A stretch of 64,000 nt of DNA from Escherichia phage UE-S1. Location of the stretch: sequence record ON568341.1. One strand, given 5' to 3'. Position numbers and translations under genes: made by a program. Numbering within the stretch: the first letter of the stretch is position 1; each line of letters begins with the position of its first letter. This document shows positions 1 through 64,000 of the stretch, one piece after another. The notes below the pieces were generated by a model. That model was not told the DNA's origin. It did no database searches and was given only the letters and a program-made list of their open reading frames with translations.

Positions 1-70
1 TACGCACAGATCAAGCTGTTGGTCATGCACATAATACTCGTATATGGGTATAAGTACTTAAAGGTTATTT

Positions 71-144
71 GGTCAGTTAGTTCAGTTGGTAGAACGCTTC
101 ACTTCATAATGAAGAACTTACAGGTTCAAATCCAGAACTGACCA
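71..144 (+). tRNA. tRNA-like element, atypical (possible pseudo-tRNA or variant tRNA)
   Basis: Acceptor stem GGTCAGT/ACTGACC, D-arm GTTC..GAAC, T-loop TTCAAAT; but anticodon stem CTTCA/TGAAG encloses an 8-nt loop CTTCATAA and T-stem has 2 mismatches. Confidence 0.3.
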
Positions 145-151
145 CAAAAAA

Positions 152-1849
<1,698 letters not shown>

Positions 1850-2108
1850 AATATTCTCCTGAATTTGCTAAAAGTTATAATAATATTTAGTTACAATATT
1901 TATGAAATAGATTAAAAATTTGAAATGTGTTCAAAAATATTATAATAAATTTATAAAAAAAAATAAATGATTTTTTTTGAAACGGTTCAAAAAAATGTGG
2001 TATAATATATATGTTGTTCACGGAAAGATTAAGCGGGGATGCATGAGTTTGCTTAACGGAGATGATTGCAAATCCGATGTTAGTGGGTTAGAATCCCACA
2101 CTCACTGT

Positions 2109-2206
<98 letters not shown>

Positions 2207-2207
2207 C

Positions 2208-2257
<50 letters not shown>

Positions 2258-2330
2258 CTTTTTAATTTAAAAGTACTTTACTGTAGTGTTTAGTACCGTA
2301 TAATGTAAACAAAAGGATAAAATAAAACTC

Positions 2331-2855
<525 letters not shown>

Positions 2856-2897
2856 TTAAAAAAATCAGTACTTTATTATTGACTAAATAGTTCAGTG

Positions 2898-3263
<366 letters not shown>

Positions 3264-3280
3264 TTCACATGATATAGGGA

Positions 3281-3542
<262 letters not shown>

Positions 3543-3550
3543 GAATTTAA

Positions 3551-3952
3551 ATGAAAAAGAATGACTTGATCAAAATGCTTCAAGAAATTGACGGCAATCC
3601 AGAGATTGTTATTTGGAATGGATACGTCGATGATTATATGAACATCGAAAAAGGCTTGACTAAAATCACTCTAGTCAAAGAAACCGAACAGTTTCTTCAG
3701 AGTGCATTAGAGCACGAATGGTGTGAACGTAACAATACATTCGACATTCCAGAAGACCAACGAACCAAGATTGCAGAACGTGCTAAAGAACTGCATAAGA
3801 AACGCGAATACGATTTCCAGAACCCATATGTCACTGAAGACGAATTCAATCGCTGGTACGGTAAAAAGAAATTGACAAAGTATGTCCTTTCACCTAAACT
3901 ACGTGGTAAGACTTCACTTGGTGTATTCAACGCCGCAGACTTAAACTACTAG
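3551..3952 (+). CDS. hypothetical protein (133 aa)
   Basis: Track ORF, AGGA RBS; N-terminus MKKNDLIKMLQEI paralogous to next gene. Confidence 0.55.
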   Translation: MKKNDLIKMLQEIDGNPEIVIWNGYVDDYMNIEKGLTKITLVKETEQFLQSALEHEWCERNNTFDIPEDQRTKIAERAKELHKKREYDFQNPYVTEDEFNRWYGKKKLTKYVLSPKLRGKTSLGVFNAADLNY

Positions 3953-3961
3953 CGGGTATTA

Positions 3962-4229
<268 letters not shown>

Positions 4230-4273
4230 GATTCCCGATTCAGTAGTTTTAAAGCTGACCCGTATGTGCCTAT

Positions 4274-4373
<100 letters not shown>

Positions 4374-4374
4374 T

Positions 4375-4508
<134 letters not shown>

Positions 4509-4510
4509 TA

Positions 4511-4592
<82 letters not shown>

Positions 4593-4593
4593 G

Positions 4594-4626
<33 letters not shown>

Positions 4627-4631
4627 GTGCT

Positions 4632-4753
<122 letters not shown>

Positions 4754-4774
4754 TATCTTACTTTTAAACAAACT

Positions 4775-4848
4775 GCCTCAATAGCAAAATTGGTAATGCA
4801 CACGATTTGTAATCGTGAGATTTTTCCGTTCGAGTCGGAATTGGGGCA
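4775..4848 (+). tRNA. tRNA-Thr (anticodon TGT)
   Basis: Acceptor GCCTCAA/TTGGGGC (one G-U), anticodon stem CACGA/TCGTG with loop TTTGTAA, T-arm TTCCG-TTCGAGT-CGGAA; 6-nt variable loop. Confidence 0.65.
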
Positions 4849-4864
4849 CAAATAAAGGCACATT

Positions 4865-5290
4865 ATGAAATACAACATCGTTGAAATGGTGAACTATGTA
4901 TTAAAAAACAACGCATGGTCACTGCATGATGTACAATTAGAAGATATTGGTGAAGTTAGAGTATTTTGCTATGATCCAGAGTTGAATCAAACCACAGATT
5001 TGAGTAAATGTTTTAATATTTTTCTTGGTTATGAATTCAATAATCATTTTTATTCATTTGATGTGTATTTTGAAAAAGTTATATTCAGAAGTTATGAATG
5101 TGATAATGAAGATTATGATTATGATGACGAATCAATTGAATTGAATGTTAACGACATTGATACTGAAGAAAAATTCTTCCAGTACTGCCTCGTTAACAAC
5201 ACATTAGGATTGTCATTTAAGGACATTGAATCTATACTTAAAGTTCAAAAGTTGATTCCAGAAGAGGTACTAAATCCATTAAATGACTAG
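4865..5290 (+). CDS. hypothetical protein (141 aa)
   Basis: Track ORF; C-terminal region paralogous to 5283-5648 and 6777-7205. Confidence 0.55.
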   Translation: MKYNIVEMVNYVLKNNAWSLHDVQLEDIGEVRVFCYDPELNQTTDLSKCFNIFLGYEFNNHFYSFDVYFEKVIFRSYECDNEDYDYDDESIELNVNDIDTEEKFFQYCLVNNTLGLSFKDIESILKVQKLIPEEVLNPLND

Positions 5291-5648
5291 TCTAATAGTA
5301 CGTATAATGCAAGATGTTTGTAATAACCTTTATACAGGTAATTTTGACGATCCGAACATAAAAATATTATGTTATGATGGTTTTACAATGGTACATCCAG
5401 CCTATTCAAATAATATCTACGTAGCATATACAGGTGAAAATCTATTGTATCAATTTGATATATATAGTACAATGACAAAGATAATTTTGGATGCATCTAA
5501 ACCAGCAATTATTATTGCTTCTCATGATTATCATTACACTGAAGAATCACTATTTCAGTACTCAATGATTAATGACATTGGTGGGTTGACATTGGATGAG
5601 GTTAATGCTATACTAGCTGTCTCACGTTTGGTTAAAACTCACAATTAG
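5283..5648 (+). CDS. hypothetical protein (121 aa), paralogue family
   Basis: Track ORF overlapping previous stop; shared C-terminal motif GLTLDEVNAIL. Confidence 0.55.
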   Translation: MTSLIVRIMQDVCNNLYTGNFDDPNIKILCYDGFTMVHPAYSNNIYVAYTGENLLYQFDIYSTMTKIILDASKPAIIIASHDYHYTEESLFQYSMINDIGGLTLDEVNAILAVSRLVKTHN

Positions 5649-5657
5649 GAGATTCAT

Positions 5658-5849
5658 ATGTTCTGGAATTTATTATGCTTGTTTGGTCGCACATTAGTTC
5701 TTGCAATTATTCATACACCTGGCATTCGTAATTATGTTTCTTATGAATTTAAGAAAGATTATCACAACGGTACTGAAGCACGTGCTACTAAAATGTGCAA
5801 AGACTTCAATGTATCAGTACCACCATTTAAGAAATACGAGGATGAATAA
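5658..5849 (+). CDS. hypothetical protein (63 aa)
   Basis: Track ORF with GGAG RBS. Confidence 0.45.
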   Translation: MFWNLLCLFGRTLVLAIIHTPGIRNYVSYEFKKDYHNGTEARATKMCKDFNVSVPPFKKYEDE

Positions 5850-6133
5850 TGGAATTCATTGTTGCCCCTGATGATATTAAAACATTTACGTTCAGAGATA
5901 ATAATAATTATCCTTATACAAATCATTCATTGAATTCATTACATGTTATTTCAATCATTGCATCTGAATACAGAGAAAATCCCTGTATTGATTTTAAAAC
6001 CACTGATGGTGAATATACATGGGTAATCCCAAAAGATAAATATAGTTATCAAGGGGCAGTAGAAATTCGCGACTTGATTCTAAAACAAATCGAAGATGGA
6101 AATACTCATCCTAAACTAAACACTCAGTACTGA
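5849..6133 (+). CDS. hypothetical protein (94 aa)
   Basis: Track ORF; ATG overlaps previous stop (TAATG coupling). Confidence 0.5.
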   Translation: MEFIVAPDDIKTFTFRDNNNYPYTNHSLNSLHVISIIASEYRENPCIDFKTTDGEYTWVIPKDKYSYQGAVEIRDLILKQIEDGNTHPKLNTQY

Positions 6134-6319
6134 AAATGTTCCCTCTGATAGCTTTTAATCAGTACTGATTTTCTCCTTATGTGTAGAAGCTATCACCATT
6201 ACAATGATATTATTATCAATTCATTATATTCTTTACCCTCCTAACAGTATCTAGATAAATTTATATTAGATACTGTGATTTTAGAAGTTGCATTTTAACT
6301 TCTTTCCTGTTATACTTAA

Positions 6320-6349
6320 GGCTGATTCATGTTCGAATCGGCCTTTTTT
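6320..6349 (+). terminator. intrinsic terminator
   Basis: Hairpin GGCTGATTC-ATGTTC-GAATCGGCC followed by TTTTTTC. Confidence 0.6.
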
Positions 6350-6358
6350 CTTATATAG

Positions 6359-6784
6359 GTGAATACAATGAATGATTTGTTTACTTTGATCGATAAGTAT
6401 GTTGACATTGTATACCATCAAGTTGGTAGTGATACGTTTGAAACAAAAAACCCAATTAGAGATGGCAATTTTGATGTTGTCGTTGGTTCATTTTTGAATG
6501 GATACACCGAGACATTATACAATAGTAATAATATTTTTATTTCAGTTCAATCCAGACATACATCAGACTATTCTGTTAGCATTGATATTTGGGAAAATAA
6601 TATAGAAATAGATATAACGGAATCTACTAATATTTGTGTTGATGATTCATTTAATCAATTAACTGAGGAAATGTACTTGCAGTTGAATTTTGTACATGAT
6701 CTTACAAATATCAGTTATAAAACATTAAGGAAAATATGTTTTCTTAGTGGGGTGATACGTAGTAATATGAATAAGGATGATTAG
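6359..6784 (+). CDS. hypothetical protein (141 aa), paralogue family
   Basis: Track ORF (GTG start; in-frame ATG at 6368 is an alternative). Confidence 0.5.
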   Translation: MNTMNDLFTLIDKYVDIVYHQVGSDTFETKNPIRDGNFDVVVGSFLNGYTETLYNSNNIFISVQSRHTSDYSVSIDIWENNIEIDITESTNICVDDSFNQLTEEMYLQLNFVHDLTNISYKTLRKICFLSGVIRSNMNKDD

Positions 6785-7205
6785 AGAAATGATAAAAATT
6801 CCACCTGATTCACTAACACATCTTATTGAATGTGGTGTAAAATTTTGCGAAGGAGATATCTCATCTTATACATCAGTTGATGAACCTTATAAATTTTTAT
6901 ATCAATCTTATAAAAATAATTCTAAAGTTTCTTGTAGAGAGGCTGACAACATATTAATTGATGTTTCGTTACATAATGTACCTAAATTTTATATTGATAT
7001 CTTTGGTGATTCTTTAACAATTCGAACATATGATTATTTTATTAATAAAGATCTCTTGAATCTTTCAATCGATCATGATACTATAGATTCAGAACTTTTC
7101 TTTCAACTATCAACGGTTTCTGATTTACAGGGTTTAACTGTTGAACAGTTGAATGGTCTGTTTGAGATTTCAAGAAACATACGAAGTAGGAACACAAATG
7201 TCTAA
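6777..7205 (+). CDS. hypothetical protein (142 aa), paralogue family
   Basis: Track ORF; C-terminal motif LQGLTVEQLNGLFEIS matches 4865 and 5283 genes. Confidence 0.55.
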   Translation: MIREMIKIPPDSLTHLIECGVKFCEGDISSYTSVDEPYKFLYQSYKNNSKVSCREADNILIDVSLHNVPKFYIDIFGDSLTIRTYDYFINKDLLNLSIDHDTIDSELFFQLSTVSDLQGLTVEQLNGLFEISRNIRSRNTNV

Positions 7206-7614
7206 TATTTTAAATGAAAAAACAGTTGATGTTGTCATTGATGTACTTGAGAACAGTAATACATTTGAGAAAAAATACAGAACAGTATACTTTGGTGAAT
7301 ATTGTTGGCTAAATTATACTTCAGAAAATTTATTTATAATTCGTGTTGAAACGGATGATATTGGATTAACTATACATAATGCACTTAATAAAAGTGGTAA
7401 GAAAATAACTATTATTTTGGATAAATCAAGTACATCTTCTTTCTGTGATAGAATTGATGATTGTGAACACTTCACGTCAACATTTTATGATACCGAAGAA
7501 GAACATTTTATGGCTAGTACTGTTAAAGAATTACCTATTCCATTCAAATTGATGAAAGCGACAAGGGATTTTATCTTAAAATATAAAAAATCAGGAGTTT
7601 ATAATGACATTTAA
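7198..7614 (+). CDS. hypothetical protein
   Basis: Track ORF 7153-7614 trimmed to internal ATG preceded by AGGAAC. Confidence 0.5.
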   Translation: MSNILNEKTVDVVIDVLENSNTFEKKYRTVYFGEYCWLNYTSENLFIIRVETDDIGLTIHNALNKSGKKITIILDKSSTSSFCDRIDDCEHFTSTFYDTEEEHFMASTVKELPIPFKLMKATRDFILKYKKSGVYNDI

Positions 7615-8053
7615 TGGTAATGTTTCTAAAGTTGGTTTAGTTTTTGAAAATTGTGAATTTGTTGAGATTGATGTAGAGAATGTTTTATGGATGCATATTG
7701 CTGATGAAAAGACACTTTGTAGTCGTTTTTCAAATGGACTGACAATTAATACTGGTATCGGTGAGTTTGGTATTGCATTACGTAGCAATACACCATCTGA
7801 TTTCATGGACAACTCTACATTATTGGAACGTTTGAAAATGCGTGACGTGACACACGTTTATCTTTATGATACTAACGGTGTTATTCAACGTTATGTAGTT
7901 GAATGGGCTGATTACAACCTTAATGGTCAATATTCCATCAACCAGCGTGTTCAACTGACACCTGGTGGTAATATTGTGTTTGTTAGTTCAACTGGTAAAT
8001 TAATCAGTGTAGATGATAAAAATATTGATCTGTTCACTTCATACAATCAATAA
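7604..8053 (+). CDS. hypothetical protein (149 aa)
   Basis: Track ORF, overlapping start/stop with previous gene. Confidence 0.5.
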   Translation: MTFNGNVSKVGLVFENCEFVEIDVENVLWMHIADEKTLCSRFSNGLTINTGIGEFGIALRSNTPSDFMDNSTLLERLKMRDVTHVYLYDTNGVIQRYVVEWADYNLNGQYSINQRVQLTPGGNIVFVSSTGKLISVDDKNIDLFTSYNQ

Positions 8054-8086
8054 GATGTTATTCTTCATTTAGGTTGAGGGTAAAAG

Positions 8087-8449
8087 ATGAGCTTTATAAC
8101 ATTTACGATTATTTGTTGCATCACTATTGTACTTTGTCGTCTAATTCATGCATACTCATATCACAAAGCGTTACGAATTGAGCAAGAGACTTATATTGAA
8201 AACCAACCAAAGAAAAAACCACCATCACCTTATGGATTAAAGCGTGAGATGCACTCTCAAAGTAAAGAGTGGGGGTATGCAATCACAAAACATGGTTACA
8301 TTTATACAGCAAGTAATGGTTATTTTCAAATTCATCACAAGTTAGATGTAGCTGTTAAGATTTTGTGGGAGATGGAGGATATTGGTGGTTATGAGCGTAC
8401 TAAGTTTGAATTCATATCAAATGATACAGGAACTTCACCAGAATCATGA
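8087..8449 (+). CDS. hypothetical protein (120 aa), N-terminal TM helix
   Basis: Track ORF; hydrophobic N-terminus ITFTIICCITIVLC. Confidence 0.5.
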   Translation: MSFITFTIICCITIVLCRLIHAYSYHKALRIEQETYIENQPKKKPPSPYGLKREMHSQSKEWGYAITKHGYIYTASNGYFQIHHKLDVAVKILWEMEDIGGYERTKFEFISNDTGTSPES

Positions 8450-8594
8450 TATAATTATTGATATTAATAAGAAGGAAGTTGTGATGAAAAAGGAAGTATA
8501 CCGTATGTTAGAAGACTTCCATTTAAAAGCATTTATAATGAAGTTCTGTACAGATGAACATCTTACGGGACGAGTAATACGTAAGGAGTTGTAA

Positions 8595-8936
8595 ATGAAC
8601 TTAAGTTCAACAATTCAGTTCTTGAGCAATAATTTCGAGAAAATTATTTCTCGCGGTGGAATGATTGTACATCCAGACACAGATGAAATGTACATCATTG
8701 GATTTGATAAAAATTCTTATGATCAAGTACTTGTAATTTCAAAGTTAGAACGTTATAATGAAGTGGTTCAGTTTTGTTGTACCGAATTTGGTATATACAT
8801 CAAAGACGCTGAAACAAATACCATTTCACATTATTTTTACCATACGCTGATGGGTACTAAAGACTTTGGATTGAAGTTTGATGATTTAGTGCAATGTCAT
8901 TATATGTTTAAAACCTTTCCTGCTAGTGGATACTAA
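8595..8936 (+). CDS. hypothetical protein (113 aa)
   Basis: Track ORF with AGGAG RBS. Confidence 0.5.
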   Translation: MNLSSTIQFLSNNFEKIISRGGMIVHPDTDEMYIIGFDKNSYDQVLVISKLERYNEVVQFCCTEFGIYIKDAETNTISHYFYHTLMGTKDFGLKFDDLVQCHYMFKTFPASGY

Positions 8937-9735
8937 GGAGTATTTCAATATGAACAACATTTTCTTCAAAACTATTTCTTTCAAAAAATCATCTTATTCT
9001 TACGCATATGTTGATGGTAAAGTACTCAATATTGTTCTTGATGGGGTTGATGTACCAGTCCAATTCAATTCACATGAAGAAGCAATTGATGGAGCAAAAG
9101 AATTGAATTCCATTCTTAATGGGGAAGTAAGTCTAAAACAAAATGTAAAATCTGATTTAGATGTACTTTTGGAAAAAATTAAAAGTGGGGAAGTTCTAGA
9201 AATTTTGGAAAATTGCAATGAAAAGTTATCTAATGTAGTAAATAATGTCCGTGAACATATTCAAGAAAAAGCACTAGACCAAGCATTCAAACATGTATCA
9301 AAGAAAGCTGAATCACGCATCGATAGTATGGTTAAAAATATTGATGATGTTCTATCCCATCTCTTTACTAAAGAATATGAACACGAAACCGAAGAACCAA
9401 AAGAAGAAGTCAAAAAAGAAAAACGTAGTTTTGGTTCAGGTGATGATGTGTTTGGTTTCACTAATGTACGAACAAGTTCAGATGAACCAAAGGAAATCAG
9501 TGAAATGCTTATTGGTGATATGACAACTACACAACTTCGTAAAGAAATTGATAAGTTTGTAACCACTTCGGTTCAATCAGAACGTGCACAAAATATGTTT
9601 AAAAGTATTAGTGATAATTTTGGACCAGAAGCAACTGAACAAGCACTAACTGCATTTAAAGAATTGATTTATAATGTAGCTATTCGTAATCCAGAAAAAA
9701 CGCTTGAAGAAGTACTGCGTGATAATTTCAAATAA
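8926..9735 (+). CDS. hypothetical protein (269 aa), K/E-rich, predicted coiled coil
   Basis: Track ORF; charged low-complexity composition. Confidence 0.55.
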   Translation: MDTKEYFNMNNIFFKTISFKKSSYSYAYVDGKVLNIVLDGVDVPVQFNSHEEAIDGAKELNSILNGEVSLKQNVKSDLDVLLEKIKSGEVLEILENCNEKLSNVVNNVREHIQEKALDQAFKHVSKKAESRIDSMVKNIDDVLSHLFTKEYEHETEEPKEEVKKEKRSFGSGDDVFGFTNVRTSSDEPKEISEMLIGDMTTTQLRKEIDKFVTTSVQSERAQNMFKSISDNFGPEATEQALTAFKELIYNVAIRNPEKTLEEVLRDNFK

Positions 9736-9750
9736 TTAGATAAAATTAAA

Positions 9751-9775
9751 GCCACTACAATGTAGTGGCTTTTTT
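9751..9775. terminator. bidirectional intrinsic terminator between convergent genes
   Basis: Hairpin GCCACTAC-AAT-GTAGTGGC flanked by A-run and T-run. Confidence 0.65.
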
Positions 9776-9776
9776 A

Positions 9777-10931
9777 TTATTCGTTATAGCCAACAATAAC
9801 TACTGAGCAGTCAAGTGGTTCACCAACTTTTACAATTACGTTATCATCTTCATCAACTTGTAAATCACTATGAATTACCTGTTTATCAGAAGAATACAAT
9901 TGAACTTGTGGAAGTGCTTTACCATGTTCAGTTGCAGGAATGGATAGAGAATACATTGAGTCTTCATCATGTTTCCAATCACTTAACGCATATTCCTTGT
10001 GGAACGGTGTAGTATGTAGAGTTTTACCCATAATACGTAAAGATATAGGAGAATTATCAGTTTGTTGTACTGTAATATTACCTTTATCATCAACTGACAT
10101 ATCAACGCCTATTTGATGGGAATCCCCATTATATGTTTGGAGAACCAATTTATGTCCACGTTTATGAACATCATATGGTACTACAGCAGAGAATGCACCA
10201 TCAGGTGATGGTTGAAAATCTGACAAGTGAACAGGTGTAACAAAATCTACATCTTCACCATGTTCCTGAACATCAAACTCAACAACTTTAGTATTATAAT
10301 ATGGAGAAGTTAGGGTAGCAGTACCTTTTCCTTTTTGTGTAATTGCATCAACTTGGATTGTAAATGTATCACCAGCAAATTGAGTAGTAGTGTATTCTGT
10401 TCCTTCAGGTAAAACAATTTTGATTTCCATTGAATTGGTATCAATTTCGGAACCAGCATTGAATAACTTACCACTAATTGATTTGTCACCAACAAATACA
10501 GGTGAAATAATAATATTATCTATATCACGATCAATAATACTACATTCAGGTGTGTACATATTGTAAAGAGTTTTTGAACTTCCTAATATTGTTTTATGTA
10601 ATAGGAATTTATATACAAAGCCAGTATCAGCCTCTTGATGGTCATCCGAATGTCCACGAACAAAGAAACTATTTTTATTAATTTCACTTAATAGTTCGTC
10701 AGTTGATTTACTATAATTTAATAGATAACCTTTATTATCTTTTGTTGTTAATTGGACTTTACGATAGATTATATTAGTTCTAGGATCAACTAAATCATAT
10801 AATTTATGACTTCTCTGACGATAGATTCTAATATTTTTTAGTTTAGATCCGTCATTAAGAATCGCACCATCAACGATATAACCACATTCACCAAACTTAT
10901 ATCTTCCAGCCGCTGCAATTGATCTTGACAT
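9777..10931 (-). CDS. hypothetical protein (384 aa)
   Basis: Track ORF on minus strand, GGAGGAAT RBS, convergent with 8926-9735. Confidence 0.6.
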   Translation of the reverse strand: MSRSIAAAGRYKFGECGYIVDGAILNDGSKLKNIRIYRQRSHKLYDLVDPRTNIIYRKVQLTTKDNKGYLLNYSKSTDELLSEINKNSFFVRGHSDDHQEADTGFVYKFLLHKTILGSSKTLYNMYTPECSIIDRDIDNIIISPVFVGDKSISGKLFNAGSEIDTNSMEIKIVLPEGTEYTTTQFAGDTFTIQVDAITQKGKGTATLTSPYYNTKVVEFDVQEHGEDVDFVTPVHLSDFQPSPDGAFSAVVPYDVHKRGHKLVLQTYNGDSHQIGVDMSVDDKGNITVQQTDNSPISLRIMGKTLHTTPFHKEYALSDWKHDEDSMYSLSIPATEHGKALPQVQLYSSDKQVIHSDLQVDEDDNVIVKVGEPLDCSVVIVGYNE

Positions 10932-11047
10932 TTATTCCTCCATTGATATAATTATTATAGCGTATTTATTAGGTATATCAAAAAAGTGCTTGACTGGTGC
11001 ATAACAAAGTGCTACTATATAGTGAATGAATAAATGAGGCGTTTTTT

Positions 11048-11632
11048 ATGAATGTTATTGACGATAGATTAGTACTGAAAAATGGAAAAATGACAGTTAA
11101 GTTATACAAAGACGAAGCTGATTCATTTATGGCAAAAGCTATTGAGAAATCAGAGCGATATAAACTACTAGCACCTGCAAGTAGATCACCCTACGGTTTT
11201 AATCATGCACATAGTCATTTTGTTGGTATGGTGTGTGAACATGCATCTTTAGTACTTTTTAATGAAATAGAAAATAATACCGGTATTAAACTTAACATCG
11301 ATGCAGCATTTCAGAATGAAGCACGTGATGGTGAATGTGATATTAAAGTAAACAATCTTCGCATAGAAGTTAAAGGTATTAAGTATAAATCTTGGACGGA
11401 CTTTGGACCATGTGTTAGTACTCGACAACTAAAAAATATTCAGAAAAAAGCTGACGTGATTCTATGGGTGTTGTATAATGAGAAAAAACAAGAGTTCACA
11501 TTTGAAGGATTTAACTATGTAAAAGATATTAGTTCTATCCCTGTTATTCTTACTGGTGTTCCTGGGCGACCAATGATTGAAAATCACCCAGTGCTAAGTA
11601 TTATGAAACCACTACAGGAGTTACCATTATGA
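11048..11632 (+). CDS. hypothetical protein (194 aa)
   Basis: Track ORF; upstream TTGACT and TACTAT promoter-like hexamers. Confidence 0.55.
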   Translation: MNVIDDRLVLKNGKMTVKLYKDEADSFMAKAIEKSERYKLLAPASRSPYGFNHAHSHFVGMVCEHASLVLFNEIENNTGIKLNIDAAFQNEARDGECDIKVNNLRIEVKGIKYKSWTDFGPCVSTRQLKNIQKKADVILWVLYNEKKQEFTFEGFNYVKDISSIPVILTGVPGRPMIENHPVLSIMKPLQELPL

Positions 11633-11856
11633 TTACTGCAACTGTATATCAGGATATTAATGAAGAATTTAATTCTAAAATTGCTTTTTTGTCATTTCCA
11701 GTACTACCCGAAATTGGTTCATCTTTAAATTTAAAAATTTGTGGGTTTGAAAAATATTATGAAGTAATAGATATTGAGTACTGTGCTGATGTTTATTCAT
11801 GTAATAGTGAATTTGCCATTCCGGTATCAATCGATATTATCGTAAAAGAGGTTTAA
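11629..11856 (+). CDS. hypothetical protein (75 aa)
   Basis: Track ORF, start overlaps previous stop. Confidence 0.45.
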   Translation: MITATVYQDINEEFNSKIAFLSFPVLPEIGSSLNLKICGFEKYYEVIDIEYCADVYSCNSEFAIPVSIDIIVKEV

Positions 11857-11859
11857 AAT

Positions 11860-12315
11860 ATGTTTAAAAATTTTATTGTTATTGTAGCAGTGCTTTTTGG
11901 TGTATCATATTTTATTTCCCCTGTACATGCAGAAGAACAACGACAAACAATTAAAACAATAGGTACTGGGAAAACTCCACCTAAACGCACTGCTGAAGAA
12001 TATATGCCTGAGATGCGTGAACGTTATCGCCAGACATATAGAGAAAAACATGCAAATGATAAACCAATCAAGAAACACAAATGGGAAGTCGTTAAATCAC
12101 CTTCATTTTGTGCTGGGTATGCTAAAGTAAAAGTTGAGCAACACAAAAACCAGTACTACAAAGATATGTATTATTTCTATAACTCCAGAATCTCAGACAC
12201 TGATATGATGGCAGGGAAAGTTAACAAAGAAGAGTTTCTTCAAGGTTATGATATGATGGATGATGATAAGATTATGGAATGTGTGGAAGTATATGAGAAA
12301 TACAGAGGGTTCTAA
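11860..12315 (+). CDS. secreted hypothetical protein (signal peptide)
   Basis: N-terminus MFKNFIVIVAVLFGVSYFISPVHA then charged region. Confidence 0.55.
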   Translation: MFKNFIVIVAVLFGVSYFISPVHAEEQRQTIKTIGTGKTPPKRTAEEYMPEMRERYRQTYREKHANDKPIKKHKWEVVKSPSFCAGYAKVKVEQHKNQYYKDMYYFYNSRISDTDMMAGKVNKEEFLQGYDMMDDDKIMECVEVYEKYRGF

Positions 12316-12788
12316 TGATAACAATGGTATTATTTTCAAGCCCGTTTGCTTATTTTATTCTGTATAATATTTTTAGTAATGCTCATCATTTTAAATACGC
12401 ACAAACAATTGCAAAACATGAAGGATTTTGGAATTTTTTCCCAGCGTTATTATGTTCCTACCAATATCATGAACGCTATTTTATATTTCCAGAATATCAA
12501 AAATATGGATATGATTCTAAAGTAAATGCACTAATTGAGTACTGTACACGAAACTATTTGAATAATAGTAATGATAATGTTCAGATACTAATAGGGAATG
12601 GAAGGATTCCAAGAATAGTTTTTATATCTGATATACAAGACCCGATTTACTTATATCTATATGAATATTGTATCAAGGCTGGTGGTTCTATGCACGGAAG
12701 TAGGTCCATGTATGAATACTTCATATTGCCACCAACGCATATCAGGCTAATAGAAAAATACTTAAAAAATATTGACAAAAATGATTAG
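12315..12788 (+). CDS. hypothetical protein (157 aa)
   Basis: Track ORF, ATG overlaps previous stop. Confidence 0.5.
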   Translation: MITMVLFSSPFAYFILYNIFSNAHHFKYAQTIAKHEGFWNFFPALLCSYQYHERYFIFPEYQKYGYDSKVNALIEYCTRNYLNNSNDNVQILIGNGRIPRIVFISDIQDPIYLYLYEYCIKAGGSMHGSRSMYEYFILPPTHIRLIEKYLKNIDKND

Positions 12789-12832
12789 TAGTATTATAAT
12801 CATAATACCATCTAACCAAAGAGGAATGGAAA

Positions 12833-13291
12833 ATGGACGTATTAGCTACCAACTTCAAACGCAATACTGAAGAACGTGAAGGGTATCTTAGTATTAATGA
12901 TGTTGTTGCCGACAATTTTAAACAATACATTTTTAATAGTGCAATTAAATTAAAATGCACAAAAGATGCACCTGACCGTAGTTTTACTAAATGGATTGCA
13001 TACTGGGAAGATTCCCCTGTTGCAATTGAAATGACAGTCATTACTACTGTTCTTGAAACTGGTTACATTAAAGCAATTGTAGTTGATAAAAAAGTTCACA
13101 CACTAGATGAAATTAATCCATATCCTGCACGAAATTCTAAAGTTTTTGGTGTATTAGTTGATGGTAAATTTATGGTAGAAAAAGATGCAAAAGAATATGT
13201 AATTAACAAACTTCAATCTACGGCAGAAAAAAAAGAAGTGGTGGACCAAAATTCAGTGGATGCAATTAAAAAAGCATGGGGATTGAACTAA
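12833..13291 (+). CDS. hypothetical protein (152 aa)
   Basis: Track ORF with GGAATGGAAA RBS region. Confidence 0.5.
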   Translation: MDVLATNFKRNTEEREGYLSINDVVADNFKQYIFNSAIKLKCTKDAPDRSFTKWIAYWEDSPVAIEMTVITTVLETGYIKAIVVDKKVHTLDEINPYPARNSKVFGVLVDGKFMVEKDAKEYVINKLQSTAEKKEVVDQNSVDAIKKAWGLN

Positions 13292-13292
13292 T

Positions 13293-13712
13293 ATGTTCAC
13301 ACTAAGTAATACAAAATATCTTTTTCTTATTAGTATTATTGGTTGGGTTATGGCTCCAGTGCTAAATGCACTGGGGTTTTCAGATGAACACAAACTTGTC
13401 ATCGTTTCAGGCGTAATTCAGGGTATTTCATGGTATACATTGATTATATTTTCAGTGTGTATCAATACCTTTGCCCGTGATTATCGACGTTTTTTATATC
13501 TGAAAGTATTCGGTACTACGCGATACAGTTTTGTTTATACTTTTATTTTAGTACCGTGCATGTTATATGCATTTGTATTTGATTACTATACATACCTATG
13601 GGTATGTGGAACTATGTTTGTCATGTTAGAATACATCAGAACAGTACAAAACTCATATGCTGACGAGTATTATGATTTAGAAGTTAAACGACAATTAACG
13701 GAGATAAACTAA
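13293..13712 (+). CDS. small multi-pass membrane protein
   Basis: Several hydrophobic segments. Confidence 0.5.
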   Translation: MFTLSNTKYLFLISIIGWVMAPVLNALGFSDEHKLVIVSGVIQGISWYTLIIFSVCINTFARDYRRFLYLKVFGTTRYSFVYTFILVPCMLYAFVFDYYTYLWVCGTMFVMLEYIRTVQNSYADEYYDLEVKRQLTEIN

Positions 13713-14137
13713 TGAGAGCGTATAATAAGATTTGTATTTTTGTATTTTTAGTTTGTGCATTCAATTCATTTGGATACTACTGCGTTGAAAACAACATTTC
13801 ATATGGTTTAAATCCGTTATGGTTTTCAATTGCCAATGTAGTTCAAATTGGTATTGCTGTCATGTCCGCACTTATGTTCTGTCCAATTGTCACGATAGAT
13901 AGTGAATATGAAAAGCTTGGATTTCTACGTGATACGGGAGATGAACCTTACAATAGATTGATCGTATTGTATCCATTTTTAATGATGTTAGGTATTAATA
14001 TTCAACTAGGTGCAACAACCAACAGTATTACATCAGCAGCCATTGCTGTATTTGCATTCACATTTTTAACGATTCACCGCTCTATAAGTCATTGGTACAT
14101 TGCAAAAATGGCAGAGGAAGGTACTCAAAATACTTGA
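13712..14137 (+). CDS. small multi-pass membrane protein
   Basis: Hydrophobic segments; ATG overlaps previous stop. Confidence 0.5.
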   Translation: MRAYNKICIFVFLVCAFNSFGYYCVENNISYGLNPLWFSIANVVQIGIAVMSALMFCPIVTIDSEYEKLGFLRDTGDEPYNRLIVLYPFLMMLGINIQLGATTNSITSAAIAVFAFTFLTIHRSISHWYIAKMAEEGTQNT

Positions 14138-14199
14138 CATAATTTAGTATTTTATATATAATTATTTCATAAAAAAAAAGAAATTTGAGTGAGGAACTT

Positions 14200-14451
14200 A
14201 TGAACATTGATAAGGTCAAAGAAATTAGTGCTGCACTAATTAAAAATGAAGAGGTTTGTGAAGAACTTCGCAGTACTATCAAATTTGAGTACGCGAGATT
14301 GCAAAGTATGCTTCAAGAATCTGAATGGGTAGTAACTAAATCTATCGAAGCAATCTATAAGGATATCGAATCCCTTTTCAACAAGAAAAGTAAGATTGAA
14401 TCTGATTCATACAATAAGCGTAAAGAATTAAATTCGGCACTCGGTATTTAA
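14200..14451 (+). CDS. hypothetical protein
   Basis: Track ORF (TTG at 14185) trimmed to ATG preceded by GAGTGAGGAA. Confidence 0.45.
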   Translation: MNIDKVKEISAALIKNEEVCEELRSTIKFEYARLQSMLQESEWVVTKSIEAIYKDIESLFNKKSKIESDSYNKRKELNSALGI

Positions 14452-14525
14452 AATTCATTTGACATAATAAAAAACATGGAGTACAATGTACTCCTAATTT
14501 AATTATAAGATAAAAGGAAATAGTT

Positions 14526-14795
14526 GTGAAATCTATTCTTGTAGCAGTTAATCTCATTGCTTCCCCATCTTTTAACTTCAAAAAAGTTGTTGCTGATAAT
14601 CTGAAGAAGATCTGCCCAAACGCTGAATTGACTTTTTGTGTGTTTGATTCAGAAAAAGTAACTAAAGTTGATTTGAACTATATTTTGAACGATGTACAAT
14701 GTATTTCAGGTGAAAGCAACTTAAAAGTTCTTCGTGAGATTGCAGACGATTATGATGACACTTTAGTAATTTCGGAGAAAATCCAAATCAAATGA
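14526..14795 (+). CDS. hypothetical protein (89 aa), GTG start
   Basis: Track ORF; AAAGGAAA upstream. Confidence 0.45.
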   Translation: MKSILVAVNLIASPSFNFKKVVADNLKKICPNAELTFCVFDSEKVTKVDLNYILNDVQCISGESNLKVLREIADDYDDTLVISEKIQIK

Positions 14796-15211
14796 TTAGA
14801 TTCATTCAGTACTTAATCATTAAATTTTTTGGCTGTTATACGATTGAAGGAAAAGCCACACTTGCACATAAAATTTTTGTAGCATTATGTACAGGTGATT
14901 ATGACGTATTGAATAAGTACTGTAAATCTCAAGCATGTATTGATATAATGGCACTTCGTATCTATGAGTGCCAGTTCTTTAGATACAATTTTTACAAGTA
15001 CAGATTTGATAAACAAGAATTTGATAGTTTTGAAATGTTAAAAAATTTATGTAACAATAAAAAGAATATGCATATATCAGAATTTGTTGCTTTGTATTTT
15101 TATTTAAAAAGTTCATTGTTTATGAACACGAGTAAACTTTTTGATACTAGATTTAATGTATTCGAAGGTAAAGAATTTTACATATATGATAAATTCTTAG
15201 ATAAGGTGTAA
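14792..15211 (+). CDS. hypothetical protein (139 aa)
   Basis: Track ORF, ATGA overlap with previous gene. Confidence 0.5.
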   Translation: MIRFIQYLIIKFFGCYTIEGKATLAHKIFVALCTGDYDVLNKYCKSQACIDIMALRIYECQFFRYNFYKYRFDKQEFDSFEMLKNLCNNKKNMHISEFVALYFYLKSSLFMNTSKLFDTRFNVFEGKEFYIYDKFLDKV

Positions 15212-15212
15212 T

Positions 15213-15710
15213 ATGACAACTGTTTATATTGATAAACGATTAAATTTGTTGATTACCGATTCTAGAGTTACATCAACTATACCACGAAACTTATTTGGTC
15301 TTTTTCCACTAAGACCAAAATATCAATATGGAGTTGTTAATCAAAAAACTTTATATGTACATGACCGTTTATTCAGTGCTAGTGGATCAGTAAGTGAAAT
15401 TGATAAAGTACTTAATTGGTTGATTAATAAAGTATCAATTATTCCTGACAGAAAATTAAGTTGTCATTGTATTTTACTTTCCAAAGATTATATCATTCAT
15501 TTGATTTTATCTAATGGTGAGTTTACTAAAAAACTTGAGTATCTACATAAAGACTACACATTCTTTATGGGAAGTGGTGGAGAATACATGATAGATGCAG
15601 CTATTCATGAAGAGTATACAACTTTATATGATAAAGTACTTAGAACTTTTATGGATGTGCATAATCATGATTGTTTCACCGATGATAATATTAATGTATA
15701 TCGTTTTTGA
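15213..15710 (+). CDS. hypothetical protein (165 aa)
   Basis: Track ORF. Confidence 0.5.
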   Translation: MTTVYIDKRLNLLITDSRVTSTIPRNLFGLFPLRPKYQYGVVNQKTLYVHDRLFSASGSVSEIDKVLNWLINKVSIIPDRKLSCHCILLSKDYIIHLILSNGEFTKKLEYLHKDYTFFMGSGGEYMIDAAIHEEYTTLYDKVLRTFMDVHNHDCFTDDNINVYRF

Positions 15711-15732
15711 TTTTTTTCATTAGGAGACGTAA

Positions 15733-16686
15733 TTGAAAAAACTAGATTTGAATGCAATTGCAGATGAAGTACTGGACGAATGTTTTTCTAATGAAGAAGT
15801 CAATACACTTGATGCATTAGATTCAGTACAAGATGAAGATAAAGTTCAAAGTAATTTCAAGTTTAATATTAGTCTTAAGCGTCCACATAATGTAACAAAT
15901 GAAGATCTAATCCGTGATATTCAAGCTGGTATCAATGTTAAGAAAAACACTGAACTATTAGTTCGTTATAATTATGGACTAATTGTTGATGTTGCAAGTA
16001 AATGCACGTGTTATATCCCATTTGAAGATAAGATATCATATGGTATTGAGGGATTCATGCGAGCACTAAAAACATTTGATCTTAGTAAGAATGTTAAGTT
16101 CGTTACATACGCATCTTCCAGCATTTATATGACAGTATACAATGAAAGTTCAGATGCCAATCATCTGGTACATTTTCCACGCTATATGAGTGTTAATAAG
16201 ATACAAGTTAAACGCTTTTGTCATGAATATGAGCGTAAGCACGGTTGTCGTCCAACACCTGAACTAATTTCAGAGGGGACGGGAATTGAAATTCAACATG
16301 TAAAGAATTGTTTGTTATTCCAAAGTGAATATACTGCATTGGATGCACCATTGGATGGTGTTTCGGATGGTACGTTAAGTGATATTCTTCATACATCTGA
16401 TTGCGATTACAATCTTAATGTTGATAGTATTCGTGCACCTTTGCGTTATGTCATTAATGATCTAACACATGAATTGAGTACGAAAGAACGTGAAATTATC
16501 CAGCGTGTTCATGGTTTAGGTGAATTTAATCCTGAATCACTTCGTGAAATTGCTGATAGTGGTTTTGTTGATGACAATGGCAAATGTGTTAAATCAAGAT
16601 CATCTGTACACCGTAAATATAGTGAAGCTATAAAAAAACTTAAGAAATTAGTACTTGAAAAAGGGTACGAATACGAAGATTTCTAA
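15733..16686 (+). CDS. sigma-70-family-like protein (regions 2 and 4 recognisable)
   Basis: LVRYNYGLIVDVASK...GIEGFMRALKTFD...VKFVTYASSSIYM resembles sigma region 2; C-terminal SLREIADS..KSRSSVHRKYSEAIKKLKKL resembles region 4.2; TTG start after AGGAG. Confidence 0.5.
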   Translation: MKKLDLNAIADEVLDECFSNEEVNTLDALDSVQDEDKVQSNFKFNISLKRPHNVTNEDLIRDIQAGINVKKNTELLVRYNYGLIVDVASKCTCYIPFEDKISYGIEGFMRALKTFDLSKNVKFVTYASSSIYMTVYNESSDANHLVHFPRYMSVNKIQVKRFCHEYERKHGCRPTPELISEGTGIEIQHVKNCLLFQSEYTALDAPLDGVSDGTLSDILHTSDCDYNLNVDSIRAPLRYVINDLTHELSTKEREIIQRVHGLGEFNPESLREIADSGFVDDNGKCVKSRSSVHRKYSEAIKKLKKLVLEKGYEYEDF

Positions 16687-16693
16687 AGAACAA

Positions 16694-16720
16694 GGGTTGA
16701 CTTAGGTCAACCCTTTTTTT
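16694..16720 (+). terminator. intrinsic terminator
   Basis: GGGTTGACC-TTAG-GTCAACCC hairpin plus T7 run. Confidence 0.7.
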
Positions 16721-17348
16721 ATGGGACAAATTATAAAGTTATGATATACTTATTATGTACAATCCTGTTGAATGCAGAAATGCATATAAATGAGAACCTG
16801 ATCCTATCGAAAATGTAGATGGCAGATGAGCAGTTCAACAGTGCGATGAGCAGAAGAAACCCGTCAGATGTGGGCATAGTTTGAACCCCTCACGGCAATG
16901 CGGCTCAATAAAGAACCATGTTAGGATAGCTGATGGTTCCTTGATAGACATATAAGGATAACACCTTACGAATTATCTAAGGGAGAGTACTCAAATTTTG
17001 TACAAGAAAGTTGCGTCCAAAATTTGAGTACTCACATTAAGTATTTGATTGCATAGATACTTAATGAAGATACACTATGTTTAAAAGTGTAGACCGTCAT
17101 ATGAAACTGAAGTAGAGAGAAACAGGATGACCCGCTTTCGCACTCGTTATGAGTAATCTTCAATGCAATAGCTCTGATACCATCAGCGTCAAATTTCCCT
17201 CCGCAGTGGGGGGAAGAAAAATCACCTCCTCAAATCCCGTCAATATTAAAAGTCCTTGACAGTTATTAATCATTCGCGTAGAATACGTAGTATTAGAAGC
17301 GAACAGACATCTCGAAGAGATGGATGATTAACTATTGAGGAATTTCCA

Positions 17349-17558
17349 ATGAATTCAGTAATCTTTTTAGTAGTCGCTCTTTCAATTCAATCCGGTGTAC
17401 AAATTACCCCAATGAACTCAATGAACCAATGTTTTTCAGTACGTGACAGTACTTATGAACAAGTAAACCACATGTCACTTATGACAGTTAGTAAAGAAAG
17501 TATGTGGTGTTACAATAGTAATACTAACACAAAGCTTATTGTAGGACAAAATCAATGA
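17349..17558 (+). CDS. hypothetical protein (69 aa), hydrophobic N-terminus
   Basis: Track ORF; upstream TTGACA-17-TAGAAT promoter-like. Confidence 0.45.
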   Translation: MNSVIFLVVALSIQSGVQITPMNSMNQCFSVRDSTYEQVNHMSLMTVSKESMWCYNSNTNTKLIVGQNQ

Positions 17559-17785
17559 GTTATGGTGTTCGTTTTGAGATTCGTTCTATTATTATCAATG
17601 GCGAGAAACAAGCATCGTTGGATGGAGATATACGAGAAAAATATCTATCATGTATCCGTGCAAAATCTGAAGCAGATGCATTAGCACAAATGTATAGTTT
17701 TAACTTTTTTCATGGATACCATTTGGTACGAGTTATCGAAGTTACAAAAATAATTATAGATTGTAGCATGGAAGGATTAATGTAA
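17555..17785 (+). CDS. hypothetical protein (76 aa)
   Basis: Track ORF, ATGA overlap. Confidence 0.45.
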   Translation: MSYGVRFEIRSIIINGEKQASLDGDIREKYLSCIRAKSEADALAQMYSFNFFHGYHLVRVIEVTKIIIDCSMEGLM

Positions 17786-17786
17786 A

Positions 17787-18575
17787 ATGAGCACTATAGA
17801 TGAACTGATTCGACGGAATTCAAAATACTACAAACCATCAGAAATTGTAGGTAACATTACCAAATCAGAGTTTGGTCCAAATACTCGAAAACTAATTCAT
17901 GTAATGTCACGTGATGGCTTTAAATGTGATTGTTGTGGTGAATCCAATGTGGTATTCACTTTGCATAAGCACAGTACTAAAGACCGTTATAAATTCAGAC
18001 CTTATGTACTTAAAGGGAAACGCCTTGTACGCATGACGTTAGACCATAATGTACTGGACTGTCTTCAGGGTGGTAATGATAAAGAGAACATGACTGCATT
18101 ATGTGAAGATTGTAACGCATTACGCCAACATAAGTTTGCTGAGTACAGTGAGTTTAAACACTGGTATCATAATGCGGAACGTTCAATCGAGCCGGACGTT
18201 AACTACTGCTTCATTGAGTACATTAAGAATGCTAAAGATACATATATTCTTAAATCTATGGAACCAATTACCGTGTTTCCAATGAACCTATTCACTACAT
18301 TAAAGAATAGTTTTATGGTAGGTGATATTGATGCATTCAAGTATTTTGACAAAGGTGCAAAACATTTTGAAGTTCAATGTCTTAGTACTGCACTATGTGA
18401 ACTTATTAAAATTTACATAAAAGATTATTTGGGTATTGACAATGTACGCGTACCAGAGTATACTTTTTCTATTGATTTCGATTGTGAATCAATCAAAGAG
18501 TTTGGGATTCTTTTCAATAAACAAATAGAACTTGCAATTCAAAACGAAATCAAGTACTATAATACTAACATTTAA
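17787..18575 (+). CDS. HNH-motif nuclease-domain protein with Cys cluster
   Basis: CDCCGE and LDHNVLDCLQGGNDKENMTALCEDCNALRQHK match the HNH D-H..GG..N..C..C..K pattern. Confidence 0.55.
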   Translation: MSTIDELIRRNSKYYKPSEIVGNITKSEFGPNTRKLIHVMSRDGFKCDCCGESNVVFTLHKHSTKDRYKFRPYVLKGKRLVRMTLDHNVLDCLQGGNDKENMTALCEDCNALRQHKFAEYSEFKHWYHNAERSIEPDVNYCFIEYIKNAKDTYILKSMEPITVFPMNLFTTLKNSFMVGDIDAFKYFDKGAKHFEVQCLSTALCELIKIYIKDYLGIDNVRVPEYTFSIDFDCESIKEFGILFNKQIELAIQNEIKYYNTNI

Positions 18576-18590
18576 TCAGAGGAAATTATT

Positions 18591-18773
18591 ATGCAAATCA
18601 TCATTCTTATCGTAGGTATCATTCTTGGTGTATATGGTCACTCCTGGATGAACGAGAAGTTCCCTAATACCCGTCCTGAGTATTGCAGTACTAATGTATT
18701 TCAGAATGGTGAGAAACCAAAGGAAAGTATTGGTAAAAAGCTGGACAAAGTACTTGATGTGATCAATGAATAA
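18591..18773 (+). CDS. small membrane protein (60 aa)
   Basis: N-terminal TM helix IIILIVGIILGVYG. Confidence 0.45.
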   Translation: MQIIILIVGIILGVYGHSWMNEKFPNTRPEYCSTNVFQNGEKPKESIGKKLDKVLDVINE

Positions 18774-18984
18774 GGGCCATAAAATGTTTAAACCGAATTC
18801 AAATGTTGGTAAGAAAGTCCAATTACTTGAAGATGTATCCACTATGAGTGGAACCTTCACTAAAGGCCACATCATGACTATTATTGCCGAAACATCCCGT
18901 GGTTGGGACTTGGAAGATGCTGATGGTAATCGCATCCTTGAGGCTGGTTTTTATGGTCATCGTGAATATAAAATCATCGATTAA
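18766..18984 (+). CDS. hypothetical protein (72 aa)
   Basis: Track ORF. Confidence 0.45.
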   Translation: MNKGHKMFKPNSNVGKKVQLLEDVSTMSGTFTKGHIMTIIAETSRGWDLEDADGNRILEAGFYGHREYKIID

Positions 18985-19080
18985 GGATATAAAATGATGT
19001 TAGAGGCTATCTTTGGTATTGTCAGTTTAGTCATCTGTGTTGGTTGGTTTGGGTATCTGATGATTTTTGGTGATTAATAC

Positions 19081-19108
19081 TTGACATAAGATATCAGTAC
19101 TGTATAAT
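19081..19108 (+). promoter_or_regulatory. sigma-70-type promoter (TTGACA-16-TATAAT, TG-extended)
   Basis: TTGACATAAGATATCAGTACTGTATAAT. Confidence 0.6.
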
Positions 19109-19153
19109 GTTTATATCAAACGAAATCCACTTTAACAAATGATAGGAAATATT

Positions 19154-19432
19154 ATGTCTTTTTCTAAAGAAGAACGTGACCTTATTAAAAAAGCAATCTG
19201 GTTTTATGCTAATGAAGGGAAGTGCGATGAAGAAAAAGCACGTGAACTGTGTAATATCTTTGAGAAGAAACAAGATCTGAAAGTGTATCGTATCCGTGAT
19301 TTGGATGAAGGGGATCGTATTGTCCTAGCTGAAACAAAAGAAGAAGCAGAACAAATCTTCACTGATAAAAACGAAAATCCACATTGGATGGAAGAAGTCT
19401 GTGATGTTAAAAAAGGTACTTATATCGATTGA
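19154..19432 (+). CDS. hypothetical protein
   Basis: Track ORF 19139 trimmed to ATG after AGGAAA. Confidence 0.45.
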   Translation: MSFSKEERDLIKKAIWFYANEGKCDEEKARELCNIFEKKQDLKVYRIRDLDEGDRIVLAETKEEAEQIFTDKNENPHWMEEVCDVKKGTYID

Positions 19433-19457
19433 CAGAACTGAATAATAGCAGTATAAT
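19429..19457 (+). promoter_or_regulatory. sigma-70-type promoter (TTGACA-17-TATAAT)
   Basis: TTGACAGAACTGAATAATAGCAGTATAAT. Confidence 0.6.
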
Positions 19458-19549
19458 GTTTATATCAAAGGGAATGCAGTGAAAGGAAAGACAGCATAAT
19501 CGTACTCGTCACTGCGTTTCCAACCTATTAATTAAATGAGGAATTAACT

Positions 19550-19858
19550 ATGTTTCAAACTAACACTCAAGGTTTTGTAATCATAGATTTGAATCAAAAC
19601 AGCGGTTATTGGATGAAACCTACTGACGCATGTATGCAGTTTGATTTCTTAGGTTACAGAATTAGTGTAAGTACTGGTGCTTCTGTACTGAGAGGTGGTT
19701 GTATCGTTGAACATCTGGTAACTGATCCAGAAGGTCGTGAGTATGAAATCGCAGGTTCAGTACAAGATGCCATTATGTTTGTATGTCAGCGTGAAATGAA
19801 TGGTTCGAATTCAAATGCACTGACTCATGCTCTTTCTCAAGAAGTGGAGATTCGTTAA
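19550..19858 (+). CDS. hypothetical protein (102 aa)
   Basis: Track ORF with GAGGAA RBS. Confidence 0.5.
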   Translation: MFQTNTQGFVIIDLNQNSGYWMKPTDACMQFDFLGYRISVSTGASVLRGGCIVEHLVTDPEGREYEIAGSVQDAIMFVCQREMNGSNSNALTHALSQEVEIR

Positions 19859-20109
19859 TGAAATACATTGTAGCAGTACTCGTCGCATTTTTACTCACTG
19901 CATGTGATGCTTCAACCAAAGAACGCACAAGTGATTTTGAACTCCCTACTGAATTAAAAGAAGCAGGATGTAAGATTTATCGTATGCAACAGGAAGGTGC
20001 TGGTGCAACGTTGTATACAGTTTATTGTCCTAATGCAAACACCAGTACTGGATACACTAGTGGAAAAACACGAATCAACACTTCAGTGATTAATGGAGTA
20101 CAACAATGA
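19858..20109 (+). CDS. putative lipoprotein (83 aa)
   Basis: MKYIVAVLVAFLLTAC signal peptide with lipobox LTAC. Confidence 0.55.
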   Translation: MKYIVAVLVAFLLTACDASTKERTSDFELPTELKEAGCKIYRMQQEGAGATLYTVYCPNANTSTGYTSGKTRINTSVINGVQQ

Positions 20110-20474
20110 GCCTTGATACAACCCGTGCAACAGATTTATTAACTCGTCTGAATGATGAAGAGTATCTTGCTGAAATAAAATACAAGCTTGATAAACTGGT
20201 TCGAAGTGCTGAAGTAATTGAAGTTGAAGGTCACTTACCAATGGATCAATTCCATACGTTCAACGAAGATATGGTTTATTATCCTAATGAAATTTGGATT
20301 GAGTGGCAACATTGGACTGGTAAAACACTACGTATTGAAGGGTATTGTGTGAAGTATGAACGTGATCCTGGTTATGTGACAAAAACTTTGTCAATTTGGT
20401 GTACAAAAACACATGAACTCGTTGAGGTGAATTTGAATTATATGAATGGCTTCCGTTGGGGTGATGTTAAATGA
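20106..20474 (+). CDS. hypothetical protein (122 aa)
   Basis: Track ORF, ATGA overlap. Confidence 0.5.
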   Translation: MSLDTTRATDLLTRLNDEEYLAEIKYKLDKLVRSAEVIEVEGHLPMDQFHTFNEDMVYYPNEIWIEWQHWTGKTLRIEGYCVKYERDPGYVTKTLSIWCTKTHELVEVNLNYMNGFRWGDVK

Positions 20475-20746
20475 TTAAAAAACTCTTGACGGTGTTCTTT
20501 GTATTCAGTATAATGTTTCTTACCGCATGTAATGACGATGGCACGTTAAGTGCAAAAGACTTAGCTCGATATGATTGTACATTCACAGGTAAGTCTTTTA
20601 TTAACGAATATGAAATATGTACACAAGCAGGACGTATCTGTGGTGGTTGGGAGAAACGTCAAGAGAAGTTGTATGTATACGAATGTCCCGGAAAACACAA
20701 TAAAGTTCTAAGTAAACAAAAACTTGTTTATGATAAGGTTGAATAA
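20471..20746 (+). CDS. putative lipoprotein (91 aa)
   Basis: MIKKLLTVFFVFSIMFLTAC with lipobox; Cys-rich mature part. Confidence 0.55.
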   Translation: MIKKLLTVFFVFSIMFLTACNDDGTLSAKDLARYDCTFTGKSFINEYEICTQAGRICGGWEKRQEKLYVYECPGKHNKVLSKQKLVYDKVE

Positions 20747-20961
20747 TGACTACCAATGAAATGATGCAGGTTATTTGGGATAAAGGATGTGATATTAAAA
20801 TCACTAGCACTGATGTTCGTGTGTTCAAAACTGAATACCTAGAGTACTTGGACCTTGATACTTATAATAATATTGTATCAATTGAACACAAAGGTGCAGT
20901 ACTTGAAACTATTGATGTGGTTCTGAAGAAAGCAACAGACCTATTAGGTGCGTCAGTGTGA
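20746..20961 (+). CDS. hypothetical protein (71 aa)
   Basis: Track ORF, TAATG coupling. Confidence 0.45.
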   Translation: MTTNEMMQVIWDKGCDIKITSTDVRVFKTEYLEYLDLDTYNNIVSIEHKGAVLETIDVVLKKATDLLGASV

Positions 20962-21111
20962 ATAATAAAGAGTGGGAAGAATATAGAAAAAATGCCGAGA
21001 GTTTGATAAAGAACTAACTGGTACTATTAATGCAATAATGGGTGTATCTGTTTTTATTGCAGTTGTGTCATTATTTTCTGTTATTATTAATAAATTTTTA
21101 TAGGAACTCCC

Positions 21112-21309
21112 ATGTTTACTTTATATCTTGCAGTGGTTCTTACTAATGGTGACATAACTCGAACTATTGGTGAAGGTGTATATAAAACTCCTGAGCAATG
21201 TTACTCTGCTACACATTGGCCTCGTGATAGTGATGATACTCGTACCGAATTTAAATGCATGAAAGTAAAAGGTGATTTTGTTAACCTTAAAGTTATCGAG
21301 GCTAAATGA
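21112..21309 (+). CDS. hypothetical protein (65 aa), hydrophobic N-terminus
   Basis: Track ORF. Confidence 0.45.
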   Translation: MFTLYLAVVLTNGDITRTIGEGVYKTPEQCYSATHWPRDSDDTRTEFKCMKVKGDFVNLKVIEAK

Positions 21310-21827
21310 TGAATATTAATGAGTTGTTAATATTATTGTTTAATCGTGAACGCCGCGATACAAGACCAATTGAATATCAAGATGTGATACGTATTGAAAC
21401 GGATTTCTGTTATGGTAAAACAACTCATGATCTTTTGAATCCATCTGGAAAACGCTATGCTGATGTTTGTTTTTCTGAAAGAAGTGATGGTTCAGAAATA
21501 ACAAGTACTGAAATTGTGTTTTATGATAGATCCTCGGCAGGTTCGTATGAAATAGAACTTATATATTGTCCTTGTTCAGAAACACACAATAAACATCAGA
21601 TATTATATGATGTTTATTCACCCCCAGGTATTGCTGAATATTTTGTTATTGATTACAGTACTGAAGAAAGTGTGTTTCAACAGAGCTTGATTCATAACTT
21701 CCAGTTGAATGATCCATTAGTACCGAAGATTTTCAAACTACTTGACACAATCGATGTTGATTTTGAATTTGTTATGTGCATTAGAACTTCTTTATTCAAT
21801 GAATTCATGGAACTTTTTAATATATGA
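21306..21827 (+). CDS. hypothetical protein (173 aa)
   Basis: Track ORF, ATGA overlap. Confidence 0.5.
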   Translation: MMNINELLILLFNRERRDTRPIEYQDVIRIETDFCYGKTTHDLLNPSGKRYADVCFSERSDGSEITSTEIVFYDRSSAGSYEIELIYCPCSETHNKHQILYDVYSPPGIAEYFVIDYSTEESVFQQSLIHNFQLNDPLVPKIFKLLDTIDVDFEFVMCIRTSLFNEFMELFNI

Positions 21828-22045
21828 ATAGATACTATGTTGTGTATGAACACGTTTCTGAATTTAATAACATACGAGGTTATTCCAGAGTTGTCACAAA
21901 GATGGATGTATTCATTCGTGCTCTTAGTGAAGTAGATGCACTGTTTAAATTGTTTGATGAAATTACAAAGTATAACACACCCAAAACACACCGCTATGTG
22001 GAAACTGTACATAGCATTATGCTAACTGAAAGTGATGAGGAATGA
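21824..22045 (+). CDS. hypothetical protein (73 aa)
   Basis: Track ORF. Confidence 0.45.
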   Translation: MNRYYVVYEHVSEFNNIRGYSRVVTKMDVFIRALSEVDALFKLFDEITKYNTPKTHRYVETVHSIMLTESDEE

Positions 22046-22048
22046 TAA

Positions 22049-22267
22049 ATGAATTTATATCTTGTTGAAGGATTGGTACAAGTCTATAAACTTGAATGTG
22101 AAGGGCAGCGTTTTTCACACGTAGAAGATTTTAAGTACGTTGTAAAGGCATCTTGTCAAAACGATGTTGAAATTCAAGTTCGAGAATCATTTCGTAATAA
22201 GAATGCAATTGGAAAATTCAAATATCAGCACTTACAATTCAAAGTATGGCCTAGCATAAATGACTAA
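22049..22267 (+). CDS. hypothetical protein (72 aa)
   Basis: Track ORF. Confidence 0.45.
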   Translation: MNLYLVEGLVQVYKLECEGQRFSHVEDFKYVVKASCQNDVEIQVRESFRNKNAIGKFKYQHLQFKVWPSIND

Positions 22268-22475
22268 GATGTGGTGGTGTCATGGTGTCTATAACGTGTA
22301 TGTAAATGGTCGATATAAAATGTCTAGTACCTATGCTAGACGTGTTCATGCGAAGAATAAAGTTGATGCGGCGTGTGATATCATTGAGTGGTATGCTGAG
22401 TTTAATACATTTGACTATATGTACGAAATAGTTACAATAAATGTTGTACAAATTGACACGTCTCTGATACAATAA
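22260..22475 (+). CDS. hypothetical protein (71 aa)
   Basis: Track ORF. Confidence 0.4.
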   Translation: MTKMWWCHGVYNVYVNGRYKMSSTYARRVHAKNKVDAACDIIEWYAEFNTFDYMYEIVTINVVQIDTSLIQ

Positions 22476-22508
22476 CTACATCAAAAAACAACTGCAACTG
22501 AGGATACT

Positions 22509-23171
22509 ATGTTAGTAAATCTTAATTTCATCACTTCTCCTGATTGGGCATTACGTGGTGTTTCTTTGAACTTTAAAGAAACTAATTTCGACTACATTGG
22601 GGATTGTACTTTAGTTAATGCTACATTTGATCCTCATCATCCTTTTTGGGCTAAGATTCATGATCCTAATGTAAACAATAGTGTATCTGTTATGACTATT
22701 GTACAGACGAAATATCCTGGCATTCTCGCAGGAGAACATCCTAAAGTTGCAATTAATCATTTCACTGATTATGATGTAGTAGATGAGTATCCAATGATTC
22801 ATAAAGATGGAAGTTTATACACATCTGAAGACGTTCGTGCTATCTTTAATAGTACTGATGATATTCTACCAAGTGGACGAACACGTCCTAAGTCTTATCT
22901 TATGCATTCATCTTATGGTGTAGCAGATACGCTTGAGCAGATTATGAAGAAGTACAAGAACCTAATTGAAGGTCCAGAAGAAGTTGTCATGTGCTATTAT
23001 CCAGTACTGAAATCAGACCAGCCAAAGAGTGGTGGGTGGCGTTGGCATAAAAACGGTGAGTACATTGGAAATAAACGTAGCAAAGAACGTTTTGAGTACT
23101 TGTATGATGAACCCGATATTGATGTTGTTTTGTGTTATAACTTCCTTAAGGTGAAAAAGAAATGTATCTAG
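22509..23171 (+). CDS. hypothetical protein (220 aa)
   Basis: Track ORF with GAGGA RBS. Confidence 0.55.
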   Translation: MLVNLNFITSPDWALRGVSLNFKETNFDYIGDCTLVNATFDPHHPFWAKIHDPNVNNSVSVMTIVQTKYPGILAGEHPKVAINHFTDYDVVDEYPMIHKDGSLYTSEDVRAIFNSTDDILPSGRTRPKSYLMHSSYGVADTLEQIMKKYKNLIEGPEEVVMCYYPVLKSDQPKSGGWRWHKNGEYIGNKRSKERFEYLYDEPDIDVVLCYNFLKVKKKCI

Positions 23172-23398
23172 TATTGAGTATTGTAACTGCACTATTGTTT
23201 ATGTTTTACCCTACACTAGTAGCACTAGTTACAAGACGAACTGTTGGAGATATCACTACAGTATTCTTGTTAAACGTGGTTCTGGCACTAGTGTCTATTA
23301 AAATCCCAGTAACCCCCACTGTTATTGATACGGTAACAGTATTTCTCTTTGTTTTCAGTTATCTTATGCTTATCGATGAGAAACCTGTTGACAAATAA
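23162..23398 (+). CDS. small membrane protein (78 aa)
   Basis: Two hydrophobic helices. Confidence 0.5.
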   Translation: MYLVLSIVTALLFMFYPTLVALVTRRTVGDITTVFLLNVVLALVSIKIPVTPTVIDTVTVFLFVFSYLMLIDEKPVDK

Positions 23399-23457
23399 TC
23401 TTAGTGCTGTATAATAATTCTTGAAATGTAAAAAACTTAAACATGAGGGTATAAAAT

Positions 23458-23778
23458 ATGTTATCAGTATTGTTTTCAATTCCATCTTTAATTCTAATTT
23501 GGATTATTGTGTATGAATGTTTTATTGTAGATGATACGGAGAAAAAAGAATTCAATGAGTTATTCATGCTTGATACGCCAGTTGTCCGCATTTTCTATTC
23601 TGTAGTTATCGTTTCAGTACTTGCATGGATTGTAAGTTTTATCTTCCCAATGGGTGCAATCATTAATGTATTGAATTTGGTTGAAAACACTATTGCTATT
23701 CTATGGCTTATCAAAGCGTGGTATGTAGGAAATGTTAATATTTGGATTGATATTGTTAAATCTAAATTTACAAAATAA
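23458..23778 (+). CDS. small membrane protein (106 aa)
   Basis: Hydrophobic segments; GAGGG RBS. Confidence 0.5.
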   Translation: MLSVLFSIPSLILIWIIVYECFIVDDTEKKEFNELFMLDTPVVRIFYSVVIVSVLAWIVSFIFPMGAIINVLNLVENTIAILWLIKAWYVGNVNIWIDIVKSKFTK

Positions 23779-23870
23779 GATGTAATAAGTAATAGTGAAA
23801 CAACCTAGATATGATTAAATACTTCTGTACATACATATAGTACAGAAGTATTTCTTAGTAGAGGTTTGTT

Positions 23871-24230
23871 ATGAATACTTATATAAAATTAATAGCACTT
23901 ACTTGCTTGTTATTGTCTTTTTTTAGTTACGGTTCGTCATCTGAAACACAATGTCGTAGTACTAATGGAACGATGTATTCATTAACTAACGATCCGGGAA
24001 ATGGTAAAAATATTGTTATTGATGGTGAAACTTATCGTTTTAAAGTACAAAGCACTATTGGTAATAAAAAGATAACGACTTATATTAATGATTCTGGAAC
24101 ACTTGCAAATGTTATATTAATTGTTAATCCAAAAACAGGTCGTGGTGATATCTATATAGTAATTTATTTAGATTCAGCACAACAACGAGAATTAGATATA
24201 GATGAATTAAATCTTCATTGCAAAATATAG
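23871..24230 (+). CDS. secreted small protein (signal peptide), paralogue of 24615-24971
   Basis: Signal-peptide-like N-terminus; shared motif DGxxYxF..TIG. Confidence 0.5.
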   Translation: MNTYIKLIALTCLLLSFFSYGSSSETQCRSTNGTMYSLTNDPGNGKNIVIDGETYRFKVQSTIGNKKITTYINDSGTLANVILIVNPKTGRGDIYIVIYLDSAQQRELDIDELNLHCKI

Positions 24231-24240
24231 GGTATAAAAT

Positions 24241-24618
24241 ATGATAGATTCTATTGTAATTGGGTTGATAAGTATTCCATTTATTTTGTCTTTTATAATT
24301 TCCATATGCATGATTGTGTATTTTATATTTGCTGGAATGTATTTTGTTTTAACAAACAAGTATATTTTTATTTCTAAGCTTGATTCAATATTTGCATGTG
24401 AAACTTTAGCTTACAACTTATGGATAATCTGCTCTAGTATTATGGGGTTGACTTACCTTTTATATAAATTTGATTTTATTAATGTAAATATTGTATATAT
24501 TAGTGCTGGATTAGCATTATATCCTGCTACATGGTACTTGATTTATGTTGTGGACATATGGTATAGTACTTACAAAGAATACCAGTGTAAGAAATCATTA
24601 AAAGTTGAGAGGAATTGA
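24241..24618 (+). CDS. small multi-pass membrane protein (125 aa)
   Basis: Hydrophobic segments. Confidence 0.5.
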   Translation: MIDSIVIGLISIPFILSFIISICMIVYFIFAGMYFVLTNKYIFISKLDSIFACETLAYNLWIICSSIMGLTYLLYKFDFINVNIVYISAGLALYPATWYLIYVVDIWYSTYKEYQCKKSLKVERN

Positions 24619-24971
24619 TTATGAAAATTATTTTATTTTTTGTATCTATGTTATTGAGTGGATTTGTATATGCTGAACCACTTGAAGGTTTAGTTTGCAC
24701 AGACGGACACATCAAACATATCTATCAAGGTGATAGTTATGATCATGATATTGTTTATATTGATGGTCAACAATATAACTTTGTTAAAGAGCATACTATT
24801 GGCGACATTAGCTTCAATGAGTTTTCAAATGATGAAGATCCTAACGCCTTGGCATTTATGGAAGTTGATTTGTATGAAGATAGTAATGGTACACAATATG
24901 CTAAACTTGTTATGATGCGTCGTGGTGCTAAAGAAACAAGTTTCGGTGGTTTATGTAAATATAAGGATTAA
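24615..24971 (+). CDS. secreted small protein (signal peptide)
   Basis: MIMKIILFFVSMLLSGFVYA then EP. Confidence 0.5.
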   Translation: MIMKIILFFVSMLLSGFVYAEPLEGLVCTDGHIKHIYQGDSYDHDIVYIDGQQYNFVKEHTIGDISFNEFSNDEDPNALAFMEVDLYEDSNGTQYAKLVMMRRGAKETSFGGLCKYKD

Positions 24972-24976
24972 TTATT

Positions 24977-25168
24977 ATGCTGATTTATAAATGTGATAAT
25001 ATTCGTGTTCTACAACATCCTTATCTTCAAATCTTTGATGTGCAGATGTTCATGGAAGGTGATAATCCGAGAACCTATGGACGTAAGTATGATTATTTCA
25101 CGGTCAAGCAGTGCAACAACATTGATGAAGTACGACGATTAGTACATGAACTCCAAAACAAAGGTTGA
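24977..25168 (+). CDS. hypothetical protein (63 aa)
   Basis: Track ORF ending inside terminator stem. Confidence 0.45.
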   Translation: MLIYKCDNIRVLQHPYLQIFDVQMFMEGDNPRTYGRKYDYFTVKQCNNIDEVRRLVHELQNKG

Positions 25169-25194
25169 CTTCGGTCAGCCTTTTTTGTTATAAT
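25163..25194 (+). terminator. intrinsic terminator overlapping promoter-like hexamers
   Basis: GGTTGAC-TTCG-GTCAGCC hairpin plus T6; the stem TTGACT and a downstream TATAAT are spaced 18 nt like -35 and -10. Confidence 0.65.
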
Positions 25195-25222
25195 TATTTT
25201 ATATTCTAATGGATTTTAAATT

Positions 25223-25663
25223 ATGTTAGTATATCGTTTTGAACTTAAATTTAGTTACATTGAACCTGATTTGAAACCAGCAACAAATGTTGGTCCATTT
25301 GCACGGTATTCTTCAAAATACAGTACTAAAAATGGTTTTGACCGTTTGTATATGTCTACGCCTACGCAGTTCCAACCTGAACCAACTGATGATGGAATCT
25401 ATTCAATCAAATATGGATGGGCATTTGGCTGTCAAAGTTTGAATGATTTGTTTCGGTTCTTTACTATGGACTTGGGTAAATTACATCGTGCTGGGTTTGC
25501 TATTTCCGTATATGATGTACCTGATAATCATGTGGATATTGGTCGTAATCAGGTTCAGTACTATTGCGGTAGTGCAACATTGGTTCGTATCATGTCAGTT
25601 AAGGATGCAAAGGTGGAGTACAGTCAAAGTAAAAGAGTAATACATGAGGCTATATATGGATAA
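25223..25663 (+). CDS. hypothetical protein (146 aa)
   Basis: Track ORF. Confidence 0.5.
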   Translation: MLVYRFELKFSYIEPDLKPATNVGPFARYSSKYSTKNGFDRLYMSTPTQFQPEPTDDGIYSIKYGWAFGCQSLNDLFRFFTMDLGKLHRAGFAISVYDVPDNHVDIGRNQVQYYCGSATLVRIMSVKDAKVEYSQSKRVIHEAIYG

Positions 25664-26000
25664 GACACAAATAGAATTGAAAAAATTTGTATCATTCTAT
25701 CTACCAAATGATCCACGTACTTCACAAAAAGATTTTGAATATTATAATATTCTAAGTAAACAGTTAATGAGAAAGTTTCAACAGTGTTTAAGTATATTCA
25801 ATACCGATGGTAGACGTAGATACCGAATCATTTCAATGAATGATGAAAACGCAAACTACTTTGATTATGATGTTGTTTTTAGAGCATATAATGATGACCG
25901 AATTAAATTAAATTATGATCAAATAATATTTGATCTAAGTGCTATATCTGTTATAATCACGCATATCGCCGAGATTAATGGTTTTAAAGAGTGGTATTGA
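25644..26000 (+). CDS. hypothetical protein (118 aa)
   Basis: Track ORF. Confidence 0.5.
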   Translation: MRLYMDKTQIELKKFVSFYLPNDPRTSQKDFEYYNILSKQLMRKFQQCLSIFNTDGRRRYRIISMNDENANYFDYDVVFRAYNDDRIKLNYDQIIFDLSAISVIITHIAEINGFKEWY

Positions 26001-26014
26001 TTAGAGGACAACAT

Positions 26015-26281
26015 ATGAAGCTTAAATTGCAATATAACGGATTTACTTTACGTAATGATACTGAGTTTGTAAATCGTTCACCTGGTGCTGAACTTTTTTT
26101 GCGAGAGATGAACATTCCTTTCATTGTCACCACTGTTGGGGATCGTGAAGTTTTACAATACGCAGAGCATCCTATTATTGATGTTCCTTGGTATTCTGAA
26201 CATATGTACATGGATATGGCACGTCGCTACAACTGTAAGTTCATAGTAGAAGGTGATAAAATTACAGTACAATTTAAATGA
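26015..26281 (+). CDS. hypothetical protein
   Basis: Track ORF 25991 trimmed to ATG after GAGGACAACAT. Confidence 0.45.
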   Translation: MKLKLQYNGFTLRNDTEFVNRSPGAELFLREMNIPFIVTTVGDREVLQYAEHPIIDVPWYSEHMYMDMARRYNCKFIVEGDKITVQFK

Positions 26282-26421
26282 TGTGAATTGAAATGAACAG
26301 TACTACACTCAATTTAAGCATCATCGCAAATGTAGAAATATAATATAAAAAGGGAAATCATATATGGTTCCCCCTTTTTCTTATTACGTACAATTAAGTA
26401 CATATATTAATTGAGGAAATT

Positions 26422-26994
26422 ATGAATCGTAAAGGCCGTTTTAAGGTATCAAAGAAGAATAAGAGTTCTAGGTTTAAACCTATAGTGTTAACAGTTAAAG
26501 CTAAAGAAGAATTAACTGCACTTAGTAAAAAGATCATTTCATCTAAGATCAAAATATCATATATAAATTCAGTAAAATATCAAAATGTAAAACCACGAGA
26601 TCAACTTATTTCACTTATATTTGAACGTAATGATTTTGAGATATCAGTAGATGATTATAGAGCCTATAATGCTGGCTTCATTAATGTTACTTGTAATAAA
26701 GAACTAACTGCATTAGAAAATTTGTCATGTATAATAAATCTAGATAAAGGTGTTGTGAAATACCATTTTGTACATTTCACTAATATCAATAATGGAATGG
26801 GCGTAGAATCCAGACCTATAGTGCCTACGTGTGATGTTACTAAATTAGCAAAACTCAATGATGAAGAATATTTTCAAGAAAGCATTGTAACTGAGCATTT
26901 AGATGATATAATAGCAACTTACAAAGAATGCATATGGGTTTTGAATGCCATTAAGCCTAAATTGTGTTTAATGAATATTGTTCGTGATTTATGA
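26422..26994 (+). CDS. hypothetical protein (190 aa), basic N-terminus
   Basis: Track ORF with GAGGAAA RBS. Confidence 0.55.
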   Translation: MNRKGRFKVSKKNKSSRFKPIVLTVKAKEELTALSKKIISSKIKISYINSVKYQNVKPRDQLISLIFERNDFEISVDDYRAYNAGFINVTCNKELTALENLSCIINLDKGVVKYHFVHFTNINNGMGVESRPIVPTCDVTKLAKLNDEEYFQESIVTEHLDDIIATYKECIWVLNAIKPKLCLMNIVRDL

Positions 26995-27007
26995 ATGGGA
27001 AATTAAA

Positions 27008-27451
27008 ATGGGTTGGGTAAATGTAAATAGTATTGAACTTAACGAACAAGATATTTTTGCATTTGTGAATTTGACCAATAATACAGTACTGAAAGGGCGT
27101 TTGTTCAGAGCGAGTGATGGATATAAATGGATCTCTTTGATGGATGATTGTGGTGTGATTTATAATGCAATGCAATTGCCACAGTGGGTATATAGTAATA
27201 CTTCTGACGATGTTCTTGCCGCTGTTATGCGTGAGTTTGAAAAACTACCAGGTGGTGATATGAAAAACAAAGTTTTTAATGCAGAACGTCATAATTATAC
27301 AGCACAGCAATTGGAATCACTTGCCATTGCTGCATATCAAGCTGCTATTAAGAAGCCAGAGTGTGTTATTCTTAAGTACGTCCCAGACTTAAAACTCACG
27401 TTGGAAGATATGGATGCATTCATTTTTACATCTGAACTTGAACAGTACTGA
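27008..27451 (+). CDS. hypothetical protein
   Basis: Track ORF (TTG at 26978) trimmed to first ATG. Confidence 0.45.
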   Translation: MGWVNVNSIELNEQDIFAFVNLTNNTVLKGRLFRASDGYKWISLMDDCGVIYNAMQLPQWVYSNTSDDVLAAVMREFEKLPGGDMKNKVFNAERHNYTAQQLESLAIAAYQAAIKKPECVILKYVPDLKLTLEDMDAFIFTSELEQY

Positions 27452-27565
27452 TTTAACTTTGGGACAAACTTTTCTATAATGATATAATTTTCTTGTCTGA
27501 TTATTTAAATGACATGTTGAAGTATAAATATTATTGTAAAGTTATCTCTTATAGGAGTTATAAAA

Positions 27566-27949
27566 ATGGTTGATAAATGGAATAAGAAAGATCCATCCCA
27601 TGATGTTGATATTTCTGATCTAGATGATGCACATAAGCATAAGTATCTAGATTCACTAGGTCTTCTCAAACCGGACCAAAGTCTTGCACACGAACGCCCA
27701 TCACGTGAAAAAGCATTCAGTCTAGAATCACTTGGTCATGAGCTAAATCGTGTGTTTGAAGAACACCCAATTTATGTACGTGATATTATTGAGAAACTTA
27801 AAGTAACTCCTAAAGAGCACTTTAAAGCAACTGTACATTCTGCATTCCGTGCATTGCATGATTCTCTCAAGAAAACTCATAATCTTCGTAAAATTCATGA
27901 TGAAATTGTGAATGCAATCGAAAGTGAAAAGCATAAGTTCAAGAAGTAA
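27566..27949 (+). CDS. hypothetical protein (127 aa), K/E-rich
   Basis: AGGAG RBS; shares LDSLGLL motif with next gene. Confidence 0.5.
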   Translation: MVDKWNKKDPSHDVDISDLDDAHKHKYLDSLGLLKPDQSLAHERPSREKAFSLESLGHELNRVFEEHPIYVRDIIEKLKVTPKEHFKATVHSAFRALHDSLKKTHNLRKIHDEIVNAIESEKHKFKK

Positions 27950-27957
27950 TAGAAAAT

Positions 27958-27983
27958 GGGTTGACTTCGGTCAGCCTTTTTTT
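27958..27983 (+). terminator. intrinsic terminator
   Basis: GGGTTGAC-TTCG-GTCAGCC plus T7. Confidence 0.7.
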
Positions 27984-28014
27984 ATATACTATAAATATAG
28001 TCATAGAGAAAAAC

Positions 28015-29289
28015 ATGAAATCTATGGAGAGAAATCAAATGCCAAGTAATTTTACTGATAAAAATGGTGGTAACATGGCAGGTCACTCGGATAAATGGAG
28101 TGAACGCAACCGCCGACCAAATAGTTACCAAGCAGGTCAAGGTTCTCGTGGCTCCAGAAACCAAGGAACTGGTCTAGCTGGTAAAGCAAATGCTGAACCT
28201 GGTGAAGTTAAAAGTACTGAGAACATGACTGAGCTAGAAAAACTACGCTACGTTAATTCATTGGGACTTCTTAATGCTACACAAAAACAACGTCTAGCTG
28301 ATATGGAACGTGAAGAAAAAGAAAAGACTGCTCCTGCGAAAGAAGAACCAAAACAAGAAGCACCAAAGGCGGTTAACCCTGTCAAAGAACTGTCTGATAA
28401 GTTAGGTAAGATCTTTGCAAATAAACCCCAACTTATTCAAGGTATTGTCAAAGAATTGCAATCTGTACCTAAAGAAGAATTAAAAGCCAAAGCACAAGCT
28501 GTTCTGGATGCAATGAAAGGAAATACCAGTACTGAACCAACCGAAGTATTCAGTACTATTATGCGTGCACTGGAAGGTAAACAACAAGGTGAAGAACGTG
28601 GTGATGAAGTAAGTCTTGAACGTGTTCTTAAAACATTTGATAGTATTGGGAAAGAAGACCGTGTTAATGCACAACAGGTTAAAAATGTACTAGCAAAATT
28701 GGAAAACCGTCTAGAAGGTAAAGATGATAAGATTAAATTGGTATCCGATGCAGTTGAAAATGCACTTAAATCTTATGTACAAGGTGAAAAGAGTCGTTTT
28801 GTAACTGCTATGGATGCTGCATTCAATACTATGAAAAAGTACGAAGCGGATCATGGAGAGAAGGTAACACGAGATGGTTATTTAATGCGTGATGATGAAG
28901 AAGGTGCAGTGGAACAGAATGATGCTCATTCTGACGAAGATATTGATGACATGGAAGCAGAACTGTCACAGGACCGCCAAATGACTGAAAAATCTCACAA
29001 TGAACTACAGAAATTAATGCAGTGGGTTGCAGAAGTAGGTGAAAAGGCTGGTGAAGATAAGAAGAGTATCAACCGAAACCTAAGTTGGATTAAAGATAAG
29101 GTTGGTAATAACGCTCGTAAACTACAAAAAGCATGGACTGATGTAGTGAATGGTGCGGTAGATATTGATGTTGAGTCTGGTGAAGCATATGATTATGCAT
29201 TGACTACACTTGATGATTCTTTTCGTGACTACGAAAAAGGAAACGTTACTCCTTGGGAAAAGGACATAATGAGTAAATATGGTAAATGA
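28015..29289 (+). CDS. hypothetical protein, highly charged K/E-rich
   Basis: Track ORF 27961 trimmed to ATG downstream of the terminator; paralogous motif SLGLL. Confidence 0.5.
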   Translation: MKSMERNQMPSNFTDKNGGNMAGHSDKWSERNRRPNSYQAGQGSRGSRNQGTGLAGKANAEPGEVKSTENMTELEKLRYVNSLGLLNATQKQRLADMEREEKEKTAPAKEEPKQEAPKAVNPVKELSDKLGKIFANKPQLIQGIVKELQSVPKEELKAKAQAVLDAMKGNTSTEPTEVFSTIMRALEGKQQGEERGDEVSLERVLKTFDSIGKEDRVNAQQVKNVLAKLENRLEGKDDKIKLVSDAVENALKSYVQGEKSRFVTAMDAAFNTMKKYEADHGEKVTRDGYLMRDDEEGAVEQNDAHSDEDIDDMEAELSQDRQMTEKSHNELQKLMQWVAEVGEKAGEDKKSINRNLSWIKDKVGNNARKLQKAWTDVVNGAVDIDVESGEAYDYALTTLDDSFRDYEKGNVTPWEKDIMSKYGK

Positions 29290-29298
29290 TAACAAAAA

Positions 29299-29322
29299 GG
29301 TTGACTTCGGTCAGCCTTTTTT
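29299..29322 (+). terminator. intrinsic terminator
   Basis: GGTTGAC-TTCG-GTCAGCC plus T6. Confidence 0.7.
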
Positions 29323-29358
29323 GTTATCATAGCTTTCCTAACTACAAAGGATGACGTG

Positions 29359-30000
29359 ATGACTAAGCAAGAAATATTCAAAACATTAATTGACATTTTA
29401 CGTTCATCTAAAACTCGTTGTGCAATGGAGTTTGATATTCCTTACGCTGAACGAGTCATCTTTCCACAAGTAAAAGCGGCAGGTCTTACTTTACTTGGTA
29501 TGGGGATGTACTCTGTAGTAGTTGAACATAAAAACTATCCAGGTCGTGCATTTAAAGTAACCACGTCACGATGGGATGGTTTTCGTGCTTATGCAAAGTA
29601 CTGTATTGATAACACAGGAACTAAGTTTCTTCCTGTAATATACAGTGCAAATGAACAAGGAAACTTTGGATGGTATGAAATGGATAAGTACTACCCTATC
29701 ATTAAACAAAAAAATAATTATGATGACTTTGTTAGTACTAAAATTGGAGATTTGTATTCGTATGCACATGCTGGTCAGTACGCAACTTCAGTGAATGAAC
29801 TGCGTGGAAATTCAGAAGAGATTGCCATTGCAACTGTTGCAGCTAACATAATGAAAGAGTTTCATGGTCGTTTTGTACCAGACATTCATTCCAGTAATGT
29901 GATGATGGATAAAGATGGAAATTTATTCATCACTGACCCTATTTCGTGTGATGTACGTCGAGAAATACCAATCACTGAAGAAGACCCAATTTTTTATTGA
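29359..30000 (+). CDS. protein-kinase-fold protein (putative kinase or phosphotransferase)
   Basis: DIHSSNVMMDKDGNLFITD matches catalytic-loop D..N and DFG-like spacing of eukaryotic-like kinases. Confidence 0.45.
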   Translation: MTKQEIFKTLIDILRSSKTRCAMEFDIPYAERVIFPQVKAAGLTLLGMGMYSVVVEHKNYPGRAFKVTTSRWDGFRAYAKYCIDNTGTKFLPVIYSANEQGNFGWYEMDKYYPIIKQKNNYDDFVSTKIGDLYSYAHAGQYATSVNELRGNSEEIAIATVAANIMKEFHGRFVPDIHSSNVMMDKDGNLFITDPISCDVRREIPITEEDPIFY

Positions 30001-30063
30001 CAGAACTTGTGTTCTGGTGTATATTAAGTGAATTATAAACAAATTGTGACACAGGATTAAATC

Positions 30064-30345
30064 ATGCGTTCATTTGAAAACTTAATAGGTAAACTTCTTT
30101 TATCTGAAATTGAAGAAGACGTTAAGGAATTATGCAAATCAAAAAGTTACATTCATTTGGATGAACTGTTTGTTAAGTACGGAGAGATTAGTTTTAAATC
30201 ATTATTTGTTTTTACTATGAAAGTACATAGTTTAAAGCACTTCGATTTAAGTTATAAAAATGATCAACCAAATCTATATCATATGTATTATCTCAAGAAT
30301 ATAGAAGAAGCTCATGCATTATTTTCTGAATATCTGAAGGTATAA
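30064..30345 (+). CDS. hypothetical protein (93 aa)
   Basis: Track ORF. Confidence 0.5.
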   Translation: MRSFENLIGKLLLSEIEEDVKELCKSKSYIHLDELFVKYGEISFKSLFVFTMKVHSLKHFDLSYKNDQPNLYHMYYLKNIEEAHALFSEYLKV

Positions 30346-30346
30346 A

Positions 30347-30685
30347 ATGGAACAATATTTTGAATTAATTAATAAAGTGTCATTCTATGTAGTGTCATTG
30401 ATGTGGGTTTATTTCATGTTTTGCTACATTATTGCATTCTTCCGATACACTACTTTATATGAACGTATCTATTATGATGCACCGATTTCATTCTTGGTAT
30501 TCTGTGCGTGTACGTGGGGAATATTAGAAGTACTGATATGTGGATATAGTACTGATGAATTAAATCTGGTATCGGTATTGACTGGGTTATCACTTGGCGT
30601 TATGATATCTTTCTTTCCAGTATGGTTGTTCTTTGAGCTGTTCCATCGCATTGATGTATGGCGTTCTAATATCCCTGAAAAATAA
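30347..30685 (+). CDS. small membrane protein, paralogue family A (1 of 3)
   Basis: 3-4 hydrophobic helices; C-terminal tail R.NIPEK. Confidence 0.55.
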   Translation: MEQYFELINKVSFYVVSLMWVYFMFCYIIAFFRYTTLYERIYYDAPISFLVFCACTWGILEVLICGYSTDELNLVSVLTGLSLGVMISFFPVWLFFELFHRIDVWRSNIPEK

Positions 30686-30688
30686 GGA

Positions 30689-31036
30689 TTGATAATGATT
30701 TATTACACTAACGTGTTTGCCTATGCTGTTGCTTGCATTTACATTGTTTACTTCTTATTTGGTGGAGTGCTTTACTTCTTTAAGTACAAAACACTGTTTA
30801 ATAGGATGTATCCAAATCACCCTATCGTAGTTGTACTTTTGATTCTTTCTGTTTCCCAAATAATCGTTGAAACTACAATGGGTATCAGTAGTGTACATTA
30901 TAGCTTCGGTACTATAGTAATTATTACTATGCTTATTGCATACATTTTAGTACTTGGATATGGTATATTTGGTAATGTTGGAATGAAAATGTATCATCGA
31001 ATTAAAACCTTACGTGATAATCTACCGGAGCGTTAA
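30689..31036 (+). CDS. small membrane protein, paralogue family A (2 of 3)
   Basis: Shared FxYxTLxxRxY motif and tail LRDNLPER. Confidence 0.55.
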   Translation: MIMIYYTNVFAYAVACIYIVYFLFGGVLYFFKYKTLFNRMYPNHPIVVVLLILSVSQIIVETTMGISSVHYSFGTIVIITMLIAYILVLGYGIFGNVGMKMYHRIKTLRDNLPER

Positions 31037-31037
31037 T

Positions 31038-31382
31038 ATGTATAATTTAAACCTAATCTCATATATTATAACAACACTGTTTACATTCTATGCCTTTGTT
31101 GGTATAATCCTACTGTACTTTAAATTTTATAAAGTGTTTAACCGTTTCTATCCTTCAATGGAGAATGAGTTTTTCTTTGTGTTGTACGTAGGTTACACAT
31201 TAATGGCTACATGTTTCACTGTAGCCGATGGTGTCATCGGCATTAAAACTGATGCACCAAATGGTAGTACGCTGGTTGCATTTATTCTTACCGGATTCCT
31301 TGCAACTTATATTGCCTTCATTACAACATGGTCAGTAGTTGAATTTCTCTTGCGACTACGTAAGAATATGCCGAATCGATAG
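31038..31382 (+). CDS. small membrane protein, paralogue family A (3 of 3)
   Basis: Track ORF 31014 (GTG) trimmed to ATG after GGAG; tail LRKNMPNR. Confidence 0.5.
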   Translation: MYNLNLISYIITTLFTFYAFVGIILLYFKFYKVFNRFYPSMENEFFFVLYVGYTLMATCFTVADGVIGIKTDAPNGSTLVAFILTGFLATYIAFITTWSVVEFLLRLRKNMPNR

Positions 31383-31391
31383 GAGACATAT

Positions 31392-31646
31392 ATGTTTGCA
31401 TTGCGTAATAAAGACACTAAAGAATTATTATGTATTGATACCGTATGGGATTGTGCGGGTTCAACTACTGTTCTTGAAGAAGGAACTGGTTGTTGTGTGT
31501 TTGTTGTTCAAGATAAGAATATTCTCGAATCATTACTTGCTGAGTTCAATGCTGGTGATAATCCTAATAGTACTGAATACCCTGAGATTATCAATCCAGC
31601 ACCTCCAGGTTCTTATGAAATCCTACCACTATGGGTGTTGAAATAA
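31392..31646 (+). CDS. hypothetical protein (84 aa)
   Basis: Track ORF. Confidence 0.5.
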   Translation: MFALRNKDTKELLCIDTVWDCAGSTTVLEEGTGCCVFVVQDKNILESLLAEFNAGDNPNSTEYPEIINPAPPGSYEILPLWVLK

Positions 31647-32026
31647 TGCGACAAATGTACAAAGTAACCGAGCTAAACAAGCGTCTGGTTAAACAATCTA
31701 TGTTTGAGGATAAAGAGTCTTACTATAACTTTAAACGTGCTGTAGAGGCTGCTATCCACATTCAGAAGCTTAAAGAACGTGGTTTTATTATTCTGGAAAA
31801 TGGTTCGGAAGTTGTAACGGATGACTTTAGTGTAGCGTTTGATGTTTCACCTGATGGCACGCTATCAATGCCCCGCTTAGGAACTGGAAACATGACTGTT
31901 TGGGTTGGCTTCACTATGGGGAATGTACCTGGTACTGTGTACGTAGATGATGCGGAATTGAAAGACAGTTTCAAAAACTTATCTTATCTGGAACCACAAT
32001 ACGCACATGAAATGAATTTATTTTGA
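31646..32026 (+). CDS. hypothetical protein
   Basis: Track ORF 31631 trimmed to ATG overlapping previous stop (TAATG). Confidence 0.45.
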   Translation: MRQMYKVTELNKRLVKQSMFEDKESYYNFKRAVEAAIHIQKLKERGFIILENGSEVVTDDFSVAFDVSPDGTLSMPRLGTGNMTVWVGFTMGNVPGTVYVDDAELKDSFKNLSYLEPQYAHEMNLF

Positions 32027-32027
32027 G

Positions 32028-32055
32028 TTGACAAACACATTCAGTACTGTATAAT
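32028..32055 (+). promoter_or_regulatory. sigma-70-type promoter (TTGACA-16-TATAAT) followed by stem-loop 32066-32083
   Basis: TTGACAAACACATTCAGTACTGTATAAT then GGGATGA-ACTTC-TCATCCC hairpin before RBS. Confidence 0.6.
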
Positions 32056-32102
32056 GTTTATCAAGGGGATGAACTTCTCATCCCTACAATCGAGGAACGA
32101 CC

Positions 32103-32657
32103 ATGATTACTTTTAAGAAAACTGCTAACCACATCCATGAAATCTACATTAACGGTCACAAAGCTGGCCTTCTTCGTTTACTCAGCCATCATCCTGATGT
32201 TACTGTATCTGATAATGAACCTAAAGATTGGCGTGTCTTTTTCTTTGGGAAGTACAGTGATTTTCAAGTATCAAACCTGAAGAACATTCGTTCAGTATGC
32301 ACGTTAACTGAAATTAAAGAAAAGTTAGTAAAAGCATTGAAAACTAATCCAGATGCAGTTCTTCCACCAGATAATTTTGTAGAGAAAGGTTATGCCTTAG
32401 CTCATTTCAAAGATGGCACTATTCAATCTATCAGTACTGCATATGAATATCAATGGACTGAGTACTTCACTTATGGCTCCCGTGAAACTTTGATGGCTTC
32501 ACGTAGTAAATTGGAAGAAGTAATAACTATTATAAATGAACGTGAACGTCATTTATATGATAAACCTGAAATGTGGAGTTCAACTTACATTGACCGTATT
32601 GACTATGTTATTATGTCTCCAATCTTTGACACTGCTTACTATGATTCTTTGAAATAA
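32103..32657 (+). CDS. hypothetical protein (184 aa)
   Basis: Track ORF, GAGGAA RBS. Confidence 0.55.
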   Translation: MITFKKTANHIHEIYINGHKAGLLRLLSHHPDVTVSDNEPKDWRVFFFGKYSDFQVSNLKNIRSVCTLTEIKEKLVKALKTNPDAVLPPDNFVEKGYALAHFKDGTIQSISTAYEYQWTEYFTYGSRETLMASRSKLEEVITIINERERHLYDKPEMWSSTYIDRIDYVIMSPIFDTAYYDSLK

Positions 32658-32668
32658 GGATAACTTAT

Positions 32669-32845
32669 ATGAAACTTCGTACTCGCAATCGTTTGATGGA
32701 TGCACTGTACCACGAACAATGTACATTGAATGACACAAAGCGTCAGTTAATGTATACATATCAGTTACCAGCCCGTGCTGCGAAACAACGTGCCAAAGAA
32801 TTACTAAAAGAAGCTATCGAGTACTGGGAATCTGATTCGTACTAA
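32669..32845 (+). CDS. hypothetical small protein (58 aa, below track cut-off)
   Basis: ATG after AAGGAT; fills gap between flanking genes. Confidence 0.4.
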   Translation: MKLRTRNRLMDALYHEQCTLNDTKRQLMYTYQLPARAAKQRAKELLKEAIEYWESDSY

Positions 32846-32884
32846 TATTACGTGAAATGTCACGTTAATTAATTGAGGCGATAA

Positions 32885-33136
32885 ATGAAAATTTTATTAG
32901 TTCTAATACTACTAGTTGTTTTACCATTTACTTTAGTATCACCTGAACTTGCATGGAATGTGTTTGTGTACTTAGTATGTACTATTGTAGTAAATGGTAT
33001 CTTGTTCTTAGTTCTATTCATAAATGGAATAGGACACGGTGGAGGATGGACCAATACTGCTGATATTGTACATAAAACCACTATGTCTTTATTTGTTGTG
33101 TGGAATTTATTCTGGACTTGGTTTGTGTTCTTCTAA
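32885..33136 (+). CDS. small membrane protein (83 aa)
   Basis: Three hydrophobic helices. Confidence 0.5.
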   Translation: MKILLVLILLVVLPFTLVSPELAWNVFVYLVCTIVVNGILFLVLFINGIGHGGGWTNTADIVHKTTMSLFVVWNLFWTWFVFF

Positions 33137-33145
33137 TTAAAAAAT

Positions 33146-33517
33146 ATGAATATAGATTTGAAAGGTGCAACCCGAACTGTTATTCTCATTGGGGAATACG
33201 CTATCAAGATTCCAACTTTCAAAAGCTGGAAGTTATTCTTAACGGGAATGATAGCTAACCTAAATGAACGTTCGTGGATGCAGTACTCCAATCGTAGTGA
33301 CAGTAGTATCTGTCCTACGTTGTGGTCATCATGTACTGGACTAGTAACTGTACAGAAACGTTGTAAGCCAATACATCATAGGGGTTTATTTTGGGTGGAG
33401 TTGTGTGCTTTAGCATTGAATTCAGAGTTAAGTGCTGACTTCTTCTATTCAGATGCGAAGCCAGAAAACTTTGGGTATCTGGGTGGTAAGTTAGTTAAAC
33501 TTGATTATGGAGATTAA
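33146..33517 (+). CDS. hypothetical protein (123 aa)
   Basis: Track ORF. Confidence 0.5.
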   Translation: MNIDLKGATRTVILIGEYAIKIPTFKSWKLFLTGMIANLNERSWMQYSNRSDSSICPTLWSSCTGLVTVQKRCKPIHHRGLFWVELCALALNSELSADFFYSDAKPENFGYLGGKLVKLDYGD

Positions 33518-33518
33518 T

Positions 33519-33788
33519 ATGTACGCACTGTATAATAAAGAAAAGAAACAATTTGCTAAGGTTGAAATTTCGATTGATACATTTGATATGTTGGAGTACT
33601 GTATTGTAACGGACCCATATGCTAATTTGTATTACGTTCATGATGACACATCAGTACTGCAACGATTGCTTGAGAGTTCAAAAAGTCAATGTCAGGGAAT
33701 CCATGATGGTTCATCCTATGAAACTCCTGAGTGTTCATATGGCTGTCTGGATGGATATGAGATTGTTAAGTTGGGGATCGTTGAATAA
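33519..33788 (+). CDS. hypothetical protein
   Basis: Track ORF 33501 trimmed to ATG after GGAGA. Confidence 0.45.
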   Translation: MYALYNKEKKQFAKVEISIDTFDMLEYCIVTDPYANLYYVHDDTSVLQRLLESSKSQCQGIHDGSSYETPECSYGCLDGYEIVKLGIVE

Positions 33789-33794
33789 AGAAAA

Positions 33795-33827
33795 GGGTTG
33801 ACTTTGGTCAGCCCTTTTTGTTATAAT
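33795..33827 (+). terminator. intrinsic terminator overlapping promoter-like hexamers
   Basis: GGGTTGAC-TTTG-GTCAGCCC plus T5; TTGACT and TATAAT 18 nt apart. Confidence 0.65.
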
Positions 33828-33855
33828 TTTTTCATCGAAACGTGAGGATGAATAC

Positions 33856-34371
33856 ATGACACGCATTAACTTAGTACACGTTAAAGAACTTGCAGACCAA
33901 CATCTGATGGCTGAATATCGTGAACTACCACGTGTATTTGGTGCTGTACGAAAACACGTTCACGCACGTAAGCGTGTACGTGATTTCAAAATTAACAGTA
34001 CTTATCTGTTAGGTTCAGGTCATGTGACCTTCTTTTACGACAAGTTGCTGTACTTACAGAAGCGTCATATCGATATTGTCAACGAATGTTTGCGTCGTGG
34101 GATGAAGATTCAAAATACTGAAGTAAACGACATTAGCAGCTTCCCTGCTGAGTTTTGTAATGACTATGTACCATCGGAGTCAGAGATTAAAATGTCTCGT
34201 GATCGTTTGATTGAGAAGCTCCAGATGAAGCCTACGTGGTATAAGTTTACTGACGTTGAACGTCCACAGTACGTTAAAGATATTCAGGACGTAAGTAGTA
34301 ATATAGAATCTAGTACGGATATGTTAGACGAAATTGAAGAACAAATCAAAAATGAAATGAATAATTATTAA
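33856..34371 (+). CDS. denV: pyrimidine-dimer DNA glycosylase / AP lyase (T4 endonuclease V homologue)
   Basis: N-terminus MTRINL...[33 protein letters not shown]...[10 protein letters not shown] matches recalled T4 DenV, including catalytic Thr2 and Glu23; ~30-residue C-terminal extension. Confidence 0.85.
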
Positions 34372-34409
34372 AGGAAAGGATTGACTTCGGTCACATAAAG
34401 GAACATAAC

Positions 34410-34604
34410 ATGTTATTAGTATATTCAAAGCGTTTCTGGATTTCTTTTATTGTACTATCGCTAATCGGCTTCGGTGTGAGTATGCTCTTTTCGTGGAATG
34501 AATTGGGCACATGGTATTATGAAGTCCCGTGGTACATGAAGATAGCTCCTTGTTACGCGGCTTTGTTCGTATCATTCCTTATTGTTGTCTTCAGCGAGGA
34601 TTAG
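34410..34604 (+). CDS. small membrane protein (64 aa)
   Basis: Two hydrophobic helices. Confidence 0.45.
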   Translation: MLLVYSKRFWISFIVLSLIGFGVSMLFSWNELGTWYYEVPWYMKIAPCYAALFVSFLIVVFSED

Positions 34605-34711
34605 TTGATGTAGTATGTTCTACATCAAAAGTATTTGGATATTTGAGATATAAACATTGACACATGTTCTATCTTTCTGTATTATGTACATCACCAAATG
34701 AGGAATACAAC

Positions 34712-35071
34712 ATGGCATCTTTAAGTGAAATCGCGGAATACAATCCACTAACAATCTCAACAATTCAACGTACAAAAACTTTTTATTTCCGTCCTGTTGA
34801 TGGATGGAAACGTGGAATGAATAGTGACTATCGAGTACTGGAAGATTCACTCATCGAGCGTATCAACTCTGAACTACAGAAGTATGAAGGTGTTAAAGTT
34901 GTACGTTCAACTTCTCGTTATTTTGAGTACTATATTGAGTCTTTAACAGTAAATGAAAACTCATCATCATCTGTGGATAACACTGATATTCTTCGTAATG
35001 CAGTTGGTCTGTTATGCAACATTGCAGAAGAAATGGGATTAACTATCACAACAATGAGTGAAATAGAATAA
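34712..35071 (+). CDS. hypothetical protein
   Basis: Track ORF 34664 trimmed to ATG after GAGGAA. Confidence 0.45.
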   Translation: MASLSEIAEYNPLTISTIQRTKTFYFRPVDGWKRGMNSDYRVLEDSLIERINSELQKYEGVKVVRSTSRYFEYYIESLTVNENSSSSVDNTDILRNAVGLLCNIAEEMGLTITTMSEIE

Positions 35072-35078
35072 CAAAAAA

Positions 35079-35103
35079 GGGTTGACTTTAGTCAGCCCTT
35101 TTT
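35079..35103 (+). terminator. intrinsic terminator (composite with downstream CTATAAT)
   Basis: GGGTTGAC-TTTA-GTCAGCCC plus T5. Confidence 0.65.
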
Positions 35104-35139
35104 GCTATAATCATTTCATCAACTGATGAGGATAACGAA

Positions 35140-35913
35140 ATGAACCGTACAGAGAAAGCACTCCAAATTGAAAAGAACTTCAACTCCATGATGGCAGCAC
35201 TGGAATGTCTTCTTGATACACAAACTAACTCGATCAACTCGCTGATCGTTTCTGGTAAAGGTGGTGTTGGTAAAACTTACAATGTTGACCAACGGTTACA
35301 GAAAGCTGATGACAACTTTGAAATCGACTACAAGAAAATCAGTGGTAAAGTAACTACTGTAGGTCTGTACGAAGCACTGTATCGTTCACGTCATGCTGCT
35401 TCAGTACTGTTACTTGACGACGTTGATATCTTCTCTGATGAAACGAATATTGATTTGCTTAAAGCTGTATTGGATACTTCTGAGAAGCGTGTAGTGTCTT
35501 ATGCTACATCTGCGAAGTACCTGGAACAGCAGGGTATCCCTAAACAGTTTGAATTCCGTGGTAAAGTAATCTTTCTGACTAACAAAAATCTGTCACAGAT
35601 TGCTAAAGGTAAAAGCAGTTTAGCACCACACATTGATGCACTGATTACTCGTAGTATCTTTGTTGACCTGCAACTGTTCACCAACGAAGAAGTTATGATT
35701 CACATTGAGAATATCATGAACAAAACTAACATCCTTGAGAACAATGGTGTTAACAAAAATGGTTGTAAAGCAATTTTGAACTGGATGTTGAGTAATGAAG
35801 ATCGTCTGCGTTCACCTTCACTGCGTATGCCAGTACTGATCGCTGGACTGTATAATAAATTCCCATATGATTGGGAGTCAATGGCAGAGAATATGTTCCT
35901 TGAGAAAATTTAA
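35140..35913 (+). CDS. P-loop NTPase (Walker A and B motifs)
   Basis: SGKGGVGKTY Walker A and LLLDDVD Walker B. Confidence 0.55.
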   Translation: MNRTEKALQIEKNFNSMMAALECLLDTQTNSINSLIVSGKGGVGKTYNVDQRLQKADDNFEIDYKKISGKVTTVGLYEALYRSRHAASVLLLDDVDIFSDETNIDLLKAVLDTSEKRVVSYATSAKYLEQQGIPKQFEFRGKVIFLTNKNLSQIAKGKSSLAPHIDALITRSIFVDLQLFTNEEVMIHIENIMNKTNILENNGVNKNGCKAILNWMLSNEDRLRSPSLRMPVLIAGLYNKFPYDWESMAENMFLEKI

Positions 35914-35966
35914 TTTCCATATTGACAGTACTAACAATGTGTAGTATTATACACTGGAGACACCTG

Positions 35967-36308
35967 ATGCGTATATTTTTTGAATCTAATATAATGCTTG
36001 GTATTACACTGATATACATGTTTGTATTCTTGTTTTATCATTCAATTGTAATTAGTCTTTGGTATTTTAAAAGGAAAATGGTTTTTAAATTATATTCGTA
36101 TGATAATGTATTCTTAGTTGTATATAGTATCATACAAGGTGGATTTGTTCTATTTGGTGTTATGACGTATGTGATTTATAGATTACAAATTGATAACACA
36201 CCATACATTACACAGTATGTTGTGTTCACAGGACTAATCGTATGGTTGTTGGTGTGTATCATGTATTTCATAATTAAAGCTCGTGATAGAATTAAAGGGG
36301 AGTTCTAA
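35967..36308 (+). CDS. small membrane protein, paralogue family B (1 of 8)
   Basis: Track ORF trimmed to ATG after GGAGA; tail ARDRIKGEF. Confidence 0.5.
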   Translation: MRIFFESNIMLGITLIYMFVFLFYHSIVISLWYFKRKMVFKLYSYDNVFLVVYSIIQGGFVLFGVMTYVIYRLQIDNTPYITQYVVFTGLIVWLLVCIMYFIIKARDRIKGEF

Positions 36309-36646
36309 TGTTAGAATTTTTTAAATCAGATGTGATGCTTAGTATTACATTGATTTATATGTTTGGGTTTTTATTTTATCATATACTAGTTGTAGTTCTA
36401 TGGTATTTTAAAAAGAAAATAGTTTTCAAACTGTATCCACCTAGTAATATTTTATTGTTTCTTTACACACTTATTCAAGGTATGTTTGTGATTGTTGGTG
36501 TTATCACTCACTTAATTTATTGTACTAATCCACATTTAAACTCGATAACACAATATGTTGTTTTCTTTGGGTTGTTCATTTGGTTAGTTGTATACTTAAT
36601 CCATCTCATTATTCATGGTAGAGATAAAATTCGCGGAGACTTCTAA
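36308..36646 (+). CDS. small membrane protein, paralogue family B (2 of 8)
   Basis: Highly similar to previous (ITLIYMFxFLFYH...WYFKRK); tail GRDKIRGDF; TAATG coupling. Confidence 0.55.
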   Translation: MLEFFKSDVMLSITLIYMFGFLFYHILVVVLWYFKKKIVFKLYPPSNILLFLYTLIQGMFVIVGVITHLIYCTNPHLNSITQYVVFFGLFIWLVVYLIHLIIHGRDKIRGDF

Positions 36647-36993
36647 TGTTTGAAGCTTATCTTGAGTTTTTAAGGAGTAGTCCAGTTGCACATTCACTTG
36701 CAGGGATTATTCTAACAACTTATGTAACATTTTGGGTAGTTATGTTTATAGGATGGTATTTTAAACGACAATTCTATAAACGTAATGTTGAAGATTTTAT
36801 GAATTCTGCAATTAATCAATCGTTGTTTGCATCAACATTTATTGCATGTATTGTAGCAACACTCACAGGAAAGGTACTACCAGCTTTTTCCGCAGTTTAC
36901 GGTACACTTGGGATGATATGTTTAACTTTTATATTGACCATTAAAATTTGTTGTGTTATGATTGAACTTCGAAACAAGATACCGGAGGAATGA
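36646..36993 (+). CDS. small membrane protein, paralogue family B (3 of 8)
   Basis: Hydrophobic helices, WYFKRQ motif, tail LRNKIPEE. Confidence 0.55.
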   Translation: MFEAYLEFLRSSPVAHSLAGIILTTYVTFWVVMFIGWYFKRQFYKRNVEDFMNSAINQSLFASTFIACIVATLTGKVLPAFSAVYGTLGMICLTFILTIKICCVMIELRNKIPEE

Positions 36994-37328
36994 TGGAGTA
37001 CTTTATTGATTTACTACCGTGGTATATGAAAGTTAGTACTTTGTACTATATTATTAGTGCTGGATTCTATTTCCTGATGTGGTTCTTTAAACGACCAATT
37101 TCAGTATTCATCTCTGACAACCTACTGCAATTAAAATTACACGCATGGTTTGGTATGTCCATGATTATGCCAATTATTCATTACTCGATGATTAGTAATG
37201 GTTTTCGTTCTAGTGGTGAGCCAGTTGTAATTGTATTTTATTGGGGTTCAACTATAGTATATGTCGGTTTTCTATTGTTCCCGATCATTCATAAATTACG
37301 TGCTAAAGTTCCTGATGCGAGGTACTAA
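36990..37328 (+). CDS. small membrane protein, paralogue family B (4 of 8)
   Basis: WFFKRP motif, tail LRAKVPDARY. Confidence 0.55.
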   Translation: MMEYFIDLLPWYMKVSTLYYIISAGFYFLMWFFKRPISVFISDNLLQLKLHAWFGMSMIMPIIHYSMISNGFRSSGEPVVIVFYWGSTIVYVGFLLFPIIHKLRAKVPDARY

Positions 37329-37642
37329 TGGATATAGTAACATTGATTTACACGTTGTATTCATTCTATTTTATTATGTGTTGGGTTGGATTTGTATTTG
37401 TACTCAAGATGTTTGATTATGTTGAAAGACAGATAAAAGATTTTTGTATTCCTTTTATCGGTTCAACCATTATTAGTGTTTCTTGTGTGTATTTTTTGGT
37501 GTTTGATCCACCAGATAACACTGCGATGATTGACTTCATGTTACTACCAACCACTATTATTTTTTTATGTAGTCTGATGCCACCTATTAGTCGTGGATTG
37601 ACTGAATTTAGACGCAAACAAAAGCGTAAAAGAGGGATGTAA
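37328..37642 (+). CDS. small membrane protein, paralogue family B (5 of 8)
   Basis: Hydrophobic; basic tail RRKQKRKRGM. Confidence 0.5.
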   Translation: MDIVTLIYTLYSFYFIMCWVGFVFVLKMFDYVERQIKDFCIPFIGSTIISVSCVYFLVFDPPDNTAMIDFMLLPTTIIFLCSLMPPISRGLTEFRRKQKRKRGM

Positions 37643-38010
37643 TGGAAATTGCTCTTATTATCTTAACTGCTATGCTGTTTATTAGTACTGTGGTTATAAT
37701 TGGTAAATTCTTTTGTGTATCATTTTTAGAAACGGTATACGATGAAATTGCTGATGATTATGAATTACAAGCCGGATTTTTTATTACGTATTGGCTTAGT
37801 TTATTTTGTCTAGTCATTGCTTGGATTTTGCATATCTTTAAATGGGGTATGGTAGATGGTGATCCTGTCATGGGAATTATTGTTCTAGTGTTTGGTATCC
37901 TTGGTGGTGCAGTGCATAATCTGATGGTTATCTGGCAAACTGTTCAATATGTTTTGGTTCCCTATTTTGAAAAGATGCACAGTACAATTAAAAAACGTAA
38001 ACGAGGTTAG
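37642..38010 (+). CDS. small membrane protein, paralogue family B (6 of 8)
   Basis: Hydrophobic; basic tail IKKRKRG. Confidence 0.5.
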   Translation: MEIALIILTAMLFISTVVIIGKFFCVSFLETVYDEIADDYELQAGFFITYWLSLFCLVIAWILHIFKWGMVDGDPVMGIIVLVFGILGGAVHNLMVIWQTVQYVLVPYFEKMHSTIKKRKRG

Positions 38011-38011
38011 T

Positions 38012-38374
38012 ATGAACGGGATAGAATTATCTTTCATTGGTCAATTACTAGTAATGGTGAATACTTTCATTTTCTCATTTATTGCATTGATGTGCATTGG
38101 AAAGTATTTCCACAAACGACCATTATCAAATTTATATGATGTAATAAAAAAGAAATATAGTCCAGCACACACTGTACTTATTAGTAGTTTCAATTTTGGG
38201 TTTGTTGTATTAATAATTGGATTGTTAACATCAACGTCGAATGTACTAATCTTCGGTCTTATGATTTGTTCATTGGTATTAGCAGCAATTATATGTTGTT
38301 TAGTACTGCACCTTGTAGTACTATTATATATAAAGCTCGTTGAAATCCATCAACGTTTAGGGATGAGGAAATAA
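38012..38374 (+). CDS. small membrane protein, paralogue family B (7 of 8)
   Basis: Track ORF 37949 trimmed to ATG after GAGG. Confidence 0.5.
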   Translation: MNGIELSFIGQLLVMVNTFIFSFIALMCIGKYFHKRPLSNLYDVIKKKYSPAHTVLISSFNFGFVVLIIGLLTSTSNVLIFGLMICSLVLAAIICCLVLHLVVLLYIKLVEIHQRLGMRK

Positions 38375-38375
38375 T

Positions 38376-38747
38376 ATGAGTTACCGTGAGATATTTTCCA
38401 TTATTTCAATTATTATGTTCAGTACTGGAACATTGGTGTGGGTATTATATTTTTTCTGTGTAGCACCAGTGTATAATATGTTATGTAATATTAAATCAAG
38501 TGCTGGATATATTACTTTTATGGTCTTTATGGGATATTATTGTCTAAGCATTTTAGGTGTTGTTTTGGTTGTTATATTAGATGTTGGACCGAATAGGGAT
38601 GGTCTGAAAATGTATGAGTTATTAACTATGTTTGGGTGTATGATACCAACAGCACTAATGTTTGTAGCTATTGGTGGTGGATGCATAAAGTTATACAATT
38701 ATTTAAAATCTATTCATCATTCCATTCACAATAAGCGTATGTCATAA
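38376..38747 (+). CDS. small membrane protein, paralogue family B (8 of 8)
   Basis: Hydrophobic helices; tail HNKRMS. Confidence 0.5.
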   Translation: MSYREIFSIISIIMFSTGTLVWVLYFFCVAPVYNMLCNIKSSAGYITFMVFMGYYCLSILGVVLVVILDVGPNRDGLKMYELLTMFGCMIPTALMFVAIGGGCIKLYNYLKSIHHSIHNKRMS

Positions 38748-38788
38748 TAAAAATCCAGTACTGAATAGTACTGGACTAATAAGGAGTT

Positions 38789-39439
38789 ATGATGAAATCA
38801 AAATTAGGTTTGTTTTATGGAAACTACTTCATTAAACAGCGTAAATTCATAAAAAAATACTTCTCTACAGAGAAATCTAGTCCTCTAATTTTTAAAAGAC
38901 CAAAATATAATTTTTACTTAGCTGGTGCTAAACAGTCTAAGAAATTCATTACATTTTTAAATAAAAACAAAATTAAAGCTTCTTATGTTGAAACCAGAAA
39001 GAACTCATCAATAATTCCTGGTGATTTTATTGAATACGGATGTTTCAATATTAAGCACAATGATAACACATACTTTATGGATATTGATTGTAATACATCA
39101 AATCTTTTTAACATTGTAATAAATCCATCAAAACAATATAATGTTTATGGTGATTCAATTATCAAATTAATAAGAAACAAAGATTGGTTTGATTTTGAAA
39201 TAAATGTTTTAGATGAAAACTTTGATGAAGTTCCAGTTAATCCTGAAATATGTGATATATTAAACAGTTTAAAAGGTAGTAGCTACAATATACCATCTGA
39301 TTTAATGTTCCAGTACTCATTAATCCATAAAGATATTGAACAGTACATTATGTGTGCTAAAATCTTGAATTATCTGTATGATGAATTTAAAATGAGTTCT
39401 AAAATAACAGCATATACTCTTTATAATATTTCTATATAA
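38789..39439 (+). CDS. hypothetical protein (216 aa)
   Basis: Track ORF, AAGGAG RBS. Confidence 0.55.
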   Translation: MMKSKLGLFYGNYFIKQRKFIKKYFSTEKSSPLIFKRPKYNFYLAGAKQSKKFITFLNKNKIKASYVETRKNSSIIPGDFIEYGCFNIKHNDNTYFMDIDCNTSNLFNIVINPSKQYNVYGDSIIKLIRNKDWFDFEINVLDENFDEVPVNPEICDILNSLKGSSYNIPSDLMFQYSLIHKDIEQYIMCAKILNYLYDEFKMSSKITAYTLYNISI

Positions 39440-39450
39440 TTTAAAATATT

Positions 39451-39476
39451 AAAGCCAGCACAAGAGCACTGGCTTT
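39451..39476. terminator. bidirectional terminator hairpin between convergent genes
   Basis: AAAGCCAG-loop-CTGGCTTT with flanking A/T runs. Confidence 0.55.
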
Positions 39477-39480
39477 AATA

Positions 39481-40626
39481 TTATTTTTTCCAAGGAAGTA
39501 ACGAAGTTGGAATCTTGATAGGTATATTTGATGCAGCAACATCAGGAAAATTTGCATCTCCACAAACATACAAATTATCGATTTCGTCAATCAATAATGT
39601 ATAGTTGTAACTTCTACAAAAACCGCTTAAGCCTCTTCCCTCTAATGCAGATAAATTCATTTCAGTGAATTGAGTTATATATGTTTCATTTGAACCAACA
39701 CCACATTGACCATTAGCATTTATACCACAAGTAAGCAATTTATTATTGTTTTGAATTACACATGATGGTCCAGCAAGGTTCGTACCTAGTTCACCTACAA
39801 CATTAACTTCACCTTTTAATGATAAATTTTGGATCACTGTACTCATAGGGACACGCGATGTATTTCCAACACCTGCTTGTCCTGAGCCATTAGTGGATGC
39901 AACTTTAACAGTACCGTCATTAAGAAAAATATAAGATGTTTCGATGGTATTAACTGCTTGTGTAGCTGTTGTTATTGTCGTATCCTGCTTGAATTTAAGT
40001 ACATTTGTTGTTGTTGAACCAGATATAAATGTAGCACCTGCGTACCAATAGGTTCCATCTTGAAGTACTAAACCAGTACTTCTAATTGAACACCCTGCAC
40101 TGCGAACATTTTCTATATGACTATATGTAAAGGTTGATACGATTGAAGATTCACCATTACCGAACACCCCACCAGTACCTGCACCACAGAAAAACCATTT
40201 ACCGTTTTTCAAAAATACACGCATACAAGCAGAAATAACCACACTATCAATATCACTTGCAGCTACACCAAAATCGGTAAAGAAATGAGTTATATCAATC
40301 CAATTACCACCAGTATTTGATGGGAGATGGGGAATTACAACTCTAGTCCCTGTGTACCAGATTGTATCATCATCTTTAATAACAAGAGTACCTTGAACAC
40401 CACCCCAATACCTTGTTACATTTGTATTAACAAGCCTCCACTCAGTAGATGATTCAGTGGAGCCATTACCACCTTGACCATAAGATGATGAGCCGTGCCA
40501 GTATAAATTTCCATTTTTATCTAAATAAAATTTTGCATCAGCCGAACATTGCAATCTGTATTTGAATACGGTTTTTGGTGCTGGTGCAATATTTGCATAT
40601 TTTAGCATTCTACCAAAAGGTAACAT
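39481..40626 (-). CDS. RCC1-like beta-propeller protein with conserved MLPFGRM N-terminus (array member 9, most downstream)
   Basis: N-terminus MLPFGRMLKYANIAP; repeats such as GSSSYGQGGNG, CGAGTGGVFGNG, CGINANGQCGVG. Confidence 0.7.
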   Translation of the reverse strand: MLPFGRMLKYANIAPAPKTVFKYRLQCSADAKFYLDKNGNLYWHGSSSYGQGGNGSTESSTEWRLVNTNVTRYWGGVQGTLVIKDDDTIWYTGTRVVIPHLPSNTGGNWIDITHFFTDFGVAASDIDSVVISACMRVFLKNGKWFFCGAGTGGVFGNGESSIVSTFTYSHIENVRSAGCSIRSTGLVLQDGTYWYAGATFISGSTTTNVLKFKQDTTITTATQAVNTIETSYIFLNDGTVKVASTNGSGQAGVGNTSRVPMSTVIQNLSLKGEVNVVGELGTNLAGPSCVIQNNNKLLTCGINANGQCGVGSNETYITQFTEMNLSALEGRGLSGFCRSYNYTLLIDEIDNLYVCGDANFPDVAASNIPIKIPTSLLPWKK

Positions 40627-40665
40627 AATTTTTCTCCTTCATTCATTATACTGTATTTAATCCAA

Positions 40666-40693
40666 TTAAGAAAAGCTAGTATCAAGTACTGGC
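40666..40693 (-). terminator. inter-cassette hairpin plus T-run
   Basis: GCTAGTA-TCAAG-TACTGGC with T-rich tract on minus strand. Confidence 0.5.
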
Positions 40694-40704
40694 ATTTAAA
40701 AGAA

Positions 40705-41880
40705 TCAAATTGTCGGAAGTGGGAATTCTTTCATCACCGATGAACTGTTTGCTGCAATATTATCAGGAGATTTACCAGCGTAGTATAATTTATTATTAAT
40801 AAACATATATAGCGTTGCATCGTTCCCTGCTACAAGAGAATTACTTTTCTTAAAAATAACCCCTGGGGGTAAAATAGCTTCAACAAATGAACCTGATTCT
40901 CGTGTTGAATTGTTTGCCAATTGACCATTATTATTATAACCAGTACTATAAATTTTACCTGAACTATAATACACAAGACCACGTGTACTAATGTTTTCTA
41001 TACGAATGAATTCACTATCGTCCGGTACTGTAGTTGATAGAACTGGGTATAACTTATAAGCTGATGTTACATTATTATTACCCAATTGACCATAACCTTG
41101 AAAGCCTAGTGCATACATAGGACATGATTCTGGTGTACCTTTTGTTATAATACCAATATAATTCGAACTACAAAAAATATCCACTGCTTCTACAACATTT
41201 GTACCCTTATATTGAACCCAAGGAAATACATATGATTGTTGTTTGCCATTACCCAAAACACCGGAAGTTGTTGTACCTGTACGCCACATTGTATCATCAA
41301 GTTTAATAATCCAGTTAGCAGTTGTTATAGTTGAACAGAATTTTTTAACATTATCAACCAAGTATGTAAATTTATTATAATATGATGCAGTGTTTATTCC
41401 AAATTTAGCACCAGTATTGTCACCTAACAAATATAAACTATTATCTGTACCTAAAATCAAAACATAATCATGACCCACGTATATCTTTTTGATTTTTGAA
41501 ATACCAAATTGTGTAAAATAGCTGGTACATTCAGTGAATATTGTTACATGATTTGATGTATTATTACCTAGCCATTTATCTAAACCACTATAAAAGAACC
41601 TATCATCATTTGTGCGTATTAGACAAAAAGAATTATTTGTACTGCACCAGAAATCTTTGACATTACTATATATTTTTGTCCATTCAGTTACTTGATTAGT
41701 ATGACCTAAACCAAAAATTCCACCATTTTGTAGTCCCATAGCCCATATTGAACCATTTTTATCAAGAAGCATTGTGCATGTAAATGAATACCCACACGCT
41801 GGAGTAACTAATTTAACAAAATTGGGAATATATGGTAAAACTTTATTCCCATAATTCACCATTCTTCCAAAAGGTAACAT
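40705..41880 (-). CDS. RCC1-like beta-propeller protein with conserved MLPFGRM N-terminus (array member 8)
   Basis: MLPFGRMVNYGN; repeats GYGQLGNNN, NNNGQLANNS. Confidence 0.7.
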   Translation of the reverse strand: MLPFGRMVNYGNKVLPYIPNFVKLVTPACGYSFTCTMLLDKNGSIWAMGLQNGGIFGLGHTNQVTEWTKIYSNVKDFWCSTNNSFCLIRTNDDRFFYSGLDKWLGNNTSNHVTIFTECTSYFTQFGISKIKKIYVGHDYVLILGTDNSLYLLGDNTGAKFGINTASYYNKFTYLVDNVKKFCSTITTANWIIKLDDTMWRTGTTTSGVLGNGKQQSYVFPWVQYKGTNVVEAVDIFCSSNYIGIITKGTPESCPMYALGFQGYGQLGNNNVTSAYKLYPVLSTTVPDDSEFIRIENISTRGLVYYSSGKIYSTGYNNNGQLANNSTRESGSFVEAILPPGVIFKKSNSLVAGNDATLYMFINNKLYYAGKSPDNIAANSSSVMKEFPLPTI

Positions 41881-41916
41881 ATTCTCTCCTTATTCATTAT
41901 AATATATATTTAATAC

Positions 41917-41948
41917 AAATAATAATGCCAGTACTCAAATACTGGCAT
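41917..41948 (-). terminator. inter-cassette hairpin plus T-run
   Basis: ATGCCAGTA-CTCAA-ATACTGGCAT. Confidence 0.5.
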
Positions 41949-41953
41949 TATTA

Positions 41954-43144
41954 TTACAATTGTCTAGGTGTATCCAGAACATATCTATTTGTGCTAGGAC
42001 CGCCATCATCATAAGTTCCGGTTGAATATATATTTTTCATATCAGCAGTTAGAAATGTACGATACGAACCTCTATATATTTTTATTTTATCATACATATT
42101 ATATGTAATTTGTGCTGGCATTGGACATATAGTAAATCTTCCAATAGTCCCCACTGAACCTACCCCCAATGAGCCAGCATAACTACTCGCATTTAAACCA
42201 GTTGCATATACACCAGAACTCGTAACTAGTATACTAGATTGTGATGGGTATCCAGTATGAATTGAATACAAAGTTCCAGGTGGTAATGTCGTACTATTTC
42301 TCCCTAATACAGCAAGTGCCGAACTGGATGTGGTATTATTACCCCATGCACCATTACTTGCTAAACCACCAACTAGGAACTGACGTACACCCGTACTTGG
42401 ATTTTCCACCAAAGCACTGACTGAACCCATTGAGCATCCAGTGTATTGTAACGTTTTTGTGTATGTTGTACTTGGCTGATATAAAGTATATTCATTATAT
42501 AAAGTCCATGTAGTACTGGAACTTATACCGGATGTACCACCACCAATATATAAATTATTTTGTTTATCAAACAACATTACACAGTTATTTGTTGACATTA
42601 TTTGTGCAATATCAACATTAGGTGTTACTGCTTTTACAAATGAACCATCTGTTATTTGTTGAGTTTTTCCAGTACCATCAGCGAATTGTCTAGCCCCACT
42701 CCAACCAGTACTCCATATTGTATTATTATCCATTAAGAAAGTAAACCACGTAGTACCTGCATACATCTGTTTAATTGAAGTACTTGAACTTTGTTTGTAC
42801 AAATTTTCAATATATTGGTTATAACTTAAAAATGATGTAGTACTGGTTGGTAAACCAATATGACTACCAAATCCACAATAGAAATAATTTAAGTCATTAT
42901 CTTGAACTAACAAAGTTCCTTGTGTGATCCAGCAATCATTAACGTTTTCTCTAATTAATGTCCATGTTCTTAATGCAGTGTTGTTTCCTCTCCCAAACTG
43001 CCCAAAACTATTATTACCTCGTGCATATAGTTGACCATCAGTATAAAGTACAACAACATCAGTATCGGTTGTTAGTATTTTCTTAATTTGAAGTGGGATA
43101 GGTACAATATTCCCGTACTTAACCATTCTTGCAAAAGGTAACAT
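41954..43144 (-). CDS. conserved-N-terminus family protein, beta-propeller-like (array member 7)
   Basis: MLPFARMVKYGNIVP; G/S/T/N-rich with NSFGQFGRGNN repeat. Confidence 0.65.
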   Translation of the reverse strand: MLPFARMVKYGNIVPIPLQIKKILTTDTDVVVLYTDGQLYARGNNSFGQFGRGNNTALRTWTLIRENVNDCWITQGTLLVQDNDLNYFYCGFGSHIGLPTSTTSFLSYNQYIENLYKQSSSTSIKQMYAGTTWFTFLMDNNTIWSTGWSGARQFADGTGKTQQITDGSFVKAVTPNVDIAQIMSTNNCVMLFDKQNNLYIGGGTSGISSSTTWTLYNEYTLYQPSTTYTKTLQYTGCSMGSVSALVENPSTGVRQFLVGGLASNGAWGNNTTSSSALAVLGRNSTTLPPGTLYSIHTGYPSQSSILVTSSGVYATGLNASSYAGSLGVGSVGTIGRFTICPMPAQITYNMYDKIKIYRGSYRTFLTADMKNIYSTGTYDDGGPSTNRYVLDTPRQL

Positions 43145-43180
43145 ATTTTCCTCCTTTATTCATTATACTATATTTAATCA

Positions 43181-43208
43181 AAAAGAAAAGCCAGTATCAA
43201 GTACTGGC
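43181..43208 (-). terminator. inter-cassette hairpin plus T-run
   Basis: GCCAGTA-TCAAG-TACTGGC; minus strand followed by TTTTCTTTT. Confidence 0.55.
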
Positions 43209-43215
43209 CTATATT

Positions 43216-43953
43216 TTAGACTGAATTGTTAGGATAATATCTCCCCCTTCCCCATATTATTCGCACAGCACCACCACCAGCAGCCGTATAAGAAGAATTA
43301 TCCCATATACTACCACCACCACCATACCTCTTACCAGCACCACCACTACCAGCACCACCATTATATGAACCACCGTAGCTACCACCAATACCATTAGCAC
43401 CTTGAACAATGATACCAGTACCACCACCCGTACCAATGAACGAGGTACTATAGAATGTACCACCCCCACCGCCGCCACCAGCACCATTTTCACCAGTGAT
43501 TGCATCTCCGTTACCACCTTTACCAGTGTAGCCACCAGCACCACCACCAATGACTGCACCACCACTTACACCAGTGTTGCCACCATTACCACCACCATCA
43601 TTAATAGCGTTAGCAGCTTTTCCACCTAGTCCACCAACCGTATATGCACCAGTGAAGCTAACACATAGTTTTTCAGTTCCACGATATAAACCGTTTTCAA
43701 CTGCTGTAGTAGTGTTGGGATGTGTAAGAGAAACACTTAAGTACTCACCACCAGAAACCGGAATATTATTACGCCACGATAAGCCGCCACCAGCACCACG
43801 TTGACCACCCGGCGAAATAACACATACTGATATTTCGGTAACGCCAGCAGGAACTGTAAATTGTGTTGTTCCTATTGTCGTGATTAATTGTTCACCATGT
43901 GGCTTATATTCAATTTTATTCCCGAACTTAACCATTCTTCCAAAAGGTAACAT
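43216..43953 (-). CDS. conserved-N-terminus family protein with glycine-rich body (array member 6)
   Basis: MLPFGRMVKFGN then long GGxGG tracts. Confidence 0.65.
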   Translation of the reverse strand: MLPFGRMVKFGNKIEYKPHGEQLITTIGTTQFTVPAGVTEISVCVISPGGQRGAGGGLSWRNNIPVSGGEYLSVSLTHPNTTTAVENGLYRGTEKLCVSFTGAYTVGGLGGKAANAINDGGGNGGNTGVSGGAVIGGGAGGYTGKGGNGDAITGENGAGGGGGGGTFYSTSFIGTGGGTGIIVQGANGIGGSYGGSYNGGAGSGGAGKRYGGGGSIWDNSSYTAAGGGAVRIIWGRGRYYPNNSV

Positions 43954-43990
43954 AATTCCCTCCTTTATTTGTTATACTATATTTAATACA

Positions 43991-44018
43991 AAAAGAAAAG
44001 CCAGTACTCAGTACTGGC
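43991..44018 (-). terminator. inter-cassette hairpin plus T-run
   Basis: GCCAGTACT-CA-GTACTGGC. Confidence 0.55.
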
Positions 44019-44024
44019 ATAATG

Positions 44025-45167
44025 TCAATAAGTATCCCAAGGTAATGGTGTCTTCCTAAATCCATACCTGGTTGTGCTCGCACCATCACCAGCAATGTAT
44101 CTACCTATACCACATTGGTATAACTCTGTACTACTACATATAGCACCACCTATAGTACCACTACTCCACTGAATTATATTAGAATATGTTATTGGTAAAT
44201 CACTACATTTAGTATATACAGCAACGGTAGAAGCACCACTAATACCACCAAACATACTTCGCTTAGCACCAGTGTAATATATACCATCTGGACTCATAAA
44301 TGCAGAGGTGTAAGTTGTACTGCAATCCACTGGACTTCTTATTGTATTAAGATCGCCTGGATATGTTCTGACACCAAAGGTGTATACATTACCATCAGTT
44401 GTAATACCATTACCTAACTGCCCACTGTTTTGTCCACCACATGTAAGCAACGATGCAGAACCAGAAACAATTGCAGTAGCATTATACGAAGTGCCCATTG
44501 CAATAGAAGCACCAGACAATAGTTTTGGAGTAACAATAGCTGTTGTATTACCCTGGCCTAATTCACCATTTGTGTTTCGTCCCCATGCGTATATGGAAGT
44601 AGTATCCAACCTACATAGTACTGAACCATAACTAAACGTATATCGCATGTCAATTACCGCAGAAGGCAAATTAACCTTAGTTGCAACACTAATAACACCA
44701 CCAGTAACACCACTGTTTGCGTTCATGTTACGACCATATGCATATAAAGAACCATCTGAAGTTTTAATATGCATCATACCATCTGTACAATATAATGCAT
44801 CTATACTCTCCACCGCAACCGGACCCATACTGGTAGTTATATCGGTCCACCCAAGAGTAGTAGTACTAGAAATTAAGTTATTTCCTGCGTATAGTATTCT
44901 ATTATTATTAGTAACTACAACTGTATATCTGGCAGTAACACCAATTAATCGAACATCAGTATATATCTTAGACCACGCACCTAATGAATTGGTGTTTGCA
45001 TCCAAAAAGCCCAACTGCCCATCTGTATTGTATCCAATGCCCCATACATCACCTGCACTGTCCAATAACACTTCATGTGAAAATCCAATCTTAAAATCTT
45101 TTATTGTAGGAACTACCGGATCTGGTGCAATATTCCCGTACTTAACCATTCTAGTAAAAGGTAACAT
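44025..45167 (-). CDS. RCC1-like beta-propeller protein with conserved N-terminus (array member 5)
   Basis: MLPFTRMVKYGNIAP; repeats GYNTDGQLGF, GRNTNGELGQGN, GGQNSGQLGNG. Confidence 0.7.
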   Translation of the reverse strand: MLPFTRMVKYGNIAPDPVVPTIKDFKIGFSHEVLLDSAGDVWGIGYNTDGQLGFLDANTNSLGAWSKIYTDVRLIGVTARYTVVVTNNNRILYAGNNLISSTTTLGWTDITTSMGPVAVESIDALYCTDGMMHIKTSDGSLYAYGRNMNANSGVTGGVISVATKVNLPSAVIDMRYTFSYGSVLCRLDTTSIYAWGRNTNGELGQGNTTAIVTPKLLSGASIAMGTSYNATAIVSGSASLLTCGGQNSGQLGNGITTDGNVYTFGVRTYPGDLNTIRSPVDCSTTYTSAFMSPDGIYYTGAKRSMFGGISGASTVAVYTKCSDLPITYSNIIQWSSGTIGGAICSSTELYQCGIGRYIAGDGASTTRYGFRKTPLPWDTY

Positions 45168-45203
45168 AATTCCCTCCCTTATTCATTATAATATATTTAA
45201 TAC

Positions 45204-45234
45204 AAAAAAGAAAAGCCAGTACTTGAGTACTGGC
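45204..45234 (-). terminator. inter-cassette hairpin plus T-run
   Basis: GCCAGTACT-TG-AGTACTGGC. Confidence 0.55.
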
Positions 45235-45240
45235 ATTATG

Positions 45241-46350
45241 TTATTTTGGTAAATCAATTTTAGTAAAGACTGCAACATCCTCGCTTGCCCCAGGAATGGC
45301 GTAATACGATCCAGTACTATATACATCTCCGTCTTTGGTTAATATTGATGTTAAACCATCACTAAAAAGAACATCCCTAATCTCACTAACTTCAACGGGT
45401 AATTGTAAATTAGTAGCACTATATATTGCACCAGTTTGAGAATTGTTTAATCCCAAACCACGGTTCGCCCCAACACCCTTCTGATATGTACTAGTAATTA
45501 TCATTTGTGTAGCAGTATTTAAGGCAGGTGAATTCGTCATAAACAACGGAGAACTATTAGGCAAAGTACTTGCAGGAACTGCACGAAATGAAGTTGTATC
45601 TGAACTAAGAAAGTTTGGCGTTTGACCACATACGAAATATGATGTACCATTATAGTAATTAAATGCATTACCACCAATGACTGCATCGATTACACCAGAG
45701 CTACGTAATCCCCACGTGTTAATTTGTGTTCGGTTCCCCGTGCCATGCTGACCCCTGTCATTCCACCCAGAACTATATAACTTATTATCTAATGTAATAT
45801 ACATACTGTCATTTGCATTCGTCATTACTTTACGCACATTAGTAGCACATTGAGTTAATGTGTAAATTGATGATGAACCAATACCTAAAGCACCACGATA
45901 TCCATTAGCTCCTGCACCATAGAGTACTGAACTAGTGCTAAGTACAAATATTAAACCATACGAACATACAATATTAGCAATTTCACTCACTGGTATAGCA
46001 CTGGTAAACCAATTAGTTCTTTCAACTAATACTGTGCTGTAAGAAGTAGTTGTAGACGATGTGAACCAATATGTTTCCCCTGATGTCCATATAGTATTAT
46101 CATTTTTAATAATAACAAGTGCACGATCACCTACGAAAAAATTAGAAACATCTGCACTTACTAATATCCATGAAGATACCGTGTTTTTATTACCATTTCC
46201 AGATTCACCACCTTGATTTCTACCTATGTAATATAAATCATGTGAATCAGTTAATAAGAATTGACCCTGTGTAGATGCACCAACTTTAATTATATTTTTA
46301 GGACCAGGTACAATATTCCCATAATCAAACATTCTTACAAAAGGTAACAT
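45241..46350 (-). CDS. RCC1-like beta-propeller protein with conserved N-terminus (array member 4)
   Basis: Track ORF to 46365; start moved to internal ATG (MLPFVRMFDYGNIVP) with GGAG 9 nt upstream. Confidence 0.65.
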   Translation of the reverse strand: MLPFVRMFDYGNIVPGPKNIIKVGASTQGQFLLTDSHDLYYIGRNQGGESGNGNKNTVSSWILVSADVSNFFVGDRALVIIKNDNTIWTSGETYWFTSSTTTSYSTVLVERTNWFTSAIPVSEIANIVCSYGLIFVLSTSSVLYGAGANGYRGALGIGSSSIYTLTQCATNVRKVMTNANDSMYITLDNKLYSSGWNDRGQHGTGNRTQINTWGLRSSGVIDAVIGGNAFNYYNGTSYFVCGQTPNFLSSDTTSFRAVPASTLPNSSPLFMTNSPALNTATQMIITSTYQKGVGANRGLGLNNSQTGAIYSATNLQLPVEVSEIRDVLFSDGLTSILTKDGDVYSTGSYYAIPGASEDVAVFTKIDLPK

Positions 46351-46387
46351 AACTAAAATCTCCATATAATAATTATAATGTATTTAC

Positions 46388-46420
46388 AAAAAAATACCAG
46401 CACATATTTCAGTACTGGTA
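46388..46420 (-). terminator. inter-cassette hairpin plus T-run
   Basis: TACCAG..AGTACTGGTA stem with T7 on minus strand. Confidence 0.5.
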
Positions 46421-46425
46421 TAATG

Positions 46426-47607
46426 TTATGGTAAAATAATAGCTTGTAACGAACTCATACCCAATGTTGGAACACTCGCCTGTGGTGCTGGAGAATTCAA
46501 TTTTGGTGATGAAACCGCATATGACATTCCTGAACCCAAATCTGGATCAAAAACTACAGCACAATAATTCCCACTATATATAAGTCCATTCTTGTATCCT
46601 TGTGCACTTTGAATGCATTTCGTGAACGTACCAATATCTGTAGTGGCATTTATTAAGTTCCTCCCACGATAACCGCAGGTGTATATGAAATTATCATCGC
46701 CTATGTACATACTAGAATCCCCAGAAGAACTACATAGATACGACATATAAGCACGCATGTTTTTAGGAGCAACTGACAATGTACCTGCATAGAATTTATT
46801 ATTCGAACCCGTAATATTACCATCACCCAATGCACCAAAACTTCCCCAGCCAGTACCGTAATATCTCTTATCACTCAAAAATATAATACAGTTGTTATTA
46901 CACATCTTGATTTGATATATCAATGAAGGATCAATCCCAGGGAATGATTCAGTGAATGTTAGAACAGCCGGATCAGTACTAGCATTACATTGATGATATG
47001 TATTAGTACCAGCGGACAAGATTGTTCCATTAGCTAACAGAATTCTCGCAGTACCAGTACCAGCAGTACAAGCAACTGCACTTCCTGCACTTCCGGTGTA
47101 TATTTGTCTGAAAGTAAAGAAACCAACAGTTTTACTTCCCTGCCCACTCCAACCAGTATTATCAACTCCACACGCCCATACTGAACCATCTTGCATGATC
47201 ATCATTACACCAAAGCGTTCTATTGAAATATAAACAATCTTCGTTGTATCAACTGCACTAAATCTAGAAGTTATATCAGTCCATACCTTAACACTTACCG
47301 CCGTCGCACTGGAAGTAGGATCTTCACCAGCTATCATTATCCTCCCATTGTTAGTAAGATACATTGTCTGACTATAACCAGTACTACAAAACTTAACACT
47401 ATCAGTCTCTGGAACTTTTAACCACTCGTTGTAACGTGTTACGTTAGTGTTATTACCTAACTGATAATAGTTATTCATCCCAGATACATATAACACACCA
47501 TCCTTTATTAAACTATAAGTCGCACTATAGTCACTACAGGTATAACGTGTACCCACAGGTGGCTCAACGACGTTCCCGTACTTAACCATTCTCCCAAAAG
47601 GTAACAT
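46426..47607 (-). CDS. RCC1-like beta-propeller protein with conserved N-terminus (array member 3)
   Basis: MLPFGRMVKYGNVVEP; repeats NNYYQLGNN, DNTGWSGQGS, GSFGALGDGN. Confidence 0.7.
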   Translation of the reverse strand: MLPFGRMVKYGNVVEPPVGTRYTCSDYSATYSLIKDGVLYVSGMNNYYQLGNNTNVTRYNEWLKVPETDSVKFCSTGYSQTMYLTNNGRIMIAGEDPTSSATAVSVKVWTDITSRFSAVDTTKIVYISIERFGVMMIMQDGSVWACGVDNTGWSGQGSKTVGFFTFRQIYTGSAGSAVACTAGTGTARILLANGTILSAGTNTYHQCNASTDPAVLTFTESFPGIDPSLIYQIKMCNNNCIIFLSDKRYYGTGWGSFGALGDGNITGSNNKFYAGTLSVAPKNMRAYMSYLCSSSGDSSMYIGDDNFIYTCGYRGRNLINATTDIGTFTKCIQSAQGYKNGLIYSGNYCAVVFDPDLGSGMSYAVSSPKLNSPAPQASVPTLGMSSLQAIILP

Positions 47608-47642
47608 AATAAAATCTCCGTAATTAAATTATATAGTATTTA

Positions 47643-47676
47643 CAAAAAATACCAGTACATATTTCAGTACTGACCT
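47643..47676 (-). terminator. inter-cassette hairpin plus T-run
   Basis: CAGTAC-loop-GTACTG palindrome with T-run. Confidence 0.5.
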
Positions 47677-47680
47677 ATTA

Positions 47681-48802
47681 TTAAAAGGGCAACGGTAACT
47701 CAGTAAAAGTACTTACGTCCGGTAAACCATACATTAAATTAGCATCACCACAGTAATACCACTTCGTAGAATCATGTACCACCGATAAACGCTGTGCACA
47801 TAACACTTCCTGTATGTCATTAAACACCATCGGGACTAACTCATATGTATCTGCAAATGAAGATTCACTACCACTCGCATGAAAAGTATTTGTCCCAGCA
47901 TAAAATAACTGATTAGTGTTCTTACCCACAGCAAATGTTATCAAAACCCCATCATTCTCCCATAAAGAAGAAAACTTATCAACACTACCAGAAAGCTCTG
48001 TGTAAGTACTCGTAATGGCACTCGCCGCCGCCGCATTACCCATCTGTTTATTCAAGTTCTGTCCAGCAATAAAATATCTCGTTCGTGCACTAGAATCAGT
48101 ATATAATAACCCAGTGTTCGTAGTCATCATTCCAATGTCCTTAATCGTCATATCAGTCTGTGAATAACTTAGATACGAAGTTAAATTAACATTATTACCC
48201 AACGAACCGTTAGAACTCATGCCACAACGATGTAATATACCACTTGTATCAACGTAGATAGTACTAACTAAACTCGTATACAACTCTTGTACATTATTCG
48301 CAATAAACACAGCAGTCGCCTTATTACTAACCCCACCAAATGATAGGTTATTATCAAATCCCTTAGCGTATAATTGATTATTAGTAGTCAATAATCCAAT
48401 CGTGTAATAAGACATTTTCATATCCCTTACTGTACTCAAATCTACTGCCCCAAATTGATACGTAACATCTGTCCATTTGAAAATCTGTGCACTACCAACA
48501 CCACCCGTTTCAAACCATTTGTCACCACAGTACAATATGCGATTATCCTTAGTAAAGATAACTGTTAACAATCCACTACCACACGCAAACTTTACATCAC
48601 TTCTAACCTTCGTCCAATCAAGTACATAGGTAGTGGTGTTATTACCTATACCTAACTTGCCATAACGGTTATAACCACGCACCCATAAATCACCACTCTT
48701 AGTAATTAATAGTAATGCGTCTCCTGTACTTATTATTCGAAATCCCGAACTAGGATCAGGGGCAATATTCCCGTACTTAACCATTCTCCCAAAAGGTAAC
48801 AT
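47681..48802 (-). CDS. RCC1-like beta-propeller protein with conserved N-terminus (array member 2)
   Basis: MLPFGRMVKYGNIAPDP; repeats GYNRYGKLGIGNN, SSNGSLGNN. Confidence 0.7.
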   Translation of the reverse strand: MLPFGRMVKYGNIAPDPSSGFRIISTGDALLLITKSGDLWVRGYNRYGKLGIGNNTTTYVLDWTKVRSDVKFACGSGLLTVIFTKDNRILYCGDKWFETGGVGSAQIFKWTDVTYQFGAVDLSTVRDMKMSYYTIGLLTTNNQLYAKGFDNNLSFGGVSNKATAVFIANNVQELYTSLVSTIYVDTSGILHRCGMSSNGSLGNNVNLTSYLSYSQTDMTIKDIGMMTTNTGLLYTDSSARTRYFIAGQNLNKQMGNAAAASAITSTYTELSGSVDKFSSLWENDGVLITFAVGKNTNQLFYAGTNTFHASGSESSFADTYELVPMVFNDIQEVLCAQRLSVVHDSTKWYYCGDANLMYGLPDVSTFTELPLPF

Positions 48803-48837
48803 ATTTTCCTCCTTTATTCATTATACTATATTTAATA

Positions 48838-48869
48838 CAAAAAGAAATGCCAGTATCAAGTACTGGCAT
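48838..48869 (-). terminator. inter-cassette hairpin plus T-run
   Basis: ATGCCAGTA-TCAAG-TACTGGCAT. Confidence 0.55.
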
Positions 48870-48875
48870 ATTAAT

Positions 48876-50024
48876 TCATTGTATAAATGACATATCTACT
48901 TCTGTATAATTAAGAACGTTCTGTCCAGAAATACCACCCATTACTACTATTGCAAGGCCACAATAATATAATTTTCCAGTATCCGTAAGTATAAGTGATC
49001 CAGATGGACTGCGTACCAAATCACACGAACTATTAAAAGAAGTATAAGAAGGAGTATAGGAGTACTGATTATTATTATTACCAACACCTAATTGCCCAAA
49101 CCCATTCGATCCAGAAGCATATAGAACTTCATCTGCTTTGACAATATGTGATGCCATGTTACCAACACAAGTATATAGAGTATAAACTCCTGAACTCAAT
49201 AATGTCGGAGTTTTATATTGTATATCTGTAGATGTAGAAGTACCACCTGTACCAAATTCGTTCCCATATTGTGCACCGAACTGTTTGCCACAAGCGTACA
49301 AATTATTATCCGATTTGATAAAAAATGTACTCTGATAACTTACATTAAAATCTATAACATCCGAAGAAATCATCGTCACCCCAGTAATAGAAGTTTGATT
49401 ACCCGTGCCCAACTGGTAGTAATAGTTAAAACCACAACCCCATAAAGTATTATCTTCTCGCAAATAAATGTTACCAACTGCCTTTTTAACCGAAGTTATA
49501 GTATCTACTCTTTTGAATGTGTTAAAAGAATTAATGTTTGTACCATCACCAAATGATGATATGTTCGATATATTGTTAACTCCACAACAATACAATGTAC
49601 CATCTTTTGTTATCAAATTCACCTTCATATCATAAAAACTACTCATGTATTTTATATCAGAAACATTAACACCACTTGATGTTATCCACGTAGTACAGTC
49701 CGTCCACAAAGTTTTTCTATCAGTTACACCAGTGAATGCCTTCGTGTTACCAGTGATAAAAACTTTTCCAGTACCTTTCTCTTCATACAATTGACAATCA
49801 CTACTGTTATCTTCCAATAGAACTCGTTTAACATTCTCCGCACAAAGAATAAATTTACTCGATGCTACACCTGTACCAGTACCCCAATTCGTCGCAGAAG
49901 ATGCATACAACTTATCAGTATAAGTATCATGAAGATACATAGAATCACTGGAATATATTTTAAAACGCCCTTCTTTCTCAGGTATAATATTCCCGTACTT
50001 AACCATTCTCCCAAAAGGTAACAT
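48876..50024 (-). CDS. RCC1-like beta-propeller protein with conserved N-terminus (array member 1, most upstream)
   Basis: MLPFGRMVKYGNIIPE; repeats GFNYYYQLGTGN, GSNGFGQLGVGNN. Confidence 0.7.
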   Translation of the reverse strand: MLPFGRMVKYGNIIPEKEGRFKIYSSDSMYLHDTYTDKLYASSATNWGTGTGVASSKFILCAENVKRVLLEDNSSDCQLYEEKGTGKVFITGNTKAFTGVTDRKTLWTDCTTWITSSGVNVSDIKYMSSFYDMKVNLITKDGTLYCCGVNNISNISSFGDGTNINSFNTFKRVDTITSVKKAVGNIYLREDNTLWGCGFNYYYQLGTGNQTSITGVTMISSDVIDFNVSYQSTFFIKSDNNLYACGKQFGAQYGNEFGTGGTSTSTDIQYKTPTLLSSGVYTLYTCVGNMASHIVKADEVLYASGSNGFGQLGVGNNNNQYSYTPSYTSFNSSCDLVRSPSGSLILTDTGKLYYCGLAIVVMGGISGQNVLNYTEVDMSFIQ

Positions 50025-50066
50025 ATTCCCTCCTTATTCATTATATCATATTTACCCAAAAAACAC

Positions 50067-50095
50067 TTGACACCCTTTCAGTACTGTTGTACAAT
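50067..50095 (+). promoter_or_regulatory. sigma-70-type promoter (TTGACA-17-TACAAT)
   Basis: TTGACACCCTTTCAGTACTGTTGTACAAT in divergent intergenic region. Confidence 0.5.
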
Positions 50096-50120
50096 AGAAG
50101 GAATATTAGGAGAACTACAT

Positions 50121-50348
50121 ATGACAAATACCCTTAAGTACTACCTCAATACTCTGCCCGACCTAGAGTACGGGAAGTTTCTCGCAGATAGTTCGTGGCT
50201 GATTGAGCTAAAAAAATATAATAGTCCCGGATGCACCCTTATGATGAACAATGCAATTGATACCCTTATAGTGAGTATTTTACATAGCAACATCTACGGG
50301 GATAACAATAAACAATTAACAAAAATCTTAGTACTGCTATCTCTATGA
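50121..50348 (+). CDS. small protein, tandem paralogue family C
   Basis: Track ORF trimmed to ATG after AGGAG; N-terminus MTNTLKYYLNTLP. Confidence 0.5.
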   Translation: MTNTLKYYLNTLPDLEYGKFLADSSWLIELKKYNSPGCTLMMNNAIDTLIVSILHSNIYGDNNKQLTKILVLLSL

Positions 50349-50557
50349 ACACTATGAGCACTGAACAGTTCTACATCAATGCACTACCAACTAAAAGTCT
50401 TCAAGAAAGCTTACTGTATACACAAAAGAATTTTAAAAACTTCAAACGTTGCCCTAAACTACTGAACTCGTACAGGAATAATATTATAAGAAATGTTTTA
50501 CAAGGAGAAGAAAGTATGCAATACTATCACATCCTTATACTTATATTGGAGTACTAA
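50345..50557 (+). CDS. small protein, family C
   Basis: ATGA overlap; ends LILILEY. Confidence 0.5.
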   Translation: MNTMSTEQFYINALPTKSLQESLLYTQKNFKNFKRCPKLLNSYRNNIIRNVLQGEESMQYYHILILILEY

Positions 50558-50558
50558 T

Positions 50559-50768
50559 ATGAATACTGAACATAAAGAATTCTACACCAAATACCTCAGT
50601 AACGAAGAACAATTGTTTCTAAGAAGTGTATCACCGGTAAGTACCAATACTCAATTCGGTAGAGATTGCTTTAATAATTGTATACGTAGTACCCTAGAAG
50701 CAATCGAATATAATAACAAAAATATTATGTACTCAGGTTTAATAGGACTAATATTCTTCTATGAATAA
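50559..50768 (+). CDS. small protein, family C
   Basis: Start in TACTAATATGAATA junction; MNTEHKEFYTKYL ... LIFFYE. Confidence 0.55.
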   Translation: MNTEHKEFYTKYLSNEEQLFLRSVSPVSTNTQFGRDCFNNCIRSTLEAIEYNNKNIMYSGLIGLIFFYE

Positions 50769-50955
50769 TCATAAAGATTTCTATGGTAGTAAACTACACA
50801 AACATGAACAGCTATCATTCTCTTTAGCACCACCTATGAGAAAGGATAATCTATATTATAATTACGATTTCAGGATGGCGACACGTTATGCAATAGAACA
50901 TCAGTTCCCTGAAACTAAGTACCGCTCTATCCTGAACCTCATCTTTAAGTTCTAA
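50761..50955 (+). CDS. small protein, family C
   Basis: MNNHKDFYGSKL ... LIFKF. Confidence 0.55.
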   Translation: MNNHKDFYGSKLHKHEQLSFSLAPPMRKDNLYYNYDFRMATRYAIEHQFPETKYRSILNLIFKF

Positions 50956-51002
50956 AAACAGCACCAGGGTCCGAGTACTTTAACATAGTAAGGCTAATTA
51001 CA

Positions 51003-51188
51003 ATGAATCATATACGCTACTATTACCAACAACTATCCGACAGGGACAAGTACAGCCACAATTCCCATGTATGGTACTACAAACGCGGCAGTATAAGAGA
51101 CAAACAACATTACTTCTGTATTTCTATTAAAGAAGCACTAACAACTAAGTACACGTACAGAGCAGTACTTAAACTAATCTCTATCTAA
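51003..51188 (+). CDS. small protein, family C-like
   Basis: Track ORF in array. Confidence 0.45.
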   Translation: MNHIRYYYQQLSDRDKYSHNSHVWYYKRGSIRDKQHYFCISIKEALTTKYTYRAVLKLISI

Positions 51189-51196
51189 GGAATACT

Positions 51197-51376
51197 ATGC
51201 AAGAATTCTATATAGAACATATAACCATAAAAGACCGTTTCATGTACCACACCTTCGTGAAATACTACAAACTGGGAACAAAAAGTACTAAAAATATTAA
51301 TCTCAATAGCTGCATTCATTCTGCACTAACAAAAGATAATCCCTTCAGGGAAATCCTCGCACTAGCATCTGTATAA
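51197..51376 (+). CDS. small protein, family C (59 aa, below track cut-off)
   Basis: ATG after AAGGAATACT; MQEFYIEHI. Confidence 0.45.
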   Translation: MQEFYIEHITIKDRFMYHTFVKYYKLGTKSTKNINLNSCIHSALTKDNPFREILALASV

Positions 51377-51386
51377 AGGAAACCAA

Positions 51387-52046
51387 ATGAAACTTAATGC
51401 ACACAGCAAACAATACCTTAAGCACTTTAAGTACCTCAACAGTATTCAAGCAGAATCTTTTACACCAGCATATACGTATCACCCTAATGTACTAAAGAAA
51501 CGAAATAAAAAGAAAAAATCCAGAAATGTTCTCGTATCTAAGAACCTCAAATCGTACTTGAAGAAAAATAATATAGCTCTTGCTTTTATTAATATCTATA
51601 ATACTGATTTAAAAGTATTGAGTACTAATACCAGCACAAAAGCACTAAAGAATGCATCTATCTATATACACATGGATAATATCCCGTGCACTATAATTCT
51701 ATCTTCCGGGAATGTATACTTCTTCGGGAATTGTAATAGCACCCATGATATCAGTACTGCACAATTCCAAATCGGAGATATGTACTGCATGGGTTCAGAA
51801 AAAATACACGATAATATGCACTTCTTCCAAAAGCAACGTACTAACGAAACTGATACAGTACTGCAATTCCTCAAAGAACTAGAACACAAAGAATTATCCG
51901 AGGAAGAAGAATTCATGTACAGTACTGTAATCGATAATCCAGGACTCTATAAAAACGCGTACAAACTAACAAAACATGTACAGGAACTTATCAGTACTGA
52001 TAAGAAAATTCATCACCTCATTACGTATATTTCAAACTATGTATAA
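51387..52046 (+). CDS. hypothetical protein (219 aa) within family C array
   Basis: Track ORF; basic N-terminal region. Confidence 0.5.
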   Translation: MKLNAHSKQYLKHFKYLNSIQAESFTPAYTYHPNVLKKRNKKKKSRNVLVSKNLKSYLKKNNIALAFINIYNTDLKVLSTNTSTKALKNASIYIHMDNIPCTIILSSGNVYFFGNCNSTHDISTAQFQIGDMYCMGSEKIHDNMHFFQKQRTNETDTVLQFLKELEHKELSEEEEFMYSTVIDNPGLYKNAYKLTKHVQELISTDKKIHHLITYISNYV

Positions 52047-52221
52047 AGAATACTACATAGAGAAACTCCCAATGCATCTACAACACCATATACCAAACGT
52101 TGCATTGGGCATAACCGAGCACGCAAAGATAATGTTCCAACAATGTACTAAGTACACGCTCATATACGATGATAATCCATATATGCTGTACTACGTAGTA
52201 ATGCTAACATTCAGGTACTAA
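52039..52221 (+). CDS. small protein, family C
   Basis: Track ORF trimmed; MYKEYYIEKLPMHL ... TFRY; ATGTATAA overlap. Confidence 0.55.
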   Translation: MYKEYYIEKLPMHLQHHIPNVALGITEHAKIMFQQCTKYTLIYDDNPYMLYYVVMLTFRY

Positions 52222-52222
52222 T

Positions 52223-52402
52223 ATGAATACTTATAAAGAATTCTACCTCTCGTACCTTAATTCCGATATAGTAACATCCAATACATTCAGTACTAAAATT
52301 ATCTATAATGAAGTAATGAAAGAATGTATTAAAGGTGCTATTAACCCTAAAGATACGTATGACTTGTACTATGCAGTACTAACCCTTGTTTTCACGAAAT
52401 AA
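52223..52402 (+). CDS. small protein, family C (59 aa, below track cut-off)
   Basis: TACTAATATGAATA junction; MNTYKEFYLSYL. Confidence 0.5.
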   Translation: MNTYKEFYLSYLNSDIVTSNTFSTKIIYNEVMKECIKGAINPKDTYDLYYAVLTLVFTK

Positions 52403-52410
52403 CACATAAT

Positions 52411-52602
52411 ATGAATAACCACAAAGAATACTACATAGAGAAACTCCCAATGTATCTCCAACACCTTCTACCAACAGAACCATTGCGTATAGAAAAAAAC
52501 TACGAAAAAGACTACTTCATTCAGTGCACTAAATCCTCGATATATATTGAAGACTATAATCGAGTACTGTATCACATCCTTTTACTAATATATAAGTACT
52601 AA
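52411..52602 (+). CDS. small protein, family C
   Basis: MNNHKEYYIEKLPMYL ... LLLIYKY. Confidence 0.55.
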   Translation: MNNHKEYYIEKLPMYLQHLLPTEPLRIEKNYEKDYFIQCTKSSIYIEDYNRVLYHILLLIYKY

Positions 52603-52603
52603 T

Positions 52604-52792
52604 ATGAATAACCACAAAGAATACTACACACAATTTCTCCCCAGCATTTTGGAACAATACGCCAGATATAAAGTCCCCCTCGATAACGATTTGGCAGTAC
52701 TGGGATTCAATAACTGCATAGAACGAAGTATAGAAAATAGTAATAGCTATGAACAATTATATAACACTATCCTACTTATATTCAGGTACTAA
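52604..52792 (+). CDS. small protein, family C
   Basis: MNNHKEYYTQFLP ... LLIFRY; TAATATG coupling. Confidence 0.55.
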   Translation: MNNHKEYYTQFLPSILEQYARYKVPLDNDLAVLGFNNCIERSIENSNSYEQLYNTILLIFRY

Positions 52793-52793
52793 T

Positions 52794-52982
52794 ATGTATA
52801 AAGAATACTACGCAAAATATTTCCCAATGTATCTCAGAACTAATCTATTAGATAAACCTCGCGATATCAATGCACAAAACGATAAAGTGTACTTTATTAT
52901 GTGCACTAAAGCATGTATACTAGATCATGACAGCTACCATCGAGTACTGTATCATACACTGTACCTAGCTTTCGTATACTAA
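52794..52982 (+). CDS. small protein, family C
   Basis: Track ORF trimmed; MYKEYYAKYFPMYL ... LAFVY. Confidence 0.55.
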   Translation: MYKEYYAKYFPMYLRTNLLDKPRDINAQNDKVYFIMCTKACILDHDSYHRVLYHTLYLAFVY

Positions 52983-52983
52983 A

Positions 52984-53042
52984 ATGTACTCCGGTTTAAT
53001 AGGACTAATATTCTTCTATGAATAATCATAAAGATTTCTACA
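52984..53042 (+). repeat. 59-bp near-identical direct repeat of 50728-50786 (gene-junction duplication)
   Basis: ATGTACTC(A/C)GGTTTAATAGGACTAATATTCTTCTATGAATAATCATAAAGATTTCTA present twice. Confidence 0.8.
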
Positions 53043-53197
53043 TAAGCCATCTGGATATAAACTCCCAAATGCTTATACTACTAAACACAATAGATTTCAA
53101 GGATAAGAAAAAGATCCAACAATTCATTGACCATACGGACCGTGCTGTGAACCAAAATTATATGTACTACATTCTCGCCCTAATATACAGGTACTAA
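53018..53197 (+). CDS. small protein, family C (59 aa, below track cut-off)
   Basis: MNNHKDFYISHL ... LALIYRY; preceded by duplicated junction. Confidence 0.5.
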   Translation: MNNHKDFYISHLDINSQMLILLNTIDFKDKKKIQQFIDHTDRAVNQNYMYYILALIYRY

Positions 53198-53198
53198 T

Positions 53199-53384
53199 AT
53201 GCATAGAGAATACTATATACAATTTGTTAAAGAAAACTACAAACACGCCGTCCCCGTAAACCCTTTAAATTCTAATGACCCAAGTACTATATTCTTGTTC
53301 CATGACGCAATACGTACAGTACTCAATACTAAAGATGAACAAGTGCAGTACGTATTCTTACTTTTACTTATATACAGACACTAA
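53199..53384 (+). CDS. small protein, family C
   Basis: MHREYYIQFV ... LLLIYRH. Confidence 0.55.
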   Translation: MHREYYIQFVKENYKHAVPVNPLNSNDPSTIFLFHDAIRTVLNTKDEQVQYVFLLLLIYRH

Positions 53385-53397
53385 AGCACTAACTAAT

Positions 53398-53598
53398 ATG
53401 AATAAAGAATATAAAGACTTCTATATAAGTAAACTAAAAGAAAATGAACAAGCATGGATTCAACCACTAATAATACTTCCATTTAATAGATATTCATTGA
53501 ACCGATGTACCGAGATTGCTATAGACCCTTGTCCTATTAAAGAGAATGTACAATACAATCAGTACTACTATATCTTAATGCTTATATATAGGAAGTAA
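53398..53598 (+). CDS. small protein, family C
   Basis: Track ORF trimmed; MNKEYKDFYISKL ... LMLIYRK. Confidence 0.55.
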   Translation: MNKEYKDFYISKLKENEQAWIQPLIILPFNRYSLNRCTEIAIDPCPIKENVQYNQYYYILMLIYRK

Positions 53599-54285
53599 TT
53601 AAACACATATAGACAGGGGAAGCTCCGTAGTGGAAGCATTATACAGGCTTTAACATATGTTGCATATGTTAAAATTCAGCCTGGACAAATGCGATCACTA
53701 GGATTCTCCCCAGGCTAAACCCCGTAACTCTACAGAGAAGCCAATAGCTTCTCTTTGTCATAGGTAGTCATAAGTAATCATATATAAACATTTAAGTAAT
53801 CATTCATACGCACGGTAGTGATTAGTATTGAGTACTAGAGTACAGGAATGTTCACGTTTAATCAAGAACGTAGCAGTACTGCCCCAAAAGTATTCAGTAC
53901 TGAAGGTGTCGATATCCCACTAAGTAGGCAGAGGAAGTCTGCCGTACTTTGTAGTTTCCAAGCTCCTTTTCCATTTTTCAAATTACATCAAATGTATTCA
54001 AAAGTAATCACGTAATGATTAGTACTGAATTATTACTTTCACCTTAATTCCAAATACTCTTTTACCCTTCGGGGAAAATCCCATTACCCCTTGAGGCTCC
54101 AGCAAAAAGTTGGAAAGTACTCCATCGTAAATCTGGATCGTAAAAATTTTGGAGTACCTATGAAATAAAAGTTGGATCTTCGAAAGTTGAAATTTACGTT
54201 GGGACATATAGGATTGATGGGATATAATGAGTTTTGTAGAGATACAGATTATACGATTTCAGTACTGAATAATGAAAGAAAGCTA

Positions 54286-54313
54286 TTGACTTTATGATTC
54301 AGTACTGTATAAT
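54286..54313 (+). promoter_or_regulatory. sigma-70-type promoter (TTGACT-16-TATAAT) with no downstream ORF
   Basis: TTGACTTTATGATTCAGTACTGTATAAT inside ORF-free region. Confidence 0.5.
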
Positions 54314-54689
54314 GTTCTATATAGAGAGATGAGTTGCCGCAAACAATTCATTCACTCTACCTCCTGTCGTGAGACAGTACAGAAAAGATAGTTCCTCCTA
54401 TGGGTGGTACATCTTTTTATAACCTCTTTTTTCGTAATATAAACAGTACTGATATTAACAGAATGGTGTCAGTACTGATTTTAATCTAATACAATACACC
54501 CACCAGCTTGTGCTGGTGGATTATCCACTAACAGTATTCAGTACTACATGATAGTCTTCATCCTCCTAGGGTAACATAGTGAGGGCTATTGTGGGAGTAC
54601 TGAATACTCCTTTCACAAGATAGATCTATGGTATAGTACTGACGGATTTTGGGCGTAGTAAGCCTAGGTTAAATTTAGACGTAGAGATG

Positions 54690-54835
54690 TCTAGACCTCC
54701 AGATGGTTGGAAGTAAAGATGGCTATCCCTCTAGGCGGCTGGATGGCTAGATTTCTAGATGGCTGTACTGCTAGACGTTTGGACGGCTAAACGGCTAGAT
54801 GGTTACACGTCTGGAAGTATAGACGGCTAAATCAA
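54690..54835. repeat. iteron-like cluster of short degenerate direct and inverted repeats
   Basis: Recurring CTAGATGG, GGCTAGAT and AGACGGCTAAA units. Confidence 0.6.
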
Positions 54836-55452
54836 AATTTTTATTCTGTTTTTTCCAATAGTTCCCCTACCGCGTGAGGATGTTTTTCCCCGCAGTATCT
54901 GGTGTTAGATTTTTCTGAATCTGGAATCATTATCTAATAAACTGGGGGCAATGTCAACGGCCTGGATGAATATTTTTAAAAAATAATCTAGTACTAAATT
55001 TTGGGCGTAACTATGCACCCGGTGGGCTTGAGTCTTTCTCGACTTGATGAAATAATTATATCAGTACTGGAAAAATAAAGCAATACCATGGAAGCAAAAA
55101 AGTTTTAATTAATTTGCTTGCTATCCTGGGCCGGACTATGGTACTATATTTCAGTACTGAGAAAGTGCGTTTACCTGCTAGGGTGCGGGAGTGTATCCTT
55201 TTTTTATATCTTGAATTTTGGGCGTAATTCCGCACCCTCTGGGGTTTCCGCTTTCTCGCGTCTATGTAGTAATTATACGCTTTTTTAGTACTGAGTCAAT
55301 AGCCAAAAACAAAATAATTGAAAATAATTTAACGCGTTTAAACGGCCTGTAAAGCCCTGAAATGATTAGAATGGTGCAAATGTATAGCTTAGGTGTATTA
55401 ATGCGTTAGAATGCGTCTGAGGCCGTTTTACGTGGTATAGGGATGATTTAGT

Positions 55453-55548
55453 GGATTGATTCAGTACTGAATAATAGTACTCCTATATAGAAAGATAGTT
55501 CCCCTGGATTGATTCAGTACTGAATAATAGTACTCCTATATAGAAAGA
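55453..55548 (+). repeat. tandem direct repeat (~43-bp unit, 2 copies, period ~53)
   Basis: GGATTGATTCAGTACTGAATAATAGTACTCCTATATAGAAAGA twice. Confidence 0.8.
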
Positions 55549-55579
55549 AAACTATTTTAAAAGTATTTGTAGAAAGTAC

Positions 55580-55607
55580 TTGCACAGTACTGAAAAAAGC
55601 GTATAAT
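55580..55607 (+). promoter_or_regulatory. early-type sigma-70 promoter (TTGCAC-16-TATAAT) followed by 5-prime stem-loop 55624-55636
   Basis: Conserved AGTACTTGCA..GCGTATAATGTTTTACATC module then GGGAA-CAC-TTCCC. Confidence 0.6.
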
Positions 55608-55661
55608 GTTTTACATCGAGAGCGGGAACACTTCCCTACTCACTTTTAAGAGATTAAAACG

Positions 55662-56024
55662 ATGGCGACTCAAATCACTAAAATCATTGCTAACCTGGTT
55701 AACTTCCGCGACGATATGAAAGATCTTCCGGCGGCAACGGTTAAAACTCACATTGACGCATACCGCGAACTGATTAAAATGTTGCCGCTTAAGCGTGAAC
55801 AATACGCCGCTAAACTGATGCTTGATGCGATGATCCATAAGATGATCGCCAGTGATTTGACGATGGTTTATCAGTATATGGGCGAAAATTTCGCGGTGTA
55901 TAGTAAACCAGTACCAGGAATGGAAAGTACAGAAGTATTACACGGTTTAAATTTAAAACAAGATGCATGGGATAATATGCCTCGTTTCCTGGTATGGGCT
56001 GACAGTGGCAAAATTTACGAATAA
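55662..56024 (+). CDS. hypothetical protein (120 aa)
   Basis: Track ORF; own promoter and 5-prime hairpin. Confidence 0.6.
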   Translation: MATQITKIIANLVNFRDDMKDLPAATVKTHIDAYRELIKMLPLKREQYAAKLMLDAMIHKMIASDLTMVYQYMGENFAVYSKPVPGMESTEVLHGLNLKQDAWDNMPRFLVWADSGKIYE

Positions 56025-56037
56025 GTTAAAAATTAGT

Positions 56038-56065
56038 TTGACAGTACTGAATAAAAGCGTATAAT
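56038..56065 (+). promoter_or_regulatory. early-type promoter (TTGACA-16-TATAAT) followed by stem-loop 56078-56096
   Basis: TTGACAGTACTGAATAAAAGCGTATAAT then GTGGGGAA-TAG-TTCCCCAC. Confidence 0.6.
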
Positions 56066-56116
56066 GTTTTACATCAGGTGGGGAATAGTTCCCCACTATA
56101 TAAGAGGATTAAAAAA

Positions 56117-56356
56117 ATGGCTAAATCAAAAATGTTCTTAGGTCACAAAAACAAAACTCATTGGAATGTAAGCCTGTGGATTAATAACGATGAGGGATTG
56201 TATCGGTTGGCCCTGGACTTTATTGCCGCCCATACTAATCGCAATGATGCGGCCCGTCATATGATGTTATTTTTAGAACAGACTGGACAAGATAAAACAC
56301 CGGACGGATTCAAATATAGCACTACTGCGATCCGTGCGGCGATGGTTGGAATGTAA
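56117..56356 (+). CDS. hypothetical protein, paralogue of 58157-58396
   Basis: Track ORF trimmed to ATG after AGAGGA; conserved GHKNKTHWNVSLWINN and PDGFKYSTTAIRAAMVGM. Confidence 0.55.
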   Translation: MAKSKMFLGHKNKTHWNVSLWINNDEGLYRLALDFIAAHTNRNDAARHMMLFLEQTGQDKTPDGFKYSTTAIRAAMVGM

Positions 56357-56442
56357 TAGAATTTATTTAAAGTACTATCATTTTTTTGCGATAGTACTTT
56401 ATAATAGTGTTTTATTCATACACCAACGATAAGGGCAACAGC

Positions 56443-56709
56443 ATGAATATTAAGTATTTTGCGACGCGTGAACAAGCTCGGATCGCCGCACGCCAGGACG
56501 GGGCAACGTTTAAAGATATGGGCGTACAATCGGAACGTGGTAAACGTTGGGCCATTGTAAAGCGTAGTACCGCCAGATCATTACAGTACTGGTTAGCGGC
56601 CTTAAAAAGTCCCGATAGTGTATCGCGTCGAGTGGTAGAAATAAAGCTCGACCGAAAGGGCAACCGCGTGACTGTGTACCGTACTAAAAAGATTGCAGTA
56701 CTTGAATAA
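56443..56709 (+). CDS. hypothetical protein
   Basis: Track ORF trimmed to ATG at MNIKYFATRE. Confidence 0.45.
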   Translation: MNIKYFATREQARIAARQDGATFKDMGVQSERGKRWAIVKRSTARSLQYWLAALKSPDSVSRRVVEIKLDRKGNRVTVYRTKKIAVLE

Positions 56710-56716
56710 AAAGTAC

Positions 56717-56744
56717 TTGCAAACTATGTTTAAAGGCGTATAAT
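56717..56744 (+). promoter_or_regulatory. early-type promoter (TTGCAA-16-TATAAT) followed by stem-loop 56759-56775
   Basis: TTGCAAACTATGTTTAAAGGCGTATAAT then GCGGGAA-CTC-TTCCCGC. Confidence 0.6.
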
Positions 56745-56796
56745 GTTTTACATCGAGAGCGGGAACTCTTCCCGCCTATAACCTGGAGTAATAAAA

Positions 56797-57027
56797 ATGA
56801 CTAATATGTATATGACTGAAGTTAAAACCGTAAAAGATACTACCACGAATAAAACTACTTACTTACAGCGGATCTGTGGTGTATGGCAACGTATCAGCAA
56901 ATCAAAGTACTTTAAATTAACATCATATGCAAACCGTTCGGATTCATTCAGTACTGAAATAAAAGGTAATAAAGTACACCAATACGGCACTTATTATTAT
57001 TACAGCCTGGACGCGATTGCAGTATAA
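56797..57027 (+). CDS. hypothetical protein (76 aa)
   Basis: Track ORF after promoter, hairpin and GGAG RBS. Confidence 0.55.
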   Translation: MTNMYMTEVKTVKDTTTNKTTYLQRICGVWQRISKSKYFKLTSYANRSDSFSTEIKGNKVHQYGTYYYYSLDAIAV

Positions 57028-57278
57028 TCATATTTTTTGAAAAATTTACAATTGCCGGTATTGACTTATTTTGTCAGTACTGGCATAATGTATTCATTGG
57101 CAGATAAGCCGTAGCCCATAGGGTGCGGGAGTGTATCTATAGAAAAATTAGTTTAGTATAGTTACAATTGTGCACCCGGTGGGTTAGCTGTTGTCATGGG
57201 GTATATTATGCCAGTACTTGATAATGCTGTCAATACTTTTTTTACTATTCAGTACTGAAAACTATTTTTAAAAAGTAC

Positions 57279-57306
57279 TTGCTAACTATGTTTAAAGGCG
57301 TATAAT
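57279..57306 (+). promoter_or_regulatory. early-type promoter (TTGCTA-16-TATAAT) with stem-loop but no ORF
   Basis: Promoter and ACGGGG..CCCCGT hairpin with no ATG before the next promoter. Confidence 0.5.
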
Positions 57307-57394
57307 GTTTTACATCAGGACGGGGAACGAAATAAGTAACCCCGTTAAGTAGTCCAGGAGTAAGACATACGAAAAACTCCCCTGATAAAATAGT

Positions 57395-57422
57395 TTGACA
57401 AATGTTTTTAAAAGCGTATAAT
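57395..57422 (+). promoter_or_regulatory. early-type promoter (TTGACA-16-TATAAT)
   Basis: TTGACAAATGTTTTTAAAAGCGTATAAT upstream of 57455 gene. Confidence 0.6.
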
Positions 57423-57454
57423 ACTTACATCAACTACTGAATGAGGGTTACAAA

Positions 57455-58066
57455 ATGAAAACTATCACTACTACTACTTTTGTTATGGCTTTTTCTGAAC
57501 TGAACGCAGAACAAAAAACGGCGGCTATCGAACTGGTTCGGGATCGTGAGCGTTCATGTGAGGATAATTTCTTTGCTGAGGGCGTTATCGAGTACTATAA
57601 AGAAACAGTACTACCAGAATACGGCATAGATGAAGCTGAATTGCAATACAGTGGTTTTTGGTCGCAAGGTGACGGTGCATCAATCAGTACTGACAGCGTG
57701 GACGCGGAGAAGTTTTTACGCAAGATTAAAGCGTTAACGAAATATCGTTCTATCCGTCACTTGTTGAATGAAGATGATTTGGCAATGAGTGTAGAACGTT
57801 CACACTCTCGCTACGCACACGAAAACACGGTAAGCGGTTGCGTTGATACTCGCTACACTGATTTAACTGTAAAACAAGCGGCACTTGCTGATGACCTGGA
57901 AAACTTACTGACTGATGCGATCCGTGAATTATCTCGTAAGTTGTACCGTGATTTAGAGAATGCATATGAGGATCAATTCACTACTGAAAACATTACTGCA
58001 CTGATTGAGGGTAACGAATATCAATTCAATGTTATTGATGGCGTAGTGGAATCAATCGAATATTAA
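57455..58066 (+). CDS. acidic hypothetical protein (203 aa)
   Basis: Track ORF with GAGGG RBS; D/E-rich. Confidence 0.6.
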   Translation: MKTITTTTFVMAFSELNAEQKTAAIELVRDRERSCEDNFFAEGVIEYYKETVLPEYGIDEAELQYSGFWSQGDGASISTDSVDAEKFLRKIKALTKYRSIRHLLNEDDLAMSVERSHSRYAHENTVSGCVDTRYTDLTVKQAALADDLENLLTDAIRELSRKLYRDLENAYEDQFTTENITALIEGNEYQFNVIDGVVESIEY

Positions 58067-58156
58067 TTCAAAAAGTACTTGTAAACTAAGTTTAAAAGCG
58101 TATAATACTTTACATCAAGGCGGGGAGTGGTTCCCCGCTCAAACGAGGATTTAAAA

Positions 58157-58396
58157 ATGGCTAGTACTAAAACTTACAACGGACACAAAAACAAAACTCA
58201 TTGGAATGTAAGCCTTTGGATTAATAACGGTGAGTCATTGTATCGGCTTGCACAAAGTTGCATCGCACAAAGTAGAACTAAAGATATTGCTGCGGAATGT
58301 ATGTACCGCAGATTAAAAGCCAACGGTACTACTACAACACCGGACGGATTCAAATATAGCACTACTGCGATCCGTGCTGCAATGGTTGGAATGTAA
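58157..58396 (+). CDS. hypothetical protein, paralogue of 56117-56356
   Basis: Track ORF trimmed to ATG after GAGGA; conserved N- and C-terminal blocks. Confidence 0.55.
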   Translation: MASTKTYNGHKNKTHWNVSLWINNGESLYRLAQSCIAQSRTKDIAAECMYRRLKANGTTTTPDGFKYSTTAIRAAMVGM

Positions 58397-58453
58397 TATT
58401 CAGTACTGAGATAATGGCGGGTAATAGTTCCCGCCTTTACTGAGGGTTATCTA

Positions 58454-58714
58454 ATGAGTAAAGTAATTAGCTATACAGCACTAAGCAAGACATTATCTAT
58501 TAGCCAGTGCACCGATGGTTATTGGCTATTTGATGAAACGCGTGGCATGAATTTAGCCATGCGTGCAAAAACTGCTGAGGCGGCGTATCTTGAAGCATTG
58601 GAATACTACCAGGAACGTTTAAAGGAAGTAGAAGAAGATTATAAAAGCCTCAAAGCGAAAGTAGATCATTTCGTCGGTCAATTCATCGAGGAAGACGACG
58701 ACAAACAATATTGA
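58454..58714 (+). CDS. hypothetical protein (86 aa)
   Basis: Track ORF after GCGGG..CCCGCC hairpin and GAGGG RBS. Confidence 0.55.
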   Translation: MSKVISYTALSKTLSISQCTDGYWLFDETRGMNLAMRAKTAEAAYLEALEYYQERLKEVEEDYKSLKAKVDHFVGQFIEEDDDKQY

Positions 58715-58800
58715 AAAAGTACTTGCAATTAGTTTTCAGTACTGTATAATGGTTTACATCAAAGGGAGAAATGGTTCTCCCTGGTAATGAGGAAAATAAA

Positions 58801-59022
58801 ATGGCTAATATCACTACTCTTTCCCAACTGGAAGCACTGGTGAAATCTATGCGGGAACATGCCGACAAAATCGGCGTACAAGATCCAGCCGTTTGCTTCT
58901 GCGACGAATTGAATGATGATACACTGGTAATAGCAGAAGTCCAGGACGTTTCTAACTATTCCTCGCGTTACACTGGCGGCGTAGCAAATAAAGGCGACTT
59001 CTGTTTATACCTTACAAAATAA
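58801..59022 (+). CDS. hypothetical protein
   Basis: Track ORF trimmed to ATG after promoter, GGGAGAAATGGTTCTCCC hairpin and GAGGAAAA RBS. Confidence 0.55.
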   Translation: MANITTLSQLEALVKSMREHADKIGVQDPAVCFCDELNDDTLVIAEVQDVSNYSSRYTGGVANKGDFCLYLTK

Positions 59023-59265
59023 CAACGCGGGGAGATAATAACTCCCCGTTACTTTTTCAGTACTGAATCATTTAATAGACGGATCTCGGCACCCGGTGGG
59101 TTAGTGACTGTTTCGTCTTGATGTAGTAATTATGCCAGTACTGGATGCACTTGTCAACAACTATTTTTCAAATACTTTTTATTAAAATACTTGCAATTAG
59201 TTTTTAAACGCGTATAATGTTTTGCATAGGGGGAGCGGTTCCCCTGGTAACTAAGGAATAAGAAA

Positions 59266-59502
59266 ATGCTCGAACAAATCAAATCAACGTCTGCGAATGT
59301 AACGGGAACTGTATCACACTTTACTAGTGATGAATCGCGTGGTGTTCCTTATTGTGCTGTACATGTAAACACTGATGGCAACTACTGGTTTACGGTTTAC
59401 GGATCATATTCATTTGGTCGGCCAGGACATCAAAAAATCCTGGATAAAGTACAGCCAACGGGTAAAAATATCACTGCTGAAATGTTTTATAAAAAATCAT
59501 AA
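59266..59502 (+). CDS. hypothetical protein (78 aa)
   Basis: Promoter, GGGGGAGCGGTTCCCC hairpin, AAGGAA RBS. Confidence 0.55.
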   Translation: MLEQIKSTSANVTGTVSHFTSDESRGVPYCAVHVNTDGNYWFTVYGSYSFGRPGHQKILDKVQPTGKNITAEMFYKKS

Positions 59503-59586
59503 AGTACTTGATAATAGTTTTTAGTACTGTATAATATTTTACATCGCAAGGGGGAGCGGTTCCCCCTGGTAACTAAGGATAATAAA

Positions 59587-59886
59587 ATGAAAATTGCAAT
59601 CATCGCCCTGGCTTTATCTGTTTCCTCTTTCGCTGTTAATGCGTCATTAGATGTAAGTAGTGAAAAATTCATTCAGTGCACTGTTGCAATGACCGATGAA
59701 AGTACTGGCGAGATTGTATTAAAGGATTTAGAGATCCAGCCGGAAGCATTTAAAAACGGCCCGTTCCATGAAGAAGACGAAAACGGTAGCACATCAATTT
59801 ATTATGATGCCAGTACTAAACGCGGTTCGGTCACTGTAATGGATACTGAGAAAGTAACGCATACCGGCGTTATTAATTGCCGTTGA
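59587..59886 (+). CDS. secreted small protein (signal peptide)
   Basis: MKIAIIALALSVSSFAVNA; promoter and hairpin upstream. Confidence 0.6.
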   Translation: MKIAIIALALSVSSFAVNASLDVSSEKFIQCTVAMTDESTGEIVLKDLEIQPEAFKNGPFHEEDENGSTSIYYDASTKRGSVTVMDTEKVTHTGVINCR

Positions 59887-59907
59887 TAGATACTACGGGG
59901 TAACATC

Positions 59908-60138
59908 ATGACTAAGCGAATTGTTTTACTTAACGAAAGCAGTACTACACAACTACTTAACGCCGTGCATTATGATATTGAAACGAGCGTTAATCTTATC
60001 AGTACTGTAGTACTGTTGGACACTGGAAAGGTCGCCAATGATAAAGCGATTGCAGGTATATTAACGGATCTTGAGCCTGGTAGCAGTGCACCAATAACGT
60101 TAAATGGTAAAGTGTTTAATATTTTACTCACTGATTAA
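59908..60138 (+). CDS. hypothetical protein (76 aa)
   Basis: Track ORF followed by terminator. Confidence 0.5.
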   Translation: MTKRIVLLNESSTTQLLNAVHYDIETSVNLISTVVLLDTGKVANDKAIAGILTDLEPGSSAPITLNGKVFNILLTD

Positions 60139-60144
60139 GTACAT

Positions 60145-60166
60145 AGCCCACCTGGTGGGCTTTTTT
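60145..60166 (+). terminator. intrinsic terminator
   Basis: AGCCCAC-CTG-GTGGGCT plus T6. Confidence 0.7.
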
Positions 60167-60371
60167 GTTTTTGTAGTATCGTAGTACTGAGATACTTTGA
60201 AAATAGTTTTAAGAAAGTAGTTGACATTACCGCAGAAAAGCGTAGAATGTATTACATCAAGACGGGGAGCACTAAGTAGACCGCCAGTAAGTCGAACGAA
60301 AAACTGGACACGTCGAGAAAACTTTGATACACTAATAAACGTAAACTAAACTTTAATTGAGGATTTATAAA

Positions 60372-60854
60372 ATGGCTAATGTAAAATCATTTCTGAAAGC
60401 ACTGATTTCTAACGACACTGCTATTGCGGCTGAATTGCTGGCGGATCTGGATAGCGATACCATGAAAGCAGTACGCAACAATTTTAACATTGCGTACAGT
60501 GAAGCTAAAGAACTGCAAGCCAAAAAGATAGCAGAACTGGAAGAACAGAAAAAAGCCCGTGAAGAAGAACTACAAGCAACGATTGAAAGTATTCAGGCGG
60601 CGGTTGCAGGGTTGGATCTGGAAGTAGTTATTGAAATGGCACATAAAGCACTGGCAGTTAAGTACGGGGAAGATAAGCCAGTAACTAAACCTAAAAAATG
60701 GATTCAGGAACGCGTAACGGTTGTTCTTGATAATGGCGAGGAACATTTAATTCCCGTGCGTGGTAACTGCATTGCGGTAGTTCTGGATGCTATCAAAGAA
60801 AGCGGATTGACTCGCGAGGAATGGATCGAAGCTCACCGCAAAATTGAAGCATAA
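60372..60854 (+). CDS. hypothetical protein (predicted coiled coil)
   Basis: Track ORF trimmed to ATG after GAGGA; promoter TTGACA..TAGAAT upstream. Confidence 0.55.
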   Translation: MANVKSFLKALISNDTAIAAELLADLDSDTMKAVRNNFNIAYSEAKELQAKKIAELEEQKKAREEELQATIESIQAAVAGLDLEVVIEMAHKALAVKYGEDKPVTKPKKWIQERVTVVLDNGEEHLIPVRGNCIAVVLDAIKESGLTREEWIEAHRKIEA

Positions 60855-60875
60855 CAATTAAAGTACTGAATCACT

Positions 60876-60902
60876 AGCCCACTTCTTATAGTGGGCTTTT
60901 TT
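60876..60902 (+). terminator. intrinsic terminator
   Basis: AGCCCAC-TTCTTATA-GTGGGCT plus T6. Confidence 0.65.
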
Positions 60903-61129
60903 GTGTTTATCGTTTACCAGTCCACTAGCACCGCCTAGAATCGATTCTAACGCATTAAACTGATTATCTGATGAATAGCCCTAGCTGGTGGCGTTAATGC
61001 CGTTAGAAAGCGATTGAGGACGTTTAAAGTATTTTGCAAAAAGTAATAAAAAGTACTTGCACGATTAAGAGATTAGAGTATAATTAATTACATCAAGACA
61101 AGACACCTTAACTAACTGAGGATATAAAG

Positions 61130-61282
61130 ATGAATACTTATGAACTGGATTGTTTCACTTTACAAGTAATGTCAGTATGCAGTAAAAAAGATTGGTCATC
61201 AAAGGAATTTAAAGCAGTTATTGCGTGTGCAAAACACGGCAAGACTATCAATGAAACGGCATCAATCATTGATAAACTTTAA
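61130..61282 (+). CDS. hypothetical small protein (50 aa, below track cut-off)
   Basis: ATG after GAGGATATAAAG; own promoter upstream. Confidence 0.45.
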   Translation: MNTYELDCFTLQVMSVCSKKDWSSKEFKAVIACAKHGKTINETASIIDKL

Positions 61283-61290
61283 AAAATAGT

Positions 61291-61319
61291 TTGACAATAG
61301 TTTTAAGTACTGCGATAAT
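61291..61319 (+). promoter_or_regulatory. early-type promoter (TTGACA-17-GATAAT)
   Basis: TTGACAATAGTTTTAAGTACTGCGATAAT. Confidence 0.5.
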
Positions 61320-61354
61320 ACATACATCAACTACTGAATAGGAATAAAAAAACA

Positions 61355-61582
61355 ATGGCTATCATCATTACTTACGTATCTGGTACTACTGGCACTGCTT
61401 CAACTGTTGCTGTAATTACTAATAAGAAAGGAGCGGAATTACATTTTGCAATGGATAATTGGGCCGTGAAGGAGTTCGGACCGTGGGCAAGTGTAGCATA
61501 CATTGAAACCTATCAAGTGCCATCGATTAGCTTAACTGATTTAGGTGTAGATCGAATCTTATGCCTGGATGAATTAATTTAA
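61355..61582 (+). CDS. hypothetical protein (75 aa)
   Basis: Track ORF. Confidence 0.5.
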   Translation: MAIIITYVSGTTGTASTVAVITNKKGAELHFAMDNWAVKEFGPWASVAYIETYQVPSISLTDLGVDRILCLDELI

Positions 61583-61668
61583 AAAAGTACTTGCAAAGTA
61601 AATCGAATAAAGTATAATACATTACATCAAGGGGAGAAAATGGTTCTCCCCACTAAGAGGAAACTAAT

Positions 61669-61812
61669 ATGAAAACTTGTCAATGTGGTAAAAAATCTAT
61701 TACTGGTTTGAAACGGGGCGTTGCACTTTGCCAGTACCATTATAATTTACAAGTATGGGGTAAAGAATGGGCCGATCAAGTGGAAGCAATTAAGAAAGCA
61801 AAAAGTAAGTAA
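61669..61812 (+). CDS. Cys-rich small protein (47 aa), possible zinc ribbon
   Basis: MKTCQCGKK...ALCQYHYN; promoter, GGGGAGAAAATGGTTCTCCCC hairpin and AGAGGA RBS upstream. Confidence 0.45.
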   Translation: MKTCQCGKKSITGLKRGVALCQYHYNLQVWGKEWADQVEAIKKAKSK

Positions 61813-61893
61813 AAATATTATCACAGTACTATTGACATAGATTGATAGTACTGGCATAATAGATTTTATCAAGACAACTAAGAGGAAATTAAA

Positions 61894-62238
61894 ATGGCTA
61901 ACATCAATACTATAGCAGCACAAAATATTAACCTGTCTTCTGTTGAAGTTGTACACATTGCCGCCCGGCGTTGGTTCCAGGCGTCTTATGGTAATACTTA
62001 TTTCTCTTTAACGGTAGATGTTGAAATCAATGGCGAATTTATTGAAGTAGTAAACGTGCCGTTCCAATATGGCTACGGGGATCATTTTGACACTGTAGCA
62101 ATGGAAGAATTTAGCAAGGTTATTAATATGGAAGGTAAAGAGTTTTTACGCGGTTCTTATCTTTCCCGTTTTTGCCGTGATAATAATATTACTGTTTATA
62201 GTTCTGTTAGTGATGTTAAACGCAAAAAAGATCTTTAA
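61894..62238 (+). CDS. hypothetical protein (114 aa)
   Basis: Track ORF; promoter TTGACA..CATAAT upstream, AGAGGA RBS. Confidence 0.55.
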   Translation: MANINTIAAQNINLSSVEVVHIAARRWFQASYGNTYFSLTVDVEINGEFIEVVNVPFQYGYGDHFDTVAMEEFSKVINMEGKEFLRGSYLSRFCRDNNITVYSSVSDVKRKKDL

Positions 62239-62318
62239 TTAGCTTTACTTTATGCAGATACTTTGATATAGTGTCTGCATAGGGGAAAGAAATTAAATCA
62301 ACTTAAGAGGATAGTAAA

Positions 62319-62588
62319 ATGAAAAATATCAGTACTTTAATCGATGCAGGCACACATGTTCGTCGGTCTATGGTTGCAACCAGTTCTACAAAACAAGTAG
62401 CGAGCGGTTATCTTGTATTTGTGCACGATGGAAAACTCCTGGAACGTTCAATCAATTTTGATGTTAAAAACAATTGCCGTTTTATTATCTTTAAGCGTGA
62501 GCAATATAAAATTGATTTACCAGCAAAGCCCATTAGTGGGGCGTACAACGTGCAATCATTGTTTGAGCGTCAACCATACACCTATTAA
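62319..62588 (+). CDS. hypothetical protein (89 aa)
   Basis: Track ORF after hairpin and AGAGGA RBS. Confidence 0.55.
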   Translation: MKNISTLIDAGTHVRRSMVATSSTKQVASGYLVFVHDGKLLERSINFDVKNNCRFIIFKREQYKIDLPAKPISGAYNVQSLFERQPYTY

Positions 62589-62639
62589 TCAAAACAACGT
62601 TAGCGGTCGATTTAGGCCGCTTATACTGGGGATTATATA

Positions 62640-62810
62640 ATGAATACTAATCAAGTACTGAACGAGATTGAAAGCATCATTAAACCGATGAAGCGTACTG
62701 ATGCAATGTTAACACCGGAAGAATGCCGCTTATATGAGCGTTACAGCGTCGAACAAGTCCAGGCAATGGCCCGTATCCGTCCGGTTGCCAGTACTGATAA
62801 GGCGGCGTAA
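62640..62810 (+). CDS. hypothetical small protein (56 aa, below track cut-off)
   Basis: ATG after GGGG; followed by TAATATG-coupled next gene. Confidence 0.4.
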   Translation: MNTNQVLNEIESIIKPMKRTDAMLTPEECRLYERYSVEQVQAMARIRPVASTDKAA

Positions 62811-62811
62811 T

Positions 62812-63021
62812 ATGCTTACTGTACAGGATAAGATCGACATCTTAAAGGTTAATATGTATGTGATTGATGCCGTACCTGGTAAAGTATTTGCATACGATGA
62901 CACCACTGTAAGCAATTTCTACTATAGCCAGGACGTGGGGGATCTTTCTGTACAGTCGGTTATTGAAAATGTAGTTAATGCAGCGTATGAGCATTTACTT
63001 TCAAATAGTACTTGCAATTAG
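62812..63021 (+). CDS. hypothetical protein
   Basis: Track ORF 62734 trimmed to ATG coupled to upstream stop. Confidence 0.45.
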   Translation: MLTVQDKIDILKVNMYVIDAVPGKVFAYDDTTVSNFYYSQDVGDLSVQSVIENVVNAAYEHLLSNSTCN

Positions 63022-63090
63022 TTTTCAGTACTGTATAATGTTTTACATGAAGGGGAGAAATAGTACTCCCCACTAATTAAGGAATATGAA

Positions 63091-63237
63091 ATGAAAGCAT
63101 CAAAAAAGAGTAATACTAAGAAAGCATGTTCACCTTTCGCTGGGGTATTCCCTTTACGTTTCGTTGATGAAGTGGTTTCCTACCCGCCGGGCCTTACTCC
63201 TGAGATGGTAGAAAGTTTGCGTAAATCTAAAAAATAA
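63091..63237 (+). CDS. hypothetical small protein (48 aa, below track cut-off)
   Basis: Promoter, GGGGAGAAATAGTACTCCCC hairpin and AAGGAA RBS upstream. Confidence 0.45.
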   Translation: MKASKKSNTKKACSPFAGVFPLRFVDEVVSYPPGLTPEMVESLRKSKK

Positions 63238-63318
63238 TACTTGCAATTAGTTTTTAGTACTGTATAATGTTTTACATGAAGGGGAGAAATGATTCTCCCC
63301 AAGAACAGGAGAAACAAA

Positions 63319-63471
63319 ATGAAACAATACAACGCTCGGTTTGATGTTACTATCGGCAACGGCAAAGGTCAATTCTCTTTCAGTACTCGTAAGAGTTATA
63401 CAGAAAACTTCTTGCGTAATTGTGCACTGACCGCCGCACAAATTAAACATTATTTTCAGGCTAAAAAATGA
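63319..63471 (+). CDS. hypothetical small protein (50 aa)
   Basis: Track ORF 63289 trimmed to ATG after AGGAGA; promoter and hairpin upstream. Confidence 0.5.
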   Translation: MKQYNARFDVTIGNGKGQFSFSTRKSYTENFLRNCALTAAQIKHYFQAKK

Positions 63472-63557
63472 AATCATTAGCTTATTATAGTTCGGCCCTG
63501 GTCGGTGCATTGATCGCGGCATTGTTAGTAGCTTATCTATTCTTTATGGTGATTTAA
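63468..63557 (+). CDS. possible 29-aa hydrophobic micro-protein
   Basis: ATGA overlap with previous stop; single TM-like helix. Confidence 0.3.
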   Translation: MKSLAYYSSALVGALIAALLVAYLFFMVI

Positions 63558-63695
63558 ATGAATCCTAACGGTATAATTTACAGTACTCCTAAAACGAAAG
63601 CAGATAAAGCTAAAGCACGTAAAGCGAAAGTAAAGGAATACATCAAGCAAGGCATGACACGAAAGGCGGCGATTCTAAAAGCTAAAAATAAATGA
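63558..63695 (+). CDS. hypothetical small basic protein (45 aa)
   Basis: ATG directly after previous stop (TAAATG); K/A-rich; followed by terminator. Confidence 0.4.
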   Translation: MNPNGIIYSTPKTKADKAKARKAKVKEYIKQGMTRKAAILKAKNK

Positions 63696-63702
63696 AAAAA
63701 GT

Positions 63703-63726
63703 GGTTGACTTCGGTCAGCCATTTTG
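63703..63726 (+). terminator. intrinsic terminator (weaker T-run)
   Basis: GGTTGAC-TTCG-GTCAGCC then ATTTTG. Confidence 0.55.
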
Positions 63727-63916
63727 CTATTATATAATCATTGAGAGATAGCTCACTAGCCCACGGGGTGCGGGAGTGTATCTATTATATAAGCATTGAG
63801 TACTGAAAACTATTTTAAAAGTATTTGCAGAAAGTACTTGCAAACTATCTCAATTGGCGTATAATGTTTTACATCGCAAGGGGAAACGGTTTCCCCTAGT
63901 AATAAGGAATAAAATC

Positions 63917-64000
63917 ATGACTATTGCAATTGTACAATCTAACTTTGAAAATGAAATCATCGCCCAAGCACTGCGTTTAAATGATGGTCGGGCCGAAATT
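63917..64000 (+). CDS. hypothetical protein, 5-prime partial (runs off window)
   Basis: Promoter TTGCAA..TATAAT, GGGGAAACGGTTTCCCC hairpin, AAGGAA RBS, ATG at 63917. Confidence 0.5.
   Translation, partial: MTIAIVQSNFENEIIAQALRLNDGRAEI

What the first reader, a model, noticed from the sequence alone, without database searches (positions are those of the whole stretch)
55600..64000. Compositional shift: the promoter-cassette block looks GC-richer with different codon preferences
By eye, coding sequence after ~55600 uses many GCG, CCG, CGC and CTG codons that are rare in the AT-rich upstream 55 kb. The boundary coincides with the 2-kb ORF-free region. This suggests recent acquisition from a GC-richer donor, or a genome segment under different constraints. 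I did not compute GC.
Basis: seen in the sequence. Interest (0 to 1): 0.5.

Follow-up and report, generated by a model that had tools for sequence, protein, structure and literature searches.

The report
GC-richer terminal-repeat early-gene block
The GC-richer stretch is real and is the start of the roughly 21-kb terminal repeat of a jumbo E. coli phage, a block of tiny genes with their own host-type promoters and host-like codons, so it reflects a known kind of early-gene module and not recently imported DNA.

Summary
GC is 38.4% in 55601-64000 against 33.6% upstream. GCG+CCG+CGC+CTG make up 54.7 codons per 1000 against 13-19 upstream. Synonymous usage differs far more than between random gene subsets.

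The boundary is at about 53.6-53.9 kb, not 55.6 kb, so the ORF-free 1.7 kb belongs to the GC-richer block.

The window comes from an Asteriusvirus (PBECO4/121Q-like) jumbo coliphage. Position 53923 matches, base for base over 40 nt, the left physical end of phages fEgEco12 and vB_Ec-M-J, whose ~21-kb direct terminal repeats (DTRs) are published. In three relatives with determined termini, a GC change point falls 20-160 bp from the DTR end.

The shift sits mainly in coding DNA and points toward the host. Rare E. coli codons (AGA, AGG, ATA, ACA, GGA, CGA) are depleted, and CTG, CGC, GGC, ATC, GCG and CCG are enriched. This holds within A/T-ending and within G/C-ending codons separately.

The block is not recent foreign DNA. 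It keeps its position across the genus. A Klebsiella relative carries homologues only inside its own DTR. Its oligonucleotide signature is phage-like. Substitutions show GC at equilibrium.

Best reading: a host-RNA-polymerase-transcribed early module kept host-tuned by selection. Early timing is inferred, not shown.

The parts
53923..64000 (+). First 10,078 bp of the ~21-kb direct terminal repeat (DTR). This is the GC-richer compositional domain; it runs off the window end.
   Evidence: Window 53923 onward aligns with position 1 onward of fEgEco12 and vB_Ec-M-J, and the first 40 nt are identical. The window also reads through the fEgEco12 unique-to-right-DTR junction in a single HSP. GC is 0.384 against 0.336 upstream.
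53923..55600 (.). ORF-free DTR leader, 37.2% GC, dense in AGTACT palindromes and repeats.
   Evidence: No ORF of 60 aa or more. No tRNA. No Rfam family in 53000-64000 apart from one sub-threshold match at 60839-60904. Sequence and repeats. The same leader is ORF-free in fEgEco12 (1-1688) and vB_Ec-M-J (1-1759).
54286..54313 (+). Sigma70-like promoter inside the leader (TTGACT N16 TATAAT).
   Evidence: 11 of 12 consensus matches.
55568..55621 (+). Promoter cassette 1 (-35, 16-nt spacer, TATAAT, TACATC).
   Evidence: Repeat family D1, 14 copies.
56026..56079 (+). Promoter cassette 2 (TTGACA N16 TATAAT).
   Evidence: Family D1; 12 of 12 consensus matches.
56705..56758 (+). Promoter cassette 3.
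57267..57320 (+). Promoter cassette 4.
57395..57422 (+). Sigma70 consensus promoter upstream of the 203-aa gene.
   Evidence: 12 of 12 consensus matches.
58067..58120 (+). Promoter cassette 5.
58711..58764 (+). Promoter cassette 6 (CAGTACTG directly before TATAAT).
59179..59232 (+). Promoter cassette 7.
59496..59549 (+). Promoter cassette 8.
60209..60262 (+). Promoter cassette 9.
61045..61098 (+). Promoter cassette 10.
61579..61632 (+). Promoter cassette 11.
63000..63053 (+). Promoter cassette 12.
63229..63282 (+). Promoter cassette 13.
63826..63879 (+). Promoter cassette 14.
55662..56024 (+). Gene, 120 aa, GC3 0.44.
   Evidence: ORF; phrog_7352, unknown function; homologues in unrelated coliphages.
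56117..56356 (+). Gene, 79 aa, DUF7249.
   Evidence: Pfam PF23907 at 3e-11; phrog_871.
56443..56709 (+). Gene, 88 aa.
   Evidence: phrog_8127.
56797..57027 (+). Gene, 76 aa.
   Evidence: phrog_5293.
57455..58066 (+). Gene, 203 aa. Its homologue lies in the DTR of fENko-Kae01, and homologues lie near the record start in several related jumbo phages (Munch, Serratia BF, CBB).
   Evidence: phrog_5162; tblastn. No Pfam, NCBIfam or PDB match.
58157..58396 (+). Gene, 79 aa, a DUF7249 paralogue of 56117-56356.
   Evidence: (families D10 and D11).
58454..58714 (+). Gene, 86 aa.
   Evidence: phrog_19040.
58801..59022 (+). Gene, 73 aa.
   Evidence: phrog_33522.
59266..59502 (+). Gene, 78 aa.
   Evidence: phrog_9227.
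59587..59886 (+). Gene, 99 aa, hydrophobic N-terminus.
   Evidence: phrog_31669. The fEgEco12 counterpart is annotated 'protein spackle' by its depositors.
59908..60138 (+). Gene, 76 aa.
   Evidence: ORF; counterpart annotated in fEgEco12.
60372..60854 (+). Gene, 160 aa.
   Evidence: phrog_27871.
61130..61282 (+). Gene, 50 aa.
   Evidence: ORF.
61355..61582 (+). Gene, 75 aa.
   Evidence: phrog_13850.
61669..61812 (+). Gene, 47 aa, Cys-rich.
   Evidence: ORF.
61894..62238 (+). Gene, 114 aa.
   Evidence: phrog_6246.
62319..62588 (+). Gene, 89 aa.
   Evidence: phrog_14550.
62640..62810 (+). Gene, 56 aa.
   Evidence: ORF.
62812..63021 (+). Gene, 69 aa.
   Evidence: ORF.
63091..63237 (+). Gene, 48 aa.
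   Evidence: ORF.
63319..63471 (+). Gene, 50 aa.
   Evidence: phrog_7119.
63558..63695 (+). Gene, 45 aa, Lys-rich.
   Evidence: ORF.

Best explanation
The GC-richer block is the leading 10 kb of the ~21-kb direct terminal repeat of an Asteriusvirus (PBECO4/121Q-like) jumbo coliphage. The window crosses the junction between the unique right end of the genome and the repeat at position 53923.

The repeat is a self-contained module. It opens with a 1.7-kb non-coding leader. After that come dozens of very small genes, each behind its own near-consensus sigma70 promoter, a conserved 5'-UTR hairpin and a Shine-Dalgarno site.

Inferred mechanism: these genes are read by unmodified host RNA polymerase and host ribosomes immediately after DNA entry, before the phage has reshaped the cell. 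Selection therefore keeps them on host-preferred codons and away from codons served by scarce host tRNAs. They also encode a different, Ala-richer and less hydrophobic set of proteins. Together these effects raise coding GC by about 7 points, while the rest of the genome drifts AT-rich.

Exchange of such cassettes among large coliphages probably adds to the effect.

Shown here: identity with the DTR, the architecture, the direction of the codon shift, its conservation, and compositional equilibrium.

Inferred only: early timing and host-polymerase dependence in this phage, and translational selection as the cause.
For: Identity:
- 199 phage records match, the best being Asteriusvirus genomes at 88-95% identity.
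- Position 1 of fEgEco12 and of vB_Ec-M-J both map to window 53923, and the first 40 nt are identical. The fEgEco12 termini were confirmed by PhageTerm plus restriction digests, giving a DTR of 20,993 bp (PMC13070987). The vB_Ec-M-J DTR is annotated at 21,525 bp.

The GC domain coincides with the DTR:
- Maximum-likelihood GC change points fall at 21,013 against a DTR end of 20,993 in fEgEco12, 21,546 against 21,525 in vB_Ec-M-J, and 19,577 against 19,736 in fENko-Kae01.
- GC inside against outside is 38.5% against 32.2% in fEgEco12.

Architecture:
- 14 copies of a 54-nt promoter cassette lie in the window block.
- A sigma70 pattern finds 30 sites in the fEgEco12 DTR and 0 in the next 24 kb. 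In fENko-Kae01 it finds 20 against 3.
- Genes are spaced 80-100 bp apart in the DTR and overlap just after it.
- The 5'-UTR hairpins fold consistently, with different stem sequences.

Host-directed codon shift:
- log-RSCU correlation with E. coli is 0.54 for the window block and 0.54 for the whole fEgEco12 DTR, against -0.17 to 0.07 elsewhere.
- The shift correlates with E. coli preference within A/T-ending codons (rho 0.45-0.64) and within G/C-ending codons (rho 0.38-0.61).
- CAI is 0.458 against 0.335 in the window (p=1e-5), 0.453 against 0.286 in fEgEco12 (p=1.5e-14) and 0.434 against 0.323 in fENko-Kae01 (p=2.5e-5).

Coding-specific:
- Coding GC is 40.2% against 33.2%; intergenic GC is 35.3% against 32.2%.
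- In fENko-Kae01, non-coding GC is 34.2% against 34.1%.
- Ala rises from 4.3% to 8.7%.

Stability: S>W/W>S is 1.02-1.09 and the equilibrium GC is 0.37-0.38.

Early expression in a relative: in PA5oct, RNA-seq shows DTR genes gp34-gp105 highly transcribed early, and the phage relies on host polymerase (PMC7318152). That stretch is 38.5% GC against 27% and 32.7% on its flanks.

Phage tRNAs: they include Thr-UGU, in two copies in fEgEco12. ACA makes up 35-56% of Thr codons outside the DTR and 12-17% inside.
Against: - No expression data exist for this phage or any Asteriusvirus that I could find. Early timing rests on promoter consensus and on a distant relative.
- The genes just after the DTR, which are small and tightly packed, may also be early, yet they have the lowest CAI. 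'Early' alone therefore does not predict the shift. Individual strong promoters or high expression may be the real variable.
- CGG, a rare E. coli codon, is enriched in the DTR.
- GC1 and GC2 also rise, so part of the shift is amino-acid content, not codon choice.
- The non-coding leader is GC-rich (37-38.5%) without any codon argument.
- The exact coincidence of the GC domain with the repeat ends would also fit a process tied to the repeat itself.
- Physical duplication of this block in this particular phage could not be tested.
Confidence: 0.65

Rival explanations
1. Recent horizontal acquisition of the block from a GC-richer donor. The composition would be a leftover of the donor and would be decaying toward the phage's AT-rich norm.
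For: Composition and codon usage are atypical for the window. The boundary is abrupt.
Against: The block is present at the same position in the genus at 88-95% identity. A Klebsiella relative keeps 19 homologues, all within its own DTR. GC is uniform across 21 kb. The GC-normalised tetranucleotide signature is phage-like and not E. coli-like. There is no S>W excess, and equilibrium GC equals current GC. No integrase, transposase or other mobility gene turned up among the 20 proteins scanned. Among the three aligned Asteriusvirus genomes the DTR is better conserved than the upstream accessory region: 8,891 of 10,078 sites align three ways, against 4,314 of 36,155.
Confidence: 0.05
2. Old and continuing exchange of promoter-gene cassettes among large E. 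coli myoviruses. Partners would include Vequintavirus (rV5-like), Phapecoctavirus and Justusliebigvirus, which are GC-richer by my recollection. This exchange would set the composition, and the DTR would be the landing pad for a shared accessory gene pool.
For: The concatenated block proteins hit 382 phage records, against 103 for a same-size control of non-DTR small proteins. Clusters of 3-6 block genes occur together in genomes of 130-156 kb at 60-75% amino-acid identity. Single-gene searches agree.
Against: Genes with and without such homologues have similar GC3 (shared six genes mean about 0.36, the rest about 0.36). Identities of 55-75% mean the exchange is old, yet composition is at equilibrium. 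The shift follows host tRNA-related preferences within base classes, which a donor-composition effect does not predict. The same shift occurs in fENko-Kae01 and PA5oct with different gene sets.
Confidence: 0.15
3. A process tied to terminal redundancy itself raises GC inside the repeat. The two copies recombine every cycle, so GC-biased gene conversion or a different repair or mutation regime would act there.
For: The GC domain coincides with the DTR ends to within 20-160 bp in three genomes. The non-coding leader is also GC-rich. Terminal repeats of T5 and SPO1 are slightly GC-richer than adjacent DNA: 40.0% against 38.4%, and 42.2% against 39.9%.
Against: Intergenic DNA in the DTR is only 0-3 points richer than elsewhere, against 5-8 points for coding DNA. 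These spacers are mostly functional, so they are an imperfect control. The shift among A/T-ending codons (ACA to ACT, AGA to CGT, ATA to ATT, GGA to GGT) cannot come from GC-biased conversion. In PA5oct the first 7 kb of the annotated DTR is the most AT-rich part, at 27%.
Confidence: 0.08
4. The shift is only a protein-class effect. The block encodes small soluble proteins, whereas the comparison region is rich in small hydrophobic membrane proteins, so GC1 and GC2 differ without any special constraint on the DNA.
For: GC1 rises 5 points and GC2 rises 6 points. GARP residues (Gly, Ala, Arg, Pro) go from 15.5% to 20%, and FYMINK residues (Phe, Tyr, Met, Ile, Asn, Lys) from 36% to 31%. Many comparison-region proteins look membrane-embedded.
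Against: Synonymous usage, which does not depend on amino-acid content, differs with chi-square 341 against a control of 48 +/- 13. GC3 rises 10 points. CAI also rises.
Confidence: 0.07

Closest known systems
Long direct terminal repeats of Asteriusvirus / Rak2-like jumbo phages (fEgEco12 20,993 bp; vB_Ec-M-J 21,525 bp; BF17 ~20.5 kb; Sharanji 20,668 bp; CBB 22,456 bp; fENko-Kae01 19,736 bp)
   Same: Homologous and collinear sequence, with an identical 40-nt terminus at window 53923. It has the same ORF-free leader and the same spaced small genes.
   Different: The parts of the papers I searched by keyword report the repeats but do not describe their distinct composition, codon usage or promoter density. 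One states that no function could be assigned to the DTR (PMC10059673). Whether this particular phage carries two physical copies was not testable.
DTR early region of Pseudomonas jumbo phage PA5oct
   Same: A long DTR full of small unknown genes that are highly transcribed early, in a phage that relies on host RNA polymerase (PMC7318152). The early part is GC-richer than its flanks.
   Different: No detectable protein homology with the fEgEco12 or window DTR genes. GC is patchy there (0.29-0.51), and the first 7 kb of the annotated repeat is AT-rich.
Phage T5 terminal repeat: first-step-transfer DNA with pre-early genes
   Same: Early genes behind host-type promoters inside a long terminal repeat that 'enters host cell first', with a non-coding repeat-rich stretch at the inner edge (record annotation). 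The same direction of shift is present but weak: GC3 0.395 against 0.321, and CAI 0.382 against 0.337 at p=0.056.
   Different: None of the 20 window proteins scanned received a functional annotation, so no A1, A2 or dmp counterpart was recognised. Two-step DNA transfer is unknown for Asteriusvirus. The repeat is twice as long and holds about 55 single-gene cassettes. The GC step is 6 points against 1.6.
Phage SPO1 host-takeover module in the terminal redundancy
   Same: About 24 small genes in the ~13-kb terminal redundancy, spaced about 100 bp apart, with host-shutoff functions (record annotation). That each gene has its own early promoter is my recollection of Stewart et al. 1998, not checked here. 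The redundancy is slightly GC-richer than the next 17 kb, 42.2% against 39.9%.
   Different: Gram-positive host, no sequence relationship tested, and a much smaller compositional step.
Temporal partition of codon usage in phages (Mioduser et al. 2017, PMC5683454; T4 early against late genes, Cowe and Sharp 1991, from memory)
   Same: [quoted passage not shown]
   Different: Here the classes are defined by genome position and promoter type, not by measured timing. The partition coincides with a physical feature, the terminal repeat, to within tens of bases.
Horizontally acquired genomic island or moron
   Same: Atypical GC and codon usage with a sharp boundary, and single genes carrying their own promoter and sometimes a terminator.
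   Different: The block is conserved in position across genera, has a phage-like oligonucleotide signature, is at compositional equilibrium, and has no mobility genes.

Membership tests
Asteriusvirus / Rak2-like direct terminal repeat | Sequence homologous and collinear with a repeat whose ends were determined experimentally | tested here: met
   Window 53923-58159 aligns with fEgEco12 1-4246 at 91.7%, and further blocks extend to 64000. The window also reads through the fEgEco12 unique-to-right-DTR junction in one HSP. Termini are from PMC13070987.
Asteriusvirus / Rak2-like direct terminal repeat | Conserved terminal sequence at the repeat start | tested here: met
   AGTAGGCAGAGGAAGTCTGCCGTACTTTGTAGTTTCCAAG is identical in the window, fEgEco12 and vB_Ec-M-J.
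Asteriusvirus / Rak2-like direct terminal repeat | The same sequence physically present at both ends of the packaged genome of this phage | not testable with these tools
   Only one copy lies in the 64-kb window, and no reads or coverage are available.
Host-RNA-polymerase-dependent early gene module | Near-consensus sigma70 promoters in front of the genes, concentrated in the module | tested here: met
   14 cassettes lie in the window block, and two sites match 12 of 12 consensus positions. A sigma70 pattern finds 30 sites against 0 in fEgEco12 and 20 against 3 in fENko-Kae01, inside against outside the DTR.
Host-RNA-polymerase-dependent early gene module | Transcription in the first minutes of infection, sensitive to host polymerase inhibition | not testable with these tools
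   Only indirect evidence: RNA-seq of the distant relative PA5oct.
T5-type first-step-transfer (pre-early) region | Early genes located in a long terminal repeat | tested here: met
   By homology to delimited DTRs, with early timing inferred and not shown. T5 annotation.
T5-type first-step-transfer (pre-early) region | Homologues of the T5 transfer and shutoff proteins A1, A2 or dmp | tested here: not met
   20 window proteins scanned against Pfam and PHROGs, and 10 of them also against NCBIfam. All hits are 'unknown function' or DUF7249. Only the first 10 kb of the repeat is in the window.
T5-type first-step-transfer (pre-early) region | Two-step DNA entry halted at an injection stop signal | not testable with these tools
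   A repeat-rich non-coding leader lies at the inner edge of the right-hand repeat. Its function is unknown.
Foreign genomic island | Atypical base composition and codon usage | tested here: met
Foreign genomic island | Atypical oligonucleotide signature after correcting for base composition | tested here: not met
   r is 0.53-0.77 with other window chunks, 0.98 with the fEgEco12 DTR and 0.13 with E. coli.
Foreign genomic island | Patchy presence among close relatives, mobility genes, or ongoing amelioration | tested here: not met
   Present in the genus at the same site. Homologues lie in the DTR of a different genus. No mobility genes. S>W/W>S is 1.02-1.09.
Temporal codon-usage partition | Significantly different synonymous codon usage between two gene classes, linked to the host tRNA pool | tested here: met
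   Chi-square 341 against control 48 +/- 13. Within-class correlations with E. coli RSCU. CAI tests.
Temporal codon-usage partition | The classes correspond to measured expression times | not testable with these tools
   No transcriptome for any Asteriusvirus found.

The most novel reading that the evidence does not exclude
The repeat works like T5 first-step-transfer DNA. The right-hand copy enters first and alone. Its genes, all transcribed toward the terminus, must run entirely on host polymerase and host tRNAs, which explains the host-tuned promoters and codons. The 1.7-kb non-coding leader at the inner edge of that copy, dense in AGTACT palindromes, iteron-like repeats and a perfect 44-nt duplication, would be an injection-stop or packaging signal. 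Two-step genome entry has not been described for a jumbo myovirus as far as I know.
Probability: 0.15. Interest if true: 0.6.

Novelty: new member of a known kind. Interest (0 to 1): 0.3.

Why it matters
Most GenBank records of these 350-380 kb phages are opened arbitrarily or have the repeat collapsed. In three genomes a plain GC change point recovers the determined repeat end to within 20-160 bp, so composition, codon adaptation and promoter density give a cheap way to place the termini.

The result also marks about 55 unannotated small genes per genome as a host-tuned set under selection. Some are shared with other coliphage families, which makes them the natural place to look for host-takeover and anti-defence functions.

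The cassettes (strong sigma70 promoter, 5' hairpin, Shine-Dalgarno site) are ready-made expression parts.

Weaker shifts in the same direction in T5 and SPO1, and a strong one in PA5oct, suggest that terminal-repeat early modules lying closer to host composition may be general. That has not been examined systematically.

Tried and rejected
- My first guess for the ORF-free 2 kb was a tRNA cluster. ARAGORN finds tRNAs only at 71-4849.
- Rfam at a permissive threshold on 53000-64000 gives only a sub-threshold Trp-leader match at 60839-60904: 23.9 bits against a gathering score of 41.
- Tandem Repeats Finder finds only trivial 10-nt repeats in the leader.
- Pfam, NCBIfam, PHROGs and PDB sequence searches give no function for any of the proteins scanned. 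The only hits are DUF7249 twice and PHROG families of unknown function.
- tblastn of the DTR proteins against the first 50 kb of PA5oct found nothing.
- Literature searches found no transcriptome of an Asteriusvirus. The phAPEC6 paper has no promoter or expression data.
- The idea that phage tRNAs exactly complement the codons avoided in the DTR is only partly borne out. Thr-UGU fits ACA, and a CAU tRNA might read ATA. No Arg-UCU tRNA was seen, and AGC, served by Ser-GCU, is enriched in the DTR and not depleted.
- A three-way substitution count for 50025-53922 failed for lack of aligned sites.

Full report
**1. What the window is.** Megablast of 55600-64000 against GenBank phages finds 199 records. 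The best are Asteriusvirus jumbo coliphages of 347-386 kb (WPEC5, SHEFM2K, phAPEC6, WPEC3, SP27, fEgEco12, vB_Ec-M-J and others) at 88-95% identity, covering 46-84% of the query. The upstream 39000-57000 matches the same genomes. No record is identical, so the window is a further member of this genus.

**2. The observation.** GC is 0.384 in 55601-64000, 0.336 in 1-55599 and 0.331 in 3285-39439. Among 8.4-kb windows the last one is the highest, with a range of 0.314-0.386.

- In predicted genes, GC1/GC2/GC3 are 0.484/0.369/0.364 in the block against 0.432/0.306/0.262 in 3285-39439. Per-gene GC3 differs at p=7e-7.
The three upstream gene blocks give 17.0, 13.0 and 19.3.
- The chi-square for synonymous usage is 341 (41 df). 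Random same-size subsets of the upstream genes give 48 +/- 13, maximum 103.

Three refinements apply.

- The boundary is at 53.6-53.9 kb, not 55.6 kb. The ORF-free stretch itself is 37.2% GC.
- The RCC1-like paralogue block 39481-50024 also reaches 0.38-0.40 in 2-kb windows, through GC2.
- The small-paralogue array at 50025-53600 already has GC3 0.37. What changes at the boundary is which codons are used: CAI is 0.306 before and 0.458 after, p=2e-4.

The block correlates at 0.53-0.77 with other chunks of the window (which correlate with each other at 0.54-0.92), at 0.98 with the fEgEco12 repeat, and at 0.13 with E. coli.

**3. What the block is.** The record of vB_Ec-M-J annotates 'Direct Terminal Repeats' at 1-21,525, and our block matches its first 10.6 kb. 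The fEgEco12 paper reports a 20,993-bp direct terminal repeat (DTR) found by PhageTerm and confirmed by restriction digests (PMC13070987). BF17 and Sharanji have ~20.5-kb and 20,668-bp DTRs, and CBB has 22,456 bp.

Position 1 of both fEgEco12 and vB_Ec-M-J aligns to window 53923. The 40 nt starting there are identical in all three. Upstream, the window follows the fEgEco12 junction between unique DNA and the right-hand repeat. The window therefore runs from the unique right end of the genome into the repeat. Positions 53923-64000 are the first 10,078 bp of the repeat.

**4. The GC domain coincides with the repeat.** In fEgEco12 the DTR is 38.5% GC and the next 24 kb is 32.2%. A single maximum-likelihood change point in 1-45000 falls at 21,013, which is 20 bp from the published end. 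The same test gives 21,546 against 21,525 in vB_Ec-M-J and 19,577 against 19,736 in Klebsiella phage fENko-Kae01. fENko-Kae01 shares only about 29% ANI with fEgEco12 according to PMC13070987.

**5. Architecture.** The window block holds 14 copies of a 54-nt cassette of the form AAAAAGTACTTGCAA, 16-nt spacer, TATAAT, GTTTTACATC.

- Several further sites match the sigma70 consensus, two of them at 12 of 12 positions.
- Each cassette is followed by a 6-9 bp G+C-rich hairpin, whose stem sequence differs between copies, and then by a Shine-Dalgarno site.
- A simple sigma70 pattern finds 30 sites in the fEgEco12 DTR and none in the following 24 kb. In fENko-Kae01 it finds 20 against 3. In the window it finds 14 in the last 10 kb and 14 in the first 54 kb.
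- In fEgEco12, genes inside the DTR are separated by 80-100 bp. Just beyond it they overlap by a few bases.
- The proteins are 45-203 aa with no assignable function.

**6. Direction of the codon shift.** I used real E. coli K-12 genes as the reference: 32 ordinary genes, and 30 ribosomal-protein, rpoA and elongation-factor genes.

- log-RSCU correlation with E. coli is 0.54 for the window block, 0.54 for the whole fEgEco12 DTR and 0.34 for the fENko-Kae01 DTR. All non-DTR sets lie between -0.17 and 0.07.
- The shift is not merely 'more GC'. Among A/T-ending codons alone, the DTR-against-non-DTR change correlates with E. coli preference at rho 0.45-0.64. Among G/C-ending codons alone, rho is 0.38-0.61.
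- AGA, AGG, ATA, ACA, GGA and CGA fall two- to five-fold. CTG, CGC, GGC, ATC, GCG, CCG and AGC rise. CTC, GTC, GAG and AAG do not move. CGG is an exception.
- CAI rises from 0.335 to 0.458 in the window (p=1e-5), from 0.286 to 0.453 in fEgEco12 (p=1.5e-14) and from 0.323 to 0.434 in fENko-Kae01 (p=2.5e-5).

**7. Where the shift sits.** Coding DNA is 40.2% GC in the block against 33.2% upstream. Intergenic DNA is 35.3% against 32.2%. In fENko-Kae01 coding DNA is 38.6% against 33.7%, while non-coding DNA is 34.2% against 34.1%. Part of the shift is amino-acid content. Ala doubles from 4.3% to 8.7%, GARP residues (Gly, Ala, Arg, Pro) go from 15.5% to 20%, and FYMINK residues (Phe, Tyr, Met, Ile, Asn, Lys) from 36% to 31%.

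**8. Is it imported DNA?** Four results say no, at least not recently.

- The block is present across the genus in the same place.
- 19 of 52 fEgEco12 DTR proteins have homologues in the first 45 kb of fENko-Kae01. Every one lies within that phage's DTR, in shuffled order. The 203-aa gene also has homologues near the record start in other related jumbo phages.
- The signature test in section 2 shows a phage-like oligonucleotide pattern.
- I polarised substitutions by parsimony among the window, fEgEco12 and vB_Ec-M-J. In the DTR there are 276 S>W and 254 W>S changes, or 215 against 210 in the gene part. The implied equilibrium GC is 0.37-0.38, which equals the present value. The non-DTR sites give 0.34. 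A decaying import should show an excess of S>W, and it does not.

Exchange with other phage families is nevertheless real, but old. Concatenated block proteins hit 382 records, against 103 for a size-matched control. Groups of 3-6 of the genes lie together in Vequintavirus-, Phapecoctavirus- and Justusliebigvirus-type genomes at 60-75% identity. Genes with and without such homologues have similar GC3.

**9. How it most likely works.** Host-type promoters in front of every gene, host-type codons and avoidance of codons for scarce host tRNAs all point the same way. These genes appear to be expressed with unmodified host machinery at the very start of infection.

- The only direct data come from the distant relative PA5oct. 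There, DTR genes gp34-gp105 are highly transcribed early and the phage depends on host polymerase (PMC7318152). That stretch is 38.5% GC between flanks of 27% and 32.7%.
- The CBB authors also suspected that the terminal repeat continues the early region (PMC5259590).
- The phage carries tRNA-Thr(UGU). ACA is three times more frequent outside the DTR than inside. The fit with the other phage tRNAs is weak.
- Differences in codon usage between early and late phage genes, partly tied to host tRNA supply and GC, are documented in general (PMC5683454).

Early timing and selection as the cause remain inferences for this phage.

**10. Comparison with known systems.** The T5 terminal repeat (annotated as first-step-transfer DNA with pre-early genes and an injection stop signal) and the SPO1 terminal redundancy (host-shutoff genes gp38-40, gp44, gp50/51 and gp56) are the classical parallels.

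- Both show the same direction of shift, but small. T5 is 40.0% against 38.4% GC, with GC3 0.395 against 0.321 and CAI p=0.056. SPO1 is 42.2% against 39.9%.
- None of the 20 scanned proteins received a functional annotation, so no counterpart of the T5 A1, A2 or dmp proteins was recognised.
- Two-step DNA entry cannot be tested here. I therefore say the block works like these modules, not that it belongs to them.

**11. Verdict.** The 'recent acquisition' reading is rejected and the 'different constraints' reading is supported. The feature is the already published terminal repeat of this phage genus. Its sharp compositional and codon identity appears not to have been described in the papers I searched, but it is an instance of a known phenomenon. 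Interest is modest. The practical value is as a marker of genome ends and of a host-tuned early gene set.

Noticed in passing
Whole window; densest in 53831-59143: The palindrome CAGTACTG occurs 53 times against 0.75 expected. AGTACT occurs at 2.7 per kb outside the repeat and 6.6 per kb inside, and the same pattern holds in fEgEco12 and in Klebsiella phage fENko-Kae01. Eleven of the 53 sites are followed (or, on the other strand, preceded) by a -10-like hexamer; in about half of these that gives CAGTACTG-TATAAT, an extended -10. Many others occur as TTCAGTACTGAA, several of them between genes. Its role is unknown.
   Followed up: partly
54650-54830 and 55452-55548: The non-coding repeat leader contains a degenerate iteron-like run (GGCTAGATGG / TAGACGGCTAAA variants). 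It also has a perfect 44-nt direct repeat spaced 53 nt apart (55452-55495 and 55505-55548). It sits at the inner edge of the right-hand repeat, the same relative place as the T5 injection stop signal.
   Followed up: partly
55006-55071, 55223-55288, 59080-59145, about 57150-57235: A repeated ~70-nt non-coding element carries good sigma70-like promoters on the minus strand (for example TTGACA N17 CATAAT at 59157-59129 and 57233-57205). This suggests short antisense or divergent RNAs inside the repeat. PA5oct has RNA-seq-supported ncRNAs in its repeat.
   Followed up: partly
About 12 nt after each TATAAT, for example 56077-56097, 58119-58139, 59549-59565: A conserved 5'-UTR hairpin of 6-9 G+C-rich pairs whose stem sequence differs between cassettes (GGGGAAT/ATTCCCC, GCGGGGAG/CTCCCCGC, GGGAGAA/TTCTCCC). 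The structure looks selected, perhaps for mRNA stability.
   Followed up: partly
39481-50024, minus strand: Nine tandem paralogues of 245-396 aa (eight of them 373-396 aa), Gly/Ser/Thr-rich. Relatives annotate them as RCC1-like 'regulator of chromosome condensation'. Copy number and content vary strongly between Asteriusvirus genomes.
   Followed up: no
50345-53598, plus strand: An array of about a dozen ~60-aa paralogues, with N-termini such as MNNHKEYY and C-termini such as LLIYRY. GC3 is unusually high (0.37) but the codon usage is not host-like. The array ends about 320 bp before the repeat start.
   Followed up: no
71-145, plus strand: A tRNA-like gene that ARAGORN calls with a four-base anticodon (tcat), meaning an 8-nt anticodon loop. 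It could be a frameshift-type or degenerate tRNA.
   Followed up: no
12772, 14134, 19081, 19429, 32028 (promoter starts): A few sigma70-consensus promoters outside the repeat precede genes whose CAI lies in the repeat-gene range (for example 19139-19432, 19550-19858, 32103-32657). This hints that codon tuning follows promoter type and not only position.
   Followed up: partly
15733-16686: The ORF here appears to correspond to the gene annotated 'RNA polymerase sigma factor' in fEgEco12 and vB_Ec-M-J, judged from matching size and relative position only. A phage sigma factor would fit a switch away from host-type promoters after the early phase.
   Followed up: no
3285-39439 compared with 53923-64000: Among the window, fEgEco12 and vB_Ec-M-J, the repeat aligns three ways over 8,891 of 10,078 sites. 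The upstream accessory region aligns over only 4,314 of 36,155 sites at 85% identity or more. The repeat is the better conserved of the two.
   Followed up: partly

Follow-up and report, generated by a model that had tools for sequence, protein, structure and literature searches.

A pair of DUF7249 genes in the terminal repeat of an Asteriusvirus-type jumbo coliphage is better explained by cassette slot swapping and intragenic recombination than by simple local duplication

In T4-type phages (Straboviridae), for which PeSL (promoter-early stem-loop) elements were originally defined, a strong sigma70-like promoter, preceded by AT-rich DNA, is accompanied by an adjacent GGGG...CCCC stem-loop and then by the ribosome-binding site and start codon of a small ORFan, the elements being densely repeated in a hyperplastic region and single ORFs being inserted, deleted, or replaced between close relatives by crossing over within the stretch formed by -10 box, stem-loop, and ribosome-binding site (Arbiol et al., 2010, PMC2839356; Comeau et al., 2014, PMC4122927). 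The array described here resembles PeSL in each of these respects, but it belongs to a Rak2-like jumbo phage and is therefore called PeSL-like rather than PeSL sensu stricto. It also differs from PeSL in lying in a direct terminal repeat that adjoins the physical genome end, and in having its stem-loop always 3' of the -10 box, in the predicted 5' UTR and without a U-tract. The stem-loops of PeSL proper are expected to serve as terminators or attenuators, and recombination between PeSL elements to release mini-circles. Morons (Hendrix/Juhala), which are autonomous promoter-gene-terminator units, are likewise lone accessory genes that carry transcription signals of their own, sit between other genes, and are patchily distributed. 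Their insertion is attributed to illegitimate recombination, and they lack conserved flanks, whereas the flanks here are repeated homologous elements. The pre-early genes of phage T5 are small, have strong host-type promoters, and lie at the genome end within a long direct terminal repeat, and so resemble the two cassettes considered below (copies A and B) in gene size, promoter type, and terminal-repeat location.

The window, i.e., the whole 64,000-nt stretch of Escherichia phage UE-S1 (ON568341.1) that was analyzed, has its closest megablast matches in WPEC3 (96.8%) and JNE01 (96.4%), both Asteriusvirus-type, which identifies its source at the sequence level as an Asteriusvirus-type jumbo coliphage; the nearest records are classed as Asteriusvirus, with a taxonomy line that has no family or subfamily rank. 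The left direct terminal repeat contains copies A and B at 2.2 and 4.2 kb from its start (Table 1), and a related record carries the annotation 'Direct Terminal Repeats' over its copy-B homologue. An Rfam scan of 53000-64000 and a tRNA scan of the whole window revealed nothing relevant within 53-64 kb. The two genes occupy exactly the coordinates given in the earlier note, which had described conserved N- and C-terminal blocks around a divergent middle, and this description was confirmed by pairwise alignment well beyond the level of short chance matches. The proteins share 51 of 79 residues (65%) in a gap-free alignment (BLASTP, E 3e-36), with the N-terminal block GHKNKTHWNVSLWINN..LYRLA and the C-terminal block TPDGFKYSTTAIRAAMVGM present in both, and the corresponding DNA forms two direct repeats of 83 and 95% identity, spaced 2040 bp apart between the copies, on either side of a middle (ORF nt 94-180) that differs at 53 of 87 nt. 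A tblastn search of the window yielded no third copy, the next match after A and B having an E value of only 0.19. A pair of this kind could have arisen by simple in-situ duplication, where the cassette was copied in an ancestral jumbo phage and diverged by point mutation, faster in an unconstrained middle, with B afterwards lost in some lineages and exported to Phapecoctavirus; the equal length of A and B, their gap-free alignment, and their location 2 kb apart on the same strand all speak for such an origin.

Table 1. Coordinates of the two DUF7249 cassettes and of neighboring features in the window.
Feature	Position	Strand	Basis or remarks
Inferred left physical genome end, start of ~21-kb direct terminal repeat	53923	.	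fEgEco12 position 1 aligns there
Copy A regulatory cassette, including AT-rich upstream region	56029-56116	+	Promoter scan, hairpin fold, repeat family D1/D2 member
Copy A promoter, TTGACA-16-TATAAT (-35 box 56038-56043, -10 box 56060-56065)	56038-56065		12/12 hexamer match
Copy A 5'-UTR hairpin	56077-56097		-14.2 kcal/mol, z -3.1
Copy A ribosome-binding site, AAGAGGA	56102-56108		
Copy A, 79-aa DUF7249 / phrog_871 protein, A-type middle	56117-56356	+	ORF list, BLASTP, Pfam, PHROG
Divergent middle of copy A, codons 32-60 (helix 2 end, loop, helix 3)	56210-56296	+	Alignment; helices from AlphaFold2 model
DNA direct repeat 1	56113-56211 / 58153-58251		83% identity
DNA direct repeat 2	56293-56358 / 58333-58398		95% identity
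Three unrelated cassette genes between the paralogues	56443-58066	+	ORF list, PHROG matches
88-aa, 76-aa, 203-aa intervening genes	56443-56709, 56797-57027, 57455-58066	+	ORF list
ORF-free stretch between the paralogues	57030-57450		
Promoters between the paralogues	56717, 57279, 57395		
Copy B regulatory cassette	58070-58156	+	Promoter scan, hairpin fold
Copy B promoter, TTGTAA-16-TATAAT (-35 box 58079-58084, -10 box 58101-58106)	58079-58106		10/12 match
Copy B 5'-UTR hairpin	58119-58139		-15.2 kcal/mol, z -2.2
Copy B ribosome-binding site, GAGGA	58145-58149		
Copy B, 79-aa DUF7249 / phrog_871 protein, B-type middle, in replaceable slot	58157-58396	+	ORF list, BLASTP, Pfam, PHROG
Divergent middle of copy B	58250-58336	+	1 nt from JNE01; 1 nt from Phapecoctavirus vB_EcoM_3A1_SA_NWU
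Degenerate cassette 3' of B: GATAAT box, hairpin GGCGGG...CCCGCC, ribosome-binding site	58397-58453	+	-18.1 kcal/mol, z -2.7
86-aa gene, replaced along with copy B in slurp01/fEgEco12	58454-58714	+	Homology resumes at 58703

Each gene was found by promoter scan and folding to have a predicted promoter and hairpin of its own, as had been noted earlier, and AAAAAGTAC occurs 5' of both sigma70-type promoters in the intergenic, AT-rich upstream region. The promoter core GCGTATAATNNTTTACATC occurs 14 times with up to three mismatches, against 0.44 expected by chance, and all 14 cores are on the + strand between 55599 and the window end. A hairpin starting ~6 nt into the predicted transcript accompanies 12 of these 14 cassettes (-7.7 to -15.2 kcal/mol, with 11 of them at -11.4 or stronger), and the stem sequences differ; the hairpins were assessed by individual folds, and a MAFFT covariation count was dropped, loop-length differences having thrown the alignment out of register. 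The array is a series of single-gene cassettes, each with a near-consensus sigma70 promoter, a predicted GGGGA..TCCCC hairpin, a ribosome-binding site, and a small ORF, in which the stem-loop resembles the 5' hairpin of an mRNA rather than a terminator. Comparable elements, with a TTGACA-type -35 box and the hairpin GAGAGCGGGAA..TTCCCGCC, are found in Phapecoctavirus. The suggestion that the upstream cassettes had been duplicated together with the genes was not upheld, as 38 of 60 positions agree between the A and B promoter regions, a level that arbitrary cassette pairs also reach, and the best match of the B promoter is the promoter at 57270 (50/60). Homology was also sought over the regulatory flanks of A and B and none was found, the DNA similarity being confined to 56113-56358 / 58153-58398, i.e., from 4 nt 5' of the ATG to 2 nt 3' of the stop codon. 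A promoter and hairpin that were not copied along with the gene argue against in-situ duplication.

The content of the B slot varies between related genomes. The position of copy A is the same in each of the five related genomes that were read (JNE01, G17, slurp01, fEgEco12, and 121Q); in fEgEco12, copy A is g02, second in order from the physical end. In the B slot, G17 has an unrelated gene of 88 aa, and slurp01 and fEgEco12 have an unrelated one of 54 aa. Collinear homology stops on the left at 58144 (G17) or 58159 (slurp01/fEgEco12) and resumes on the right at 58416 (G17) or 58703 (slurp01/fEgEco12), the degenerate cassette 3' of B being the right junction of the slot relative to G17. Copy B is present in Ecwhy_1 and absent from fEgEco12, despite an average nucleotide identity (ANI) of 97% between these phages (PMC13070987). 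At the level of sequence, slot content is therefore swapped between close relatives, with breakpoints that fall inside hairpin, ribosome-binding-site, or promoter elements, and unrelated genes in the slot of such near relatives count against a duplication in place. On the other side, the B cassette query finds matches of ≥90% identity in ~28 Asteriusvirus records, which local duplication would accommodate. Two copies per genome are apparently limited to Asteriusvirus, and, judging from record lengths, the two matching places in other records would be the two terminal-repeat copies within the record. No complete genome with an A x B deletion arrangement was found, and no record matches the recombinant contig over ≥80% of its length at a single place. 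The three genes between the paralogues match phrog_8127, phrog_5293, and phrog_5162, none of which has an assigned function; none of eight further cassette proteins matched any family in a Pfam scan, and NCBIfam returned no match for A, B, or six neighboring proteins. Similarly, a search for a conserved neighbor of DUF7249 genes in 79 IMG/VR loci produced no partner in more than seven loci.

Within the gene, the ends and the middle differ in their divergence. Identical residues are encoded by the same codon in 31 of 36 cases in the conserved blocks and in one of seven in the middle (conserved blocks vs. rest of the gene, 31/36 vs. 3/9; Fisher p = 0.003), with 15.1 of 36 expected for the conserved blocks at saturation from local codon usage. 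The dS of the conserved blocks between A and B is 0.22, within the range of same-genus orthologues (0.17-0.34) and below the value against the Phapecoctavirus A type (0.72), whereas the middle has a dN of 1.05 and a dS too saturated to be computed; the block-wise dS values are based on just 42 and 29 codons, and the low dS of the ends could partly stem from codon bias in the AT-rich genome. A uniform age along a duplicated unit was thus not found, and the low dS of the ends beside the saturated middle indicates that parts of the gene differ in age. Alternatively, A and B may be old paralogues that never recombined, their alike ends being maintained by selection at the nucleotide level (an RNA element or a translation signal) or by extreme codon bias. 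AAA and AAC codons abound in the N-block and would be preferred anyway in an AT-rich genome, but the same blocks have a dS of 0.72-1.6 against Phapecoctavirus alleles encoding the same amino acids, so their nucleotides are free to vary, and the codon sharing is about twice that expected from local codon usage. This explanation, with which the four-gamete pattern described below is also incompatible, is considered very improbable.

The distribution of the middle types gives a further view of this mosaic ancestry. The middle of copy A is only 1-8 nt from same-genus A-type orthologues, and B-type middles from different genera (Asteriusvirus and the unrelated 150-kb Phapecoctavirus, a phage of another subfamily) are 0-1 nt apart, while the first 24 nt of the B-type gene differ at nine positions between the same genera. 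All four combinations of N-terminal haplotype and middle type occur, and A, B, and a third type (C) alternate at one syntenic Phapecoctavirus locus. On these comparisons, the genes are mosaics of recently related N- and C-terminal blocks and deeply diverged, discrete middle types (A, B, and C), which recur in the unrelated Phapecoctavirus almost nucleotide for nucleotide and occur in reassorted combinations with the N-terminal haplotypes. The type-A middle has a dN/dS of ~0.08-0.12 over longer distances, which is purifying selection and hence gives no direct sign of ongoing positive selection. Duplication followed by divergence, as proposed in the earlier note, therefore holds for the homologous paralogues, their own cassettes, and the divergent middle, and fails for the history, where it fits poorly because homology is limited to the ORF, the B slot contains unrelated genes in relatives, dS is uneven along the gene, and the B middle is shared across genera in four haplotype combinations. 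Although no part of the protein is less constrained family-wide than the middle, as in-situ duplication would have it, the uneven dS, the alternation of three types at one locus, and the four combinations leave that origin quite unlikely, and the pair is better explained by slot swapping and intragenic recombination than by simple local duplication.

Conserved ends around a variable middle are a property of the whole DUF7249 family in the sequences compared, beyond the A/B pair. Copies A and B score 44.5 and 50.7 bits against PF23907 (DUF7249; gathering threshold 27) and match the phrog_871 HMM over residues 1-79 (E 1e-28 and 6e-29, respectively). By profile search, DUF7249 comprises 2659 clusters at 50% identity, almost all of stand-alone proteins of 70-100 aa; the search of 1.84 billion representatives gave a few longer proteins, up to 624 aa, in which Pfam detects DUF7249 alone and no fused domain. 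Residues G9, W16, N17, V18, L20, W21, N24, Y29, T61, P62, D63, and G64 are conserved family-wide at 94% or more, and positions 33-44 and 47-60 vary, apart from the buried-looking A45, A46, M49, L53, and G57. The AlphaFold2 model has four helices (pLDDT 82). Structural comparison of this confident model gave no significant match, comparison of the family profile with the sequences of solved structures gave none even at E ≤ 10, and a literature search on DUF7249, PF23907, and phrog_871 found no papers. The protein might be a small helix-turn-helix-like nucleic-acid-binding regulator, with the variable helix 3 as recognition helix and A and B reading different DNA or RNA sites instead of being effectors directed at a host protein, which is unlikely. 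Improbable, too, is a reading in which the segment of helices 2 and 3 is a swappable specificity module, of which a few discrete allotypes (A, B, and C) circulate among unrelated coliphage genera through recombination in the conserved ORF ends, two allotypes stacked in the terminal repeat of a jumbo phage broadening early counter-defence or host takeover and the ends serving as both functional core and homology arms.

Taken as a whole, PeSL-type slot exchange with intragenic recombination, acting on a putative host-transcribed early effector gene, is the best explanation and a probable one. A second allelic type of the gene would have entered a cassette slot by homologous recombination between repeated regulatory elements, i.e., by PeSL-type shuffling, after which the ORF ends may have been homogenized by gene conversion, or the middle may have been swapped with the ends as homology arms. 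Host RNA polymerase would transcribe both genes as soon as the DNA has entered the cell, a putative early timing that is read from promoter sequence and position only, and the 5' hairpin may stabilize or insulate the mRNA. In the weakest steps of the scheme, the protein would be a small four-helix early effector, in which the invariant polar N-block and the TPDG loop may contact a target that is conserved from Proteobacteria to Cyanobacteria, and the exposed surface of helix 2 and helix 3 would vary by type, so that two types could widen what the phage copes with.

The pair provides a sequence-level example of apparent duplicates in a phage accessory region that were probably assembled by slot exchange and intragenic recombination, not by local duplication. 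It suggests that promoter-hairpin cassettes of the PeSL type operate outside the T4-type phages, in the terminal repeat of a Rak2-like jumbo phage, and that the cassettes of Rak2-like jumbo phages draw on one gene pool together with Phapecoctavirus and Vequintavirus. As a tidy, fairly ordinary case of phage gene shuffling, it leaves the current understanding of phage evolution unchanged. DUF7249 is nevertheless a reasonable target for functional work because of its more than 2600 clusters at 50% identity, its end-of-genome place behind a host-type promoter in UE-S1, its invariant polar motif, and its discrete allelic middles.

The two genes of Escherichia phage UE-S1 that the earlier note had singled out as a duplicated cassette gene, copy A and copy B, were both found as open reading frames (ORFs), and their proteins align without gaps with 51 of 79 residues identical (BLASTP, E 3e-36). 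The DNA similarity takes the form of two direct repeats with a spacing of 2040 bp, and the ORF stretch between them differs at 53 of 87 positions, which bears out the description of conserved ends around a divergent middle. The similarity is far beyond chance, and the observation is real and holds in every detail; no further copy was detected in the whole 64-kb window (tblastn). As had also been noted, each gene has its own sigma70-type promoter and hairpin (-14.2 kcal/mol, z -3.1, before copy A; -15.2 kcal/mol, z -2.2, before copy B), and a ribosome-binding site is present ahead of both.

Features of the paired genes, their direct repeats and their promoters
Feature	Coordinates	Strand	Type, length or similarity
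Copy A	56117-56356	+	ORF, 79 aa
Copy B	58157-58396	+	ORF, 79 aa
Direct repeat 1	56113-56211 / 58153-58251		83%
Direct repeat 2	56293-56358 / 58333-58398		95%
Copy A promoter			TTGACA-16-TATAAT, sigma70-type, 12/12 match
Copy B promoter			TTGTAA-16-TATAAT, sigma70-type

By the families' own criteria, both proteins are members of DUF7249 and phrog_871, with Pfam DUF7249 scores of 44.5 (A) and 50.7 bits (B) against a cut-off of 27. Homologues occur in Phapecoctavirus, Justusliebigvirus, Vequintavirus, and Ralstonia Autographiviridae, in Aeromonas, Klebsiella, Vibrio, and Pseudomonas phages, and in T4-like cyanophages. A profile search gave 2659 clusters (50% identity), which consist almost entirely of stand-alone proteins of 70-100 aa; the few longer family proteins contained no other Pfam domain, and no neighboring gene was conserved across 79 IMG/VR loci. 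The AlphaFold2 model is confident (pLDDT 82), with four helices (13-24, 26-38, 42-56, and 69-76) and, at 60-66, a small hairpin; a PDB profile search returned no solved structure, and Foldseek no significant fold match (E no lower than 3.4 in PDB or 0.58 in BFVD). Among 258 family members, the N-terminal block and the TPDG loop are nearly invariant (G9, W16, N17, V18, L20, W21, N24, Y29, T61, P62, D63, and G64), and positions 33-44 and 47-60 are variable except for periodic, buried-looking residues (A45, A46, M49, L53, and G57). The pattern of conserved ends around a variable middle is therefore a family trait and not peculiar to the A/B pair.

The region is closest to Asteriusvirus-type jumbo coliphages (PBECO4, 121Q, G17, and phAPEC6), with 96-97% identity to WPEC3 and JNE01 (megablast). 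Position 1 of the related phage fEgEco12 aligns with window position 53923, and in a further record the copy-B homologue falls under the annotation 'Direct Terminal Repeats'. This puts copies A and B within the left terminal repeat, at depths of 2.2 and 4.2 kb, with copy A (g02 in fEgEco12) as the second gene counted from the physical end. From the consensus promoters and this position beside the genome end, we infer that both genes would be transcribed early by host RNA polymerase. The 2-kb interval 53600-55600 lacks any ORF of at least 70 aa and includes the position that matches the left genome end determined by experiment for fEgEco12. The palindrome CAGTACTG is frequent here, an exact direct repeat of 44 nt lies at 55452-55495 and 55505-55548, and the interval is probably the site of packaging or terminal-repeat boundary signals. 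Just ahead of the boundary, five consecutive minus-strand ORFs of 373-393 aa (44025-50024) resemble an array of tandem paralogues; in this phage group, according to the CBB paper, RCC1-like genes (121Q_234-248) are multi-copy. The five tRNA-like genes at 71-4849 include two unusual calls, a four-base anticodon (tcat) and a tRNA-Ser(ACT), which may be errors of ARAGORN or atypical tRNAs of the phage.

On the plus strand, a promoter-hairpin unit is repeated from 55599 as far as the window's end, with the consensus AAAAAGTACTTGCAA, 16 nt, TATAAT, gtTTTACATC, hairpin GGGGA..TCCCC, ribosome-binding site, and ATG. Its core is present in 14 copies where chance alone would give 0.44, and 12 of the 14 units have the hairpin (-7.7 to -15.2 kcal/mol, 11 at -11.4 or stronger), which begins ~6 nt into the predicted transcript and has stems that vary in sequence among copies; the ORFs behind the units are small and unannotated. 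A full cassette at 57279-57340 (within 57270-57450) has a longer hairpin (GGACGGGGAAC...CCCCGTT...) with no ribosome-binding site or ORF behind it and may be an empty slot after deletion or a source of non-coding RNA; a second promoter (57395-57422, 12/12 match) drives a 203-aa gene. Directly 3' of the copy A stop, at 56356-56420, an AT-rich perfect hairpin (AAAGTACTATC-N10-GATAGTACTTT; fold of the region -18.3 kcal/mol, z -3.8) overlaps the following gene's TATAAT box and is unlike the GC hairpins of the other cassettes. A repeated non-coding element at 57058-57236, with relatives at 55006-55071, 55223-55288, and 59080-59145, has a GCACCCGGTGGG core beside CAGTACTG plus a CATAAT or TATAAT box; it has no Rfam or tRNA match, and some records annotate short ORFs over it. 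Its facing sigma70-like promoters, 109 nt apart (57061-57089 on the plus and 57233-57205 on the minus strand; 10-11/12, extended -10), suggest small convergent or antisense RNAs, with the minus-strand promoters there possibly back-to-back with plus-strand cassette promoters.

We call this arrangement PeSL-like. Both systems have a strong sigma70-like promoter preceded by AT-rich sequence, a stem-loop of the GGGG...CCCC kind, a 3' end carrying the ribosome-binding site and ATG, a dense distribution among ORFans, and crossovers between the -10 box, stem-loop, and ribosome-binding site (PMC2839356, PMC4122927). In the literature library searched, however, PeSLs are described mainly in T4-type phages, whereas the present array belongs to another phage group, lies within a terminal repeat, and always has its hairpin in the 5' UTR without a U-tract. 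The placement and the missing U-tract suggest, by analogy with 5' stem-loops and RNase E, an mRNA-stabilizing or insulating role for the hairpin rather than termination.

The earlier note explained the pair by simple cassette duplication followed by divergence, of which the presence of paralogues in cassettes has held up and the simple origin has not. Between A and B, 38 of 60 promoter-region positions are identical, no better than for arbitrary cassette pairs, the best match of the copy B promoter is the promoter at 57270 (50/60), and homology is limited to the ORFs, all of which argues against a duplicated cassette. Copy A holds the same position in 5/5 related genomes read, but the cassette position of copy B is filled by an unrelated 88-aa gene in G17 and, in slurp01 and fEgEco12, by an unrelated 54-aa gene replacing B and the next 86-aa gene, which again counts against simple duplication. 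Collinearity is lost at 58144/58159, between hairpin and ATG, and returns at 58416 (next hairpin) or 58703 (next promoter). Copy B is present in Ecwhy_1 and absent from fEgEco12, which share 97% ANI (PMC13070987).

Sequence divergence further indicates that the parts of the gene differ in age. Where A and B have the same residue, the same codon is used at 31/36 positions in the conserved blocks (15.1/36 expected at saturation) and at 1/7 in the middle (Fisher p = 0.003 for the blocks vs. the rest of the gene, 31/36 vs. 3/9). Conserved-block dS is 0.22 between A and B and 0.17-0.34 between copy A and same-genus orthologues (Nei-Gojobori), and reaches 0.72 against the A-type allele of Phapecoctavirus Ro121lw; the middle has a dN of 1.05 between A and B, with dS too saturated for computation. 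Young blocks around a saturated middle argue against simple duplication, as does the reassortment of middle types common to unrelated phages. One syntenic Phapecoctavirus locus with near-identical flanks carries type B (3A1_SA_NWU), A (Ro121lw), or C (PD06-like). The 3A1 B middle differs from the window at 1/87 nt and from JNE01 at 0, its allele has nine differing positions in the first 24 nt, and the N-terminal haplotypes MAKSKMFL and MA[S/I]TKTYN occur with middles A and B in 4/4 combinations. For other cassette genes, homologues in genera such as Phapecoctavirus and Vequintavirus reach only 60-71% aa identity, so the move of the B segment is a recent one.

The 120-aa gene at 55662, the 86-aa gene at 58454, and the 78-aa gene at 59266 have homologues in Phapecoctavirus, Vequintavirus, and a 153-kb IMG/VR viral contig (L004, L005, L006, and L008), and these unrelated coliphage genera have similar promoter-hairpin elements as well, which points to an early accessory gene pool common to several coliphage genera. 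Several 'Campylobacter phage' records (e.g., MG065644 and MG065650, 140-150 kb) contain coliphage-like cassettes and DUF7249 alleles that are 54-67% identical to copy B in amino acids (71.6% in nucleotides for MG065650); they resemble genomes of Phapecoctavirus or Vequintavirus whose host name is doubtful. At 59587-59886, a 99-aa ORF with an N-terminus resembling a signal peptide aligns to fEgEco12 g10 (97.6% identical nucleotides across the region), which carries the annotation 'protein spackle', a superinfection-exclusion protein of T4; the 99-aa ORF itself has no Pfam or NCBIfam match.

The type A middle is under purifying selection (dN/dS ~0.1 over longer distances), and the types are therefore discrete and maintained rather than under continuous positive selection. 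With low confidence, the protein could be a small early effector whose invariant polar site binds a target that is conserved from Proteobacteria to Cyanobacteria and whose exposed helix 2/helix 3 surface differs by allotype; alternatively, it could bind nucleic acid in an HTH-like manner, each type recognizing its own sites.

On the best reading, DUF7249 allotypes would form a pool circulating among coliphages, from which this phage lineage would keep two, each in its own cassette slot, with slot content swapped via recombination in the repeated regulatory elements and the conserved ORF ends homogenized or used as crossover sites; less probably, there was an original duplication deep within Asteriusvirus. 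Direct repeats 2 kb apart would be expected to yield an A/B chimera minus the three intervening genes, and exactly this chimera is present in two short metagenomic contigs from independent samples, L088 (ERZ1755837, 1551 nt) and L089 (SRR8638168, 1171 nt). L088 runs from the 120-aa upstream gene through a promoter region mixing A-like and B-like sequence to the A hairpin and N-terminus, L089 has copy A's own promoter and N-terminus, and in both a junction within the N-terminal block leads to the B middle, C-terminus, and downstream 86-aa gene. No complete phage record has this arrangement, and the exact stretches shared are only 32-41 nt, so that the contigs may be either rare natural recombinants or assembly chimeras. 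The mechanism would be modular cassette shuffling combined with intragenic recombination, of a known kind in a new setting.
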